In this document: positions 1-32,000 of the stretch, piece by piece
Layout: the number at the start of each line of letters is the position of its first letter
Numbering within the stretch: position 1 is the first letter of the stretch
From: Edaphobacter aggregans
GTDB taxonomy: Bacteria > Acidobacteriota > Terriglobia > Terriglobales > Acidobacteriaceae
Reading direction: 5' to 3'
Assembly: GCF_003945235.1 (NCBI RefSeq)
Contig: NZ_RSDW01000001.1
Span: 4,710,001-4,742,000 of the forward strand
Length of the DNA stretch: 32,000 bases
Position numbers and translations under genes: made by a program
The notes under the pieces: generated by a model
The model's database searches: none
What the model saw: only the letters and a program-made list of their open reading frames with translations
Told to the model about the DNA's origin: nothing

Positions 1-366
1 TGGCAAAAGATTCGCACCGAGGAGATGTTGCGTGCGCATCTTGAAGGCGAGATCAGAATTGCGGACCTTGCAACCGCCTGTCAGCTCTCCCCGAGTCACT
101 TCTCTCGTTGCTTTCGCCAGAGCTTTGGCACTTCAGTTCATCAATGGCTCATCAAGCTTCGAATCGACACGGCGAAGAATCTGCTTCGCGAACCCCAACT
201 GAGCCTGGCAGAGGTGGGATTTCGGTCGGGATTCTGCGATCAGGCTGCCTTCACACGCGCGTTTACCACGCTCGAAGGGACAACGCCGTTTCGCTGGCGC
301 AAACTGAACGGTCGTGGCGCGGTTGCTACTGACCACCTTGTCTATGGTGAGTTGCGCTCTCGCTAG
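1..366 (+). CDS. AraC family transcriptional regulator, C-terminal HTH domain; 5' end lies outside the window
   Basis: The frame is open from base 1. The translation (IADLATACQLSPSHFSRCFRQSFGTSVHQWLIKLRIDTAKNLL...GFCDQAAFTRAFTTLEGTTPFRWRK) is the classic two-HTH AraC/XylS C-terminal domain. Confidence 0.85.
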   Translation, partial: WQKIRTEEMLRAHLEGEIRIADLATACQLSPSHFSRCFRQSFGTSVHQWLIKLRIDTAKNLLREPQLSLAEVGFRSGFCDQAAFTRAFTTLEGTTPFRWRKLNGRGAVATDHLVYGELRSR

Positions 367-952
367 TCGCTTCTATAGAAGCAACGATCCGCTTCACCGA
401 GAACTGTGCTTTTCTGTCCGCGTCCGGGTCCCGAAGAGAATGGCTGGAGACATGGTGGCTCAGATAGATCCCGAGCAAGTCCCACGCCAGCTGGGTGACG
501 TCGGTATCCTGCAATAAGTGTCGCTTGTCGATCGCATCACGGATCAACATAATCAGGGTCTGCCGCCAGACCGATTCCGCCGCAGCGGCAGCCTCTCGAA
601 CAGATCCCGGCAAGAAACTCAACTCAACAATTGCTTGAGCGATCGGACAACTACCCGGCAGTCCTGCCCTCCTCGTCCATCCGATCCATACATTTAGGTA
701 GCGAATCAGCGACGGCAACCCGCCTCCAATGCCAGTGTCGACTCCGAGGCAGGTACGGCTCCAAAGGTCCAATGCAACATCAAGAATGGATCGCTTTAGG
801 TCGACCAAATGCGGAAAATGCGCGACGACGCCACCCTTTGACAGGCTCGCGCGTCCGGCAACCGAACCAAAGGTGATCCTGCAGAGCCCCTCTGCGCTTG
901 CCAAATCAAGTCCTACCCGAAGAATGCGGGTTCTAGTTACTTGACCAGACAC
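326..952 (-). CDS. TetR/AcrR family transcriptional regulator
   Basis: 208-aa ORF. The N-terminus (TRTRILRVGLDLASAEGLCRITFGSVAGRASLSKGGVVAHFPHLVDL) has the TetR HTH pattern. Its 3' end overlaps the convergent AraC gene by 41 nt. Confidence 0.7.
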   Translation of the reverse strand: MSGQVTRTRILRVGLDLASAEGLCRITFGSVAGRASLSKGGVVAHFPHLVDLKRSILDVALDLWSRTCLGVDTGIGGGLPSLIRYLNVWIGWTRRAGLPGSCPIAQAIVELSFLPGSVREAAAAAESVWRQTLIMLIRDAIDKRHLLQDTDVTQLAWDLLGIYLSHHVSSHSLRDPDADRKAQFSVKRIVASIEATSESATHHRQGGQ

Positions 953-1190
953 TGATCGTCCTCTACTTGTCCTCTACAAAAGCCCTTCTCATTCCCGACG
1001 AGGTAAGCTACGCCGCCAGACGACTTCGAGAGGCATAGTACGCGGTACACCATCTCGGAGGATTGCTGATATCCGTCCTATTTGTCGATTCGGACTCCGT
1101 TTTCGAGTCCAAACGCAGCGCGTTAATCAGTGAAAGGACCATAAATCCTGCTCAGCACCAGCATTTCTGGGAGCTATCTCATTCAACCAT

Positions 1191-1213
1191 GGTCATTTTG
1201 TACAAGAATGACC
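1191..1213. promoter_or_regulatory. Inverted repeat GGTCATT-N9-AATGACC upstream of the AraC gene; candidate regulator binding site
   Basis: Perfect 7-bp arms read directly, with the palindrome TTGTACAA in the spacer. It lies about 95 bp upstream of the ATG at 1308. Confidence 0.25.
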
Positions 1214-1307
1214 GTTCTTTTTGGCGCTACGCTACACTCCGGCGCAATTCGACGTCCACATTGTTCCCTGTAATTCGACAAGGGCACTTGCCGCAACAGA
1301 GCTATCC

Positions 1308-2291
1308 ATGACTACATCATCGAACTCAGCAAACGCTTACGGTGCGCAGATGGCGAAGTATTTCACCATGAACCAACCGCCCCATGTTGCCATCGATTCT
1401 GTGGTTTCCGTCGTCCGGCCGCAACTGGCGATCACCCGGCTGATTGCACGGAGCGGCATCCCGGAACGAACTGCATCCATCCCATCTGAAAAGGCCTACG
1501 TTGTTTCGGTCCATCTCAATCATGCGAATTCCGGGGAATGGGAACTGTGGACCGATGACAAGTACACAAAGACGGGGGCGTGGCCAGTCGGCGGAGTCGC
1601 AATGTGCGACCTGGAGTCAAATTCGAGTATTCGAAATCCGGGCCCGATCGATTGGATTCATTACCATGTTCCGCGTGCAACTTTGGATTCTCTTTCGGAC
1701 GATGCTGGAGTGCCTAGAGCCAAGCGCCTCTACTGCGTTTATGGAACTCCCGACCCCACGCTCCATCACCTAACGCAAACGATTTTGCCGTGCCTAAATA
1801 GGCCGGAGATGTTCTCTCAGTTGTTCATGGATTCTTTTACCTTGATGATCTGTTCGCACCTTGTTGGTCGCTACGCTCAAACTCACGAAGCCTTCCCGCG
1901 ATTCAAGGGCGGTCTGGCGCCGTGGCAAAGTCGTCGCGTTGTGGATTTGTTCCATGAGCACTTGGACGGCGACATAAAACTGGAAACACTTGCCGATGAA
2001 TGTGGGCTTTCCGTCAGCCATTTTGCGCGATCATTCAGGAGATCGTTTGGGACCTCCGCACATCGCTACCTGATTCTGAAGCGCGTCGAGATCGCAAAGG
2101 CCCTTTTGTCGGAAACGAATTACTCGTTGGTGGACGTTGCCGCGCAGACTGGATTTTCAGATCAAGCCGCGCTTACCCGGGCGTTTGCAAATGTCGTCGG
2201 TGCGACTCCCGCAAAGTGGAGGCGTGAACACTCACGTCGCAGGAGTTTTGTCGAAATACCCAAAGACCAATTCCTTCAACCTCACGAATAG
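1308..2291 (+). CDS. AraC family transcriptional regulator
   Basis: The C-terminus (LADECGLSVSHFARSFRRSFGTSAHRYLILKRVEIAKALL...GFSDQAALTRAFANVVGATPAKWRRE) is an AraC HTH domain, paralogous to the partial gene at 1-366. I placed the start at the first ATG (MTTSSN) rather than the track's non-ATG start at 1221. Confidence 0.8.
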   Translation: MTTSSNSANAYGAQMAKYFTMNQPPHVAIDSVVSVVRPQLAITRLIARSGIPERTASIPSEKAYVVSVHLNHANSGEWELWTDDKYTKTGAWPVGGVAMCDLESNSSIRNPGPIDWIHYHVPRATLDSLSDDAGVPRAKRLYCVYGTPDPTLHHLTQTILPCLNRPEMFSQLFMDSFTLMICSHLVGRYAQTHEAFPRFKGGLAPWQSRRVVDLFHEHLDGDIKLETLADECGLSVSHFARSFRRSFGTSAHRYLILKRVEIAKALLSETNYSLVDVAAQTGFSDQAALTRAFANVVGATPAKWRREHSRRRSFVEIPKDQFLQPHE

Positions 2292-2635
2292 ATCCCATCC
2301 CCAAGTTCAGCGGTCCAGGGCGGTGTTGCCCGGAATCGTCTCTAGACGCGAAATCGTCCCAGATTTGAGATTCGGCTAGAGTTCCCGCGTTGAACACGAG
2401 CCCGCAGTCGTCTTTTCGGCCGCCTTCACTCCGCATTTGAGCAGGATTCGACAAAAGTGGTTCATGTTTTCAAGAGTACCGTGCTCGTTCCTGACTATGG
2501 TTGGTCGTAAGTTCAAGGCTCGACAGCATTACAGCCCACTAAGATCTACACGAAAGAAGGGCGGTTTAGCGGGACGGCGTTCGACATCGAAAATCAACTG
2601 ATCCGAGTGGATCTCTAACGCAAAGGAGATTGGTC

Positions 2636-3325
2636 ATGACACAGCATATTAAGAACGTGGTCCTGGTGCATGGAGCTTTCGCCGACGGCTCCGGCTGGAA
2701 GAGGGTCGCGGACATCCTCAAGAATGATGGCTACAAGGTGTCGGTGGTGCAGCACCCCGAGACTTCCTACGCCGACGACCAAAAGTACACGAAGGCCGCA
2801 ATCGACGCCATGGGCGGCCCGGTCGTCCTGGTCGGACACAGCTACGGTGGGTCTGTTATCACCGAGGCCGGCAATCATCCGAACGTTGCAGCGCTTGTTT
2901 ATATTGCCGCTTTTGCGCTCGATGAAGGTGAGAGCTGTGCGTCGATCGAAACGGCTGTGCCGCAAGCCTCCAAGGCGTTCTACGCCGACAGCAACGGGCT
3001 TTGGTGGATCGACCACGCGCATTTCGTGGCTGACTTCGCAGCTGACATCCCACGGGATGAGGCGGAGTTCATGGCTATAGCACAAGTGCCGATTTCTACT
3101 GACGCGTTCACCCATCAGGTCAAGAATCCCGCTTGGAAGCACAAGCCCACCTGGTACATGGTGGCGACCGAAGACCGATCAATCAATCCGGAACAGGAGC
3201 GCATGATGGCGAAGCGCGCCAAGGCCAAGACGGTCGAAGTGAAGTCGAGCCATGTGGCCTACATGTCTCATCCAAAAGAAGCAGCCAAGCTCATCGGAGA
3301 GGCTGCCACTTCCGTCAATGAGTAG
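2636..3325 (+). CDS. alpha/beta fold hydrolase (esterase-like)
   Basis: VVLVHGAFADGSGW at the N-terminus, nucleophile elbow GHSYGG, and a C-terminal SSHVAYMSHP histidine region. AAGGAG lies 7 nt upstream of the ATG at 2636. Confidence 0.85.
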   Translation: MTQHIKNVVLVHGAFADGSGWKRVADILKNDGYKVSVVQHPETSYADDQKYTKAAIDAMGGPVVLVGHSYGGSVITEAGNHPNVAALVYIAAFALDEGESCASIETAVPQASKAFYADSNGLWWIDHAHFVADFAADIPRDEAEFMAIAQVPISTDAFTHQVKNPAWKHKPTWYMVATEDRSINPEQERMMAKRAKAKTVEVKSSHVAYMSHPKEAAKLIGEAATSVNE

Positions 3326-3347
3326 CCACATGCTTGCAGACAAAATG

Positions 3348-3380
3348 ATCTCCGCCGATCCGATTCCGGTCGGCGGAGAT
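3348..3380 (+). terminator. Strong stem-loop just after the hydrolase stop codon; possible terminator or attenuator without a U-tract
   Basis: ATCTCCGCCGA...TCGGCGGAGAT has 11 perfect bp, extendable to about 13 bp. It starts 23 nt after the stop codon. The following sequence (TCTGTAGGG) is not T-rich. Confidence 0.4.
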
Positions 3381-3413
3381 TCTGTAGGGACGTAGCCGTC
3401 GTAGGAGAGCGAA

Positions 3414-4112
3414 ATGATGGACCACATCACCGTGAAAGGACAGGGCGGCACGTTCAACGCGTATATCGCAAGCCCGAAGGCCTCGCCGGCTTCGGCTGTT
3501 GTCGTTCTGCAGGAACTGTTCGGTGTGAATGCCGACATTCGCAGGCACTGCGATGAATTGGCTGAGCAAGGCTACCTCTCGGTCGCTCCAGACCTGTACT
3601 GGCGGCAGGAGCCGGGCGTCGACCTGAACGTCACCTCCCAAGCCGACTGGGACCACGGCCTTCGCCTCTATCAGGCCTATGACAGAGATGCCGGCGTAAA
3701 GGACATCAAAGAAACCATCGATGCCGTACGCAGTCTCCCGGAATGCAACGGCAAGGTTGCCTTGCTCGGCTATTGCCTCGGAGCGCTAATGGTCTTCATG
3801 ACAGCTGTGCAGAACGACGGCATCGATGCCGCGGTCTGGTATCACGGCGCTGATACTGACAAATACCTGGGAGAGGTCGATGGGCTTCGTGCGCCCATTC
3901 TCGCGCATCTGGCCGAAGAGGACGAGTTCATCTCCAAGGCTGCACAAGCGGCGATTAGGGAGGCACTTGCTAAGAGGCCAAATGCGACGGTGTACAGCTA
4001 CCCGGGGCAGTGTCATGCTTTCTCCCGCCATACCGGAAAACATTACAACGCCGCCGCAGCCCACCTTGCCAATAGTCGGACGAGCGAATTCCTCAATCGC
4101 CAGCTGCGGTGA
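3414..4112 (+). CDS. dienelactone hydrolase family protein (carboxymethylenebutenolidase-like)
   Basis: VVVLQELFGVN motif, Cys nucleophile motif LLGYCLGA, and a C-terminal GQCHAF histidine motif. AGGAGAG lies upstream of the ATG. Confidence 0.85.
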   Translation: MMDHITVKGQGGTFNAYIASPKASPASAVVVLQELFGVNADIRRHCDELAEQGYLSVAPDLYWRQEPGVDLNVTSQADWDHGLRLYQAYDRDAGVKDIKETIDAVRSLPECNGKVALLGYCLGALMVFMTAVQNDGIDAAVWYHGADTDKYLGEVDGLRAPILAHLAEEDEFISKAAQAAIREALAKRPNATVYSYPGQCHAFSRHTGKHYNAAAAHLANSRTSEFLNRQLR

Positions 4113-4150
4113 TTACCTGATTTTTAAGCGAGCAATGGAAGGGAACAAGA

Positions 4151-4639
4151 ATGATCAGAAAAATAGAAATGGAGCGATTTACAGTGACCTCCTCGAAACC
4201 ATTCGACGTCGTTGTTGCGGGCATCAAGGCATCGGTCGGTCACCCAAATATGGCGTCGCTCTGGCAAGCAGTGCAGCGAGCGACAACCGGCACCGAGCTA
4301 GACGCGGCAATACAACCCACCCTGGGCAAGACCGGTCTGATGCAATTCGTCGAGTTCGATCACGGGATGGTCATTCGCAAGGGCACAGAGCATCGCACAT
4401 CCAAAATGGTTCGTATGGTCATCGGAAATCCTCTCATCATGAAGGAAATGGCGAAGCGCGTTCCGGACGCCGGCTCTTATGCGCCGGTCACTGTCCTCGT
4501 GGATGAGCGAGTTGATGGGGTGCATATTTCGTATGACCGGATGGCCAGCCTCTTGGCTCCTTACGGGGACGAGAATGCGTTAAGCGTGGCTCGCGACTTG
4601 GACGCCAAAGTCGAAGACGTGTTGAGACAAGCAGTATGA
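4151..4639 (+). CDS. DUF302-like small protein
   Basis: 162-aa ORF whose length and pattern (FDVVVAGIKASV...GNPLIMKEMAKRVPDAGSYAPVTVLV) resemble DUF302. This is family recognition by eye only. An alternative start is at 4169. Confidence 0.55.
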   Translation: MIRKIEMERFTVTSSKPFDVVVAGIKASVGHPNMASLWQAVQRATTGTELDAAIQPTLGKTGLMQFVEFDHGMVIRKGTEHRTSKMVRMVIGNPLIMKEMAKRVPDAGSYAPVTVLVDERVDGVHISYDRMASLLAPYGDENALSVARDLDAKVEDVLRQAV

Positions 4640-4745
4640 GATGGAGTCAGAGGACTCCAATAGCCTTGGCGCTCATGCGTTCTCATGAACGCTAAGAAGA
4701 TCACAGACCCGGCCCGCTCGTTCGAAGACTAGAGGAGGAGCATTC

Positions 4746-5597
4746 ATGTCAAAATCCACTGCAACGCCGATACGTGTGATCGAGGAAACGCCTAACTACT
4801 GGAGAGCCGAATTCGACTATCCGCCCTTCAACGTGGTTGATGGCGATGTCTTTCAAGCGCTTCAGGACCTCCTCATCCGGATGGAGACGAGCGAGAGTCT
4901 GCGGGTGATCGTTTTCGAGAGTGCGCTCCCCGACTTTTATCTGTCGCATTTCGATCTGACCGGGAAGCTCGGCAATGTCATGACGGGGATAGGGCCTTCG
5001 GGCTTGCCCATACTGATGGATACGTTTGTGCGGCTGACAAAAGTGCCCGTAGTCAGCCTGGCAAAGATCAGAGGCTGCGTGCGTGGCGTCAGCAGCGAGT
5101 TCGTTCTTGCGTGCGATATGCGTTTCGCCTCGCGGGAGAATCTGAAACTGGGTCATCCCGAACTTGGGGTCGGGCTGCATCCAGGCGGCGGAGGCACCGA
5201 GCGACTTCCCCATCTGGTCGGACGCGGGCGAGCGCTTGAAATCGTTCTCAGTGCCAACGACTTCGATGGTGAATGGGCCGAACGATACGGCTATGTAAAC
5301 CGTTCACTGCCGGACGCTGAGTTGGACAGCTTCGTCGATGCCCTCGCGCGCCGGATCAGCTCTTTCGATAAGCCAGCTCTCGCTGCCGCCAAGAACCTCG
5401 TCAATGAAGTCTCGTTGCCCGAAGCTGATCGGCTCCTCGCGGCGTTCACGTCGTTTGGCACGGCACTTGGCTGGCCGGCTGCTCAGAAACGTGTCGGAGC
5501 TGTGTTGGAGCGCGGGCTTCAACGTGATACCGATTATGAGAAGAATTGGCCAGATAGCCTCGGTGCCCTGTCGGACCGAAGAATTGAGGAAGGGTGA
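4746..5597 (+). CDS. enoyl-CoA hydratase/isomerase (crotonase) family protein
   Basis: 283-aa ORF with crotonase-like segments (VIVFESALPDFYLSHFDL, ACDMRFASRE..LGHPELGVGLHPGGGGTERL). GAGGAGGAG lies upstream of the ATG. Confidence 0.75.
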   Translation: MSKSTATPIRVIEETPNYWRAEFDYPPFNVVDGDVFQALQDLLIRMETSESLRVIVFESALPDFYLSHFDLTGKLGNVMTGIGPSGLPILMDTFVRLTKVPVVSLAKIRGCVRGVSSEFVLACDMRFASRENLKLGHPELGVGLHPGGGGTERLPHLVGRGRALEIVLSANDFDGEWAERYGYVNRSLPDAELDSFVDALARRISSFDKPALAAAKNLVNEVSLPEADRLLAAFTSFGTALGWPAAQKRVGAVLERGLQRDTDYEKNWPDSLGALSDRRIEEG

Positions 5598-6451
5598 TGA
5601 GTGATCGATTGCAGTGGGAGGTTTTCGTCAGCGGTCAGATCCCGATCGTGACCGATGACCTTGCGCCAGGCGCCACCGAAATGAAATGGTCGCCTATTTC
5701 TTCCACGCTTATTTCGGGCGAACGGGATGCGGCGCTCGTCGACACCGCCATTACGGTCCAGCAAAACCAGAAAATCGCTGATTGGGTCGTGAGCACTGGC
5801 AAGAATCTGACGACCATCTACGCGACCCATGGTCATGGCGACCATTTCTTTGGTGTGAACACAATCCAGAAGCGGTTCCCCAAAGCACGTTTCGTTGCGA
5901 GACGGGAGGCTATCGATGTCATGCGCGTGCAGGCATCGGCTGCAGTCGTCGAAGCCTATTGGAAACCGCGATTTCCGGGACAAATCGATTCGACGCTTGT
6001 GATCGCCGATGACCTGAAGGGCGGCATCTTTGAGTTGGAGGGACACCAGTTCATTAGCATCCCTCTCGGACACGCCGATACGGACCACACCACGTGCCTC
6101 CACGTTCCGTCGATTGACCTGGCTGTTTGCGGCGATGCGCTCTACAACGATGTCCATCTTCATTTGGGTGAATCGGACGCCGACGGCCGCAAGGACTGGA
6201 TCGCGGCACTCGACACCATTGAGTCGCTGAGGCCGGTGGCCGCGATTGCAGGACACAAGAGACCGGGCGCACCCGACGCACCGGACAATATCGAGGCCAC
6301 CGGAAAATATATCCGCGATTTCGACCGGATTGCATCCCAGACCAAAACCGCGCGCGAACTCTATGACGAGATGCTTGCGATTTATCCCAACCGTGTAAAC
6401 CCGGCTGTCTTGTGGCTTTCGGCGAAGACCGTAAAGCCGGGTAGCAAGTAA
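5597..6451 (+). CDS. MBL-fold metallo-hydrolase
   Basis: HxHxDH motif (ATHGHGDHFFG). The start ATG overlaps the crotonase TGA (TGATG), suggesting translational coupling. A GTG at 5594 is also possible. Confidence 0.85.
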   Translation: MSDRLQWEVFVSGQIPIVTDDLAPGATEMKWSPISSTLISGERDAALVDTAITVQQNQKIADWVVSTGKNLTTIYATHGHGDHFFGVNTIQKRFPKARFVARREAIDVMRVQASAAVVEAYWKPRFPGQIDSTLVIADDLKGGIFELEGHQFISIPLGHADTDHTTCLHVPSIDLAVCGDALYNDVHLHLGESDADGRKDWIAALDTIESLRPVAAIAGHKRPGAPDAPDNIEATGKYIRDFDRIASQTKTARELYDEMLAIYPNRVNPAVLWLSAKTVKPGSK

Positions 6452-6462
6452 GAATCCGTACG

Positions 6463-6681
6463 ATGTGGCAAGGGAGAACGATTAGGAAAGAGAGGCGAAC
6501 GGTGACATCCACACCCGAACCGAATGAAGAGCCACGCTTATCCGAAATGGATGCAGCCATTTCGGAGCGGCATGTAAAGATTCAAACGCGCGCTTACGAA
6601 CTCTATCTGGAACGTGGAGACGGGCCGGGAAGCCAGTTCGATGATTGGCTAAAAGCAGAGTTGGAAATCGACAGCGAATGA
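6463..6681 (+). CDS. DUF2934 domain small protein
   Basis: The C-terminal RAYELYLERGDGPGSQFDDWLKAELEI matches the DUF2934 pattern. The start is uncertain (ATG 6463, GTG near 6502, or ATG 6547). Confidence 0.6.
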   Translation: MWQGRTIRKERRTVTSTPEPNEEPRLSEMDAAISERHVKIQTRAYELYLERGDGPGSQFDDWLKAELEIDSE

Positions 6682-6766
6682 TTTCTCAGGATGGTGTCTG
6701 ACGGCACGGTCGTCCATCTGGTTGATAACCCGGTTTCGGACCAACAGAAACATAGAGGCCCAGGAA

Positions 6767-7520
6767 ATGATAACGATCAATCTCGCAGACAAGGTCGCCG
6801 CAGTGACGGGCGGCAGCAGCGGAATTGGATTTGCCGCTGCCAGCGCTCTGGCCGAAGCAGGAGCTCATGTTTATGTCATGAGCCGGCGCCCAGAAGAACT
6901 CATCTCAGCCGTCGCGAAGATTGGACCGAACGCAACTGGCGTGCAGGGTGATGTTTCGTCCCAGCCTGACCTCGATCGTCTTTACGCTCAAATCAAGACA
7001 GAGAAGGGTAAGCTCGATGTCTTGATGGCCAATGCGGGCATAGCCAAATATGCGCCGATCGGGTCGATCACCGAGGAGCTCTACGACACCCTCTTCGACA
7101 CGAACGTCAAAGGGCTCGTGTTCACAGTCCAGAAGGCACTGCCATTGATGTCCGAGGGGATCGATCATTCTCACGGCCTCGGTGGTTGGGAGCAAGGGCT
7201 TACCCTCAAACAGTATCTACAGCGCCACAAAGGCCGCCGTTCGCTCTTTCGCGCGGACTTGGACGACAGACCTAATGGATCGGGGGATTCGCGTAAATGC
7301 AATCAGCCCTGGCACCATCGACACCCCAGGTCTGGAACGTCTATTTGCGGCTGGCGGAGCCGGCGAACAACGTCGGAAGTCGGTTGCGACCACGATCCCT
7401 ATGGGACGATTGGGCAAGCCGGAGGAGGTCGCTAAGGCGGTAGTGTTCCTCGCTTCAGACAACAGCAGCTTCATCACCGGAACTGAAGTGTTCGTCGACG
7501 GCGGTTTCGCACAGGTCTAG
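6767..7520 (+). pseudogene. short-chain dehydrogenase/reductase (SDR) interrupted by a frameshift at a G-run near 7156-7160
   Basis: Frame A gives TGGSSGIG...NAG...LPLMSEG and then nonsense. Frame B from 7158 reads GSIILTASVVGSKGLPSNSIYSATKAAV...FVDGGFAQV, the rest of a normal SDR. The two track ORFs 6722-7435 and 7182-7520 are the two halves. Confidence 0.8.
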
Positions 7521-7574
7521 GCGTCAAAGTCAGCTCCGAAAAAACAAAGAAAGCCCATGCCAACAAAGGCTGAA

Positions 7575-8129
7575 TTAGAGACTGCGAAGAGCGGTCATGA
7601 AGTTTTCGACCTTGCGGGCCGACGAGGATCTGCCGGATTTCAGATTGCGCTCAATGCAAAGCCCAGAAAAAAAGGACAGGACCATCTCCGCAATGGCAGA
7701 TGGGGCCATCCTGGGTTTCTCCGCTTTGATATTCAACGCGAGGAGTTGCAGCAGCAAGACTCGATTCCCGGCAATGGCCCCGTAAGCCTCCTCCGGAAGG
7801 ATGGCAAATTCCCGCATCGAGTTGATGGCGAAACATCCCTGCTTTTCCCCCTTGTTAAGGGGACCACTTTTGAGAAACATTTCGATGTTCTTCCAGCCAA
7901 GAGGTTCTTTGGTGAGTAGTCCTCGCTTGTCCTGGCTCTCAAGATAGTGTCGAAGGCACGCCAGAAAGAGGTCTTCCTTGTCCCGGAACTCTGTATAAAG
8001 GCCTGATTTATTTACACCCGTGGCCCGTTCCAGATCCTGGAGGCTCGCATCCGCAAACCCATGCTTCCAGAAGACAGGCATCGCCTTCTCCAGCACTTCC
8101 TCCCGGCTAAAGTTCTTCGGACGCCCCAT
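7575..8129 (-). CDS. TetR/AcrR family transcriptional regulator
   Basis: MGRPKNFSREEVLEKAMPVFWKHGFADASLQDLERATGVNKSGLYTEFRDKEDLF is a TetR N-terminal HTH. The gene is divergent from the SDR gene at 8289. Confidence 0.85.
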   Translation of the reverse strand: MGRPKNFSREEVLEKAMPVFWKHGFADASLQDLERATGVNKSGLYTEFRDKEDLFLACLRHYLESQDKRGLLTKEPLGWKNIEMFLKSGPLNKGEKQGCFAINSMREFAILPEEAYGAIAGNRVLLLQLLALNIKAEKPRMAPSAIAEMVLSFFSGLCIERNLKSGRSSSARKVENFMTALRSL

Positions 8130-8148
8130 ACTCTCATTCTCCTATAAA

Positions 8149-8215
8149 GAACTAAATAGTTCAATATTTCTGCATCCTCACCATGCTGCTGACATCGTAT
8201 AAAACTAAACGGTTC
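8149..8215. promoter_or_regulatory. Two related operator-like sites in the TetR/SDR divergent intergenic region
   Basis: The perfect palindrome GAACTA-AA-TAGTTC (8149-8162) and the related AAACTAAACGGTTC (8202-8215) each follow TATAAA. Their centres are 53 bp apart. Confidence 0.5.
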
Positions 8216-8288
8216 AGAACGGCTGGCCCGCGAGGCTAAAGGCCGACGGATCGCACGTAAATTGATTCAGGAAACTTGAGGGAGATCT

Positions 8289-9029
8289 ATGTCAAAGTTG
8301 GCAAACAAAGTAGCACTCGTAACGGGCGGTTCCCGGGGTATTGGTGCAGCGATTGCAAAGCGGTTGGCTGCGGATGGAGCAAGCGTGGCTATCACGTATG
8401 CGAAGGATACGAGCGCGGCTTCGGCTGTGGTCAAAGCGATTGAACTCGGTGGAGGAAAAGCTGTCGCGATCCAGGCGGACGCTGCCGACGCCCAAGCCGT
8501 TAGGGGTGCGGTCGAAAAGGCTGTTGCGACTTTCGGCCGGCTTGACGTGCTGGTGAACAATGCCGGCACAGCCATTCCGAAGCCTTTCGAGGAGGCAACG
8601 CTGGAAGAGATGGACCGAGTGCTCGACATCAACATCCGCGGCATATTCGCCGCCACGCAGGCGGCACTGAAGCACATGAAGGACGGCGGTCGCATCGTTA
8701 TGATCGGTTCGGCAGTGGGAGAACGTGCTGTTGCGCCCGGTCTTGTGCCCTATGCGGCCACGAAGGGAGCCGTCAAGATGTTCACTCAGGCGCTGTCCAG
8801 AGAGGTTGGGAGCCGGGGCATCACGGTCAACAACGTTCAGCCAGGTCCGATCGACACGGATTTGAATCCCGCGTCAGGTGATTGGGCGGTGCCGCAGAAA
8901 GCTGCCACGGCGCTCGACCGCTATGGGCACGTTGAGGAGATCGCCTCAATGGTGGCGTTCATCGCCGGTCCTGAATCCTCATACATCACCGGAGCTAACC
9001 TCACGGTTGATGGCGGGATGAACGCCTGA
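8289..9029 (+). CDS. SDR family oxidoreductase (FabG-like)
   Basis: TGGSRGIG, NNAG and YAATKGA motifs. GAGGGAG lies upstream of the ATG. Confidence 0.9.
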   Translation: MSKLANKVALVTGGSRGIGAAIAKRLAADGASVAITYAKDTSAASAVVKAIELGGGKAVAIQADAADAQAVRGAVEKAVATFGRLDVLVNNAGTAIPKPFEEATLEEMDRVLDINIRGIFAATQAALKHMKDGGRIVMIGSAVGERAVAPGLVPYAATKGAVKMFTQALSREVGSRGITVNNVQPGPIDTDLNPASGDWAVPQKAATALDRYGHVEEIASMVAFIAGPESSYITGANLTVDGGMNA

Positions 9030-9056
9030 CGCGTCACGCGCATTGGGGCCATAGAC

Positions 9057-9090
9057 GCAACCAGATATGTCTCGCTGCATATCTGGTTGC
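9057..9090 (+). terminator. Perfect 13-bp stem / 8-nt loop hairpin between two SDR genes
   Basis: GCAACCAGATATG-tctcgctg-CATATCTGGTTGC read directly. It is followed by TCACCTTC, with no U-tract. Confidence 0.4.
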
Positions 9091-9112
9091 TCACCTTCAA
9101 GTGGAGAGGACA

Positions 9113-9880
9113 ATGACATCACTTCAAAACAAAACGGCCCTTGTGACAGGCGCATCGCGAGGGATTGGCCGCGCGACGGCTACGGCGCTTGCTGAGGCCG
9201 GGGCTCATGTCTTGGTTCACTATGGCCGCTCTACACAGGAAGCGGAATCTCTGGTCGCCGAGATCCGAACGAAAGGCGGGCACGCCGATGCAATCTCGGC
9301 CGATCTAGGGACTCCGGGGGGCGCTTCGTCACTCGCCGAGCAAGTGCGTTCCATTATCGGTAACCGGCTGGATATTCTTGTGCTCAACGCCGGAATCAGC
9401 AAGGCGGGACGCATCGCGGATCACACGGTCGAGGATTTTAACAGCCTCTTTGCGACCAACGTCCGAGGCCCGTTCTTCTTGGTGCAGCAACTATTGGCAC
9501 TCCTTGGCGAGGGATCAAGCATCGTTGCTATCTCTTCCCTTGGGGCCCATGCGGTACCGGGCAAGCCCGGTCTGGAAAACCCTTCCCTTCTTGTTTACAG
9601 CTCGACCAAAGGGGCACTTGAGACGCTGGTGAAGAACTGGGCGGCCATTCTCGGGCCGAGCGGCATACGCGTGAACGCTGTTGCGCCAGGCGTAATCGAC
9701 ACAGATATGTCGAGTTTCACGAAGACTGAAGCTGGCCGTGAGGCCGCACTGGGAATGCAGGCATTGAGGCGTATCGGCAAGCCCGAGGATGTTGCTGACG
9801 TAGTCGCTTTCGTTGCATCCGATGCAGCACGCTGGATCACGGGGGCGAGTATTCCCGTAGATGGCGGTTCGAAACTCTAA
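9113..9880 (+). CDS. SDR family oxidoreductase
   Basis: TGASRGIG, LNAG and YSSTKGA motifs. GGAGAGGA lies upstream of the ATG at 9113 (MTSLQNK). Confidence 0.9.
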   Translation: MTSLQNKTALVTGASRGIGRATATALAEAGAHVLVHYGRSTQEAESLVAEIRTKGGHADAISADLGTPGGASSLAEQVRSIIGNRLDILVLNAGISKAGRIADHTVEDFNSLFATNVRGPFFLVQQLLALLGEGSSIVAISSLGAHAVPGKPGLENPSLLVYSSTKGALETLVKNWAAILGPSGIRVNAVAPGVIDTDMSSFTKTEAGREAALGMQALRRIGKPEDVADVVAFVASDAARWITGASIPVDGGSKL

Positions 9881-9900
9881 CAGGCAATGTGAGGAACTCG

Positions 9901-10293
9901 ATGAATGACACTTTTACCAAAGGCAAAGAGATCAAGATTCCTGGCCCAGATCATCCCATAGCAATTTTGCCGGTTGAGGGCCACGTGCGCGTGACGGTCG
10001 CCGGGAGAATCGTTGCTGAATCGACACGCGCCCTACTGCTGGAGGAGAAAGGATATCCGCCCGTCTACTACCTGCCACGCGAAGATGCCGACATGTCGCT
10101 GCTCGTTCGGACCACGCATTACACCTATTGTCCGTACAAAGGCGATTGCACGTATTACAGCATTCCCATTGGCAGGACGAAATCGGAATATGCCGTTTGG
10201 ACCTACGAAAACCCTTATGAGGCAGTGGCCGACATCAAGGACCACCTGGCGTTTTATCCCGCGCGGGTCGATGCGATCGAAGCGATCGCCTGA
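9901..10293 (+). CDS. DUF427 domain protein
   Basis: HVRVTVAGRIVAESTRALLLEEKGYPPVYYLPREDA...YCPYKGDCTYYSI...AFYP matches the DUF427 pattern. The start is at the ATG (MNDTF) after GAGGAA. Confidence 0.8.
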   Translation: MNDTFTKGKEIKIPGPDHPIAILPVEGHVRVTVAGRIVAESTRALLLEEKGYPPVYYLPREDADMSLLVRTTHYTYCPYKGDCTYYSIPIGRTKSEYAVWTYENPYEAVADIKDHLAFYPARVDAIEAIA

Positions 10294-10337
10294 GAACGTC
10301 ACCTATCCATCATCCGAACACATCCCAGGAGTTGAAC

Positions 10338-10739
10338 ATGCCCAAGACAACACCCGAACAGAACAAGGCGATCGTTCTCGAAGCCTTCGACACTCTCTTC
10401 AACAAACGCGACTACGCTGAAGCGGAACGCTTCTGGTCGCCTAAATACATCCAGCACAGCACACACATCGCTCCGGGGCGCGAAGGGCTGTTCGCTCTCG
10501 TCCGCGCGACGCCAGCTACGTTGCGCTATGAAAACCAAGTCATCGTCGCAGAAGGCGACTATGTCATTGCGCATGGCCGTTTCACCGGCATGGGAAGGCC
10601 CGCGGCTTGGATCGCCGCGGACGTTGTCCGATTCGAAGATGGTCTCCTGGCCGAGCACTGGGACGTGCTGCAAGACGAGGCAACAAAGGCCGAATCTGTC
10701 AGCGGCCTTCCTATGTTTGGGGACACATTCCCTTCGTAA
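10338..10739 (+). CDS. SnoaL-like / NTF2-fold (ester cyclase-like) protein
   Basis: NKAIVLEAFDTLFNKRDYAEAERFWSPKYIQHS...GDYVIAHGRFTG...VVRFEDGLLAEHWDVLQDE. AGGAG lies 7 nt upstream of the ATG. Confidence 0.75.
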   Translation: MPKTTPEQNKAIVLEAFDTLFNKRDYAEAERFWSPKYIQHSTHIAPGREGLFALVRATPATLRYENQVIVAEGDYVIAHGRFTGMGRPAAWIAADVVRFEDGLLAEHWDVLQDEATKAESVSGLPMFGDTFPS

Positions 10740-10752
10740 GGCATCGGTGTCC

Positions 10753-11325
10753 CTAGACTGGGTTCTTCAGCAGCTCTGCCACCGTCTTCAAGATTTCGCG
10801 TGAAAGCTCCTCATCCGATACGGCGCGGGCCAGCGACATCGCTCCTACAAGAGCGCTGAAAGTCAGGATCGCTCTCGACCGCGCCGCGCGATTGTCTTTG
10901 CCTGGCAGCAACCCAATAATCAACTCAATGTCATCTTTGACTTGTTCAGACGTAAGCGCGCGAGTCCGCTTATCGCTTCTAGCAAGTTCCGGTGCCAGAG
11001 CGCTGAAGGCACAGCCAGCACCTGGATTCTTGCGGTGCACATCGCTCACGTAGTCGTCGACAAGTCTCGCGAAAGTTAGCGGCTGGCCTTCGGATTCGGC
11101 AGCCTCCTTCTGGCGCTGCCAAACACCGAATGCATCGCCGACGGCCTCGGCTACCAGTTCATCGCGAGAGTCGAAGTGCTTGTAGAAGCCGCCTACCGTC
11201 AGACCGGCTTCCTTCATCAAGTCCGCGATTCCGAATCCCGCGAGGCCCTCTTCGCGGAACCTCTTTGAGGCAATCGCAACGATGCGCTTATGGGTCTTTT
11301 CCTTTTGCGCCTGCGAATAACCCAT
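10753..11325 (-). CDS. TetR/AcrR family transcriptional regulator
   Basis: KTHKRIVAIASKRFREEGLAGFGIADLMKEAGLTVGGFYKHFDSRDELV is a TetR HTH. GGAGG lies upstream of the ATG. The gene is divergent from the quinone oxidoreductase gene. Confidence 0.9.
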   Translation of the reverse strand: MGYSQAQKEKTHKRIVAIASKRFREEGLAGFGIADLMKEAGLTVGGFYKHFDSRDELVAEAVGDAFGVWQRQKEAAESEGQPLTFARLVDDYVSDVHRKNPGAGCAFSALAPELARSDKRTRALTSEQVKDDIELIIGLLPGKDNRAARSRAILTFSALVGAMSLARAVSDEELSREILKTVAELLKNPV

Positions 11326-11358
11326 CTGAACCTCCCCAAAAATAATCTGCGACCAAAT

Positions 11359-11411
11359 CAGGATTACGAATCTAATCCTGTAATGAGGATTATAACAATA
11401 ATCCTCATTAC
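11359..11411. promoter_or_regulatory. Two tandem palindromic operators sharing AGGATTA-N6-TAATCCT
   Basis: CAGGATTA-cgaatc-TAATCCTG (11359-11380) and the perfect 14-bp-arm palindrome GTAATGAGGATTAT-aaca-ATAATCCTCATTAC (11380-11411). The centres are 26 bp apart, in the TetR/oxidoreductase divergent region. Confidence 0.7.
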
Positions 11412-11534
11412 CCGACGAAGGGTCAGGGACTCAACCAATTCGCGACCTGCTGGTGGTCTCGATCGACATTAACAATCTCCAAGTTGCCGCCCAGCGGCGC
11501 GGCCGGGAGTGACATGAGAAAAGGGAGAACCAAA

Positions 11535-12506
11535 ATGCGTGCAATGAGAGCAGAGCAATTCGGTGGTTATGAAGCGTTGAAGCTCGTCGAGCTTCCCAAA
11601 CCAGCGGTCACGGACGGGAAAGTCCTGGTGCGAATCACCGCAGCCGGCGTCACGCCGCTCGATCATACGATTCTCATCGGCGATTTTCACATCCCGGAGA
11701 AGCCGCTCATCTTGGGCAACGAAGGAGCGGGCGTGGTGGAGGAGGGAGGCGGAGCGGATTTTCCCGCTGGCGCAAGGGTGATGTTCTGGGGCACCTATGG
11801 CGCTTTTGAAGATGGGACCTATTGCGAGTGGATTGCTGTGCGGAAGGAAGACCTCTGCTTGATTCCGGACAATGTCGATGACGCAAGCGCAGCTGGCATT
11901 CCGGTAGCGTATCTCACCGCGCAAGTGGCTCTTACTCTGGCTGATTTTCGTCCAGGCAAAACCGTTTTCGCGCCAGCGATCGGAGGATCGGTCGGCAACG
12001 CGGTGACGCAATTGGCACGCGCACTGGGAGCAAAGCACGCCATATCGAGCACGACCAACCATACGAAAGCGGAGCAGGCGAAGGTGCTTGGATTCAATGA
12101 GGTCATCGATACTTCCGTGGAAAAGTTAACTGATGGCGTGCGTCGTATCACAGACGGCTACGGCGCAGACATCATCATCGACGGGATCGGTGGTGAGGTG
12201 TTGAGCGAAGCGGTCAAAACGCTCGCACCAGGAGGAAGCCTCATAACACTGGGGTATTCCGCAAGCCGCAAGACAACTATTGATGTGACAAGCCTCATCG
12301 TGTCGCAAACCAGCATCCGGGGTTTCAATATGTTCTCTCAGCCGCAGGCGATCATTGCGGACGCCTGGAAATCTATTGCCGCTCTCCTTCAATCCGGTAC
12401 GATCAAACCGATCGTGGCGAAGACGTTCCCTCTGGTGGAAGCGGCTGAGGCTCTGCGTTATCTCGTTGAAGGCCGCCCCTTCGGGAGGGTAGTTCTGACA
12501 GTCTGA
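11535..12506 (+). CDS. zinc-type alcohol dehydrogenase / NADPH:quinone oxidoreductase family (MDR superfamily)
   Basis: MRAMRAEQFGGYEALKLVELPKP...GNEGAGVVEE...AIGGSVGNAVTQLARALGA...GRPFGRVVLTV. I chose the start at the ATG after GGGAGA rather than the track start at 11484. Confidence 0.85.
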   Translation: MRAMRAEQFGGYEALKLVELPKPAVTDGKVLVRITAAGVTPLDHTILIGDFHIPEKPLILGNEGAGVVEEGGGADFPAGARVMFWGTYGAFEDGTYCEWIAVRKEDLCLIPDNVDDASAAGIPVAYLTAQVALTLADFRPGKTVFAPAIGGSVGNAVTQLARALGAKHAISSTTNHTKAEQAKVLGFNEVIDTSVEKLTDGVRRITDGYGADIIIDGIGGEVLSEAVKTLAPGGSLITLGYSASRKTTIDVTSLIVSQTSIRGFNMFSQPQAIIADAWKSIAALLQSGTIKPIVAKTFPLVEAAEALRYLVEGRPFGRVVLTV

Positions 12507-12647
12507 CGACAATTGATGGGCGGGGTATAACAAGTATCCCGCTCCGCGATTAGCGAAGGATTCGCACTTCGCGCAGGCTTGGTGCGAACACAAGTTGTCA
12601 AATCAACCCAACCACGCTCGGACGAGCCTACTCAGAGAGGGGAATCA

Positions 12648-13049
12648 ATGACAACAATAAAGGCGATTCGGCTGGCTTCGGTGGTCACGGCAGTCAATGT
12701 TCTAGTCGCGAGCGGCTTTTCGATCGCGGGGATCATCCGTCCGCAATACCTGGTCCCTGCGGGATACATTCCAACGCAGGCGTCGTTGATATTGGCGCTG
12801 TACGCGGCGGCGCGCACAATTCCTCTGGCTTTGTTCGCATTGTGGGCGATCTACAAGCAGGCGACGCCTGCGTTGCTGATCCTGGGTGCGCTTGCCGGCG
12901 CCATCCAATTGCTGGATGCCGGCATCGGTCTGTTTGAGCAGGATCTGGGGAAATGCGCTGGGCCGCTCTTGATCGCCGTCCTCCAATTCTTCGCGGTGTA
13001 TCTACTTCACAGATCGGTGCGGATCACGCTGCAAACCAATCGCGGATAA
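12648..13049 (+). CDS. small multi-pass membrane protein (tentatively DUF4267-like)
   Basis: About 133 aa with four hydrophobic segments (VVTAVNVLVASGFSIAGII, LILALYAAARTIPLALFALWAIY, ALLILGALAGAIQLLDAGIGL, LLIAVLQFFAVYLL). GAGAGGGG lies upstream of the ATG. The family name is a guess. Confidence 0.55.
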   Translation: MTTIKAIRLASVVTAVNVLVASGFSIAGIIRPQYLVPAGYIPTQASLILALYAAARTIPLALFALWAIYKQATPALLILGALAGAIQLLDAGIGLFEQDLGKCAGPLLIAVLQFFAVYLLHRSVRITLQTNRG

Positions 13050-13707
13050 AAGCACGCTTGTTGCCCCACACAAGCTTGCGCCAGGTGCGTCCACCCCCGT
13101 AATGGAGAAATACGAGAACCGCTTCCACCAAATCGAGTGTATGACCTGCGTTGATGGTGAGCAGGTTGGCGCCAGGAGATGTCTTATTGAAATAGTCATG
13201 GCTGGAAGGCAGCTCCGGCCCGAAACCGACGTTGGTGGAGACAATTCTGGCGTTGAGTGGGCGTCCAATCTTCCCGGAAGAAATCAACTGAGCTGCACGG
13301 CGCACGGCTGGATTCAACCGACCTTGCAATCCAATCGCGGTATGAAGCGAACTTACCGCTCTGGCCATCTCTTCAGCCTCCGCGACGGTGCGTCCGAGGG
13401 GCGCCTCGCAGTACACTGCCTTGCCGGCCTCGAGCCCCGCCAGAACGAGTTCGCGGTGCGCGGGTACCTTGACGGCGATCGTTACGACGTCGATCCGGTC
13501 ATCGTGGATCATCGCGAACGGGTCGGACAACCAGCGCTCGGCTTCGAAGGCTTGAGCCGCTTCCCGGGCACTCCGCTCGTTGCGCGTCGCCACAGCCGCG
13601 AGCCTAAGACCGGGGAGACCTTTGATGGCCGGAACATGCGACACCTTCGCCCAGCTTTTTTCAGCGTTTGCCCCAACGATTCCGACACGAATTTCATTCT
13701 GCGTCAT
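13024..13707 (-). CDS. Gfo/Idh/MocA family oxidoreductase, apparently C-terminally truncated
   Basis: The N-terminal Rossmann domain (IRVGIVGANAEKSWAKVSHVPAI...DVVTIAVKVPAHRELVLAGLEAGKAVYCEAPL) is intact. The ORF is only 227 aa, its last ~30 aa look unrelated to the family, and it overlaps the convergent membrane gene. Confidence 0.6.
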   Translation of the reverse strand: MTQNEIRVGIVGANAEKSWAKVSHVPAIKGLPGLRLAAVATRNERSAREAAQAFEAERWLSDPFAMIHDDRIDVVTIAVKVPAHRELVLAGLEAGKAVYCEAPLGRTVAEAEEMARAVSSLHTAIGLQGRLNPAVRRAAQLISSGKIGRPLNARIVSTNVGFGPELPSSHDYFNKTSPGANLLTINAGHTLDLVEAVLVFLHYGGGRTWRKLVWGNKRAFIRDWFAA

Positions 13708-13804
13708 AGTTCAACCTCGCCTTATTGCCATTGGTTTTTGCGGGAAACGTGCATCGCTCCCGATCTTTGACGACAAACGGACAAATGAGCCTGTCGCATC
13801 GTTT

Positions 13805-14074
13805 TTATCCATTGCTCCTCTTCCTTTCGCCGCCTCGTAGATCGGCAGTTTTGGACTCCGAAGCATCGAAGTTCCGAGGAGGCTGTAGGGTGCCGAGCGA
13901 ATGCACCATTGTGTGTTTGACCGAACGCCTCTTAATATGATCCCAAGGAATGCAACGTAAGATCCCTTTGCAGATCAGGGCGGCGATCCCGAAGAAGCAT
14001 AATGAGACTATTGCGACTATTGCTTTGATAAGCCAGAGAGCATACCAAATCTGTTCCACGTTCTCGTTTCTCAA
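13805..14074 (-). CDS. hypothetical small single-pass membrane protein (weak call)
   Basis: AAGGAG lies 5 nt upstream of a TTG at 14074. There is one hydrophobic helix (IWYALWLIKAIVAIVSLCFFGIAALI). The ORF lies in an AT-richer patch and overlaps another ORF (13932-14300) in a different frame, so both cannot be real. Confidence 0.25.
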   Translation of the reverse strand: MRNENVEQIWYALWLIKAIVAIVSLCFFGIAALICKGILRCIPWDHIKRRSVKHTMVHSLGTLQPPRNFDASESKTADLRGGERKRSNG

Positions 14075-14206
14075 TGTTTCTCCTTGAATCAACTATCGAG
14101 CCGCGATTCCCAGCGAGCGGCTCGCAATAGTGGGTGAGCACTTGTCGAGCGGCTTCAGAGAGCGAGAGGTGAAGCTCGGTCTTCAGTCGCCGCACAGAGA
14201 TTCGCA

Positions 14207-14575
14207 TCAGTGCATATGAATGTTGCCAGAGCCTCCTGGCTCGTTTTTCGCTAGCAAGCACAGAAAGAACATCGAGACGGATATAAGAGAGAGGAGCCAA
14301 TAGACGTCGATGTAAGAAAGGGCTTGAGCCTGCGTGTTGAGCATGCTGTACATTCGGGCGAGTGCTCCTTGTTGCGCGGAATGCATGTCGAAACCGGCAT
14401 GTGAAAGGCGCGTGGCTAAGTCTGCGACGGCCTCATTGAACCAGGGGGAGCGCGTATACACAGAGAGAACCGATTGATGGTATTGGTCAAGGCGTTGCGT
14501 GGCAGCTCTAGGTCTCACCTGTTCCCAGAGTTGAATGCCCACGCCGGTGTTTTCTCTGCCTTGACTAGTACGTCT
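14207..14575 (-). pseudogene. 3' remnant of an EmrB/DHA2-type MFS efflux transporter gene (C-terminal ~110 aa only)
   Basis: The translation (YHQSVLSVYTRSPWFNEAVADL...AQQGALARMYSMLNTQAQALSYIDVYWLLSLISVSMFFLCLLAKNEPGGSGNIHMH) matches the extracytoplasmic loop, last TM helix and Gly-rich tail of EmrB-like proteins. The frame is closed by a stop at 14576-14578, and no N-terminal 13 TM helices are present. Confidence 0.65.
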
Positions 14576-14898
14576 CTAATGCCAGCAAGAAGGTTGTTCG
14601 GGCCATCCTCCAGCGTTGCATTCGCGAAGGCATCGCGCTCACCGAGATTTCCCGCAATGGAAACTATGGGAATACGCGATCCAGACGCTCGAATCAAGCT
14701 AGTGAGGTGATCCCGGTCCTTTCTGGGAACAGAACGGCACAGCAGGACAAGGTCGAAATCACCGGACTGAAAGCGATTGACCGCCTCTTTTAGGGATGAT
14801 GCTGACTCGACCATGTATCCCGCGGATTGCAGGACTAGACTTCGAGTCTCCAATAACGATGGATCGAAGCCAATAGAGAGAACTATAGTTAGCGACAT
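14515..14898 (-). CDS. stand-alone receiver-like (REC) domain protein lacking the canonical acidic pocket and phospho-acceptor Asp
   Basis: The 127-aa sequence has CheY-like periodicity (IVLSIGFDPSLLETRSLVLQSAGYMVESASSLKEAVNRFQSGDFDLVLLCRSVP...IPIVSIAG). The DD position reads GF, and the DLVLLD position reads DLVLLC. GAGGT lies upstream of the ATG. Confidence 0.65.
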   Translation of the reverse strand: MSLTIVLSIGFDPSLLETRSLVLQSAGYMVESASSLKEAVNRFQSGDFDLVLLCRSVPRKDRDHLTSLIRASGSRIPIVSIAGNLGERDAFANATLEDGPNNLLAGIRDVLVKAEKTPAWAFNSGNR

Positions 14899-15021
14899 GT
14901 ATACCTCGGCTCTCGAAAAGAACGATTCCGATGGGTTAGGACCTAAGGACTAGGAATCGCCTTCTCTTGTGACATGACTTTCTTTTCAATTCTCAGCCAG
15001 GCTTCAGCTGCCCGCCTATCT

Positions 15022-15675
15022 TCACAAACGCGTTATACGTGTCCTTTCAAGCCTGGAAACGGCTCCGTGGAGCACTTCGTCTTCACTCAGCGCACGAATG
15101 AGTGACTTCCTTGCTCTCAGCAAGCGCGACTTTATCGCGACAAGCGAAGCCCGTGTCCGTGCGGCAACTTCGGACACAGTGACCTCCTCCGAACAACGAA
15201 TCTCGGTGGCCTCTCGGAGTAACGGCGGCAAATGCCGTACAGCCTTTCGGAGTTTGAGGTTTCTCTCTCGCTCAAGAAAGCGGCGCTCTGGATCCAATCC
15301 CGGATCGTAACTTTGCAAATGGGATAACATATCCCCGTCGAAAGGACTCTCAGGATGGGCCCGCTTTTTCCGAACGATCATCAGCGCAGAGTTGATCGCA
15401 ATGCGCGTAAGCCAAGTGGGAAACTTCGACCTTCCATCAAACTTATTGAGGTGAATGAACGCCTTTAGCAGTGATTCCTGCAATCCATCCTCTGCATCTT
15501 CTTCGCTCCGAGTAATTCGGTGAATCGAGCGCAAAATACTACTCGAGTGGCGCCTGCAAAGTTTGGCATAGGCCAGATGCATTCCCGCTTTTGCTGAGAT
15601 GACGAGCGCCTCGTCGGACGCAACTGCTAACGTACTTCCCATTGGAGAGTCTGCTCCTGCATCAAACGGATTCAT
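15022..15675 (-). CDS. RNA polymerase ECF-type sigma-70 family factor
   Basis: Region 2 (DAEDGLQESLLKAFIHLNKFDGRSKFPTWLTRIAINSALMIVRKKR) and region 4 (TVSEVAARTRASLVAIKSRLLRARKSL). The start is at the ATG preceded by GGAGGA; the ATG at 15687 is an alternative. Confidence 0.85.
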   Translation of the reverse strand: MNPFDAGADSPMGSTLAVASDEALVISAKAGMHLAYAKLCRRHSSSILRSIHRITRSEEDAEDGLQESLLKAFIHLNKFDGRSKFPTWLTRIAINSALMIVRKKRAHPESPFDGDMLSHLQSYDPGLDPERRFLERERNLKLRKAVRHLPPLLREATEIRCSEEVTVSEVAARTRASLVAIKSRLLRARKSLIRALSEDEVLHGAVSRLERTRITRL

Positions 15676-15713
15676 CGGTTCCTCCATTGCATCGATACAA
15701 GAGCACAGTCAGT

Positions 15714-16142
15714 TCATCTGATTCCCAGTAACGCACGCGGAGCACGTTCGGTAAGATCTTTTGCCGTGTGACCTGCCATCAGCCAGCCATGCTTCCGCAT
15801 CCCCAGAACCAGCAGATCCGAGTGATGTCTCTTCGTGCAATCGATAATGGTGCCCACTTCGTCTCCACTGATCAACTCGGCATCGATTACCAGTCCTGCC
15901 GCCTTGGCCTGTTGTCGGGCTTCGACTTGGAGTGCGCTGTACCTAGCTCTCTTCTCCTCGGTATCAGTCCAGTGGACAGCCGGTACTGCACTCATCGCGA
16001 AGGAGTAGTAGCTGGGAAGCGGCTCAAGGACGGTGACCACACTGAGCTCTGCCCGTAGCGCTTTCGCTAACTCGATTGACAAGCGAAGCGCCCTGCCAGC
16101 TTCGGGCGAGTCATCATAAGCAACCATGATCTTGTGAAACAT
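15714..16142 (-). CDS. universal stress protein (UspA family)
   Basis: MFHKIMVAYDDSPEAGRALRLSIELAKALRAELSVVTV...HHSDLLVLGMRKHGWL...TAKDLTERAPRALLGIR. AGGAGG lies upstream of the ATG. Confidence 0.9.
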   Translation of the reverse strand: MFHKIMVAYDDSPEAGRALRLSIELAKALRAELSVVTVLEPLPSYYSFAMSAVPAVHWTDTEEKRARYSALQVEARQQAKAAGLVIDAELISGDEVGTIIDCTKRHHSDLLVLGMRKHGWLMAGHTAKDLTERAPRALLGIR

Positions 16143-16242
16143 TGCGATCCTCCTTTATCAAATCGTGGAACCCCTGAAATTGACGACGCCCACTCCCAGG
16201 GCTCTAGTCCATCCGAAGTAATGTCATGCCGCGGCGCTCGAT

Positions 16243-16710
16243 TCACGGGGGCGATGGCACGGTTGTGCGGTCTTCCTTCCGTGAGGATCGTGCATTACGG
16301 CTGGTTAACCGGGTAACGATCGCAAAGAGGAGGCTCACCGAGATTCCGCACATCAACACGCCGATGATGCTCTCCAGCGGCCCAAGCGTGCGCCAGTTCG
16401 ACGGGAGACTCAAGTCATTGCAGCCGAGCGTCGAATAACTGCTCGCGGAGAAGTAGATCGAAGAGTCCCATGACGGTAGACACCTCCAGCGATAGAAGCA
16501 TGCCCACAGCAGAATCTCCATTCCGTGCAGGACAACGACTGCTGCTGTAAACCGCACAAGCAACGCTGCAGAACGAATGGCGCCAAGCTCCTGCATATCT
16601 CCTCCTAACGCACGTCGCACCCACACGATGAGAATCGCGACTCCTGCAGACTGTAGCCACAGCGTGACCGTGATGAGAGGCAACTCGGCGCCAAATCGAT
16701 GAACAGACAT
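16243..16710 (-). CDS. ion-channel-like membrane protein (Ion_trans_2 / K+ channel pore fold) with a non-canonical filter TLGCND
   Basis: Pore-region pattern WDSSIYFSASSYSTLGCNDLSLP flanked by TM helices, where canonical K+ channels have T-x-G-Y-G-D. The ATG at 16710 lies 23 nt after the outer-membrane gene stop and is preceded by AAAGGAAAA. Confidence 0.65.
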   Translation of the reverse strand: MSVHRFGAELPLITVTLWLQSAGVAILIVWVRRALGGDMQELGAIRSAALLVRFTAAVVVLHGMEILLWACFYRWRCLPSWDSSIYFSASSYSTLGCNDLSLPSNWRTLGPLESIIGVLMCGISVSLLFAIVTRLTSRNARSSRKEDRTTVPSPP

Positions 16711-16733
16711 TGGTTTTCCTTTCGCCGTTCGGC

Positions 16734-18176
16734 TTATTTCCAACCACCGCCCAGCGCTTTATAGAGCTGGACTAGGCTCTGGTACTCGTTATTGCGCGCC
16801 TGTGCCAGGGTCAGTTCGGCATTGAAAAGAGACCGCTGACTGTCAAGGACATCGAGGTAGTTCGACGTGCCGCCTCGATAACGCATGAGTGACACGTTGA
16901 CGGACTCCTGGAGATCCTTCACGGATTGTTCCTGGCGTTCGCGTACAGCGTGATTCTTGTCATAACCAATCAATGCATCCGAGACATCTCCGAACGCGCG
17001 CTGAATGGTCTGCTCATAGCCAATCAGGGCCTGCCGTTCCTCGGACTTCGCATAACGTAGGTTATTGCGCAGGTAACCGCCCTCGAAAATTGGCTGCGAG
17101 GCTGCCGCCGCATAGGTACCGATTCCGGGCGGCGCCGGAATATGCGAGCCGGCGAACTGGCTATGACCAAAAGCAGCGCCGCCAGAACCGAGGAGCGAGA
17201 TTTGCGGAAAAAACATTGCTTTGGCAACGCCAATGTTGGCATTCGCGGCTACCAGGTTTTCCTCAGCTTGATGAATGTCGGGCCTGCGTTCGAGCAACTG
17301 CGAAGGAAGGCCTGTGGGCAGCTGAGGTGGCAAAGTCTCGTTCCACTTCCAGCCGTCCGGAGTTTCAATGGCAAGGACCTCACCGCGAGGGACGTTGTCC
17401 GGATACTTTCCCAGCAGAATGTTGATCGCGTTTTCCGTCTGGCCGATCTGCCGTTCGAGATCGGGGATCTGCGCGTTTGCCGCATCGAGTACTTGCCGGG
17501 CTTGTAGCACATCAAGCGTTGTTGCAACACCGTGCTGCAGACGCGACTCAGTAAGCTTCACCGAATCCTGCTGGGTGCGCACGGTCTCTTCGGCGATCTG
17601 AAGCTGGAGGTCCAGATCGCGGAGAAGAAAGTAATCGCTCGCGACGTCGCTCACCAGTGTCAGGACTACGGTCTGTTGTGCGTCCTGTGTACCCAACAGT
17701 TGGGCCCGTGCCGCTTCTGTTTCGCGCCGATAGCGGCCGAAGAGATCAACCTGGAAGACGGCGTCCCCGGCGAGCGAAAAGATGTTCGACTTGATGTTCT
17801 CGTCGGTCTTTCCGCCGCTGAAAGTTGGGTCGAGGGAAACTTGCGGAAACTGGTTCGACCGTGCGATGCCTACCTGGGCCCTCGCGGCAGTGACGCGCTC
17901 GACTGCGAGTTGTAGATCATAGTTCTGCTTCAACGCCGTGCGGATCAAGTCTTGCAGTTGAGGATCGTGGAATACCTCCCACCATGGCAGATCGGCAAAC
18001 GATGCGGTTTGTGATGCAGCCTGTTGCGATTGGTCCGGGCCGTGGAAGGCCGGAGGCGTCGGCACCGCCGGCCGATGATAGTTGGGGCCGACCGTACAGC
18101 CGGAGAGCATAGCGGCCGACAGGAGAAGGAACCGTGCGGATCTTGTGCCGAAACGGTCTTGAAATCTATTACGCAT
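16734..18176 (-). CDS. RND efflux outer membrane factor lipoprotein (NodT/OprM family)
   Basis: Lipobox [11 protein letters not shown] after [16 protein letters not shown], with tandem OEP-type repeats and a C-terminal [15 protein letters not shown]. The ATG overlaps the RND pump stop by 8 nt (ATGCGTAA). Confidence 0.9.
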
Positions 18177-21100
18177 CTTGTTTGTCCTCCGCGATTTCAC
18201 CGTGCTGGGGTGCGGGTGCCGTGAAACGAGCCCGGGCCGCTGTGGACCATCGCTCCACGAGGTAGAAGATTGCGGGGACCGTGAAGATGCCGAGTACACT
18301 TGCGGCGGTCATTCCGCCGATCACGGTGGTCCCCATAATCTGACGTGCGACCGAGCCGGCGCCGGAGGCAGTCCACAGCGGCACACAGCCGAGAATGAAC
18401 GCGAACGAGGTCATCATGATGGGTCGCAGGCGAAGACGCGCACCTTCGAGCGCCGCATCGATGAGCGGCTTGCCTTGTTCGTACTGCTCTTTGGCAAACT
18501 CGACGATCAGAATCGCGTTCTTGGCGGCCAGGCCGATCAGCATCACCAGACCGATCTGCGCATAGACATCGTTCTCCATCTGGACCATGTACGGCGGCAG
18601 AAAGAGGCCCAGTACAACGCGGCGCAGCCATAACACTCCGAACGCACCGAAAACCGCGACCGGTGTGCTTAGCAGTACGCTAAACGGCAGACTCCAACTT
18701 TCGTAGAGCGCCGCAAGAATCAGGAAGACGAAGAGCAATGAGAATCCGAAGATGACCGACGACGGAACTCCCTCTTCTGCCTTTTGCTCCTGGTAAGACA
18801 TGCCCAAGTAGTCAAAACCCATTTCATGAGGCATGGTTTGCTTGAAGACTTCTTCGAGAGCCGCCCTTGCTTGATCGGAGCTGTAACCAGGGGCGGCGCT
18901 GGCGTTGATCTGCGCGGAGCGGTACTCGTTGTAGCGCATTGTGAATTCAGGGCCAGAGCGTGTCGCAAAGGATGCGAGAGCGGATAGCGGCACGGTTTCG
19001 CCCTGGTTGTTGCGCACGTAGAACTGTCCGAGGTTATCGGTGTTCGACCGGTAGGGAGCTTCAGACTCGATGTAGACCTGCCAGGTGCGGCCGAATTCGT
19101 TGTAGTAGTTGATGAACAGGCCGCCCATGTTGGCTTGAATTGTGTTGTAAACGTCGGTCAAAGCGACGCCTTGTTTCAGCACCTTCTCCTTGTCGACCTG
19201 GACGAACTCTTGCGGCACGCTCGGTATGAAGGTGGAGAAGATGGAGCCGATCTCAGGGCGCTTGCGAGCGGCCGTCAGGAATTTGTTGAGGTTGTCCGCA
19301 AGATATGGGACGTCCCTACCGGCGCGGTCTTCGAGGACGAACGAGACACCTCCCGAAGTGCCTACGCCCGGAATCGCCGGTGGCGAGAAGCTGAAGACCG
19401 TTCCTGCGGGCAGATTCGCGAGTTCCTTGTTCAAACGTGCCTTGATGGCCTGATACTGATCTGCCCGGTTCTTTCGCTCGTCCCAAGGTTTCAGGCTGAC
19501 CCAGAAGAAGCCGTTGTAGCTGGTGCGGACATAGCTGAGCAGGCTGAAGCCAACCACGCTGGTGGTGTACTGTACGCCCGGTGTGTCGGCGAGAATCTTC
19601 TCCACTTGTCTCGCCGCCGCGCTGGTGCGTTCCAGCGAAGCCGCATTGGGAAGCTGCATGTTGATGTAGAGGTATCCCTGATCCTCATCGGGCAGGAAGC
19701 TGGACGGTAGACGGCTGCCAAAGAAGAGTCCGGCCGCGCCGCAGGCTACCAGCAGCACCAGCACCATTGCCCCCCTGCGAAGAAGCACGCCGGACCAGTG
19801 GACGTAGCCTCCGGTGGCGCGTTCGAACAGGCGATTGAACCAGTTGAAGAAACGCTGCAAAGGCCCATGGCGCTCTCTCTTTTTGCGCAGTAGGAGCCCC
19901 GAAAGTGCGGGACTGAGTGTGAGCGCATTGAAGGCGGAAAGCACTACCGAGATGGCGATGGTGACTGCAAATTGTTGATACAACCTTCCCGTGATGCCAG
20001 GGATGAAAGCGGTCGGTACGAAGACCGCCGATAGAACCAATGCGATTCCAATAACCGGTCCGGTCAACTCGTCCATCGCTTTTCGAGCGGCGTCTTTGGG
20101 ATTCAAGCCCTCCTCGATGTGGCGCTGCACGCCTTCGACAACGACGATCGCGTCGTCTACCACCAGGCCGATGGCCAGTACCAGCCCGAACATTGAGAGG
20201 GTGTTGATGGAAAAGCCGAAGAGTGGGAATAGGATGAAGGTTCCAACCAGGGACACAGGCACGGCCAGTAATGGAATCAACGTGGCGCGCCAGTCCTGCA
20301 GGAAGAGATAGACCACCAGGATCACCAGCACAATTGCAATCAAGAGAGTCACGAGGATCTCTTTCATGCCTTCCGTAACGGGGGCTGTCTGATCGAGAGA
20401 TATGGCATAATCAACGTCCTCCGGGAGGCGCTGCTTCATCTGGGCCAGGAGCTTTCGGACCCCCTGCACAGTTTGAACAGCATTGGTCCCGGGCAACTGA
20501 TAGACGGCGATAGCCGCAGCGGGCTTGCCATTCAGACGACTGATCAGGCTGTAGTCCTGCGTACCCAACTCGACGCGGGCCACATCTTTTACGCGGACGA
20601 TGCCACCATTGGGGGCTTCGCGGATAACGACGTTGCCAAACTCTTCGGACGATTTCAGACGTCCCTGCGCCAGCACGCCATAGGTAAACTGCTGGTCCGC
20701 GGGAGCCGGTTCACCTCCGACCTGACCTGCGGGGTTGACTGTGTTTTGCGCCTGGATGGCGTTCGAGATGTCTGTAACGGTGATGCCGAGCTTCGCCAAC
20801 TGGTCGGGCTTCACCCACAGTCTCATGGCATACTGGCCCGAACCGAAGACCTGGGTCTGGCCCACGCCGTACAAGCGCGCGACAGGATCGTTGAGGTTTA
20901 TGTAGGCATAGTTCGCCAGATAGGTTGCGTCGTGCGTACCACGCGGCGAATACAGGGCGATAAGCATGAGCGGAGCGGTGGTGGACTTCTTGAGAGTGAC
21001 TCCGTAGCTGTTGACCGAAGGCGGGAGCTGACCGGTTGCCAATTGTTCGCGCGATTGCGTAAGCAGCAGGTCAGTGTTGGGGTCGGTTTTGAGATCGAAA

Positions 21101-21381
21101 TCGACCAGCAACGATGTTTGCTGGTTGGCCGTGGCATTTAGGGAGTACATGTAGGTCATGTCGTCCACGCCGTTCACTTGCTGCTCGATGGGCGTGGCGA
21201 CTGCGTCTTCGAGTGTCTTGGCATCGGCGCCCGGGTAGTTGGCTTGCAACCTGATCTCGGGCGGTGCGATGTTGGGAAACTGTGCTATCGGCAGGGTCGC
21301 GATGGTAACTGCGCCGACGATGACCATAAGGATCGCGATGACCATCGCCACAATGGGGCGATTTATGAAAAACTTTGACAT
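18169..21381 (-). CDS. RND multidrug efflux permease (AcrB/MexB-like, HAE1 family)
   Basis: 1070-aa ORF beginning [43 protein letters not shown], with 12-TM/two-large-loop architecture typical of AcrB. Confidence 0.95.
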
Positions 21382-21424
21382 GGCTTTTGATTCCTTTGCG
21401 CTTTTGGCAATGGGGATTCAGCGC

Positions 21425-22657
21425 TTACTCGACGTTGTTCTTGAATGGCTTGGTTTGTACCGTCATTCCCGGCCGGACATTTTGTTGGCCTTCGACAATC
21501 ACACGGTCGCCCGGCTTCAATCCACCATCGATGACCCACATTGTGTCTGTGCGTTGTCCCACTTGCACGGGACGCATGCTGACGCGGTTGTCCTTATCGA
21601 CAACAGCAACGAGATTGCTGCCCTGCTGTTCGTTGACGGCCGCTTGTGGAATTAGCAGGGCATTCTGCTGCACGCGGACGATGGCGCGAACCTTGCCGTA
21701 CTGCCCGGGGCGCAAAACATTGCCAGGGTTTGGAAACAGGGCGGCGAGCTGGATGGCACCGGTGTTCGGGTTCACCTGGCGATCGGCGAAATAAAATTGG
21801 CCCTCTTGTGGATACGTTGTTCCATCGGCGAGGATGAGCTGCAGCTTCCAATGATCTTTCTCTGAATCTGAAAACCTCTTTTGCAACGCCAGATATTGCT
21901 GTTCGCTGACGGTGAAGTAATCTCTGATGGGATCGAGCGTGGAGACTGTAGTCAGCGGGCTGCTGCTGGAGCTGACCAGGTCGCCGACCTGTGCCTGGGC
22001 GATGCCGGCAATGCCGTCGATTGGCGCGACGATGCGCGTGAAACTGAGATTGATTGAGGCGGTTTCAACCGTGGCCTCGCTGGCTTTGATTTGAGCTTTC
22101 GCTGCCGCAATGCCCGCCTCGGCTGCCTTTACCTGGGCCTTATTTGCAAAATCCGTCTGCGTCGCATTATCGAAATCCTGCTTGCTGACGGCGTCGACTT
22201 TTGCCAGAGGCTCGTATTTCTCCACATTGAGCTGGCTCTTGAGCCGGTTAGCTTCAGATGTCGAAAGCTGAGCCTCGTCCTGAGCCAGCTGCGCCTGAGC
22301 CTGAGCGAACTGGCCCCGTGCCTGATCGAGCGCCGCCTGGAATGGGCGAGGATCGATCTCAAACAGAATTTGTCCCTTGCGGACGAACGATCCTTCCTTA
22401 TAGTTGCGCGTAAGCAGGTAACCCGTGACTTGCGCTTTCACATCGGCATTTACCTGCCCTGTGAGGGTTCCGATCCATTCTCCATTGATTGGAACATCTC
22501 TCTGCTCTACCAGAGCGACCTCAACCAGGGGCGACGATGGCGTCTGCGTGGAAGGCTTCGCCGCGGAACGAGAGACTGCGACGCCCAGAATGGCCGCGAG
22601 CAGAACACCTGATACCCATGCCACTTGCTTTGGTTTCAGAACGGACTTGATCTTCAT
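21425..22657 (-). CDS. RND efflux periplasmic adaptor (membrane fusion protein, AcrA/MexA-like)
   Basis: N-terminal anchor, a coiled-coil segment (QAALDQARGQFAQAQAQLAQDEAQL...) and beta-barrel motifs (TRIVAPIDGIAG). AGGAGA lies upstream of the ATG. Confidence 0.9.
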   Translation of the reverse strand: MKIKSVLKPKQVAWVSGVLLAAILGVAVSRSAAKPSTQTPSSPLVEVALVEQRDVPINGEWIGTLTGQVNADVKAQVTGYLLTRNYKEGSFVRKGQILFEIDPRPFQAALDQARGQFAQAQAQLAQDEAQLSTSEANRLKSQLNVEKYEPLAKVDAVSKQDFDNATQTDFANKAQVKAAEAGIAAAKAQIKASEATVETASINLSFTRIVAPIDGIAGIAQAQVGDLVSSSSSPLTTVSTLDPIRDYFTVSEQQYLALQKRFSDSEKDHWKLQLILADGTTYPQEGQFYFADRQVNPNTGAIQLAALFPNPGNVLRPGQYGKVRAIVRVQQNALLIPQAAVNEQQGSNLVAVVDKDNRVSMRPVQVGQRTDTMWVIDGGLKPGDRVIVEGQQNVRPGMTVQTKPFKNNVE

Positions 22658-23004
22658 TTGCTGCTCTCCTGTTGCCGGGATGTTGACCTGCGGGGAAGCT
22701 TTTTACTTGACGACTGCACCATGGCGCCTTCGCAAGAAGGCTGAGAAGTGAGATCCCCGATGAGGGTAGTCAGCCACACGCCTTCAACGATGAGACAGGC
22801 CCCCGCCAGATGAATGGCCGCGAGAAGATCGTGTCCGGCCTTATCGATCCCCGTCAGCTGTCTCAAATCGACTTCGATCTTTCGGTCTGGGCCCAGCGAA
22901 AAGCGCCAGGCGTTTTCTGTTTCGGCCACCCACGGGCCCTCCAGCCTGCCCGCGAGTTCCAGCCTGCATACCTTGCCGTCGTCGTAAATCGTGATGCGTA
23001 ACAT
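22654..23004 (-). CDS. small STAS-like (anti-sigma-antagonist fold) protein, first gene of the RND operon
   Basis: MLRITIYDDGKVCRLELAGRLEGPWVAETENAWRFSL...IEVDLRQLTGIDKAGHDLLAAIHLAGACLIVEG resembles SpoIIAA/STAS, but IDKAG replaces the phosphorylatable D-S-S-G. The stop overlaps the adaptor ATG (ATGA). I chose the start at the ATG at 23004; the track's 183-aa version begins at 23205. Confidence 0.6.
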   Translation of the reverse strand: MLRITIYDDGKVCRLELAGRLEGPWVAETENAWRFSLGPDRKIEVDLRQLTGIDKAGHDLLAAIHLAGACLIVEGVWLTTLIGDLTSQPSCEGAMVQSSSKKLPRRSTSRQQESSK

Positions 23005-23023
23005 ATCGTCGCCACTCTGTATG

Positions 23024-23038
23024 GCAGGGGGCGTGCCA
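23024..23038 (-). promoter_or_regulatory. candidate sigma-54 (-24/-12) promoter TGGCACG-N4-CTGC
   Basis: The minus strand reads TTTGGCACGCCCCCTGCCAT, with GG and GC separated by exactly 10 nt as in the consensus TGGCACG-N4-TTGC. It lies about 20 nt upstream of the STAS-like ATG, and a sigma-54 activator is encoded divergently. Confidence 0.55.
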
Positions 23039-23113
23039 AATCGCCGCAATTCGTAAACGTCAGCAGCGCCAGAGATTACGCGGTAGGGCCGAGATGCCGG
23101 GTGCCAGCGCTGT

Positions 23114-23158
23114 GGTAGCATGCTGCCGGAAAACTGGCAGATGCCACGGAGCGATCGC
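23114..23158. promoter_or_regulatory. cluster of palindromes; candidate activator binding sites (UAS)
   Basis: GGTAGCATGCTGCC (14-bp palindrome with one mismatched pair, 23114-23127), TGGCA-GA-TGCCA (23135-23146) and GCGATCGC (23151-23158). They lie about 90-130 bp upstream of the putative -24/-12 element. Confidence 0.35.
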
Positions 23159-23218
23159 CCGACACACTTGGGTGAATCGCTTTGACACCGATCGCAATCT
23201 AACAACGGGTAGCCACGT

Positions 23219-25297
23219 ATGCCTGTATCGAGTCACTCGCAACCGGTCACTCTCAGCGAAAGCCTTGTTTCGCGATACGAGGCGCTCGCCCGCATCGCGG
23301 AATTGATCCGGTCTCATCCGGAGGAAAAAGTCTTATTCCAGACCTGCGCGAGCGAACTGCATCAAGTGGTTGCATTCGATGGTCTAAGTTTGTTCGATCC
23401 GGCAGTCCATTGGGTCCAGTGGGATTTCCTCGAGCCTTATGACAATGCACTTGAGGCTCTCGCGGTCCGAGATATTCCGAAAGAGGAAACGGTCGCATGG
23501 TGGGTGTACCAGAATCAGCGGCCAGTAGTTATTCCGTCCATCGACCGCGAAACAAGTTTTCCCCTTGTGGTCGAGCGGCTTTCCAACTTAGGGCTTCGTT
23601 CGCTGTACGCCGTTCCCCTGAGCACGGCACACCGAAAGCTCGGAAGTCTGGTTTTTGCCAGCCACTCTGAAGACGCATACTCCAACGAGGATCAACAATT
23701 CTTGTCTTTGGTTGCTAATCAGATCGCCGTGGCAATGGACGATGCTCGTGCGCAGGCTCGTTTGAGGCTGCTCCTGGACATCACCAATCGCATTGTCACC
23801 AAGCTGGAGTTGCGCGACCTGCTTCGCGAAAGTGTCGCGAGTATAAGGCACTTCATGCAATGCGACAGCGTCGGCGTGGCTCTGCCCGATCCGGAAGATG
23901 GCGAATTACGGCGTTATGCTGTGGATTATGTCGGGTCCGAGGAGATGTCTGTCGGCTCCGCATCCGAGCGGACCAAGACCGTGTTCCGGACGGGCAACCC
24001 ACTGATCGCGACCAAGGACGAAGTCGCTGCTGATCCCCAGGGCGCGATGCCGAACTTGTCGCTCTGCCTTTATCCGCTGATCATCCGGGAACGCGTGCTC
24101 GGCGTGCTCGGTCTTGGCAGTTCGCGAGAGAATGCCTTCACCGAGGATGATCTTTCCTTCCTCGGTCAGGTGGCCAATCAAATCGCTCTCGCCGTTGAAA
24201 ATGCTCTCGCGTATGGGCAGGTTTCCGAACTCAAAGATAAGCTCGCGCAGGAAAATGTCTATCTCGAATCCGAGATCCGCAGTGAGCTTCATTTTGAGGA
24301 TATCGTCGGAAACAGCGAGCAGCTGCGCCGGGTTCTGAAAGATATTGAGACGGTAGCGCCCGCAGATTCCACTGTGCTCATTTATGGAGAGACGGGCACC
24401 GGGAAAGAGTTGATCGCTCGGGCGCTGCACGAGCTTAGCTCTCGGAAGCCGAACGCCTTTGTGAAGCTGAATTGTGCGGCGATTCCGACGGGGTTGCTCG
24501 AGAGCGAGCTGTTCGGCCACGAGAAAGGTGCATTCACTGGCGCCATCATGCAGCGCGTGGGGCGCTTTGAACTGGCGAATCGCGGAACCATTTTCCTGGA
24601 TGAGGTTGGCGAAATCCCGCTCGAACTGCAGCCAAAGCTCCTACGTGTTCTGCAGGAGCGGGAGTTCGAACGCCTGGGCAGCACGCGCACCATTCGCACT
24701 GACGCCCGGTTGATCGCCGCGACGAATCGCGATCTTAAGACCATGGTAGAGGAACAGAGATTCCGATCTGATTTGTATTATCGACTGAATGTCTTCCCCA
24801 TCCGCGTGCCATCGTTGCGGGAACGAAAAGAAGACATTCCTCTGCTTGTCCGCCACTTCGTCAAGGAATTCAGCCGCCGGAACCATCGGGTGATCGACAC
24901 CATTCCATCTGAAACCATGCAGGCGTTGATCCGCTATCAATGGCCAGGCAATATTAGAGAGCTTCAAAATGTGATCGAGCGGGCAGTGATTATCTCTGGG
25001 GGACCCGTTTTGAATGTGGCCGTCGCCGAACTCACCCCGGATGTGAGTTCTCCTCCAGTTCCTATTGTCACCAGCACCAAACCCGCCTCCCATGAGAGCC
25101 TTCAGGAGACGCTGGAAGAGACGGAGCGGAATCAGATTCTGCGTGCCCTGGAAGACGCGAATGGGGTAGTCGCGGGGCCGAAGGGAGCCGCAGCCCGTCT
25201 TGGAGTCAAGCGATCGACGCTCCAACTCAGGATGCAGAGGCTTGGAATCCGGCTGTCGCGAACTGCCGTTGATGACCGCAAGCAAACAGCGCAATGA
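23219..25297 (+). CDS. sigma-54-dependent transcriptional activator (bEBP), GAF-GAF-AAA+-Fis HTH architecture (FhlA-like)
   Basis: Walker A GETGTGKE, the sigma-54 contact motif GAFTGA (HEKGAFTGA), FRSDLYYRLNVFPI, WPGNIRELQNVIERA and a C-terminal HTH (AAARLGVKRSTLQLRMQRLGI). About 340 N-terminal aa form two GAF-like repeats. Confidence 0.93.
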   Translation: MPVSSHSQPVTLSESLVSRYEALARIAELIRSHPEEKVLFQTCASELHQVVAFDGLSLFDPAVHWVQWDFLEPYDNALEALAVRDIPKEETVAWWVYQNQRPVVIPSIDRETSFPLVVERLSNLGLRSLYAVPLSTAHRKLGSLVFASHSEDAYSNEDQQFLSLVANQIAVAMDDARAQARLRLLLDITNRIVTKLELRDLLRESVASIRHFMQCDSVGVALPDPEDGELRRYAVDYVGSEEMSVGSASERTKTVFRTGNPLIATKDEVAADPQGAMPNLSLCLYPLIIRERVLGVLGLGSSRENAFTEDDLSFLGQVANQIALAVENALAYGQVSELKDKLAQENVYLESEIRSELHFEDIVGNSEQLRRVLKDIETVAPADSTVLIYGETGTGKELIARALHELSSRKPNAFVKLNCAAIPTGLLESELFGHEKGAFTGAIMQRVGRFELANRGTIFLDEVGEIPLELQPKLLRVLQEREFERLGSTRTIRTDARLIAATNRDLKTMVEEQRFRSDLYYRLNVFPIRVPSLRERKEDIPLLVRHFVKEFSRRNHRVIDTIPSETMQALIRYQWPGNIRELQNVIERAVIISGGPVLNVAVAELTPDVSSPPVPIVTSTKPASHESLQETLEETERNQILRALEDANGVVAGPKGAAARLGVKRSTLQLRMQRLGIRLSRTAVDDRKQTAQ

Positions 25298-25529
25298 GCA
25301 GATCACGTGGAGCTTCAGATGTCAGTCCCAAAAGGCCTAGAGATGGCTGATCTGCGTCTCCGAGCTGTTCAGATCGATCATGTCTTCGGCAAGTGGCCGT
25401 ATAACCGGCTATCCGGAAAGGTGCTCGTAACATTAGTCGCTGCTGCCATGTGCCCGGTAAGCCGACTATTTGTCCACGTGGAAAGTCCCCCACTAGAAAT
25501 CAGTGAACACTAGCGTGTTATGAGAGAGT

Positions 25530-25546
25530 CGGACTAAATCAGCCTC
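25530..25546. terminator. short hairpin between convergent genes (weak bidirectional terminator candidate)
   Basis: CAGCCTC-tta-GAGGCTG, a 7-bp stem. On the minus strand it is followed by ATTTAG, so there is no strong U-tract. Confidence 0.3.
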
Positions 25547-25575
25547 TTAGAGGCTGTTAGGGACTTTGTACCTAG

Positions 25576-27009
25576 CTAACCACCAACAGTGAGTTCAGGC
25601 GCCGCAAGGTCTGCACTCTCACGCGCCCACGCGGTCGCAGAAGCCCATCCAAGAAACAGCACAATCGCTCCGCATCCCGTCATGATCCACCAGATCGGGT
25701 GCGTCGCCAGCGTGAAGCTGGATCCCTTGGCACGGCTCGAGCTCACCACCGTCCCTGCAATTGCCACGCCCAGCGCCGCGCCCACCTGCCGCGCGGTAGA
25801 AGCGATCGCCGCGGCCACACCCGCCTGCGCTAGAGGCATCCCCGCAACCGCACTGTTGGCAATCGCCGGATTCACCATCCCCAGCCCCAGGCCGAACAAA
25901 GCATAAGCCGCCAACAGCACAGCCAGAGGGGTCCCACGGGTAAGCTGTGTCATCAGCAACGTACTAAGCAAAAAGGATGTGCCCGCAGCGTAGAGCGATG
26001 GCCGTGTACCATACCGTCCGATTAATCGCCCGCTCCAGGGAGAACCCACCATCATCGCCAGCGCCAGCGGCAGCGTGGATAGCCCCGTATGGAACGCTGA
26101 GAACCCACGCACCTGCTGCAGGTAAAGCACATTCAGAAACAGGAAAGCCGAGAACGATGAGAACGCACTTAACCCAAGGATCGTAGCGCAGCTGAACGGC
26201 ACGCTGCGAAAGAATCGCAGGTCCACCAGCGGGTCGTTGCGCCGCGGTTCATAGAGTAGGAAGCCGATAAACGCCGCCCCAGCCGCAGTAAACAGCCCAC
26301 GGATCAGAGAGGAACTCCAACCTGCATCCGGCCCTTCAATGACCGCATACGTTAACGTCATCAGCCCCACGAACACCAGCGCTTGTCCCGCCGGATCGAA
26401 GGCCCGCGCCTGCGCGGCCTTCGACTCCGGCACATACACCGTCGCCAAGATGACAGCCGCAATCCCAATCGGCACGTTGATCCAGAAGATCGAACGCCAA
26501 CCCATTGCCTGCGTCAAAGCGCCGCCCAGCAGGGGTCCCAGCGCCAGTGCCAACCCCGCCACCGCGCCCCACACACCCACCGCCTTCGCCCGCGCCCTGG
26601 GTTCAGTAAAAACATTCGCAACGATGGAGAGCGCGACTGGATTGAGCATGGAAGCGCCCAGACCCTGCAGCGCACGATAAGCCACGAGTTGATCAATAGT
26701 ATGTGCCAGGCTGCAAAGCAGCGAACCCGCTACAAACAGCGTCAGCCCAATCTGAAACACCCGTCTTCGCCCGAATCGATCGGACATGGAACCCGACAGC
26801 ATCAGCAGACTCGCGATCACCAGCGTATACGCGTCGATAATCCATTGCAGTCCCGAAAGACTCGCTTGCAGATCATGCTGAATCGCTGGCAATGCCACGT
26901 TGACGATCGTCACATCCATGGCTATCAGCAGCACGCTCATGCAGCATATCCCCAGCACGAGATTCTGCCGAACAGGCCCGCGGCTGCTCGCGACCTCAGG
27001 CGAGCGCAT
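25576..27009 (-). CDS. MFS transporter, DHA2 (EmrB/QacA) drug:H+ antiporter family, 14-TM type
   Basis: MFS motif A (GSMSDRFGRRRV) and a long hydrophobic profile. I placed the start at the ATG at 27009 (MRSPEV), overlapping the isochorismatase stop by 14 nt; the track start at 27033 is a TTG. Confidence 0.88.
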   Translation of the reverse strand: MRSPEVASSRGPVRQNLVLGICCMSVLLIAMDVTIVNVALPAIQHDLQASLSGLQWIIDAYTLVIASLLMLSGSMSDRFGRRRVFQIGLTLFVAGSLLCSLAHTIDQLVAYRALQGLGASMLNPVALSIVANVFTEPRARAKAVGVWGAVAGLALALGPLLGGALTQAMGWRSIFWINVPIGIAAVILATVYVPESKAAQARAFDPAGQALVFVGLMTLTYAVIEGPDAGWSSSLIRGLFTAAGAAFIGFLLYEPRRNDPLVDLRFFRSVPFSCATILGLSAFSSFSAFLFLNVLYLQQVRGFSAFHTGLSTLPLALAMMVGSPWSGRLIGRYGTRPSLYAAGTSFLLSTLLMTQLTRGTPLAVLLAAYALFGLGLGMVNPAIANSAVAGMPLAQAGVAAAIASTARQVGAALGVAIAGTVVSSSRAKGSSFTLATHPIWWIMTGCGAIVLFLGWASATAWARESADLAAPELTVGG

Positions 27010-27565
27010 TGATGATCTCCTGACTCGAGCCAACTCGTCCGATCATCGGGAAGATCTTCTCCATCGCAAACGTATGCGCGTCAGTCTCAAGTGTGGAGCA
27101 CGCATCCTCCGCGATCACCACCTGAAAGCCGACGGCCACCGCATGCCGCGCCGTAGACTCCACGCCAAAGTTGGTTGCCACACCGCCCAGCACAATCGTC
27201 GTCACGCCCATCTTCTTCAACGTGTCCTCCATCTCTGTCTGGCCAAACGCGCTCCAGTGGCGCTTCGTGATCAGCAGATCACTCTCCTGAAACCCAGCCG
27301 CAGGCACTAGCTCAGAGGCAATCGCGGGGAACGGTCCGGCGGTTGGATCCATGCGCGAGCGATCCACAATCAACGGCATCAGGTTGTTCAAATCCACCCG
27401 CACATAGACAACCTTGGCATCTTTCTCGCGGAAAGCCTTGGCTATCTTGCTTGAAACTTTCACCACCGCATCGGCGGAATATGGCTGGACAGGCATGCCC
27501 AGAATGCCATGCTGCAGATCGATCAGGACAAGAGCTGTAGTTTTCGAATCAAGCGAAAGGGCCAT
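26996..27565 (-). CDS. isochorismatase family (cysteine hydrolase) protein
   Basis: TALVLIDLQHGI...ITKRHWSAFGQTEMEDTLKKMGVTTIVLGGVATNFGVESTARHA has the Asp/Lys/Cys-type isochorismatase-fold pattern. AGGAGA lies upstream of the ATG. Confidence 0.88.
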   Translation of the reverse strand: MALSLDSKTTALVLIDLQHGILGMPVQPYSADAVVKVSSKIAKAFREKDAKVVYVRVDLNNLMPLIVDRSRMDPTAGPFPAIASELVPAAGFQESDLLITKRHWSAFGQTEMEDTLKKMGVTTIVLGGVATNFGVESTARHAVAVGFQVVIAEDACSTLETDAHTFAMEKIFPMIGRVGSSQEIINALA

Positions 27566-27583
27566 CGTGTTCTCTCCTGTAAT

Positions 27584-27641
27584 AAGTCGAGGGTATCCTC
27601 AACTTATCTTTTATTCTAATATACGAGGATGCCCTCGACTT
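27584..27641. promoter_or_regulatory. 17-bp inverted repeat bracketing the divergent promoter region; right arm covers the TetR start codon
   Basis: AAGTCGAGGGTATCCTC (27584-27600) pairs with GAGGATGCCCTCGACTT (27625-27641) at 16 of 17 positions. The 24-bp AT-rich spacer contains TAATAT. Confidence 0.6.
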
Positions 27642-28234
27642 CTGCAAATCCAAGACGCCGCCCGCAACAGAACCGGGCCGAGGTCCGTCGCGCCAGCTTC
27701 CTCCAGGCCGCCGAGCAACTCTTCGGCACCCTTGGCTACGAGGCCGTCACCATGACCGCCATTGCCGAGCAGGCACAGGCGTCCATCGGCACCCTCTATG
27801 ACTATTTCCCAGACAAGCCCACCCTTGCCCTCGCCCTCATCACGCAGTACATCCGTGAGGCCGAGGTGCATTGGGCGAAGCTCCTGCAACGCCCACCCGC
27901 CCGCACCAAGGCCTCCATAGCGGACGTTTTCATCGAAGGCATCCTCGAATTCGCGAACGACCGCATCGCCTATCTCCCGCTGTTGGGTGCGCCCCTCGCC
28001 TACGCCCGCACCAAGGCCGCCCGAGAACCTCTGCGGAGAACCATCGCCACCGCACTCCAGAACCTCAAGCCCAGCCTGTCCGCGGATCGAGCCTTTCTCA
28101 ATGCCCAGGTCATCGTCGAAATCATCAAAGGCATGCTCGGGGTCTACCGCCAGGCCACGCTGAAAGATAGGGAAGCCGTAGTCACCGAGTTCAAGAAGGT
28201 CATGCGCCTCTACCTCACCGATACCCTCGCCTAA
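27629..28234 (+). CDS. TetR/AcrR family transcriptional regulator
   Basis: NRAEVRRASFLQAAEQLFGTLGYEAVTMTAIAEQAQASIGTLYDYFPDKPTL is a TetR HTH. The gene is divergent from the isochorismatase-MFS pair. Confidence 0.88.
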   Translation: MPSTSANPRRRPQQNRAEVRRASFLQAAEQLFGTLGYEAVTMTAIAEQAQASIGTLYDYFPDKPTLALALITQYIREAEVHWAKLLQRPPARTKASIADVFIEGILEFANDRIAYLPLLGAPLAYARTKAAREPLRRTIATALQNLKPSLSADRAFLNAQVIVEIIKGMLGVYRQATLKDREAVVTEFKKVMRLYLTDTLA

Positions 28235-29031
28235 ACGTGCCGTACAGAGCTCTTAACGCCAGCGCTCACCTTGACCGACGTAACATTGGGACGACGGGCG
28301 ATGTATTGCAATCAGTCTCGTTGCCAGCCGCCTTGATTAAAGCTCACGATTGTGTTGCCGCGTCATAGCGCTCCCGGTCAATATTTGGTCGCAATCACCC
28401 ACGTTCAAAACGGGAATGGTGCCCTCGCTGAGGGCCTTGCCTCCAACGGTGGTAAACGGCAACCAGCAGCAGATTACGGCGAACCTCGACTTGAGAAATG
28501 CTTACGCCGGGCAATACTTGCCCTGCTATTGCCAACTTAGAACGGAAATGCACTTGTCCGAGAAACCGACTTTCCTCCAACATCCGTCGCCAATTGACAA
28601 GTCGACGATTCGCCGACTTCTCGTTCAAGTGACGAGAAGCGCGTTCCCCGTTACTAATCGATGGAATCTTGTGGGCCTGCCGAACCGTTTACGTCAGTTT
28701 GTCGGCCGATGGGTTTCTCGCCAGTCGCTAGGCGGCGCGCCTTCCCAAGTTCGAAAGGCCCCGGCCGAATCGGGCTGCAAGAAAGTGAATTCCCCTCCTC
28801 CGATGGAAGCGCGCTCCGAAGAACTGATCTCATCTTGTAACGGTTGTCGGCAGCGCCGCTTGACTGAGACTGTCGCTGGCTGAGAGACTTGGCCGCCAAT
28901 CGCGGAGTGTCGTTACGCGCAAGAAGCCAGGTCAGAAATTCGGCTACAGCAGAAGCAACTCCATCCCATCAGATAGACAGAAAGTGTATCCGTGAAGGTG
29001 CAACTAGAATCTGACGTTGAAACGGAGCGGA

Positions 29032-30306
29032 ATGACAGACAAATCCCAAGACGCGACGCAACCTTCCGACGTAAGAGTCATTGGAAGAGCCGGATCGGCT
29101 ATGGCTTACAAAATTCGGGACTATCTTCAACGCAGCGACGTACCCTTCGTATGGGTCGAACTGGAGAATGATCAGCAGGCACGCAGAGAAGCAGGCGTGA
29201 ACGACCTGCATGACGCGCGACTTCCCGTTTGTGTATTCCCCGATGGCACCCGGATGGAATGTCCCACCATTCGACAGATCACAGAAAAGCTCGGATGGTT
29301 TCGTAGCCCCTCCCTATCCGAATATGACCTTGCAATTTATGGAGCCGGCCCCGCAGGTCTTAGCGCCGCGGTGTATGGTGCTTCAGAGGGTTTAAAGACA
29401 GTTGTTATCGAACGGTCGGCGGTTGGCGGGCAAGCGGGAACCACGTCCAAAATAGAAAACTATCTTGGCTTTCCGAAGGGAATCGCCGGGGCAGACCTGG
29501 CAGAGCGCGCCCGTGAGCAAGCATGTCGGTTTGGAGCAGAGTTCCTGTTGTCGCGCGAAGGAGTAAGTGCGCAGTTTCTTCCCGGCAAGACGGTTGGCTA
29601 TCTTGCCGATGGCACGAAGATTATTGCCAGGTCCACTATTTGCGCTACCGGGGTTCAATATAGACGCCTTAATCTCCCAAACGAACAGAAATTCTTCGGA
29701 GCGGGCCTATATTACGGAGCCGGGGTCAGCGAAACCGCCTTAAGCGACAACGATGAGGTCATCGTCGTGGGTGGCGGGAACTCTGCGGGCCAGGCCGCGA
29801 TGAACTTCTCAGGATCCGCGAAGACAGTGACCGTTGTTATTCGCGGTGATTCGCTAAAGAGTACGCTGTCACACTACCTAATCGACCGCATCAACGCGGC
29901 CAGTAATGTCAGAGTGATCTGCAATACAGAAGTGGCTGAACTTCACGGCGACCCAATGCTGCAATCAGTGACGCTTACAAACAACAAGACAGGCGAAAAA
30001 CAAAACCTGTCAACCAAAGGGCTCTTTATTTGCATTGGCGGGGTTCCGCAGACGGACTGGGCAGCACAGGTAGGAATTATGCGCGATGAAGCGGGGTACC
30101 TGGTAACGGGCCCGGATATGTTGAAAGAAGGTCATCTTCCCGAATCCTGGCTGCTGGACCGACAACCTTACTATCTGGAAACGAATATCCCAGGCATGTT
30201 TGCGGCCGGCGACGTGCGCCATGGAGCGGTAAAACGTTGCGCGTCGGCAGTGGGCGAGGGCGCCATGGCAGTGACTTTAGTGCTCCGCTATCTTGTGGAT
30301 AGTTGA
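29032..30306 (+). CDS. thioredoxin-reductase-like FAD/NAD(P)-binding oxidoreductase with an N-terminal ~95-aa glutaredoxin/thioredoxin-like extension; no CxxC in either domain
   Basis: GxGxxG motifs (IYGAGPAGLSAAVY and VVGGGNSAGQAA) and a C-terminal FAAGDV. The position of the TrxR redox motif CATC reads GAGV. GGAG lies 5 nt upstream of the ATG at 29032. Confidence 0.8.
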   Translation: MTDKSQDATQPSDVRVIGRAGSAMAYKIRDYLQRSDVPFVWVELENDQQARREAGVNDLHDARLPVCVFPDGTRMECPTIRQITEKLGWFRSPSLSEYDLAIYGAGPAGLSAAVYGASEGLKTVVIERSAVGGQAGTTSKIENYLGFPKGIAGADLAERAREQACRFGAEFLLSREGVSAQFLPGKTVGYLADGTKIIARSTICATGVQYRRLNLPNEQKFFGAGLYYGAGVSETALSDNDEVIVVGGGNSAGQAAMNFSGSAKTVTVVIRGDSLKSTLSHYLIDRINAASNVRVICNTEVAELHGDPMLQSVTLTNNKTGEKQNLSTKGLFICIGGVPQTDWAAQVGIMRDEAGYLVTGPDMLKEGHLPESWLLDRQPYYLETNIPGMFAAGDVRHGAVKRCASAVGEGAMAVTLVLRYLVDS

Positions 30307-30600
30307 TAACTCGCGACGCAACACATTCATAACGTAGGAATTCGACGTGGCATCTCCTGTTCCTGATGTAGTTCATGTTTTGAGGCAATAGAGTCCACGG
30401 TATTTCTGCTCTCTTCATTGATGCGCCCTTACGGGCATCCGGACATGCGGTTTTCCCTGCTTATCGAACTCAAGTACAGTTGCTGCTTATCTGCTGCCAA
30501 TCGGAACGCATATCGTTGTGCCAGATGCTCGGCACAAAACTTGGCACCGGGTTGTTTCAAAGGGAACAGGAGTCTTAACATTTGCTAGGGTGGAGCAAGT

Positions 30601-31392
30601 ATGACCGCGTATCCGCAACATGAAGCCGACCGAGTCGATGGAGTCAACGGAGATCGCGCATCTGAACAGCAATCATCAATCAACGCCCAACTGCGAGCGA
30701 CGGCTAATGTGATTCCTGCGCACGTGTGGTATGGCACGCCATCCAGTGCGCTGGTCTTCGTAAACTCACGAAGAGCCAATTACCTCGGACTACCGCCGGA
30801 CCATCCGCTTCGTTTCGGAATCGACCCCGGTGGAGAGTGGGATTCCCACATTCCTTCGCTGCACCTAGAGGATCACGAAGTGGCACGCAGAGTCTGGTCC
30901 ACCTGCTTTCGCACTGAGGTGGCCTTTCGAGTTCGTCATGTTGAGGGGTGGTACAGGTGTTTCCTAAGTCGAGCGGAACCCGTGCGGACCGCGAAGGGAA
31001 CCATGCTGTGTTGGATTGAGGTTAATTTCGACATTGAAGTACAGAAGCGGGCCGAGCAAGAGCATCGGGACCTCGTCGATATCATTCAGGCAATGGTATG
31101 GGTTGCGCTGCCTGATGGCTCCAATATTTACCTAAACCGCCGATACGTGGAGTACTTCGGAATGACGTCGACACAAACATCCGGGATAGGGTGGCCAGTG
31201 GCAGCCCATCCCGATGATCTTCAGAGACACGAAGGCGCGCGTCCGTTGCCAGCGGTTAACCTCGTGAAAGTGAGGTTCGTTTTCGCGGGGCGGATGACCA
31301 ATATCGATGGCATCTCGACCGCGGCCCGCCCCTTGCGAGATGAAGATGGAGATATCGTCAAAAGGAAAACGTGTGTGATGGTGTCTGGCTAG
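30601..31392 (+). pseudogene. decayed PAS-PAS sensor fragment (no kinase domain; second PAS carries frameshifts and an in-frame stop)
   Basis: The first PAS is recognisable (IPAHVWYGTP...FVNSRRANYLGL...YRCFLSRAEPVR...DIEVQKRAEQE). For the second PAS, the family-typical string ASVASG*PRESEVRFRGADDQYRWHLDRG lies in another frame (about 31221-31328, with TAA at 31257-31259). PLRDEDGDIVK returns in the ORF frame. Confidence 0.65.
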
Positions 31393-31495
31393 GTAAATGC
31401 CCAGTGCTCTAAGTCTCATCAAGAGGCTGGTCCCGAAAAGCATATTCTCAACTGAATGATCGACAAATTCACACTGACCGCAATTAGACGACGCT

Positions 31496-32000
31496 ATGCT
31501 TGAGAACCTCGGTCGATTGAAAGGCTATCTTCTCGCAGTCCTGGTATGTGCGATTGCACTGCCCATCGCTTGGGAACTGGATGCTCCCTCTTCCTGCTTC
31601 CTACTGGCGACAATGGTGACCAGTCTCTATGGAGGCCGCGGTCCGGGATACCTGACCGTCGTGGTTTCTTCTATTCTCTTCGATCTCCTTTTCCTGCTTC
31701 CCCGATTTCAACTTCTTCATTCCCACGAATCTTACCTGCGGTTGGCCATCTTTATCGCGGCGATGATTCTTGCGACCGAGTTGATCGCAGCCAAGCGCCG
31801 CTCCGAGGAGTCGCTGCGCCGGACGCAGACAAAACTCTCACAGGCTATGCAAGTAGCGGCCCTGTCGGAGTTCTCCGCCTCGGTTATTCATGAGATCAGC
31901 CAACCTCTGAGCGCGATGGTTGCGAATGGGCAAACATGCGTGCGCTGGCTTTCAACTAATCCTCCGAATATCGAGAATGCACCGGCAGCGGAACGTGTTG
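31496..32000 (+). CDS. sensor histidine kinase with N-terminal DUF4118-type membrane domain; 3' end lies outside the window
   Basis: My own translation from the ATG at 31496 gives MLENLGRLKGYLLAVLVCAIALPIAWEL...GPGYLTVVVSSILFDLLFL...LRLAIFIAAMILATELIAAKRRSEESLRRTQTKL...SASVIHEISQPLSAMVANGQ (H-box). The frame is open to the window end, which is probably why it is absent from the ORF track. Confidence 0.8.
   Translation, partial: MLENLGRLKGYLLAVLVCAIALPIAWELDAPSSCFLLATMVTSLYGGRGPGYLTVVVSSILFDLLFLLPRFQLLHSHESYLRLAIFIAAMILATELIAAKRRSEESLRRTQTKLSQAMQVAALSEFSASVIHEISQPLSAMVANGQTCVRWLSTNPPNIENAPAAERV

Follow-up and report, generated by a model that had tools for sequence, protein, structure and literature searches.

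The window analysed here is a stretch of 32,000 nucleotides from Edaphobacter aggregans, a soil acidobacterium. At the locus under study, a gene for an ECF-type sigma factor is accompanied by genes for an aspartate-less receiver (REC) and a universal stress protein (USP), with the following features:

13805 to 14074, minus strand: conserved 89-aa single-pass membrane protein (smTM), a rival candidate for the sigma partner
14132 to 16250, no strand assigned: 2.1-kb block of USP, sigma, REC and MFS remnant, from blastn of contig L178 against the window
14207 to 14542, minus strand: remnant of an MFS transporter gene (DHA2/EmrB type), C-terminal part only, that overlaps the stop of REC
14515 to 14898, minus strand: stand-alone Cys-type aspartate-less receiver (REC), 127 aa, with G10/F11, C54, A82 and G99, and with helix alpha4 turned into a loop
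14899 to 15021, minus strand: sigma-REC spacer, 123 nt, constant in length in close orthologues and ending with the REC Shine-Dalgarno GAGG
15022 to 15675, minus strand: ECF-type sigma factor gene, 217 aa (221 aa from an alternative upstream ATG at 15687)
15714 to 16142, minus strand: USP gene travelling with the sigma-REC pair (Pfam Usp, 75.5 bits)

The sigma open reading frame extends at most over 15022-15687 on the minus strand (221 aa), and the likely gene is 15022-15675, since a GGAGG Shine-Dalgarno lies 5 nt ahead of its ATG. Its product matches Sigma70_r2 (PF04542) with 53.2 bits and Sigma70_r4_2 (PF08281) with 24.9 bits, the latter slightly below the cut-off of 25.7, and reaches 74.9 bits against the NCBIfam model TIGR02937 (sigma70-ECF; cut-off 42.9). 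Regions 2 and 4 gave the only Pfam matches and regions 1 and 3 are absent, which places the protein among the ECF (group 4) sigma-70 factors. The nearest solved structures are AlgU/RpoE-type ECFs, with the 217-aa protein aligning end to end, and even the top-scoring NCBIfam equivalog models each remain well under their cut-off.

The spacer is identical at 111/123 positions to that of Tunturiibacter gelidiferens and at 82/123 to that of G330 (alignment A2). We rejected a structured RNA in the spacer, since it accumulates substitutions at about the rate of synonymous sites, has no Rfam match and yields only two compensatory pairs among near-identical sequences in RNAalifold. A scan of positions 14100-16400 on both strands revealed neither a sigma-70-like promoter nor a coding-strand terminator, and a simple search for an ECF-type promoter (GGAAC-N15-18-CGT) found none.

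With respect to the receiver, coordinates, Pfam and AlphaFold2 (AF2) all agree with the initial annotation, which had described a 127-aa REC-fold protein 123 nt downstream of the sigma gene on the same strand. REC scores 30.8 bits against PF00072 (gathering score 30.2), its AF2 model has a mean pLDDT of 85.6, and CheY4, PhoP and PhoB-type receivers match this model at a TM of ~0.76 (Foldseek). The model shows the canonical (beta-alpha)5 CheY-like fold except for helix alpha4, in whose place there is a 12-residue loop. HMMER alignments to TrrA and CheY bear out the earlier reading of the acidic pair as G10-F11 and of a Cys at the acceptor position: C54 falls on the acceptor Asp in TrrA and on D57 in CheY, the CheY D57C mutant 1c4w is among the top HMMER matches, and in the AF2 model C54 lies immediately past strand beta3 (residues 50-53). 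Alignment and placement after beta1, beta4 and beta5 agree on G10-F11 for the acidic pair, A82 for the conserved Thr and G99 (then P100) for the conserved Lys. REC thus has neither the acceptor Asp nor the acidic pair, Thr/Ser and Lys of canonical receivers, which excludes conventional phosphorylation, as had been claimed. With Cys at the acceptor position it qualifies as a Cys-ALR, a class that is descriptive and not a homologous family. That REC is still phosphorylated at some other residue (e.g., D12 or Cys54) by an unlinked histidine kinase seems to us highly improbable: some pseudo-receivers keep partial activity after single catalytic changes (PMC12632262) and a few REC family members have Asp at position 54, but here all five catalytic positions are changed together, helix alpha4 is missing, and the sigma-type loci have no linked kinase.

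REC belongs to a large, uncharacterised family, found mainly in Acidobacteriaceae, that is without helix alpha4. We observe Cys54, usually as Cys-His, in 180/193 unique close relatives (93%) and in 97 of 163 distant representative domains (60%), and this retention in close and distant relatives alike indicates that Cys54 is more than drift. His55 is present in 157 of the 193 close sequences; the window REC has a single Cys, and Arg stands where relatives have His55 and Cys88. Among the 150 best representatives of the family, fusions comprise only EAL, PAS and tandem copies, with no Rosetta-stone fusion of REC to a sigma. With dN/dS values of 0.39-0.56, the cassette genes are under selection.

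Comparison with a metagenome contig (L178) shows that USP-sigma-REC is an insertion into the tail of an RND operon. This contig is 90% identical to the window and has the same flanks (pump, channel, small membrane protein and oxidoreductase), with 265 nt instead of the 2.1-kb block. The breakpoint at 14475 is recurrent, being common to L027 and L180. The insertion is flanked by gene remnants, namely the MFS fragment and a truncated Gfo/Idh/MocA gene; the MFS remnant has no Pfam match and shows 36% identity (tblastn) to residues 436-520 of a 530-aa MFS protein encoded after REC in L022. No match to the cassette was found on plasmids, at either the DNA or the protein level. The insertion and its flanking remnants are what one would expect if the cassette were an accessory import in decay, now serving little or no function in this genome, as are a partial empty-site copy elsewhere in the genome beside an IS110-type transposase, the loss of His55 and Cys88 from REC, frameshifts and truncations in relatives, and the failure to find cassette orthologues in the 24 genomes sampled from this genus (best match, 35% identity). 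We nevertheless regard decay as distinctly improbable, as the REC and sigma ORFs are both intact with good ribosome-binding sites, dN/dS is below 1, Cys54 and other family hallmarks are kept, and several soil metagenomes contain intact copies of the cassette that are nearly identical.

Among alternative sigma factors the ECF class is the largest, and for many of their groups the mechanism holding the sigma inactive is not known. The absence of a recognisable anti-sigma gene, already remarked on for this locus, holds and is true of the entire sigma clade in Acidobacteriaceae. No neighbouring ORF has a Pfam match to an anti-sigma domain, and the gene downstream of the clade's paralogues encodes an SDR, AKR, ALDH, ferritin-like or Crp protein, with no ASD-type anti-sigma gene among them. 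REC itself is not a zinc-binding (ZAS) anti-sigma, having one Cys, no HxxxCxxC and a receiver fold. A 161-aa gene between sigma and REC in L022 was rejected as a classical anti-sigma, since it encodes a polytopic membrane protein with no N-terminal cytoplasmic domain. Sister sigmas (63% and 47% identity) adjoin a gene for an RsbW-like HATPase_c_2 protein (L019, L170), indicating that a soluble partner occupies that neighbourhood in the sigma clade; the cassette is without an HATPase_c_2 gene and so does not represent RsbW/RsbV-type partner switching. An orphan RsbW-like and STAS (RsbW/RsbV-like) pair lies at 1.07 Mb in the genome, 3.6 Mb from the cassette. A STAS mini-protein is encoded at the head of the pump operon.

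The missing anti-sigma could instead be smTM, whose cytoplasmic tail would bind the sigma, with REC as a partner-switch antagonist or unrelated. smTM is a real family (57 clusters) with a strongly conserved tail motif, IPWxRVKRRSVKHxMVHSLGTLxPPRNFDASESK (alignment A4), and its genes lie directly after REC in L061, L177 and L180-182; in L179 the gene follows an ECF sigma of 37% identity at a distance of 74 nt, and in L170 it stands between the RsbW-like kinase and the sister sigma of 63% identity. Furthermore, among 401 family genomes it is found only in the two that also carry the window sigma. We consider this role improbable, however, because smTM is also encoded at loci with no sigma at all (CHAN-78aa-smTM-GFO in L178, HATPase_c_2-smTM-SDR in G330), is part of the backbone that received the USP-sigma-REC insertion, and is absent from the sigma-REC loci of T. 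gelidiferens, L169 and type B. Its tail of ~45 residues is predicted to be disordered and matches no anti-sigma domain. A folded anti-sigma domain in smTM was rejected, as AF2 gives only a long transmembrane helix (residues 3-51) and a low-confidence tail, and the protein has no Pfam family.

The pairing of sigma and REC is kept as a two-gene core in at least five genomic backgrounds, with sigma identity at 68-72% and REC identity at 51-57% at the farthest. These backgrounds are the RND-operon tail (this window, L177 and L180-182); T. gelidiferens, where only a 1.47-kb USP'-sigma-REC piece is in common, at 91% nucleotide identity; L066, with sigma-REC behind a different pump; G330/L139 and P0144 (sigma 68-72%, REC 51%), with tandem USP genes following; and L169 (sigma 68%, REC 57%), in unrelated surroundings. 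USP genes accompany sigma-REC also in L066, L085, L126, L139, L177 and L180-182, the order being USP-sigma-REC in the window and USP-REC-sigma or sigma-REC-USPx2 in relatives. The pairing has also been repeatedly re-invented, with independent recurrences in no fewer than three further ECF sigma lineages, and sigma adjacency had separate origins in at least three REC clades. In one other clade REC precedes sigmaB, 33% identical to the window sigma, with a gap of 1-20 nt and nothing conserved downstream; the gene order is sigma, membrane protein, REC in L022 and USP, REC, sigma (43% identity to the window sigma) in L126. A co-directional adjacent sigma gene is present in 15 of 37 informative unique close-subfamily loci, far above the base rate of ~1.2% expected from 31 sigma genes in a 6.15-Mb genome; no sigma is present in 19 of the 37, most of which stand after an RND pump or before an MFS pump. 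Such a conserved and recurrent pairing fits the pseudo-receiver as a sigma partner.

Most members of the wider family have no sigma gene beside them. In an unbiased sample of a further 27 REC-family genome loci, the adjacent gene encodes a sigma in 1, a Crp/Fnr regulator in ~8 and a NarL-type regulator in 3. Many close relatives of REC directly follow MFP-RND-OMF genes or precede a DHA2 MFS gene, without a sigma, and REC remains intact beside sigma genes that carry a frameshift (L064, in four assemblies) or a truncation (L070). The proposal of the initial annotation that REC might be the sigma partner stands in part, the pairing being conserved and recurrent. Most family members adjoin Crp/Fnr or NarL-type regulators or efflux pumps. 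These other neighbours and the survival of REC beside broken sigmas, together with the RsbW-like and STAS pair at 1.07 Mb and the sixteen ECF groups known without a linked regulator (PMC7826278), favour co-location only. Control of the sigma would then lie in transcription (from a promoter of its own, or as read-through out of the sigma-54-driven pump operon), in proteolysis or in a distantly encoded regulator, e.g., the orphan RsbW/RsbV-like pair, and the Cys pseudo-receiver would be an independent sensor whose targets are the pumps (their expression or activity) or regulators of the Crp/Fnr or NarL type. We take co-location seriously while judging it rather unlikely, given that sigma and REC stay paired across five changes of context and at REC identities as low as 51-57%, that sigma adjacency has separate origins in at least three REC clades, and that it is far in excess of the base rate. 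Since REC clades stand beside ECF sigma, Crp/Fnr and NarL regulators or RND/MFS pumps, gene context lends good support to a probable role of the family as partner of transcription regulators, and the adjacency to Crp/Fnr or NarL and the EAL or PAS fusions give it the look of a plug-in regulatory or sensory module.

Our working model, which we hold tentatively and at somewhat below an even chance, is that sigma and REC form a conserved two-gene regulatory cassette, usually with USP, in which the Cys pseudo-receiver contacts the sigma. The 127-aa stand-alone pseudo-receiver would have given up phosphotransfer and would act on the adjacent transcription regulator by protein-protein contact, here on an ECF sigma without a conventional anti-sigma. 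REC would bind the sigma directly, as either inhibitor or stabiliser. The input site is likely to be the near-invariant Cys within what was once the phosphorylation pocket, and thiol sensing by Cys54 would consist in its oxidation or electrophile modification, switching the receiver conformation so that the sigma is held or released (or stabilised). Several observations count against this sigma-REC model: dN/dS is rather high for a core regulator, His55 and Cys88 are Arg in the window REC, a sigma-REC fusion is missing, 1/27 loci have a sigma, REC outlives broken sigmas, and smTM and the orphan RsbW/RsbV-like pair offer alternative partners. A broader version, which we find doubtful, would make Cys(-His) pseudo-receivers without alpha4 a new class of thiol-switch partners docking onto ECF sigmas, Crp/Fnr and NarL regulators and replacing the anti-sigma here, with Cys modification substituting for aspartyl phosphate as the switch.

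Receiver proteins are known to control ECF sigmas in other systems. SigP of Porphyromonas gingivalis (ECF228) is likewise an ECF sigma without anti-sigma: PorX, a protein with a receiver domain, binds it directly and stabilises it, and the SigP level depends on this binding (PMC7826278). In Foldseek, PorX receivers rank with many others among the top structural matches to REC. PorX has 500 aa and is a response regulator that can be phosphorylated; it includes an enzymatic domain, has a cognate kinase and is encoded away from sigP, whereas REC has 127 aa, is aspartate-less and is encoded beside the sigma. In PhyR-NepR-EcfG (ECF15), a receiver domain also controls an ECF sigma, by protein-protein competition; PhyR, however, works through the small anti-sigma NepR and joins an N-terminal sigma-like domain to a receiver whose Asp can be phosphorylated. 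REC is a receiver only, has no Asp, and has no recognisable NepR-like gene nearby, and the PhyR/NepR-like partner switch once suggested for this locus finds no support, as Pfam and the neighbourhood revealed neither a PhyR-like sigma-mimic domain nor a recognisable NepR.

For the cysteine switch, RsrA-SigR and ChrR-SigE resemble the proposal in that a cytoplasmic cysteine switch frees an ECF sigma under oxidative or electrophile stress. RsrA and ChrR are zinc-binding anti-sigma domains with HxxxCxxC, whereas REC is a receiver by fold, with only one Cys in this copy. Redox switching by pseudo-receivers is known from RitR and HP1021 (PMC12632262); these two and CemR are aspartate-less receivers in which oxidation of a cysteine determines activity (PMC5965902, PMC12632262). 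Their reactive Cys lies in a linker or in the alpha1-beta2 loop and they have their own DNA-binding domain, whereas the REC Cys is at the acceptor position. The Cys-ALRs of Maule et al. (2015, PMC4395418) share with REC the receiver fold, the Cys for the acceptor Asp and a proposed redox-sensing role, and the same paper describes Acidobacteria as rich in ALRs. The 26 Cys-ALR sequences mostly carry output domains (HTH, GGDEF/EAL, DsbA or HK), and none was tested or sigma-linked (PMC4395418); the REC family, in contrast, is stand-alone, has a Cys-His dyad and no alpha4, and is paired with ECF sigma, Crp/Fnr and efflux genes. Cys-type aspartate-less receivers are a known bioinformatic class, in which the REC family and its pairing with a sigma have not been described.

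If the working model is true, a 127-aa aspartate-less receiver would be a new type of soluble ECF sigma regulator. It would also provide the first concrete, testable function for Cys-type pseudo-receivers, which have been catalogued since 2015 with no tested member found in the literature examined. The REC family is common in soil Acidobacteriaceae, and its links to efflux pumps, universal stress proteins and oxidoreductases suggest that it may bear on the sensing of oxidants or toxic electrophiles in these hard-to-study soil bacteria.

The ECF sigma factor gene of the window and the small receiver-fold gene that follows it (REC) are arranged on the minus strand, with a spacer of 123 nt, among these features:

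15714-16142, minus strand: universal stress protein gene (USP)
15022-15687, minus strand: ECF sigma open reading frame, 217-aa product likeliest from the ATG at 15675
14515-14898, minus strand: REC open reading frame, 127 aa, with its own GAGG ribosome-binding site
14207-14542: C-terminal remnant of a DHA2 MFS transporter gene (MFS'), at the end of a 2.1-kb block
13805-14074, minus strand: smTM, 89 aa, a single transmembrane helix with a strongly conserved basic tail

The 217-aa sigma product is preferred because GGAGG lies 5 bases before the ATG at 15675. It comprises regions 2 and 4 only, scores above the cut-off of NCBIfam's ECF superfamily model and can be aligned over its whole length with ECF sigma factors of the AlgU/RpoE type. 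None of the open reading frames neighbouring sigma-REC matches an anti-sigma domain, in agreement with the initial annotation, which described an ECF sigma factor lacking a recognisable anti-sigma gene and, 123 nt 3' of it on the same strand, a 127-aa receiver-fold gene; the latter is borne out by the open reading frame, Pfam and AlphaFold2. REC barely passes the Pfam receiver model (30.8 bits, threshold 30.2), and its AlphaFold2 model is a CheY-like sandwich (mean pLDDT 85.6) that Foldseek matches to CheY4, PhoP and PhoB-type receivers (TM ~0.76). Catalytic positions were assigned by HMMER alignment to solved receivers, with engineered CheY D57C (PDB 1c4w) among the best PDB matches, and here too the earlier reading (acidic pair replaced by G-F, Cys at the phospho-acceptor position) holds: the acidic pair corresponds to G10-F11, and C54 falls on the acceptor Asp, directly after beta3 (residues 50-53 of the model). 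The conserved Thr and Lys of receivers are replaced by A82 and G99, and the model lacks helix alpha4, the beta4-beta5 connection being a loop of only 12 residues.

A word-indexed search recovered 279 REC homologues (identity 62-99%), nearly all from soil metagenomes, and a HMMER scan of 1.84 billion representatives gave 141 clusters at E≤1e-30, a number that rises to 767 at E≤1e-10. Matches in named genomes are confined to Acidobacteriaceae (Alloacidobacterium, Tunturiibacter, Edaphobacter and Terracidiphilus); of 401 genomes sampled from this group, 24 carry a family member. Conservation was scored in a close set of 193 unique REC sequences and in 163 representative domains at most 50% identical. 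Position 54 is Cys in 180/193 and 97/163 (60%), respectively, Gly in 7/193 and 38/163 (23%), and Asp in 4/193 and 18/163 (11%); His55 is found in 157/193 and 93/163, and Cys88, in the beta4-beta5 loop, in 142/193 and 27/163. Further hallmarks are G10, D12, D49, S56, P58, R70 and P100. REC belongs to a real family whose Cys is under selection. The window's REC keeps Cys54 but carries Arg at 55 and at 88, a degenerate variant, and His55 is still present in a relative 99% identical to it. Pairwise dN/dS values (REC, 0.39-0.56; sigma, 0.39-0.47) indicate purifying selection that is not strong. Fusions are few: among the 150 best representatives we found no REC-family member fused to a sigma domain, and those joined to EAL or PAS domains or present as tandem REC-REC (P0334, P0389, P0320, P0242 and similar proteins) suggest an input-domain role for the module.

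Among 47 unique REC sequences of the close subfamily, a co-directional ECF sigma gene lies immediately beside REC in 15 loci and a sigma gene within 4 kb in 3; 19 loci have no adjacent sigma on flanks long enough to judge, and the flanks of the other 10 are too short. With 31 sigma-70-family genes in the window's genome, a random gene has a ~1.2% chance of a sigma neighbour. As the counted loci are not independent, the architectures outweigh these counts. Type A (sigma, 123 nt, REC) is found in the window and near-identical metagenome copies, one Alloacidobacterium MAG, loci L066 (behind a different pump), L177 and L180-182, and Tunturiibacter gelidiferens M8UP28. The last shares with the window only 1.47 kb (91% nucleotide identity), comprising the 3' part of USP, sigma, REC and the next 40 nt, in otherwise unrelated surroundings. 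Type B belongs to a separate REC clade: 1-20 nt past REC comes a different ECF sigma of 195 aa (sigmaB, 33% identical to the window's), with nothing conserved downstream. Locus L022 has the order sigma, polytopic membrane protein, REC, MFS, and L126 the order USP, REC, sigma (43% identical to the window's). In the REC tree every architecture has a clade to itself, so that sigma adjacency originated at least three times. Two syntenic type B loci carry a membrane-anchored FAD/NAD/2Fe-2S oxidoreductase gene 5' of REC-sigmaB (L084:5112-6707 and L099:5109-6707), which fits a redox theme.

Sampling by sigma rather than by REC added five homologues. Those of genome G330 (72% identical to the window sigma) and locus L169 (68%) are followed by REC (51% and 57% identical, respectively), in G330 then by tandem USP and in L169 in yet another neighbourhood; protein P0144 (68%) has a G330-like layout with a 137-aa gene without Pfam match, then tandem USP. 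The L168 sigma (74%) precedes an HD-domain gene and an IS240 transposase, with no REC, and L170 (63%) has no REC, with an RsbW-like kinase and smTM upstream. No ASD-type anti-sigma was found across the window sigma's clade, and the gene that comes after its paralogues (40-50% identity) encodes an SDR, aldo-keto reductase, aldehyde dehydrogenase, ferritin-like or Crp protein.

Contig L178, 90% identical to the window, carries RND-OMF-channel genes, a 78-aa gene, smTM and an intact 418-aa Gfo/Idh/MocA gene, with USP, sigma and REC absent. Window positions 14132-16250 (USP-sigma-REC-MFS') are a 2.1-kb replacement of 265 nt (L178:3678-3942), and MFS' is 36% identical to the C-terminal 85 residues of the MFS encoded after REC at other loci. 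A breakpoint at 14475 is common to the window, T. gelidiferens and L180, and the window's genome carries an incomplete copy of the "empty" configuration at 5.63 Mb, beside an IS110-type transposase. The mobile unit is USP-sigma-REC, and given this history it came to share the orientation of the pump operon only secondarily. The cassette also undergoes decay: a frameshift interrupts the type A sigma in four assemblies from a single Alloacidobacterium population (L026, L062, L063, L064), L070 has a 5'-truncated sigma, and REC is frameshifted in L100. The Alloacidobacterium frameshift is identical in all four assemblies (near codon 103, ~6531-6535 in L064), with REC intact. The window's Gfo/Idh/MocA gene (13024-13707, minus strand) encodes 227 aa versus 418 in L178 and is thus truncated.

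Sigma-less REC clades lie directly 3' of MFP-RND-OMF operons, 5' of DHA2 MFS genes, beside a GNAT-like gene, or beside a CHASE3-PAS kinase, NarL-type regulator and Crp/Fnr. Across 27 further REC-family loci from an unbiased genome sample, a sigma is adjacent in one (G330), a Crp/Fnr-family gene in ~8 and a NarL-type regulator in 3. From these mixed contexts, the common denominator is a small Cys pseudo-receiver by a regulator or pump, not by a sigma. In this more distant part of the Cys pseudo-receiver family (L031, L034, L116, L186, L189, L190, L193, L200, L207, L208), proximity to Crp/Fnr-family regulators recurs (the ~8 of 27 loci), and other members adjoin GlgE/TreS-maltokinase genes or hybrid kinase clusters.

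Cys-type aspartate-less receivers were catalogued in 2015 (26 sequences, Cys being the seventh commonest replacement), with redox sensing suggested (PMC4395418), and a 2025 review lists pseudo-receivers under redox control whose Cys lies in other parts of the domain (PMC12632262). The ECF reclassification lists 16 groups without known regulator, gives the PorX-SigP precedent and names no group in which a stand-alone receiver is conserved (PMC7826278). Membership tests place the sigma-REC locus outside the PhyR, ZAS anti-sigma and RsbW systems; it would be a new form of receiver-mediated or thiol-mediated ECF control.

In the best-supported mechanism, REC would be a stand-alone signalling module acting through binding to a neighbouring regulator, here the ECF sigma, with chemical modification of the pocket cysteine as input; this modification would change REC conformation and thereby its hold on sigma. 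REC may act as an anti-sigma (as RsrA) or as a stabiliser (as PorX for SigP), and may sense redox state or electrophiles. What the analysis establishes is the fold, the residue replacements, their conservation and the gene-order statistics; binding to sigma is inferred, as are its direction of effect and the sensing. In engineered phosphono-CheY (D57C), a modified Cys at the acceptor position can mimic aspartyl phosphate. The neighbouring USP, oxidoreductase, efflux pump and Crp/Fnr genes match an oxidant or toxic-compound theme without proving it. The proposal of the initial annotation that the Cys pseudo-receiver might partner the sigma is supported in part, tempered by the promiscuous contexts of the family and the window's Cys-Arg...Arg variant; judged from sequence, sigma-REC appears to be a real regulatory pair, uncharacterised and open to testing.

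The real anti-sigma could instead be smTM, which has 57 homologue clusters, no Pfam family, and a confident helix with an unstructured tail in AlphaFold2. It lies immediately 3' of REC in L061, L177 and L180-182, and 74 nt after an ECF sigma 37% identical to the window's in L179. In L170 it is flanked by an RsbW-like HATPase_c_2 gene and the 63%-identical sigma, and in G330 it follows an RsbW-like gene. It was found in 2/401 Acidobacteriaceae genomes, only those that carry this sigma of the window. However, smTM is present without sigma in L178 and missing from several sigma-REC loci, and its candidacy is therefore not favoured. Its recurrent contexts are ECF sigma genes, RsbW-like kinases and a Gfo/Idh/MocA gene, and a second copy lies by an IS110-type transposase in the window's genome (G000:5631243). 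RsbW-like HATPase_c_2 genes adjoin ECF-type sigmas 63% and 47% identical to the window's (L170:2642-4337 and L019:6546-8061), in L019 with a STAS-like mini-protein gene, seemingly an unusual partner-switching layout on group-4 sigmas. Finally, an orphan RsbW-like kinase (184 aa) and STAS antagonist (115 aa) at L174 (G000:1070675-1073965), with no sigma gene within the 3.3 kb read, could act in trans on a sigma factor.

Follow-up and report, generated by a model that had tools for sequence, protein, structure and literature searches.

The window, the whole 32,000-nucleotide stretch of DNA that was analysed, carries on its minus strand a short gene for a STAS-fold mini-protein followed by the genes of an RND efflux pump, with the gene of an enhancer-binding protein running divergently. 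The following features were located.

23219..25297, plus strand: FhlA-like sigma-54 enhancer-binding protein, GAF-GAF-AAA+-HTH_8, 692 aa, divergent (Pfam and NCBIfam matches)
23123..23140, minus strand: candidate enhancer (UAS) half-palindrome CTGCCAGTTTTCCGGCAG, ~85-100 nt upstream of the -24 element
23024..23038, minus strand: sigma-54 promoter TGGCACGCCCCCTGC, GG at 23036-23037 and GC at 23024-23025, 19 nt upstream of the ATG
22654..23004, minus strand: gene for the STAS-fold mini-protein, 116 aa plus stop (ORF, translation, homologues, dN/dS, model)
22741..23004, minus strand: STAS core, residues 1-88, b1-b2-a1-b3-a2-b4-a3 (pLDDT >90 for residues 1-75; conserved residues)
22834..22845, minus strand: codons of D54-K55-A56-G57 in the b3-a2 loop (sequence read; profile alignment to MDSSG/MDSAG)
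22654..22740, minus strand: basic, Ser-rich, disordered tail, residues ~89-116 (low pLDDT; dN/dS ~1)
21425..22657, minus strand: RND periplasmic adaptor (MFP; TIGR01730 E=8e-75; ATGA overlap with the STAS gene)
18169..21381, minus strand: RND permease, HAE1 multidrug type (ACR_tran 1056 bits; NF000282 1274 bits)
16734..18299, minus strand: outer-membrane factor, NodT/OprM type (TIGR01845 E=2.7e-118)
15022..16743, minus strand: same-strand stretch after the pump genes (Pfam matches: channel, Usp, ECF sigma)

The STAS gene is predicted to be the promoter-proximal cistron of a sigma-54-dependent operon that continues with the adaptor, the RND permease and the outer-membrane factor. Its ORF runs on the minus strand from an ATG at 23004-23002 to a TGA at 22656-22654, and the adaptor ATG (22657-22655) shares with this stop the ATGA at 22654-22657. 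Both the stop/start overlap and the leading position of the gene had been claimed by a sequence-only reading of this DNA, and both are present. The Shine-Dalgarno sequence of the adaptor (AGGAGA, at ~22665-22670) lies within codons of the STAS tail, in which the QQESSK-coding CAGGAGAGCAGCAAATGA is conserved across the window's clade. The ATGA coupling is also conserved in this clade and occurs in 18 loci; in many relatives a gap of 30-400 nt separates the STAS gene from the next gene. From the same reading came the statement that the protein is 'made stoichiometrically' with the pump components, which we infer may be so.

Comparison with relatives confirmed the mini-protein as a real, conserved protein and not a chance ORF. 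It has 365 close homologues in a family of 1,893 clusters (50% identity, E<=1e-3), and the dN/dS of the core (0.16-0.35) indicates purifying selection, in contrast to near-neutral evolution of the tail (dN/dS ~1). In the window, transcription is predicted to start at ~23012. As the leader predicted in the window's clade is only ~8 nt long and lacks a Shine-Dalgarno sequence, it is evolutionary evidence alone that speaks for translation. A longer ORF from an upstream TTG (183 aa, 23205) was rejected, because the extension would cover the promoter and because the upstream alignments are rich in indels and low in identity, unlike a coding region.

The promoter has the form TGGCAC-N5-CTGC, with TTGGC...TGC invariant in 13 aligned loci; TGGCAC-N5-YTGC occurs nowhere else in the 32-kb window. 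Of 89 loci, 51 have TGG-N9-TGC upstream of their STAS gene, as against 6% of background windows, with positions that peak 19-31 nt from the STAS ATG. No sigma-70-like promoter was found in 16000-23400. Farther upstream, the aligned intergenic regions share a conserved GCCCGTTTCCGGGC-like element, of which L005 and L007 (L numbers denote loci) have two copies, and L102 has a similar element, CTGCCGAATTACCGGCAG. The repeat finder did not report this imperfect palindrome, so the candidate enhancer comes from cross-locus alignment only. The promoter is presumably driven by the divergent FhlA-like activator, which matches NF011958 with E=4.5e-170, yet falls below the cut-off of that model.

At the other end of the pump genes, the true start of the outer-membrane factor is probably downstream of the listed GTG, tblastn matches to this protein beginning at residues 17-60. 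Its stop is overlapped by an Ion_trans_2 channel gene (16243-16743, minus strand), which is followed by a Usp gene (15714-16142, minus strand) and an ECF sigma factor gene (15022-15687, minus strand). No terminator-like site was found on the minus strand between 23004 and 13075, and these three genes are possibly the distal part of the pump transcription unit.

With Pfam PF01740 and PF13466 as the reference for the STAS superfamily, the match of STAS_2 to the window protein is weak (E=0.0065, 17.1 bits vs a curated cut-off of 29.2). At E<=0.01 the same model is matched by 49 of 66 family members, the best with 3.1e-7, and the family is on these scores a divergent STAS subfamily that lies below the curated Pfam cut-off. 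A single-sequence phmmer search of PDB sequences gave noise only (E>=0.58), and NCBIfam had no model for the mini-protein, its one match (TIGR03089) being due to chance. The profile of the 66-member family matched TM1442 (E=6.6e-4) and SpoIIAA (E=3e-3) in the PDB. An AlphaFold2 model built from a diverse alignment reached a pLDDT of 81 (>90 for residues 1-75) with the topology b-b-a-b-a-b-a. When this model was searched against the PDB with Foldseek, the top 50 matches were all STAS domains (probability 1.00), SpoIIAA, TM1442, RsbV and MlaB among them; the best was SpoIIAA 1tid (E=1.2e-5, probability 1.00, rmsd ~3 A over ~92 residues). A first model, made from 40 near-identical sequences, was poor (pLDDT 68) and was replaced by the diverse-alignment model; its APOBEC matches were spurious (rmsd >10 A) and its STAS matches had E ~0.1. 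The STAS-like fold that had been proposed from the sequence is thus confirmed by the family profile, the AlphaFold2 model and Foldseek.

Helix a1 of the core bears the family signature GPWVxExExxW, and among 66 diverse members G19, L21, W25, V26, E28, W33, D46, L47, D54, G57, L60, L61 and G68 are invariant or nearly so. In the profile alignment the family motif D-x-A-G falls opposite MDSSG/MDSAG of SpoIIAA and TM1442; as the window protein reads DKAG here, Lys55 replaces the phospho-Ser of SpoIIAA and RsbV. The Lys-Ala that the sequence-only reading had seen in place of the phosphorylated Ser therefore holds, with K55 aligned to the Ser of MDSSG. Of the loop motif D-[ST]-[SA]-G, the family keeps D54 and G57 without exception, and the second position, Lys in the window, varies. 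Among 148 representatives this residue is D (32), A (27), E (23), S (17), N (9), T (7) or another, so that Ser/Thr occurs in 24 (16%) and Asp/Glu in 55. The mini-protein is a single-domain, cytoplasmic STAS protein that cannot be phosphorylated at the canonical site. Residues ~89-116 form the Ser/Lys/Arg-rich tail already described from the sequence, and the mean net charge of such tails in the family is ~+2. In ~22% of representatives (30/137) a signal-peptide-like segment follows the core in frame, and the partner fused behind it is mostly an outer-membrane factor. The best-conserved residues fall on a1, the b3-a2 loop and a2. SpoIIAA contacts SpoIIAB through the same region. MlaB binds MlaF through the equivalent a1/b3-a2/a2 face (PMC7367683).

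The module of activator, sigma-54 promoter, STAS gene and tripartite efflux or detoxification genes is found in Acidobacteriota and in many soil metagenome contigs, which were scanned with the family alignment subset A4. Of the 20 loci with at least 8 kb of upstream sequence, 17 have an FhlA-like GAF-GAF activator on that side of the STAS gene, and 28 of the 31 loci whose downstream sequence reaches at least 5 kb have a tripartite pump component (RND, MFS or ABC) there, the counts being limited to such loci. The activator is syntenic in 12/12 genome loci, the copy in L009 being truncated, and L098, L100 and L102 have the same activator type immediately upstream. The sigma-54 promoter directly upstream and the FhlA-like activator are near-constant neighbours, the promoter being absent from the earlier reading. 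The expected linkage to efflux genes is borne out by this survey, but a specific association with RND pumps is not: relatives precede MFS-type pumps (L013, L088, L098) or sit beside a MacB-type ABC pump (seen only in L015), and some precede genes that are not pump genes. SDR, DedA, cupin or ADH genes directly follow the STAS gene in some loci and a Crp-type regulator does so in L100, while in L102 an ECF-type sigma gene comes next, its start overlapping the STAS stop. There is no downstream pump in L066, L076, L100 and L102, and the second, upstream pump of L057, L082 and L058 has no STAS gene. The STAS gene points in the activator's own direction of transcription in L015, as does the second copy in L012. 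A STAS ORF does not head all sigma-54 units in the neighbourhood of the activator; this idea was rejected, two genuine copies being found only in L012 and L068. L009, labelled Actinomycetes, was excluded; its truncated activator, high-GC foreign sequence and lack of a pump make it look like a chimeric contig. No fusion of STAS domain and activator was found among the 150 best family representatives.

Since the family is almost always beside one type of sigma-54 activator, the STAS protein is probably a new regulatory partner of either the activator or the pump. We tentatively favour, at chances somewhat short of even, the view that it modulates the neighbouring activator by feedback, PspA/PspF and HycA/FhlA being the analogies. 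The amount of STAS protein would be proportional to operon output, and the protein would bind its cognate activator via the conserved helical face (a1 GPWVxExExxW, a2 loop) and so alter its ATPase activity or its assembly into oligomers, negative feedback being the likeliest outcome. Control would act through amount and stoichiometric binding, not phosphorylation, and in the signal-peptide-fused relatives the STAS domain would be kept on the cytoplasmic side while the exported partner crosses the membrane. Activator feedback is favoured by the constancy of the activator family while the cargo varies between loci; against it, the activator already carries two GAF sensor domains of its own, and the pump link (28/31 loci) is statistically as strong as the activator link. 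By Rosetta-stone logic, a role linked to the pump or to export is suggested by the ~22% of representatives in which the STAS domain is fused to the next exported protein. The main rival to activator feedback is accordingly a role in pump assembly, which we consider rather unlikely, with the STAS protein as an accessory or assembly factor at the inner membrane face that would act on the pump or on subunit export and assembly, for example by docking the precursor of the first exported subunit (cf. MlaB in MlaFEDB). The downstream pump component, the ATGA overlap with the next gene in 18 loci and the in-frame signal-peptide-like segments, mostly leading into an outer-membrane factor, all speak for such a role; the basic tail would suit a membrane-proximal site, and MlaB is a precedent (PMC7367683). 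However, the energising component varies between loci (RND, MFS, MacB-ABC), which leaves no obvious cytoplasmic docking partner shared by all; the adaptor offers a cytoplasmic tail of only ~11 residues (translation of 21425-22657), and the partners fused to the STAS domain work on the far side of the inner membrane, whereas this domain itself lacks a signal peptide. The four loci with no downstream pump and the three with an upstream pump that has no STAS gene also argue against an accessory role.

The fold is that of anti-sigma antagonists, and the sequence-only reading had suggested a partner-switching element. As such the protein would control the ECF sigma factor at the operon end, or another sigma factor, via an anti-sigma factor encoded elsewhere. 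The pump genes of the window are followed by an ECF sigma gene, as are those of L001, L002, L007, L012, L013 and L088, and the sigma gene overlapped in L102 points the same way; but such a gene is missing from most loci whose downstream sequence extends for several kb, and an ECF sigma gene with no adjacent anti-sigma gene fits simple transcriptional control, HrpL being an example of an ECF sigma factor made from a sigma-54 promoter. Lys stands at the phospho-Ser in the window, and Ser/Thr is in the minority at this site in the family. Pfam scans found neither an HATPase_c anti-sigma kinase nor a PP2C phosphatase among the window's larger ORFs, and the gene lists of L013, L015, L098, L100 and L102 hold no kinase or phosphatase gene. 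Without the Ser and with no kinase or phosphatase found, classic partner switching is unlikely, and partner switching in any form seems to us improbable. Of the earlier interpretation, the fold, the missing Ser, the leading position and the efflux linkage stand, and RND specificity does not. Still less probable is a mainly cis-acting translated leader, which would load ribosomes on a short-leader sigma-54 transcript and drive coupled translation, its protein having little or no function in trans. In keeping with a leader, the ORF invariably comes first after the promoter, the window's clade has a very short predicted leader sequence, the ORF often overlaps the next gene irrespective of what that gene encodes, and fusions to that gene are tolerated. 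A leader would not need a STAS fold, however, nor would it account for purifying selection on a folded 88-residue domain (0.16-0.35 vs ~1 in the tail) or for a specific surface motif kept over 1,893 clusters.

The mini-protein resembles SpoIIAA, RsbV and TM1442 in fold and size, these being its best structural (E down to 1.2e-5) and profile matches, and it retains their D-x-x-G loop at the start of helix a2. Unlike SpoIIAA and RsbV, it has Lys55 and no phosphorylatable Ser, no GHKL kinase/anti-sigma or PP2C phosphatase gene was found beside its gene, and that gene belongs to a sigma-54 efflux operon and not a sigma-factor operon; the Trp-rich a1 motif GPWVxExExxW and the basic tail or signal-peptide fusion after the core are also distinctive. 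Like MlaB, it is small, has no domain but STAS and is encoded together with transporter genes; MlaB is among the Foldseek matches, and some relatives are automatically annotated 'MlaB component'. MlaB works by stable binding, not demonstrated phosphorylation (PMC7367683). In contrast to MlaB, no MlaF, MlaE or MlaD genes are present, the family's pumps being RND, MFS and MacB tripartite exporters, and the mini-protein lacks an equivalent of Thr52 and has no significant sequence match to MlaB (E=0.28).

SypA of Vibrio fischeri is likewise a STAS-only protein whose target is not a known anti-sigma factor, and sypA is the first gene of the sigma-54/SypG-dependent syp locus. The regulators of this locus include the activator SypG, and SypE controls SypA by phosphorylating Ser56 (PMC8256260, PMC4517449). 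The mini-protein, however, has Lys at the equivalent of Ser56, the window has no SypE-like gene, and the cargo is efflux and detoxification genes, unlike the polysaccharide genes of syp. PspA is an anti-activator of PspF and hycABCDEFGHI is FhlA-dependent (PMC4987338), with hycA described as an FHL repressor (PMC8487115). In both systems, as here, a small protein gene heads a sigma-54 operon with the activator gene adjacent; the activator of the window is FhlA-like, and the mini-protein may bind to it. The fold of the mini-protein is STAS, in contrast to the coiled coil of PspA. To our knowledge HycA is not a STAS protein.

The literature searched contained no description of the STAS family or of its activator-promoter-pump arrangement, nor of any such pump component, in agreement with the earlier remark that a leading STAS cistron lies outside the described RND paradigm. 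As far as we know, accounts of efflux-pump regulation deal almost exclusively with TetR/MarR/AraC repressors and with two-component systems at sigma-70 promoters. The FhlA-like activator, sigma-54 promoter, STAS mini-protein and tripartite pump form a widespread module in soil Acidobacteria, in which the STAS fold appears to be used without phosphorylation and without an anti-sigma kinase. Binding to the activator would make the protein a new type of modulator of enhancer-binding proteins; binding to the pump or to pump precursors would make it the first cytoplasmic accessory common to RND, MFS and ABC tripartite exporters. Either way, it offers a testable handle on the control of xenobiotic export in an abundant, little-studied phylum. 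It is a more doubtful proposition that the family constitutes a new, phosphorylation-independent class of STAS regulators dedicated to FhlA-like activators, reporting operon output to them, with the fusions as an export-coupled feedback signal; a fused STAS domain would then stay behind at the cytoplasmic face, or be set free from it, no earlier than the export and cleavage of the first exported pump subunit. The recurrent fusion of a folded cytoplasmic domain ahead of a signal peptide is unusual in itself.

In the window, the STAS ORF heads a run of minus-strand genes for a periplasmic adaptor, an RND permease and an outer-membrane factor (OMF), with a sigma-54 enhancer-binding activator encoded divergently upstream. 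FhlA is the best NCBIfam match of the activator, below that model's cut-off.

Features of the window (coordinates, strand, description)
15022-15687, minus: ECF sigma gene, after the pump
16734-18299, minus: OMF of NodT/OprM type, downstream of the STAS gene
18169-21381, minus: RND permease, downstream of the STAS gene
21425-22657, minus: periplasmic adaptor, next gene downstream of STAS
ATG at 23004, TGA at 22654-22656, minus: STAS ORF, 116 aa, MLRITIYDDGKVCRLELAGRLEGPWVAETENAWRFSLGPDRKIEVDLRQLTGIDKAGHDLLAAIHLAGACLIVEGVWLTTLIGDLTSQPSCEGAMVQSSSKKLPRRSTSRQQESSK
23024-23038, minus: sigma-54 promoter, TGGCACGCCCCCTGC, invariant in the intergenic alignment
23123-23140, minus: candidate enhancer, reading CTGCCAGTTTTCCGGCAG
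23219-25297, divergent: activator, 692 aa, GAF-GAF-AAA+(sigma-54)-HTH_8, upstream of the STAS gene
25576-27033, minus: DHA2/EmrB-type MFS exporter, second efflux unit
26996-27565, minus: isochorismatase-family hydrolase, overlapping the MFS exporter gene
27629-28234, plus: TetR regulator, divergent from the exporter/hydrolase pair

The STAS ORF is a genuine gene. A 90%-clustered collection holds 365 homologues at E<=1e-3, mostly of 115-116 aa, and a STAS-family profile searched against 1.84 billion representatives found 1,893 clusters at E<=1e-3, 273 of them at E<=1e-10, nearly all of 90-130 aa with an MLRIT or MLKIT N-terminus. In comparisons with nine orthologues, dN/dS of the 88-residue core lies at 0.16-0.35 for eight, with one close pair at 0.66; for the tail it is about 1 in several of the comparisons. 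A 183-aa, TTG-initiated version of the ORF is not supported, because the extension spans the promoter and an aligned upstream region full of indels. C13, C70 and C91 are nearly invariant in the close clade (at least 75% identity; alignment A1) but are not kept across the family as a whole; they could mark a redox or metal feature specific to that clade.

The STAS-like pattern noticed in the sequence-only reading is borne out by profile and structure comparisons. The window protein is a weak match to Pfam STAS_2, with E=0.0065 and 17 bits (cut-off 29), and among 66 diverse family members, 49 match STAS_2 and 19 match STAS at E<=0.01. With a profile of these members, TM1442 (E=6.6e-4) and SpoIIAA (E=3e-3) were found among PDB sequences. 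An AlphaFold2 model built on their alignment has the topology b-b-a-b-a-b-a, with pLDDT >90 for residues 1-75. The top 50 Foldseek PDB matches to this model are all STAS domains, including SpoIIAA, TM1442, RsbV, RsfB, MlaB, RsbS and SLC26 STAS (probability 1.00, E down to 1.2e-5, rmsd ~3 A across ~92 residues). APOBEC matches were spurious, arising from an earlier poor model on a shallow alignment. Residues 89-116 are predicted to be disordered, and are basic and Ser-rich, in agreement with the Ser/Lys/Arg-rich tail described earlier.

In the profile alignment, the family motif vD-x-aG pairs with MDSAG/MDSSG of TM1442/SpoIIAA. The window reads D54-K55-A56-G57 (nt 22834-22845, minus strand); thus Lys stands where Ser is phosphorylated, and the Lys-Ala replacement seen in the sequence-only reading holds. 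The K55-equivalent position in 148 representatives is D (32), A (27), E (23), S (17), N (9), T (7) or others, with Ser/Thr at 16% and acidic residues at 37%. The single-domain STAS regulators reviewed in PMC8256260 all need the phosphorylatable serine, which the window protein lacks. Neither a GHKL anti-sigma kinase nor a PP2C phosphatase turned up in the larger ORFs of the window or among the genes listed for related loci (L013, L015, L098, L100, L102). Since the phospho-site is absent and no such enzymes were found, classic partner switching, which the sequence-only reading had raised as one option, is unlikely.

A sigma-54 promoter, missed in the sequence-only reading, lies upstream of the STAS gene. 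When the intergenic region of the window is aligned with those of 12 related genome loci, TTGGC-N8-TGC is invariant. In the window, its GC is 19 nt upstream of the STAS ATG, TGGCAC-N5-YTGC occurs only once in the whole 32 kb, and no sigma-70-like promoter was detected at 16000-23400. Of 89 fetched loci, 51 have TGG-N9-TGC in the 150 nt preceding the STAS start, versus 6% for background windows. From its GC to the ATG, the commonest distance is 19 nt in the window's clade; a distant clade, which has a GGAG-type Shine-Dalgarno, peaks at 27-31 nt. By usual sigma-54 geometry, the transcript in the window's clade would start ~8 nt before the ATG, leaving a predicted leader without a Shine-Dalgarno (promoter and leader within 23005-23038, minus strand). 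A palindrome resembling GCCCGTTTCCGGGC is kept ~85-100 nt upstream in the cross-locus alignment and is likely an enhancer; it was not detected by the repeat finder in the window.

Close relatives in species-representative genomes are all from Acidobacteriota (12/12, one mislabelled), with hosts including Alloacidobacterium, Acidobacteriaceae, Bryobacteraceae and Sulfotelmatobacter. Where contigs permit, the activator is divergent from STAS-adaptor-RND-OMF. The mislabelled locus (L009, CAVPLC010000006.1) is a contig of a MAG labelled Actinomycetes, in which high-GC sequence with repetitive ORFs adjoins a STAS gene and a truncated activator of acidobacterial type; the assembly is probably chimeric or mis-binned. 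A metagenome scan with a distant sub-alignment found more than 590 loci, of which 80 were kept; most have activator, STAS, adaptor, RND and OMF genes in this order, all reading in one direction, with 0.2-8 kb between the first two. The activator is upstream of the STAS gene in 17 of 20 loci having at least 8 kb of upstream sequence, and a pump component is downstream in 28 of 31 having at least 5 kb of downstream sequence. The linkage of homologues to efflux is thus confirmed, but the context is not restricted to RND, as MFS and ABC pumps and pump-less loci are also seen. The downstream cargo is OMF, EmrA-like adaptor and MFS in L013, L088 and L098, while L015 has a divergent MacB-type ABC pump, with the STAS gene immediately before the activator. 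SDR, DedA, secreted cupin, lipoprotein or ADH genes come next in L023, L035, L064, L066 and L068, and no pump lies within 6-10 kb in L066 and L076. A tandem double STAS is followed by a Crp-family regulator in L100, and an ECF-type sigma gene overlaps the STAS stop in L102; the FhlA-like activator is the gene directly upstream in L098, L100 and L102. A tripartite pump is the usual, not obligatory, cargo. As cargo varies and the activator recurs, what stays constant is the activator family, the sigma-54 promoter and a STAS ORF that opens the transcription unit or lies close to its start.

Tandem double-STAS proteins are seen at L100 (766-1215) and L101, and in representatives P0181 and P0245. 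In both loci the gene comes right after an FhlA-like activator, overlaps the gene of a Crp/FNR-family regulator and has no pump nearby. Second STAS copies are found in L012 (645-893, minus), just downstream of the activator on its strand, and in L068 (6676-6954, plus), in tandem. In a distant clade, a second adaptor-RND pair without its own STAS gene lies between activator and STAS gene (L057, L082, L058, L045, L046, L042, L032); the STAS gene is preceded by a separate sigma-54 promoter, TGGAATGCTCCTTGC, located in the gap that follows the first pump.

The STAS stop overlaps the adaptor ATG as ATGA (22654-22657), as had been read from the sequence, and the adaptor's Shine-Dalgarno AGGAGA lies in the last STAS codons. 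This 4-nt overlap with the next gene is kept in the window's clade and is present in 18 loci, with differing downstream genes; many other loci have a gap of 30-400 nt. Among the 137 representatives whose core is complete, 30 carry it fused in frame, through a basic linker, to a typical Sec-type signal peptide, continuing into a TolC-like OMF where the contig permits (for example P0132, P0133, P0176, P0183, P0187, P0189, P0213, P0229 and P0243). One such 544-aa fusion is a single uninterrupted ORF (L013, 8001-9635). A signal peptide preceded by a folded cytoplasmic domain is unusual. As the STAS domain itself lacks a signal peptide and the linker is positive, the domain should remain in the cytoplasm. 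The fusion partners of STAS in P0226 and P0227 are other domains that look exported and have no Pfam match; in P0197 STAS is joined directly to a mature OMF and no hydrophobic segment intervenes.

Conservation across the family is highest at G19, L21, W25, V26, E28, W33, D46, L47, D54, G57, L60, L61 and G68. As in MlaB, which binds MlaF via its helical face (PMC7367683), conserved residues of a1, the loop and a2 lie on this face, which argues for a conserved protein partner. The FhlA-like activator is the sole protein co-occurring across all cargo types. The arrangement also resembles known anti-activator circuits, in which a small regulator heads a sigma-54 operon driven by its target: PspA/PspF (PMC4987338), and hycA (PMC8487115), which heads the FhlA-dependent hyc operon (PMC4987338). 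Given this co-occurrence and likeness, we tentatively favor the view, drawn from gene arrangement, that the STAS protein may modulate the activator by feedback that is stoichiometric and independent of phosphorylation. The main rival reading places the protein near the membrane, as an accessory of the pump or of export. The 90% linkage to pumps, the coupling to the next gene and the fusions speak for such a role, which nevertheless seems rather unlikely given that energising subunits are diverse, loci without a pump exist and the fused partners are destined outside the cytoplasm. That the ORF is purely a cis-acting leader is hard to square with selection on a folded domain, and is very improbable.

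A link of the STAS protein to an ECF sigma factor is possible but not general, and is doubtful overall. Besides the window, six loci have an ECF sigma gene after the pump (L001, L002, L007, L012, L013, L088), and in L102 such a gene directly follows the STAS gene. Gene orders of this kind suggest a regulatory cascade in which the activator, acting via sigma-54, would switch on an ECF sigma factor. In the window, the pump is followed on the same strand by Ion_trans_2 channel, Usp and ECF sigma genes (15022-16743, minus); the channel gene overlaps the OMF stop, and no terminator-like site was found among the three.

Family members are publicly annotated as 'hypothetical', 'MlaB component' or 'anti-anti-sigma factor', and NCBIfam has no model for the STAS protein. 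The searched literature yielded no account of a STAS protein in an RND or sigma-54 efflux operon, nor of STAS fused to a signal peptide. The STAS fold is already known; the context, the lost phospho-switch, the a1 signature and the fusions set this family apart.

The second efflux unit (25576-28234) adjoins the activator. In the left third of the window, putative xenobiotic-degradation genes form a run (1221-10293, plus) of an AraC regulator, enoyl-CoA hydratase, metallo-beta-lactamase-fold protein, three SDRs, a DUF427 protein and two alpha/beta hydrolases, one a dienelactone hydrolase, which fits a detoxification neighbourhood.

What the first reader, a model, noticed from the sequence alone, without database searches (positions are those of the whole stretch)
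23005..25297. RND efflux operon apparently driven by a sigma-54 promoter and a divergent GAF-GAF enhancer-binding protein
**Promoter.** The minus strand at 23038-23024 reads TGGCACGCCCCCTGC, with GG-N10-GC spacing and only one mismatch to the TGGCACG-N4-TTGC consensus.

**Context.** It sits directly upstream of the first gene of a tripartite RND operon. The divergent gene encodes a complete bEBP (GAFTGA, Walker A, Fis HTH) with two GAF sensor domains, and several palindromes lie about 90-130 bp upstream where a UAS would be expected.

**Why it matters.** RND pumps are typically controlled by sigma-70 promoters with TetR/MarR/two-component regulators. Small-molecule-sensing GAF-bEBP control of an efflux pump would be an unusual regulatory logic.

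**Caveat.** The predicted transcription start leaves only about 8 nt of leader before the ATG at 23004.
Basis: partly seen in the sequence, partly recalled or inferred. Interest (0 to 1): 0.7.

Follow-up and report, generated by a model that had tools for sequence, protein, structure and literature searches.

The report
Sigma-54-controlled RND efflux pump operon
A multidrug-type efflux pump operon of a soil acidobacterium is very probably switched on from a sigma-54 promoter by the neighbouring GAF-domain activator. This control logic is unusual for such pumps, is conserved in about ninety related loci, and always puts a small uncharacterised STAS-fold protein first in the operon.

Summary
TGGCACGCCCCCTGC lies at 23038-23024 (-), 19 nt before the ATG at 23004, and the divergent gene (23219-25297) is a complete GAF-GAF-AAA+(GAFTGA)-HTH enhancer-binding protein (bEBP).

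In this window alone the motif is not significant: 3 hits with at most one mismatch against 0.81 expected. Comparison settles it.
- **Promoter conservation.** GG-N10-GC is kept at the same place in 68 of 69 distinct upstream regions from acidobacterial loci. GG and TGC never vary, while the spacer does.
- **Enhancer.** A dyad, TGCC-N8-GGCA (window 23140-23123, about -119), is equally conserved.
- **Regulator.** 44 of 52 loci with enough flank carry the divergent bEBP.

One correction: the first gene is not a pump part. It is a 116-aa STAS-fold protein whose stop overlaps the start of the adaptor gene. Its family has 1724 clusters. All 12 distant members examined carry a sigma-54-like motif upstream (combined p about 3e-12), usually beside a GAF bEBP and efflux genes.

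The roughly 8-nt leader is real and conserved; one relative is essentially leaderless.

I found no description of this module in the searchable literature. The nearest case is P. putida PP2810-13 under CbrB. Verdict: interpretation supported, a new variant of a known kind, with no experimental test yet.

The parts
23219..25297 (+). Enhancer-binding protein (bEBP), 692 aa: GAF-GAF sensor, sigma-54-interaction AAA+ domain with GAFTGA, AAA lid, Fis-type HTH
   Evidence: Pfam. The best NCBIfam model is FhlA at 567.6 bits, below its 830 cut-off. The motifs are read in the translation. It is divergent from the operon in 44 of 52 loci.
23172..23202 (-). Conserved blocks TTAGATT (23202-23196) and GATTCAC (23178-23172) next to the bEBP start. 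Probably the bEBP's own promoter or operator; function unknown.
   Evidence: Invariant columns 23201, 23199-23197 and 23178-23177 in 45 distinct intergenic regions. No sigma-70 consensus was found.
23123..23140 (.). Predicted upstream activating sequence: the dyad CTGCCAGTTTTCCGGCAG (core TGCC-N8-GGCA), centred about 119 nt upstream of the predicted start
   Evidence: Present 131-136 nt before the ATG in nearly all loci, including L007 (50% STAS identity). It is duplicated 22 bp apart in the subclade whose regulator is PAS-PAS-GAF-GAF. Invariant columns: 23139, 23136, 23134, 23132-23131, 23127-23126.
23101..23107 (-). Conserved CTGGCAC between the UAS and the promoter, unexplained
   Evidence: Alignment of intergenic regions. 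There is no GC at the -12 distance.
23024..23038 (-). Sigma-54 promoter, -24/-12 element TGGCACGCCCCCTGC
   Evidence: GG-N10-GC is kept in 68 of 69 distinct upstream regions, and in 62 of them exactly 33 nt before the ATG. GG and TGC are invariant in all 68. All five key columns are invariant, hypergeometric p 1.2e-5.
23005..23012 (-). Predicted transcription start (about 23012) and the roughly 8-nt leader GCGACGAT
   Evidence: Inferred from the usual position of +1, 12 nt after the C of the -12 GC. The 19-nt distance from GC to ATG is conserved.
22654..23004 (-). First gene: 116-aa STAS-fold protein (SpoIIAA-like fold, basic C-terminal tail)
   Evidence: Weak Pfam STAS_2 hit; 33 of 45 family members hit STAS_2. 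AF2 model mean pLDDT 84, with block means of 92-97 for residues 1-70. Top Foldseek hits are SpoIIAA 1th8_B, TM1442 and RsbV. Its stop overlaps the adaptor gene's start as ATGA.
21425..22657 (-). RND periplasmic adaptor (membrane fusion protein), 410 aa
   Evidence: TIGR01730 at 251.7 bits against a 94.9 cut-off; HlyD families.
18169..21381 (-). RND permease, 1070 aa, hydrophobe/amphiphile (multidrug) type
   Evidence: ACR_tran at 1055.8 bits. NF000282 at 1273.7 against a 1250 cut-off. The CusA/CzcA heavy-metal model scores far below its cut-off.
16734..18176 (-). Outer-membrane factor (NodT-type lipoprotein). The likely start is the ATG at 18176 (MRNRFQ...), overlapping the permease stop by 8 nt.
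   Evidence: TIGR01845 at 395.7 bits against a 210 cut-off, aligned from residue 60 of the long ORF. A lipoprotein-like signal (LSGC) is read in the translation.

Best explanation
The intergenic region 23005-23218 is a classical sigma-54 control region for an efflux operon.

1. RNA polymerase with sigma-54 binds the -24/-12 element at 23038-23024 as a closed complex.
2. The divergently encoded GAF-GAF bEBP binds the dyad TGCC-N8-GGCA at 23140-23123, about 119 nt upstream.
3. On sensing a small ligand through its GAF domains, the bEBP uses ATP hydrolysis to open the promoter.
4. Transcription starts near 23012 and yields a nearly leaderless mRNA for a STAS-fold protein, an RND adaptor, a multidrug-type RND permease and an outer-membrane channel.

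**Shown by sequence and comparison:** the parts, their order, their conservation, and the way regulator type and enhancer change together.

**Inferred:** sigma-54 dependence, the start site, the ligand, and the role of the STAS protein. My guess for the STAS protein is feedback on the bEBP, or else a cytoplasmic accessory of the pump.
For: **The motif and its conservation**
- It matches 10 of 11 specified consensus positions.
- In 90 related loci, 68 of 69 distinct upstream regions keep GG-N10-GC, 62 of them exactly 33 nt before the ATG.
- GG and TGC are invariant in all 68, while the flanking CAC, the spacer and the CA after TGC vary.
- In 45 distinct complete intergenic regions only 24 of 214 columns are invariant, and these include all five key positions (p 1.2e-5).

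**Enhancer and regulator**
- The dyad is conserved at fixed distance.
- It covaries with regulator type: a single copy with GAF-GAF bEBPs, and two perfect copies 22 bp apart with PAS-PAS-GAF-GAF bEBPs.
- A divergent bEBP is present in 44 of 52 loci.
- The bEBP has GAFTGA, Walker A and an HTH.

**Other promoters or RNA elements**
- No sigma-70-like promoter and no Rfam element lies in the region.

**Distant relatives**
- I examined 12 STAS genes at no more than 50% identity, whose upstream DNA cannot be aligned with the window. Each has a GG-N10-GC motif scoring at least 8 of 11, placed 27-158 nt upstream. Examples are TGGCACACCCCTTGC, TGGCACGCCGTTTGC and TGGAACAGCCTTTGC. Fisher combined p is 3e-12.
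- Of the 11 members looked up by context, 7 lie next to a GAF bEBP. Adaptor or outer-membrane-factor genes follow wherever the contig is long enough to show it.

**Operon structure**
- The ATGA overlap between the STAS and adaptor genes, and the 8-nt overlap between permease and outer-membrane factor, argue for one transcript.
Against: - No transcript or binding data exist.
- The leader would be only about 8 nt and has no Shine-Dalgarno sequence.
- The base before TGC is C here, and G in most loci, rather than the consensus T.
- rpoN cannot be checked in a 32-kb window.
- Alone in the window, the motif is within chance.
- Most of the 90 loci are close relatives (70-100% protein identity), so part of the conservation is shared descent. 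The distant loci are the independent evidence.
- In most loci the element is a palindrome, TGGCAC-N5-GTGCCA, which could also be read as a dimer-binding site.
- A few loci (L018-L021, L075, L076, L083) keep the promoter and dyad without the adjacent bEBP.
Confidence: 0.85

Rival explanations
1. The element is not a promoter but a palindromic operator, TGGCAC-N5-GTGCCA, bound by a dimeric repressor or by the bEBP itself. The operon would then be transcribed from an unrecognised sigma-70-type promoter.
For: In most loci the two arms are perfect reverse complements, so the opposite strand also reads GG-N10-GC (59 of 69). Related half-sites (TGGCA/TGCCA) recur in the upstream region.
Against: - Dyad symmetry is not what is conserved. 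Changes in one arm (TGGCAT, TGGCAG, TGGAAC; GTGCGA, GTGCAA, GTGCCT) are never compensated in the other, while GG and TGC are invariant.
- L005, L007, L009 and L091 keep the forward sigma-54 reading and lose the palindrome.
- Distant relatives have non-palindromic canonical motifs.
- No sigma-70-like promoter was found.
- No repressor gene is conserved next to the operon.
Confidence: 0.05
2. The palindromic element works in both directions. Besides the efflux operon, it drives a long-leader transcript into the bEBP gene, giving positive autoregulation. This is not exclusive of the best explanation.
For: The plus strand reads TGGCAGGGGGCGTGC at 23022-23036. In most loci the reverse reading, TGGCACGGGGCGTGC, is as good as the forward one, and it is kept in 59 of 69. 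No sigma-70-like promoter for the bEBP was detected.
Against: - The reverse reading is lost in 9 loci that keep the forward one (L004, L060 and L068 among them) and in the distant relatives.
- The invariant blocks next to the bEBP start suggest it has a promoter of its own.
- Symmetry may simply follow from the consensus TGGCAC...TGC.
Confidence: 0.12
3. The sigma-54 motif is a chance or vestigial match. The bEBP regulates other genes and the pump is constitutively expressed.
For: About 0.8 such matches are expected per 32 kb. The 8-nt leader is odd. Some loci lack the bEBP.
Against: - The motif is invariant at its key positions across 68 distinct regions.
- It reappears independently upstream of 12 distant family members.
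- The dyad is conserved at enhancer distance and covaries with regulator type.
Confidence: 0.03

Closest known systems
P. putida PP2810-13 operon under CbrB, sigma-N and IHF (PMC6296734)
   Same: An efflux-like operon transcribed from an experimentally supported GG-N10-GC promoter, activated by a bEBP bound upstream. It is the only sigma-54/RND link I found in the searchable literature.
   Different: - PP2810-13 was called RND-like only through HHpred.
- Its activator is the global carbon-status response regulator CbrB, which is not adjacent, binds non-palindromic subsites and has no GAF sensor.
- No STAS gene is reported there.
- Here the pump is a clear-cut AcrB-type tripartite system with a dedicated, divergent GAF-GAF regulator.
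FhlA (formate hydrogenlyase activator) and NorR-norVW of E. coli
   Same: Both are one-component bEBPs that sense a small ligand through N-terminal GAF domains and activate sigma-54 promoters from inverted-repeat UAS elements. norR is divergent from its detoxification target operon (established knowledge). FhlA is the best NCBIfam model for this protein.
   Different: - The score of 567.6 is below the FhlA cut-off of 830, and only residues 179-679 align, so this is not an FhlA orthologue.
- The targets differ: hydrogenase or NO reductase there, an efflux pump here.
- The ligand is unknown.
Local repressor control of RND pumps (AcrR-acrAB, MexR-mexAB, TtgR-ttgABC; TetR/MarR types)
   Same: A ligand-sensing regulator encoded divergently from a tripartite RND operon. 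A TetR plus MFS pair of that ordinary kind lies next door at 25576-28234.
   Different: Those systems de-repress sigma-70 promoters. Here the logic is ATP-dependent activation of a sigma-54 promoter, which is silent without the activator.
STAS proteins: SpoIIAA/RsbV anti-sigma-factor antagonists and MlaB
   Same: The first gene product has their fold (Foldseek E 1.6e-5 to SpoIIAA, TM-score about 0.6). Like MlaB, it is encoded together with a transporter.
   Different: - The phosphorylatable serine (D-S-x-G) is Lys55 here and varies across the family.
- No partner kinase or phosphatase gene is nearby.
- The partner system is an RND pump and a bEBP, not an anti-sigma factor or an ABC ATPase.

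Membership tests
Sigma-54 (-24/-12) promoter | GG and GC dinucleotides separated by exactly 10 nt, within the YTGGCACG-N4-TTGCW consensus | tested here: met
   TGGCACGCCCCCTGC matches 10 of 11 specified positions.
Sigma-54 (-24/-12) promoter | Key positions conserved upstream of orthologous genes while the spacer drifts | tested here: met
   68 of 69 distinct regions keep the motif. GG and TGC are invariant and the spacer columns vary.
Sigma-54 (-24/-12) promoter | A cognate bEBP with GAFTGA, and an upstream activating sequence about 80-150 nt upstream | tested here: met
   bEBP domains and GAFTGA. A conserved dyad centred at about -119. Binding itself is not tested.
Sigma-54 (-24/-12) promoter | rpoN present in the genome | not testable with these tools
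Presence is implied by intact bEBPs under conservation.
Sigma-54 (-24/-12) promoter | Transcription start 10-14 nt after the -12 GC; dependence on rpoN and on ATP hydrolysis by the bEBP | not testable with these tools
   Needs 5'-RACE or dRNA-seq and mutants.
Bacterial enhancer-binding protein (NtrC/FhlA class) | AAA+ sigma-54 interaction domain with Walker A/B and GAFTGA, a C-terminal Fis-type HTH, and an N-terminal sensor | tested here: met
   Sigma54_activat E 2.4e-72, AAA_lid_14, HTH_8, two GAF domains. GETGTGKE, DEVGE and GAFTGA are in the translation.
FhlA orthologue | Score above the curated NCBIfam equivalog cut-off over the full length | tested here: not met
   567.6 against 830 bits. 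The alignment covers residues 179-679 only.
Tripartite HAE1-type RND efflux system | Adaptor, 12-TM RND permease of the multidrug type and outer-membrane factor in one operon | tested here: met
   TIGR01730, NF000282 (1273.7 against 1250) and TIGR01845 are all above cut-off. The genes overlap or lie within 43 nt of each other.
STAS / SpoIIAA-like anti-sigma-factor antagonist | STAS fold | tested here: met
   AF2 mean pLDDT 84. The top PDB matches are SpoIIAA, TM1442 and RsbV. 33 of 45 family members hit Pfam STAS_2, though below the gathering score.
STAS / SpoIIAA-like anti-sigma-factor antagonist | Conserved phosphorylatable Ser at the start of helix 3 (D-S-x-G), and partner kinase/phosphatase genes | tested here: not met
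   The position aligns to Lys55 (D-K-A-G) and is variable in the family. No such partner genes are in the window.

The most novel reading that the evidence does not exclude
The unit is not just a pump with an odd promoter. It is a widespread, undescribed three-part module of soil Acidobacteriota and neighbouring phyla: a GAF (or PAS-GAF) bEBP, a sigma-54 promoter giving a short-leader or leaderless mRNA, and a dedicated STAS-fold protein at the head of tripartite efflux operons. In this reading the STAS protein is a functional partner of the system, either an anti-activator or co-sensor acting back on the bEBP by partner switching, or a cytoplasmic subunit of the pump.
Probability: 0.35. Interest if true: 0.75.

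Novelty: new variant of a known kind. Interest (0 to 1): 0.6.

Why it matters
RND pumps are the main intrinsic drug and toxin defence of Gram-negative bacteria, and textbook control is by repressors or two-component systems at sigma-70 promoters.

A sigma-54/bEBP circuit gives a different behaviour. It is essentially off without the signal, it is activated with ATP, and it responds directly to an intracellular ligand. Finding it conserved across many uncultured Acidobacteriota suggests a lineage-typical way of controlling efflux in one of the most abundant soil phyla.

The locus also gives three concrete handles:
- a defined promoter and enhancer pair for reporters;
- a GAF sensor whose ligand would reveal what the pump exports;
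- an uncharacterised STAS family (1724 clusters) that appears to belong to the sigma-54 regulon and has no assigned function.

The conserved 8-nt, and in one case roughly 1-nt, leader also raises the question of how sigma-54 transcripts without Shine-Dalgarno sequences are translated.

Tried and rejected
- **Single-window statistics.** The consensus search gives 3 hits with at most one mismatch against 0.81 expected, and 18 against 13.2 with at most two mismatches. That is not significant alone. The other two hits with at most one mismatch were treated as chance: 5456 (+) lacks the GC, and 21682 (+) is antisense inside the adaptor gene.\n- **Sigma-70 promoter and terminator scan of 22900-23320.** Nothing found.\n- **Rfam scan of the same region.** Nothing found.\n- **Longer upstream start for the first gene.** Rejected the TTG at 23049 and the TTG at 23205. 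Only TGCC-N8-GGCA is conserved.\n- **Operator reading of the palindromic promoter.** Rejected because there is no compensatory change between the arms.\n- **Heavy-metal (CusA/CzcA) type for the pump.** Rejected: 315.8 against 701 bits.\n- **Literature.** Searches for sigma-54 with RND, STAS with RND, and Acidobacteria with sigma-54 found only the P. putida PP2810 case. Two sigma-54 regulon surveys (PMC3162934, PMC12316311) mention neither RND pumps nor Acidobacteria.\n- **IHF site between UAS and promoter.** Inspected by eye only; nothing convincing, so no claim is made.
Full report
**What is in the window**

On the minus strand the sequence reads ...GATTTGGCACGCCCCCTGCCATACAGAGTGGCGACGATATGTTACGC....
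- TGGCACGCCCCCTGC occupies 23038-23024. It has GG-N10-GC spacing and one mismatch to TGGCACG-N4-TTGC.
- The ATG at 23004 opens a 116-codon ORF whose TGA overlaps the ATG of the next gene as ATGA.
- The next genes are an RND periplasmic adaptor (21425-22657), a 1070-aa permease (18169-21381) and an outer-membrane factor (16734-18176, with its likely start overlapping the permease stop).
- All three score above the curated NCBIfam cut-offs. The permease is of the multidrug (hydrophobe/amphiphile) type, not the heavy-metal type.
- The divergent ORF 23219-25297 is a complete enhancer-binding protein (bEBP): two GAF domains, a sigma-54 interaction domain with GETGTGKE and GAFTGA, the AAA lid and a Fis-type HTH.
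- Its nearest curated model is FhlA, below the cut-off, so it is FhlA-like in layout but not an orthologue.

**Is the motif more than chance?**

Not on its own. The 32-kb window has three sites with at most one mismatch against 0.81 expected, and 4 of 100 shuffles do as well. What matters is where this one lies and whether it is conserved.

**Where the window comes from, and the set of relatives**

The first ORF's product has 365 close homologues, and all 16 aligned begin MLRI. This fixes the start codon at 23004.

A genome scan placed the locus in uncultured Acidobacteriota. The hits are an Alloacidobacterium MAG at 89% identity, several Acidobacteriaceae and Bryobacterales MAGs, and one more distant hit in a Phycisphaerae MAG. 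A metagenome scan added 80 soil contigs.

Of the 52 loci with at least 1 kb of upstream flank, 44 have a divergent bEBP. In most of them the two start codons are 208-221 nt apart. The adaptor gene follows the small ORF wherever the contig continues and the operon is intact.

**Conservation of the promoter**

- Among 69 distinct upstream sequences, 68 carry GG-N10-GC, and in 62 the first G is exactly 33 nt before the ATG. The Phycisphaerae locus L010 is the exception at that position.
- In the 68, GG and TGC are invariant. The neighbouring CAC, the five spacer bases and the two bases after TGC all vary.
- In an alignment of 45 distinct complete intergenic regions only 24 of 214 columns are invariant, and all five key sigma-54 positions are among them (hypergeometric p 1.2e-5).
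- The window's own copy differs from its relatives at one base. It has C instead of G just before TGC, which is not an invariant position.

**The enhancer**

The other cluster of invariant columns is a dyad with core TGCC-N8-GGCA. In the window it reads CTGCCAGTTTTCCGGCAG at 23140-23123. It starts 131-136 nt before the ATG in nearly all loci, including L007, where the first protein is only 50% identical.

With +1 at about 23012, the dyad is centred near -119, which is a normal enhancer distance.

One subclade (L005, L006, L059, L068, L072, L073, L078, L088) instead has two copies, the downstream one a perfect TGCCCA/G-N4-T/CGGGCA and the upstream one near-perfect, 22 bp apart. In the members with enough flank, the divergent regulator is a larger PAS-PAS-GAF-GAF bEBP of about 1,010-1,040 aa. 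Enhancer and regulator therefore change together, as expected if one binds the other.

**Independent evidence from distant relatives**

The first gene product is a STAS-fold protein.
- Pfam gives only a weak STAS_2 hit.
- A profile search finds 1724 clusters at 50% identity.
- An AlphaFold model built on 45 diverse members has mean pLDDT 84, with block means of 92-97 for residues 1-70.
- Its best PDB matches are SpoIIAA, TM1442 and RsbV.
- The serine that is phosphorylated in those proteins aligns with Lys55 here and varies across the family.

I looked at the genomic context of eleven distant members (28-49% identity).
- Seven lie next to a GAF-containing bEBP, either divergent or co-directional.
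- Three sit on contigs too short to tell.
- One (L100) has neither regulator nor pump nearby.
- Where the downstream gene can be identified it is an adaptor or an outer-membrane factor, and L097 has the order STAS, outer-membrane factor, adaptor, RND permease.
- Several gene calls fuse the STAS domain to an outer-membrane factor, which reflects the same adjacency.

In all twelve distant loci, L010 and L100 included, the 200 nt upstream of the STAS gene contain a GG-N10-GC motif matching at least 8 of 11 consensus positions. Examples are TGGCACACCCCTTGC, TGGCACGCCGTTTGC, TGGCAAGCCAGTTGC and TGGAACAGCCTTTGC. Individual shuffle p-values range from 0.0005 to 0.22, and Fisher's combined p is 3e-12. 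These upstream regions cannot be aligned with the window, so this is not shared descent of the DNA.

**The short leader**

Nineteen nt separate the GC from the ATG in the main clade, which gives a leader of about 8 nt (GCGACGAT) with no Shine-Dalgarno sequence.

Relatives show a range.
- About 40 nt with a good Shine-Dalgarno sequence in L094 and L097.
- About 17 nt with a Shine-Dalgarno sequence in L098.
- About 11 nt in L007 and L091.
- In L103 the GC lies only 12 nt before the GTG start, so that transcript would be essentially leaderless.

The short leader therefore looks like a property of this gene family's expression rather than a sign that the promoter call is wrong. How such mRNAs are translated remains open.

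**Alternatives**

- **Operator instead of promoter.** In most loci the element is a palindrome (TGGCAC-N5-GTGCCA), so I considered a dimer-binding operator. The symmetry is not what selection keeps. Single-arm changes are never compensated, and the forward sigma-54 reading survives in 68 of 69 regions against 59 of 69 for the reverse reading.
- **Bidirectional use.** The same symmetry leaves open a second, reverse promoter feeding the bEBP gene. I rate this low, and it is not exclusive of the main explanation.
- **Other signals.** No sigma-70-type promoter and no known RNA element lies in the region.
- **Loci without the regulator.** L018-L021 have the bEBP cut down to 31 codons, with an aldo/keto reductase and an AraC regulator in its place, yet keep the dyad and promoter. 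L043 keeps the bEBP and STAS gene but has lost the adaptor gene and most of the permease gene. These look like recent decay or rearrangement. Taken together they show only that the parts can be separated.

**How it most likely works**

Sigma-54 holoenzyme sits closed on 23038-23024. The GAF-GAF bEBP, bound as an oligomer at the dyad about 119 nt upstream, responds to a cytoplasmic ligand and opens the promoter by ATP hydrolysis. One transcript then encodes the STAS protein and the three pump parts.

- **Shown here:** the parts, their order and their conservation.
- **Inferred:** sigma-54 dependence, the start site and DNA binding.
- **Unknown:** the ligand.
- **Speculative:** the role of the STAS protein. 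The main options are feedback on the bEBP, by analogy with PspA-PspF, NifL-NifA or HrpV/HrpG-HrpS (my own knowledge, not tested), or a cytoplasmic accessory of the pump, as MlaB is for MlaF.

**Comparison with what is known**

RND pumps are normally controlled by TetR, MarR, LysR or AraC regulators or by two-component systems at sigma-70 promoters (established knowledge). An ordinary TetR/MFS pair lies next door at 25576-28234.

The only sigma-54-dependent RND-like operon I found in the searchable literature is P. putida PP2810-13. It is activated by the global regulator CbrB together with IHF, and its RND nature rests on HHpred (PMC6296734). Two broad sigma-54 regulon surveys mention neither RND pumps nor Acidobacteria. 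Searches combining STAS with RND, or Acidobacteria with sigma-54 and RND, returned nothing relevant.

All the parts are of known kinds, but the combination and its breadth are not described. I therefore rate it a new variant of a known kind.

**Verdict**

Interest 0.6.

Noticed in passing
window 22654-23004 (-); relatives L091-L103: The first gene of the operon is a STAS-fold protein belonging to a large uncharacterised family (1724 clusters at 50% identity). All 12 distant members examined have a sigma-54-like motif upstream. Of the 11 looked up by context, 7 sit beside a GAF bEBP.
   Followed up: yes
L103 3970-4003: TGGCATGCGCCGTGC ends only 12 nt before the GTG start of the STAS gene, so the sigma-54 transcript would be essentially leaderless. 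The window clade has a leader of about 8 nt.
   Followed up: partly
window 23022-23038, both strands: In most loci the promoter is a near-perfect palindrome (TGGCAC-N5-GTGCCA), so the plus strand also reads GG-N10-GC (59 of 69 loci). Sigma-54 might bind in both directions and autoregulate the bEBP.
   Followed up: partly
window 23101-23107 (-): A conserved CTGGCAC lies between the enhancer dyad and the promoter, with no GC at the -12 distance. It could be an extra half-site or a decoy -24 element.
   Followed up: no
window 23172-23202: Invariant blocks TTAGATT and GATTC lie next to the bEBP start codon. They are probably the bEBP's own promoter or operator, but no sigma-70 consensus fits.
   Followed up: no
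L006 646-3780 (-), L078 745-3780 (-): In a subclade the divergent regulator is a 1011-1044-aa PAS-PAS-GAF-GAF bEBP, and the enhancer dyad is duplicated 22 bp apart (TGCCCAGTTCTGGGCA).
   Followed up: yes
L018-L021 (e.g. L020 774-2978): The bEBP gene is truncated to its first 31 codons, with an aldo/keto reductase and an AraC-type regulator in its place. The dyad and promoter are intact.
   Followed up: partly
L043 3986-5057: The bEBP and STAS gene are intact, but the adaptor gene is lost and the RND permease is reduced to a 173-aa fragment. A MacB/FtsX-type permease lies beyond.
   Followed up: partly
L096 about 310-469: Between the sigma-54-like motif and the STAS start lies a long inverted repeat, roughly 130 nt in all, built from tandem CAATGTAGGG units. 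It looks like a miniature inserted element or a leader hairpin.
   Followed up: no
P0182, P0206, P0212, P0190: Gene calls fuse the STAS domain to an outer-membrane efflux protein. These are probably read-through artefacts of the STAS-then-outer-membrane-factor gene order seen in L097, but a real fusion was not excluded.
   Followed up: partly
window 15022-16743 (-): Three genes lie directly downstream on the operon strand: a small Ion_trans_2 membrane protein (16243-16743, overlapping the end of the outer-membrane factor), a universal stress protein (15714-16142) and an ECF-type sigma factor (15022-15687). Whether they belong to the same transcript is unknown.
   Followed up: no
window 25576-28234: An MFS (DHA-type) pump and an isochorismatase sit beside a divergent TetR regulator. 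This is the ordinary efflux-control logic, right next to the sigma-54-controlled pump.
   Followed up: no
window 5456-5470 (+) and 21682-21696 (+): These are the two other sites within one mismatch of the sigma-54 consensus. The first lacks the GC, and the second is antisense inside the adaptor gene. Both were treated as chance.
   Followed up: no
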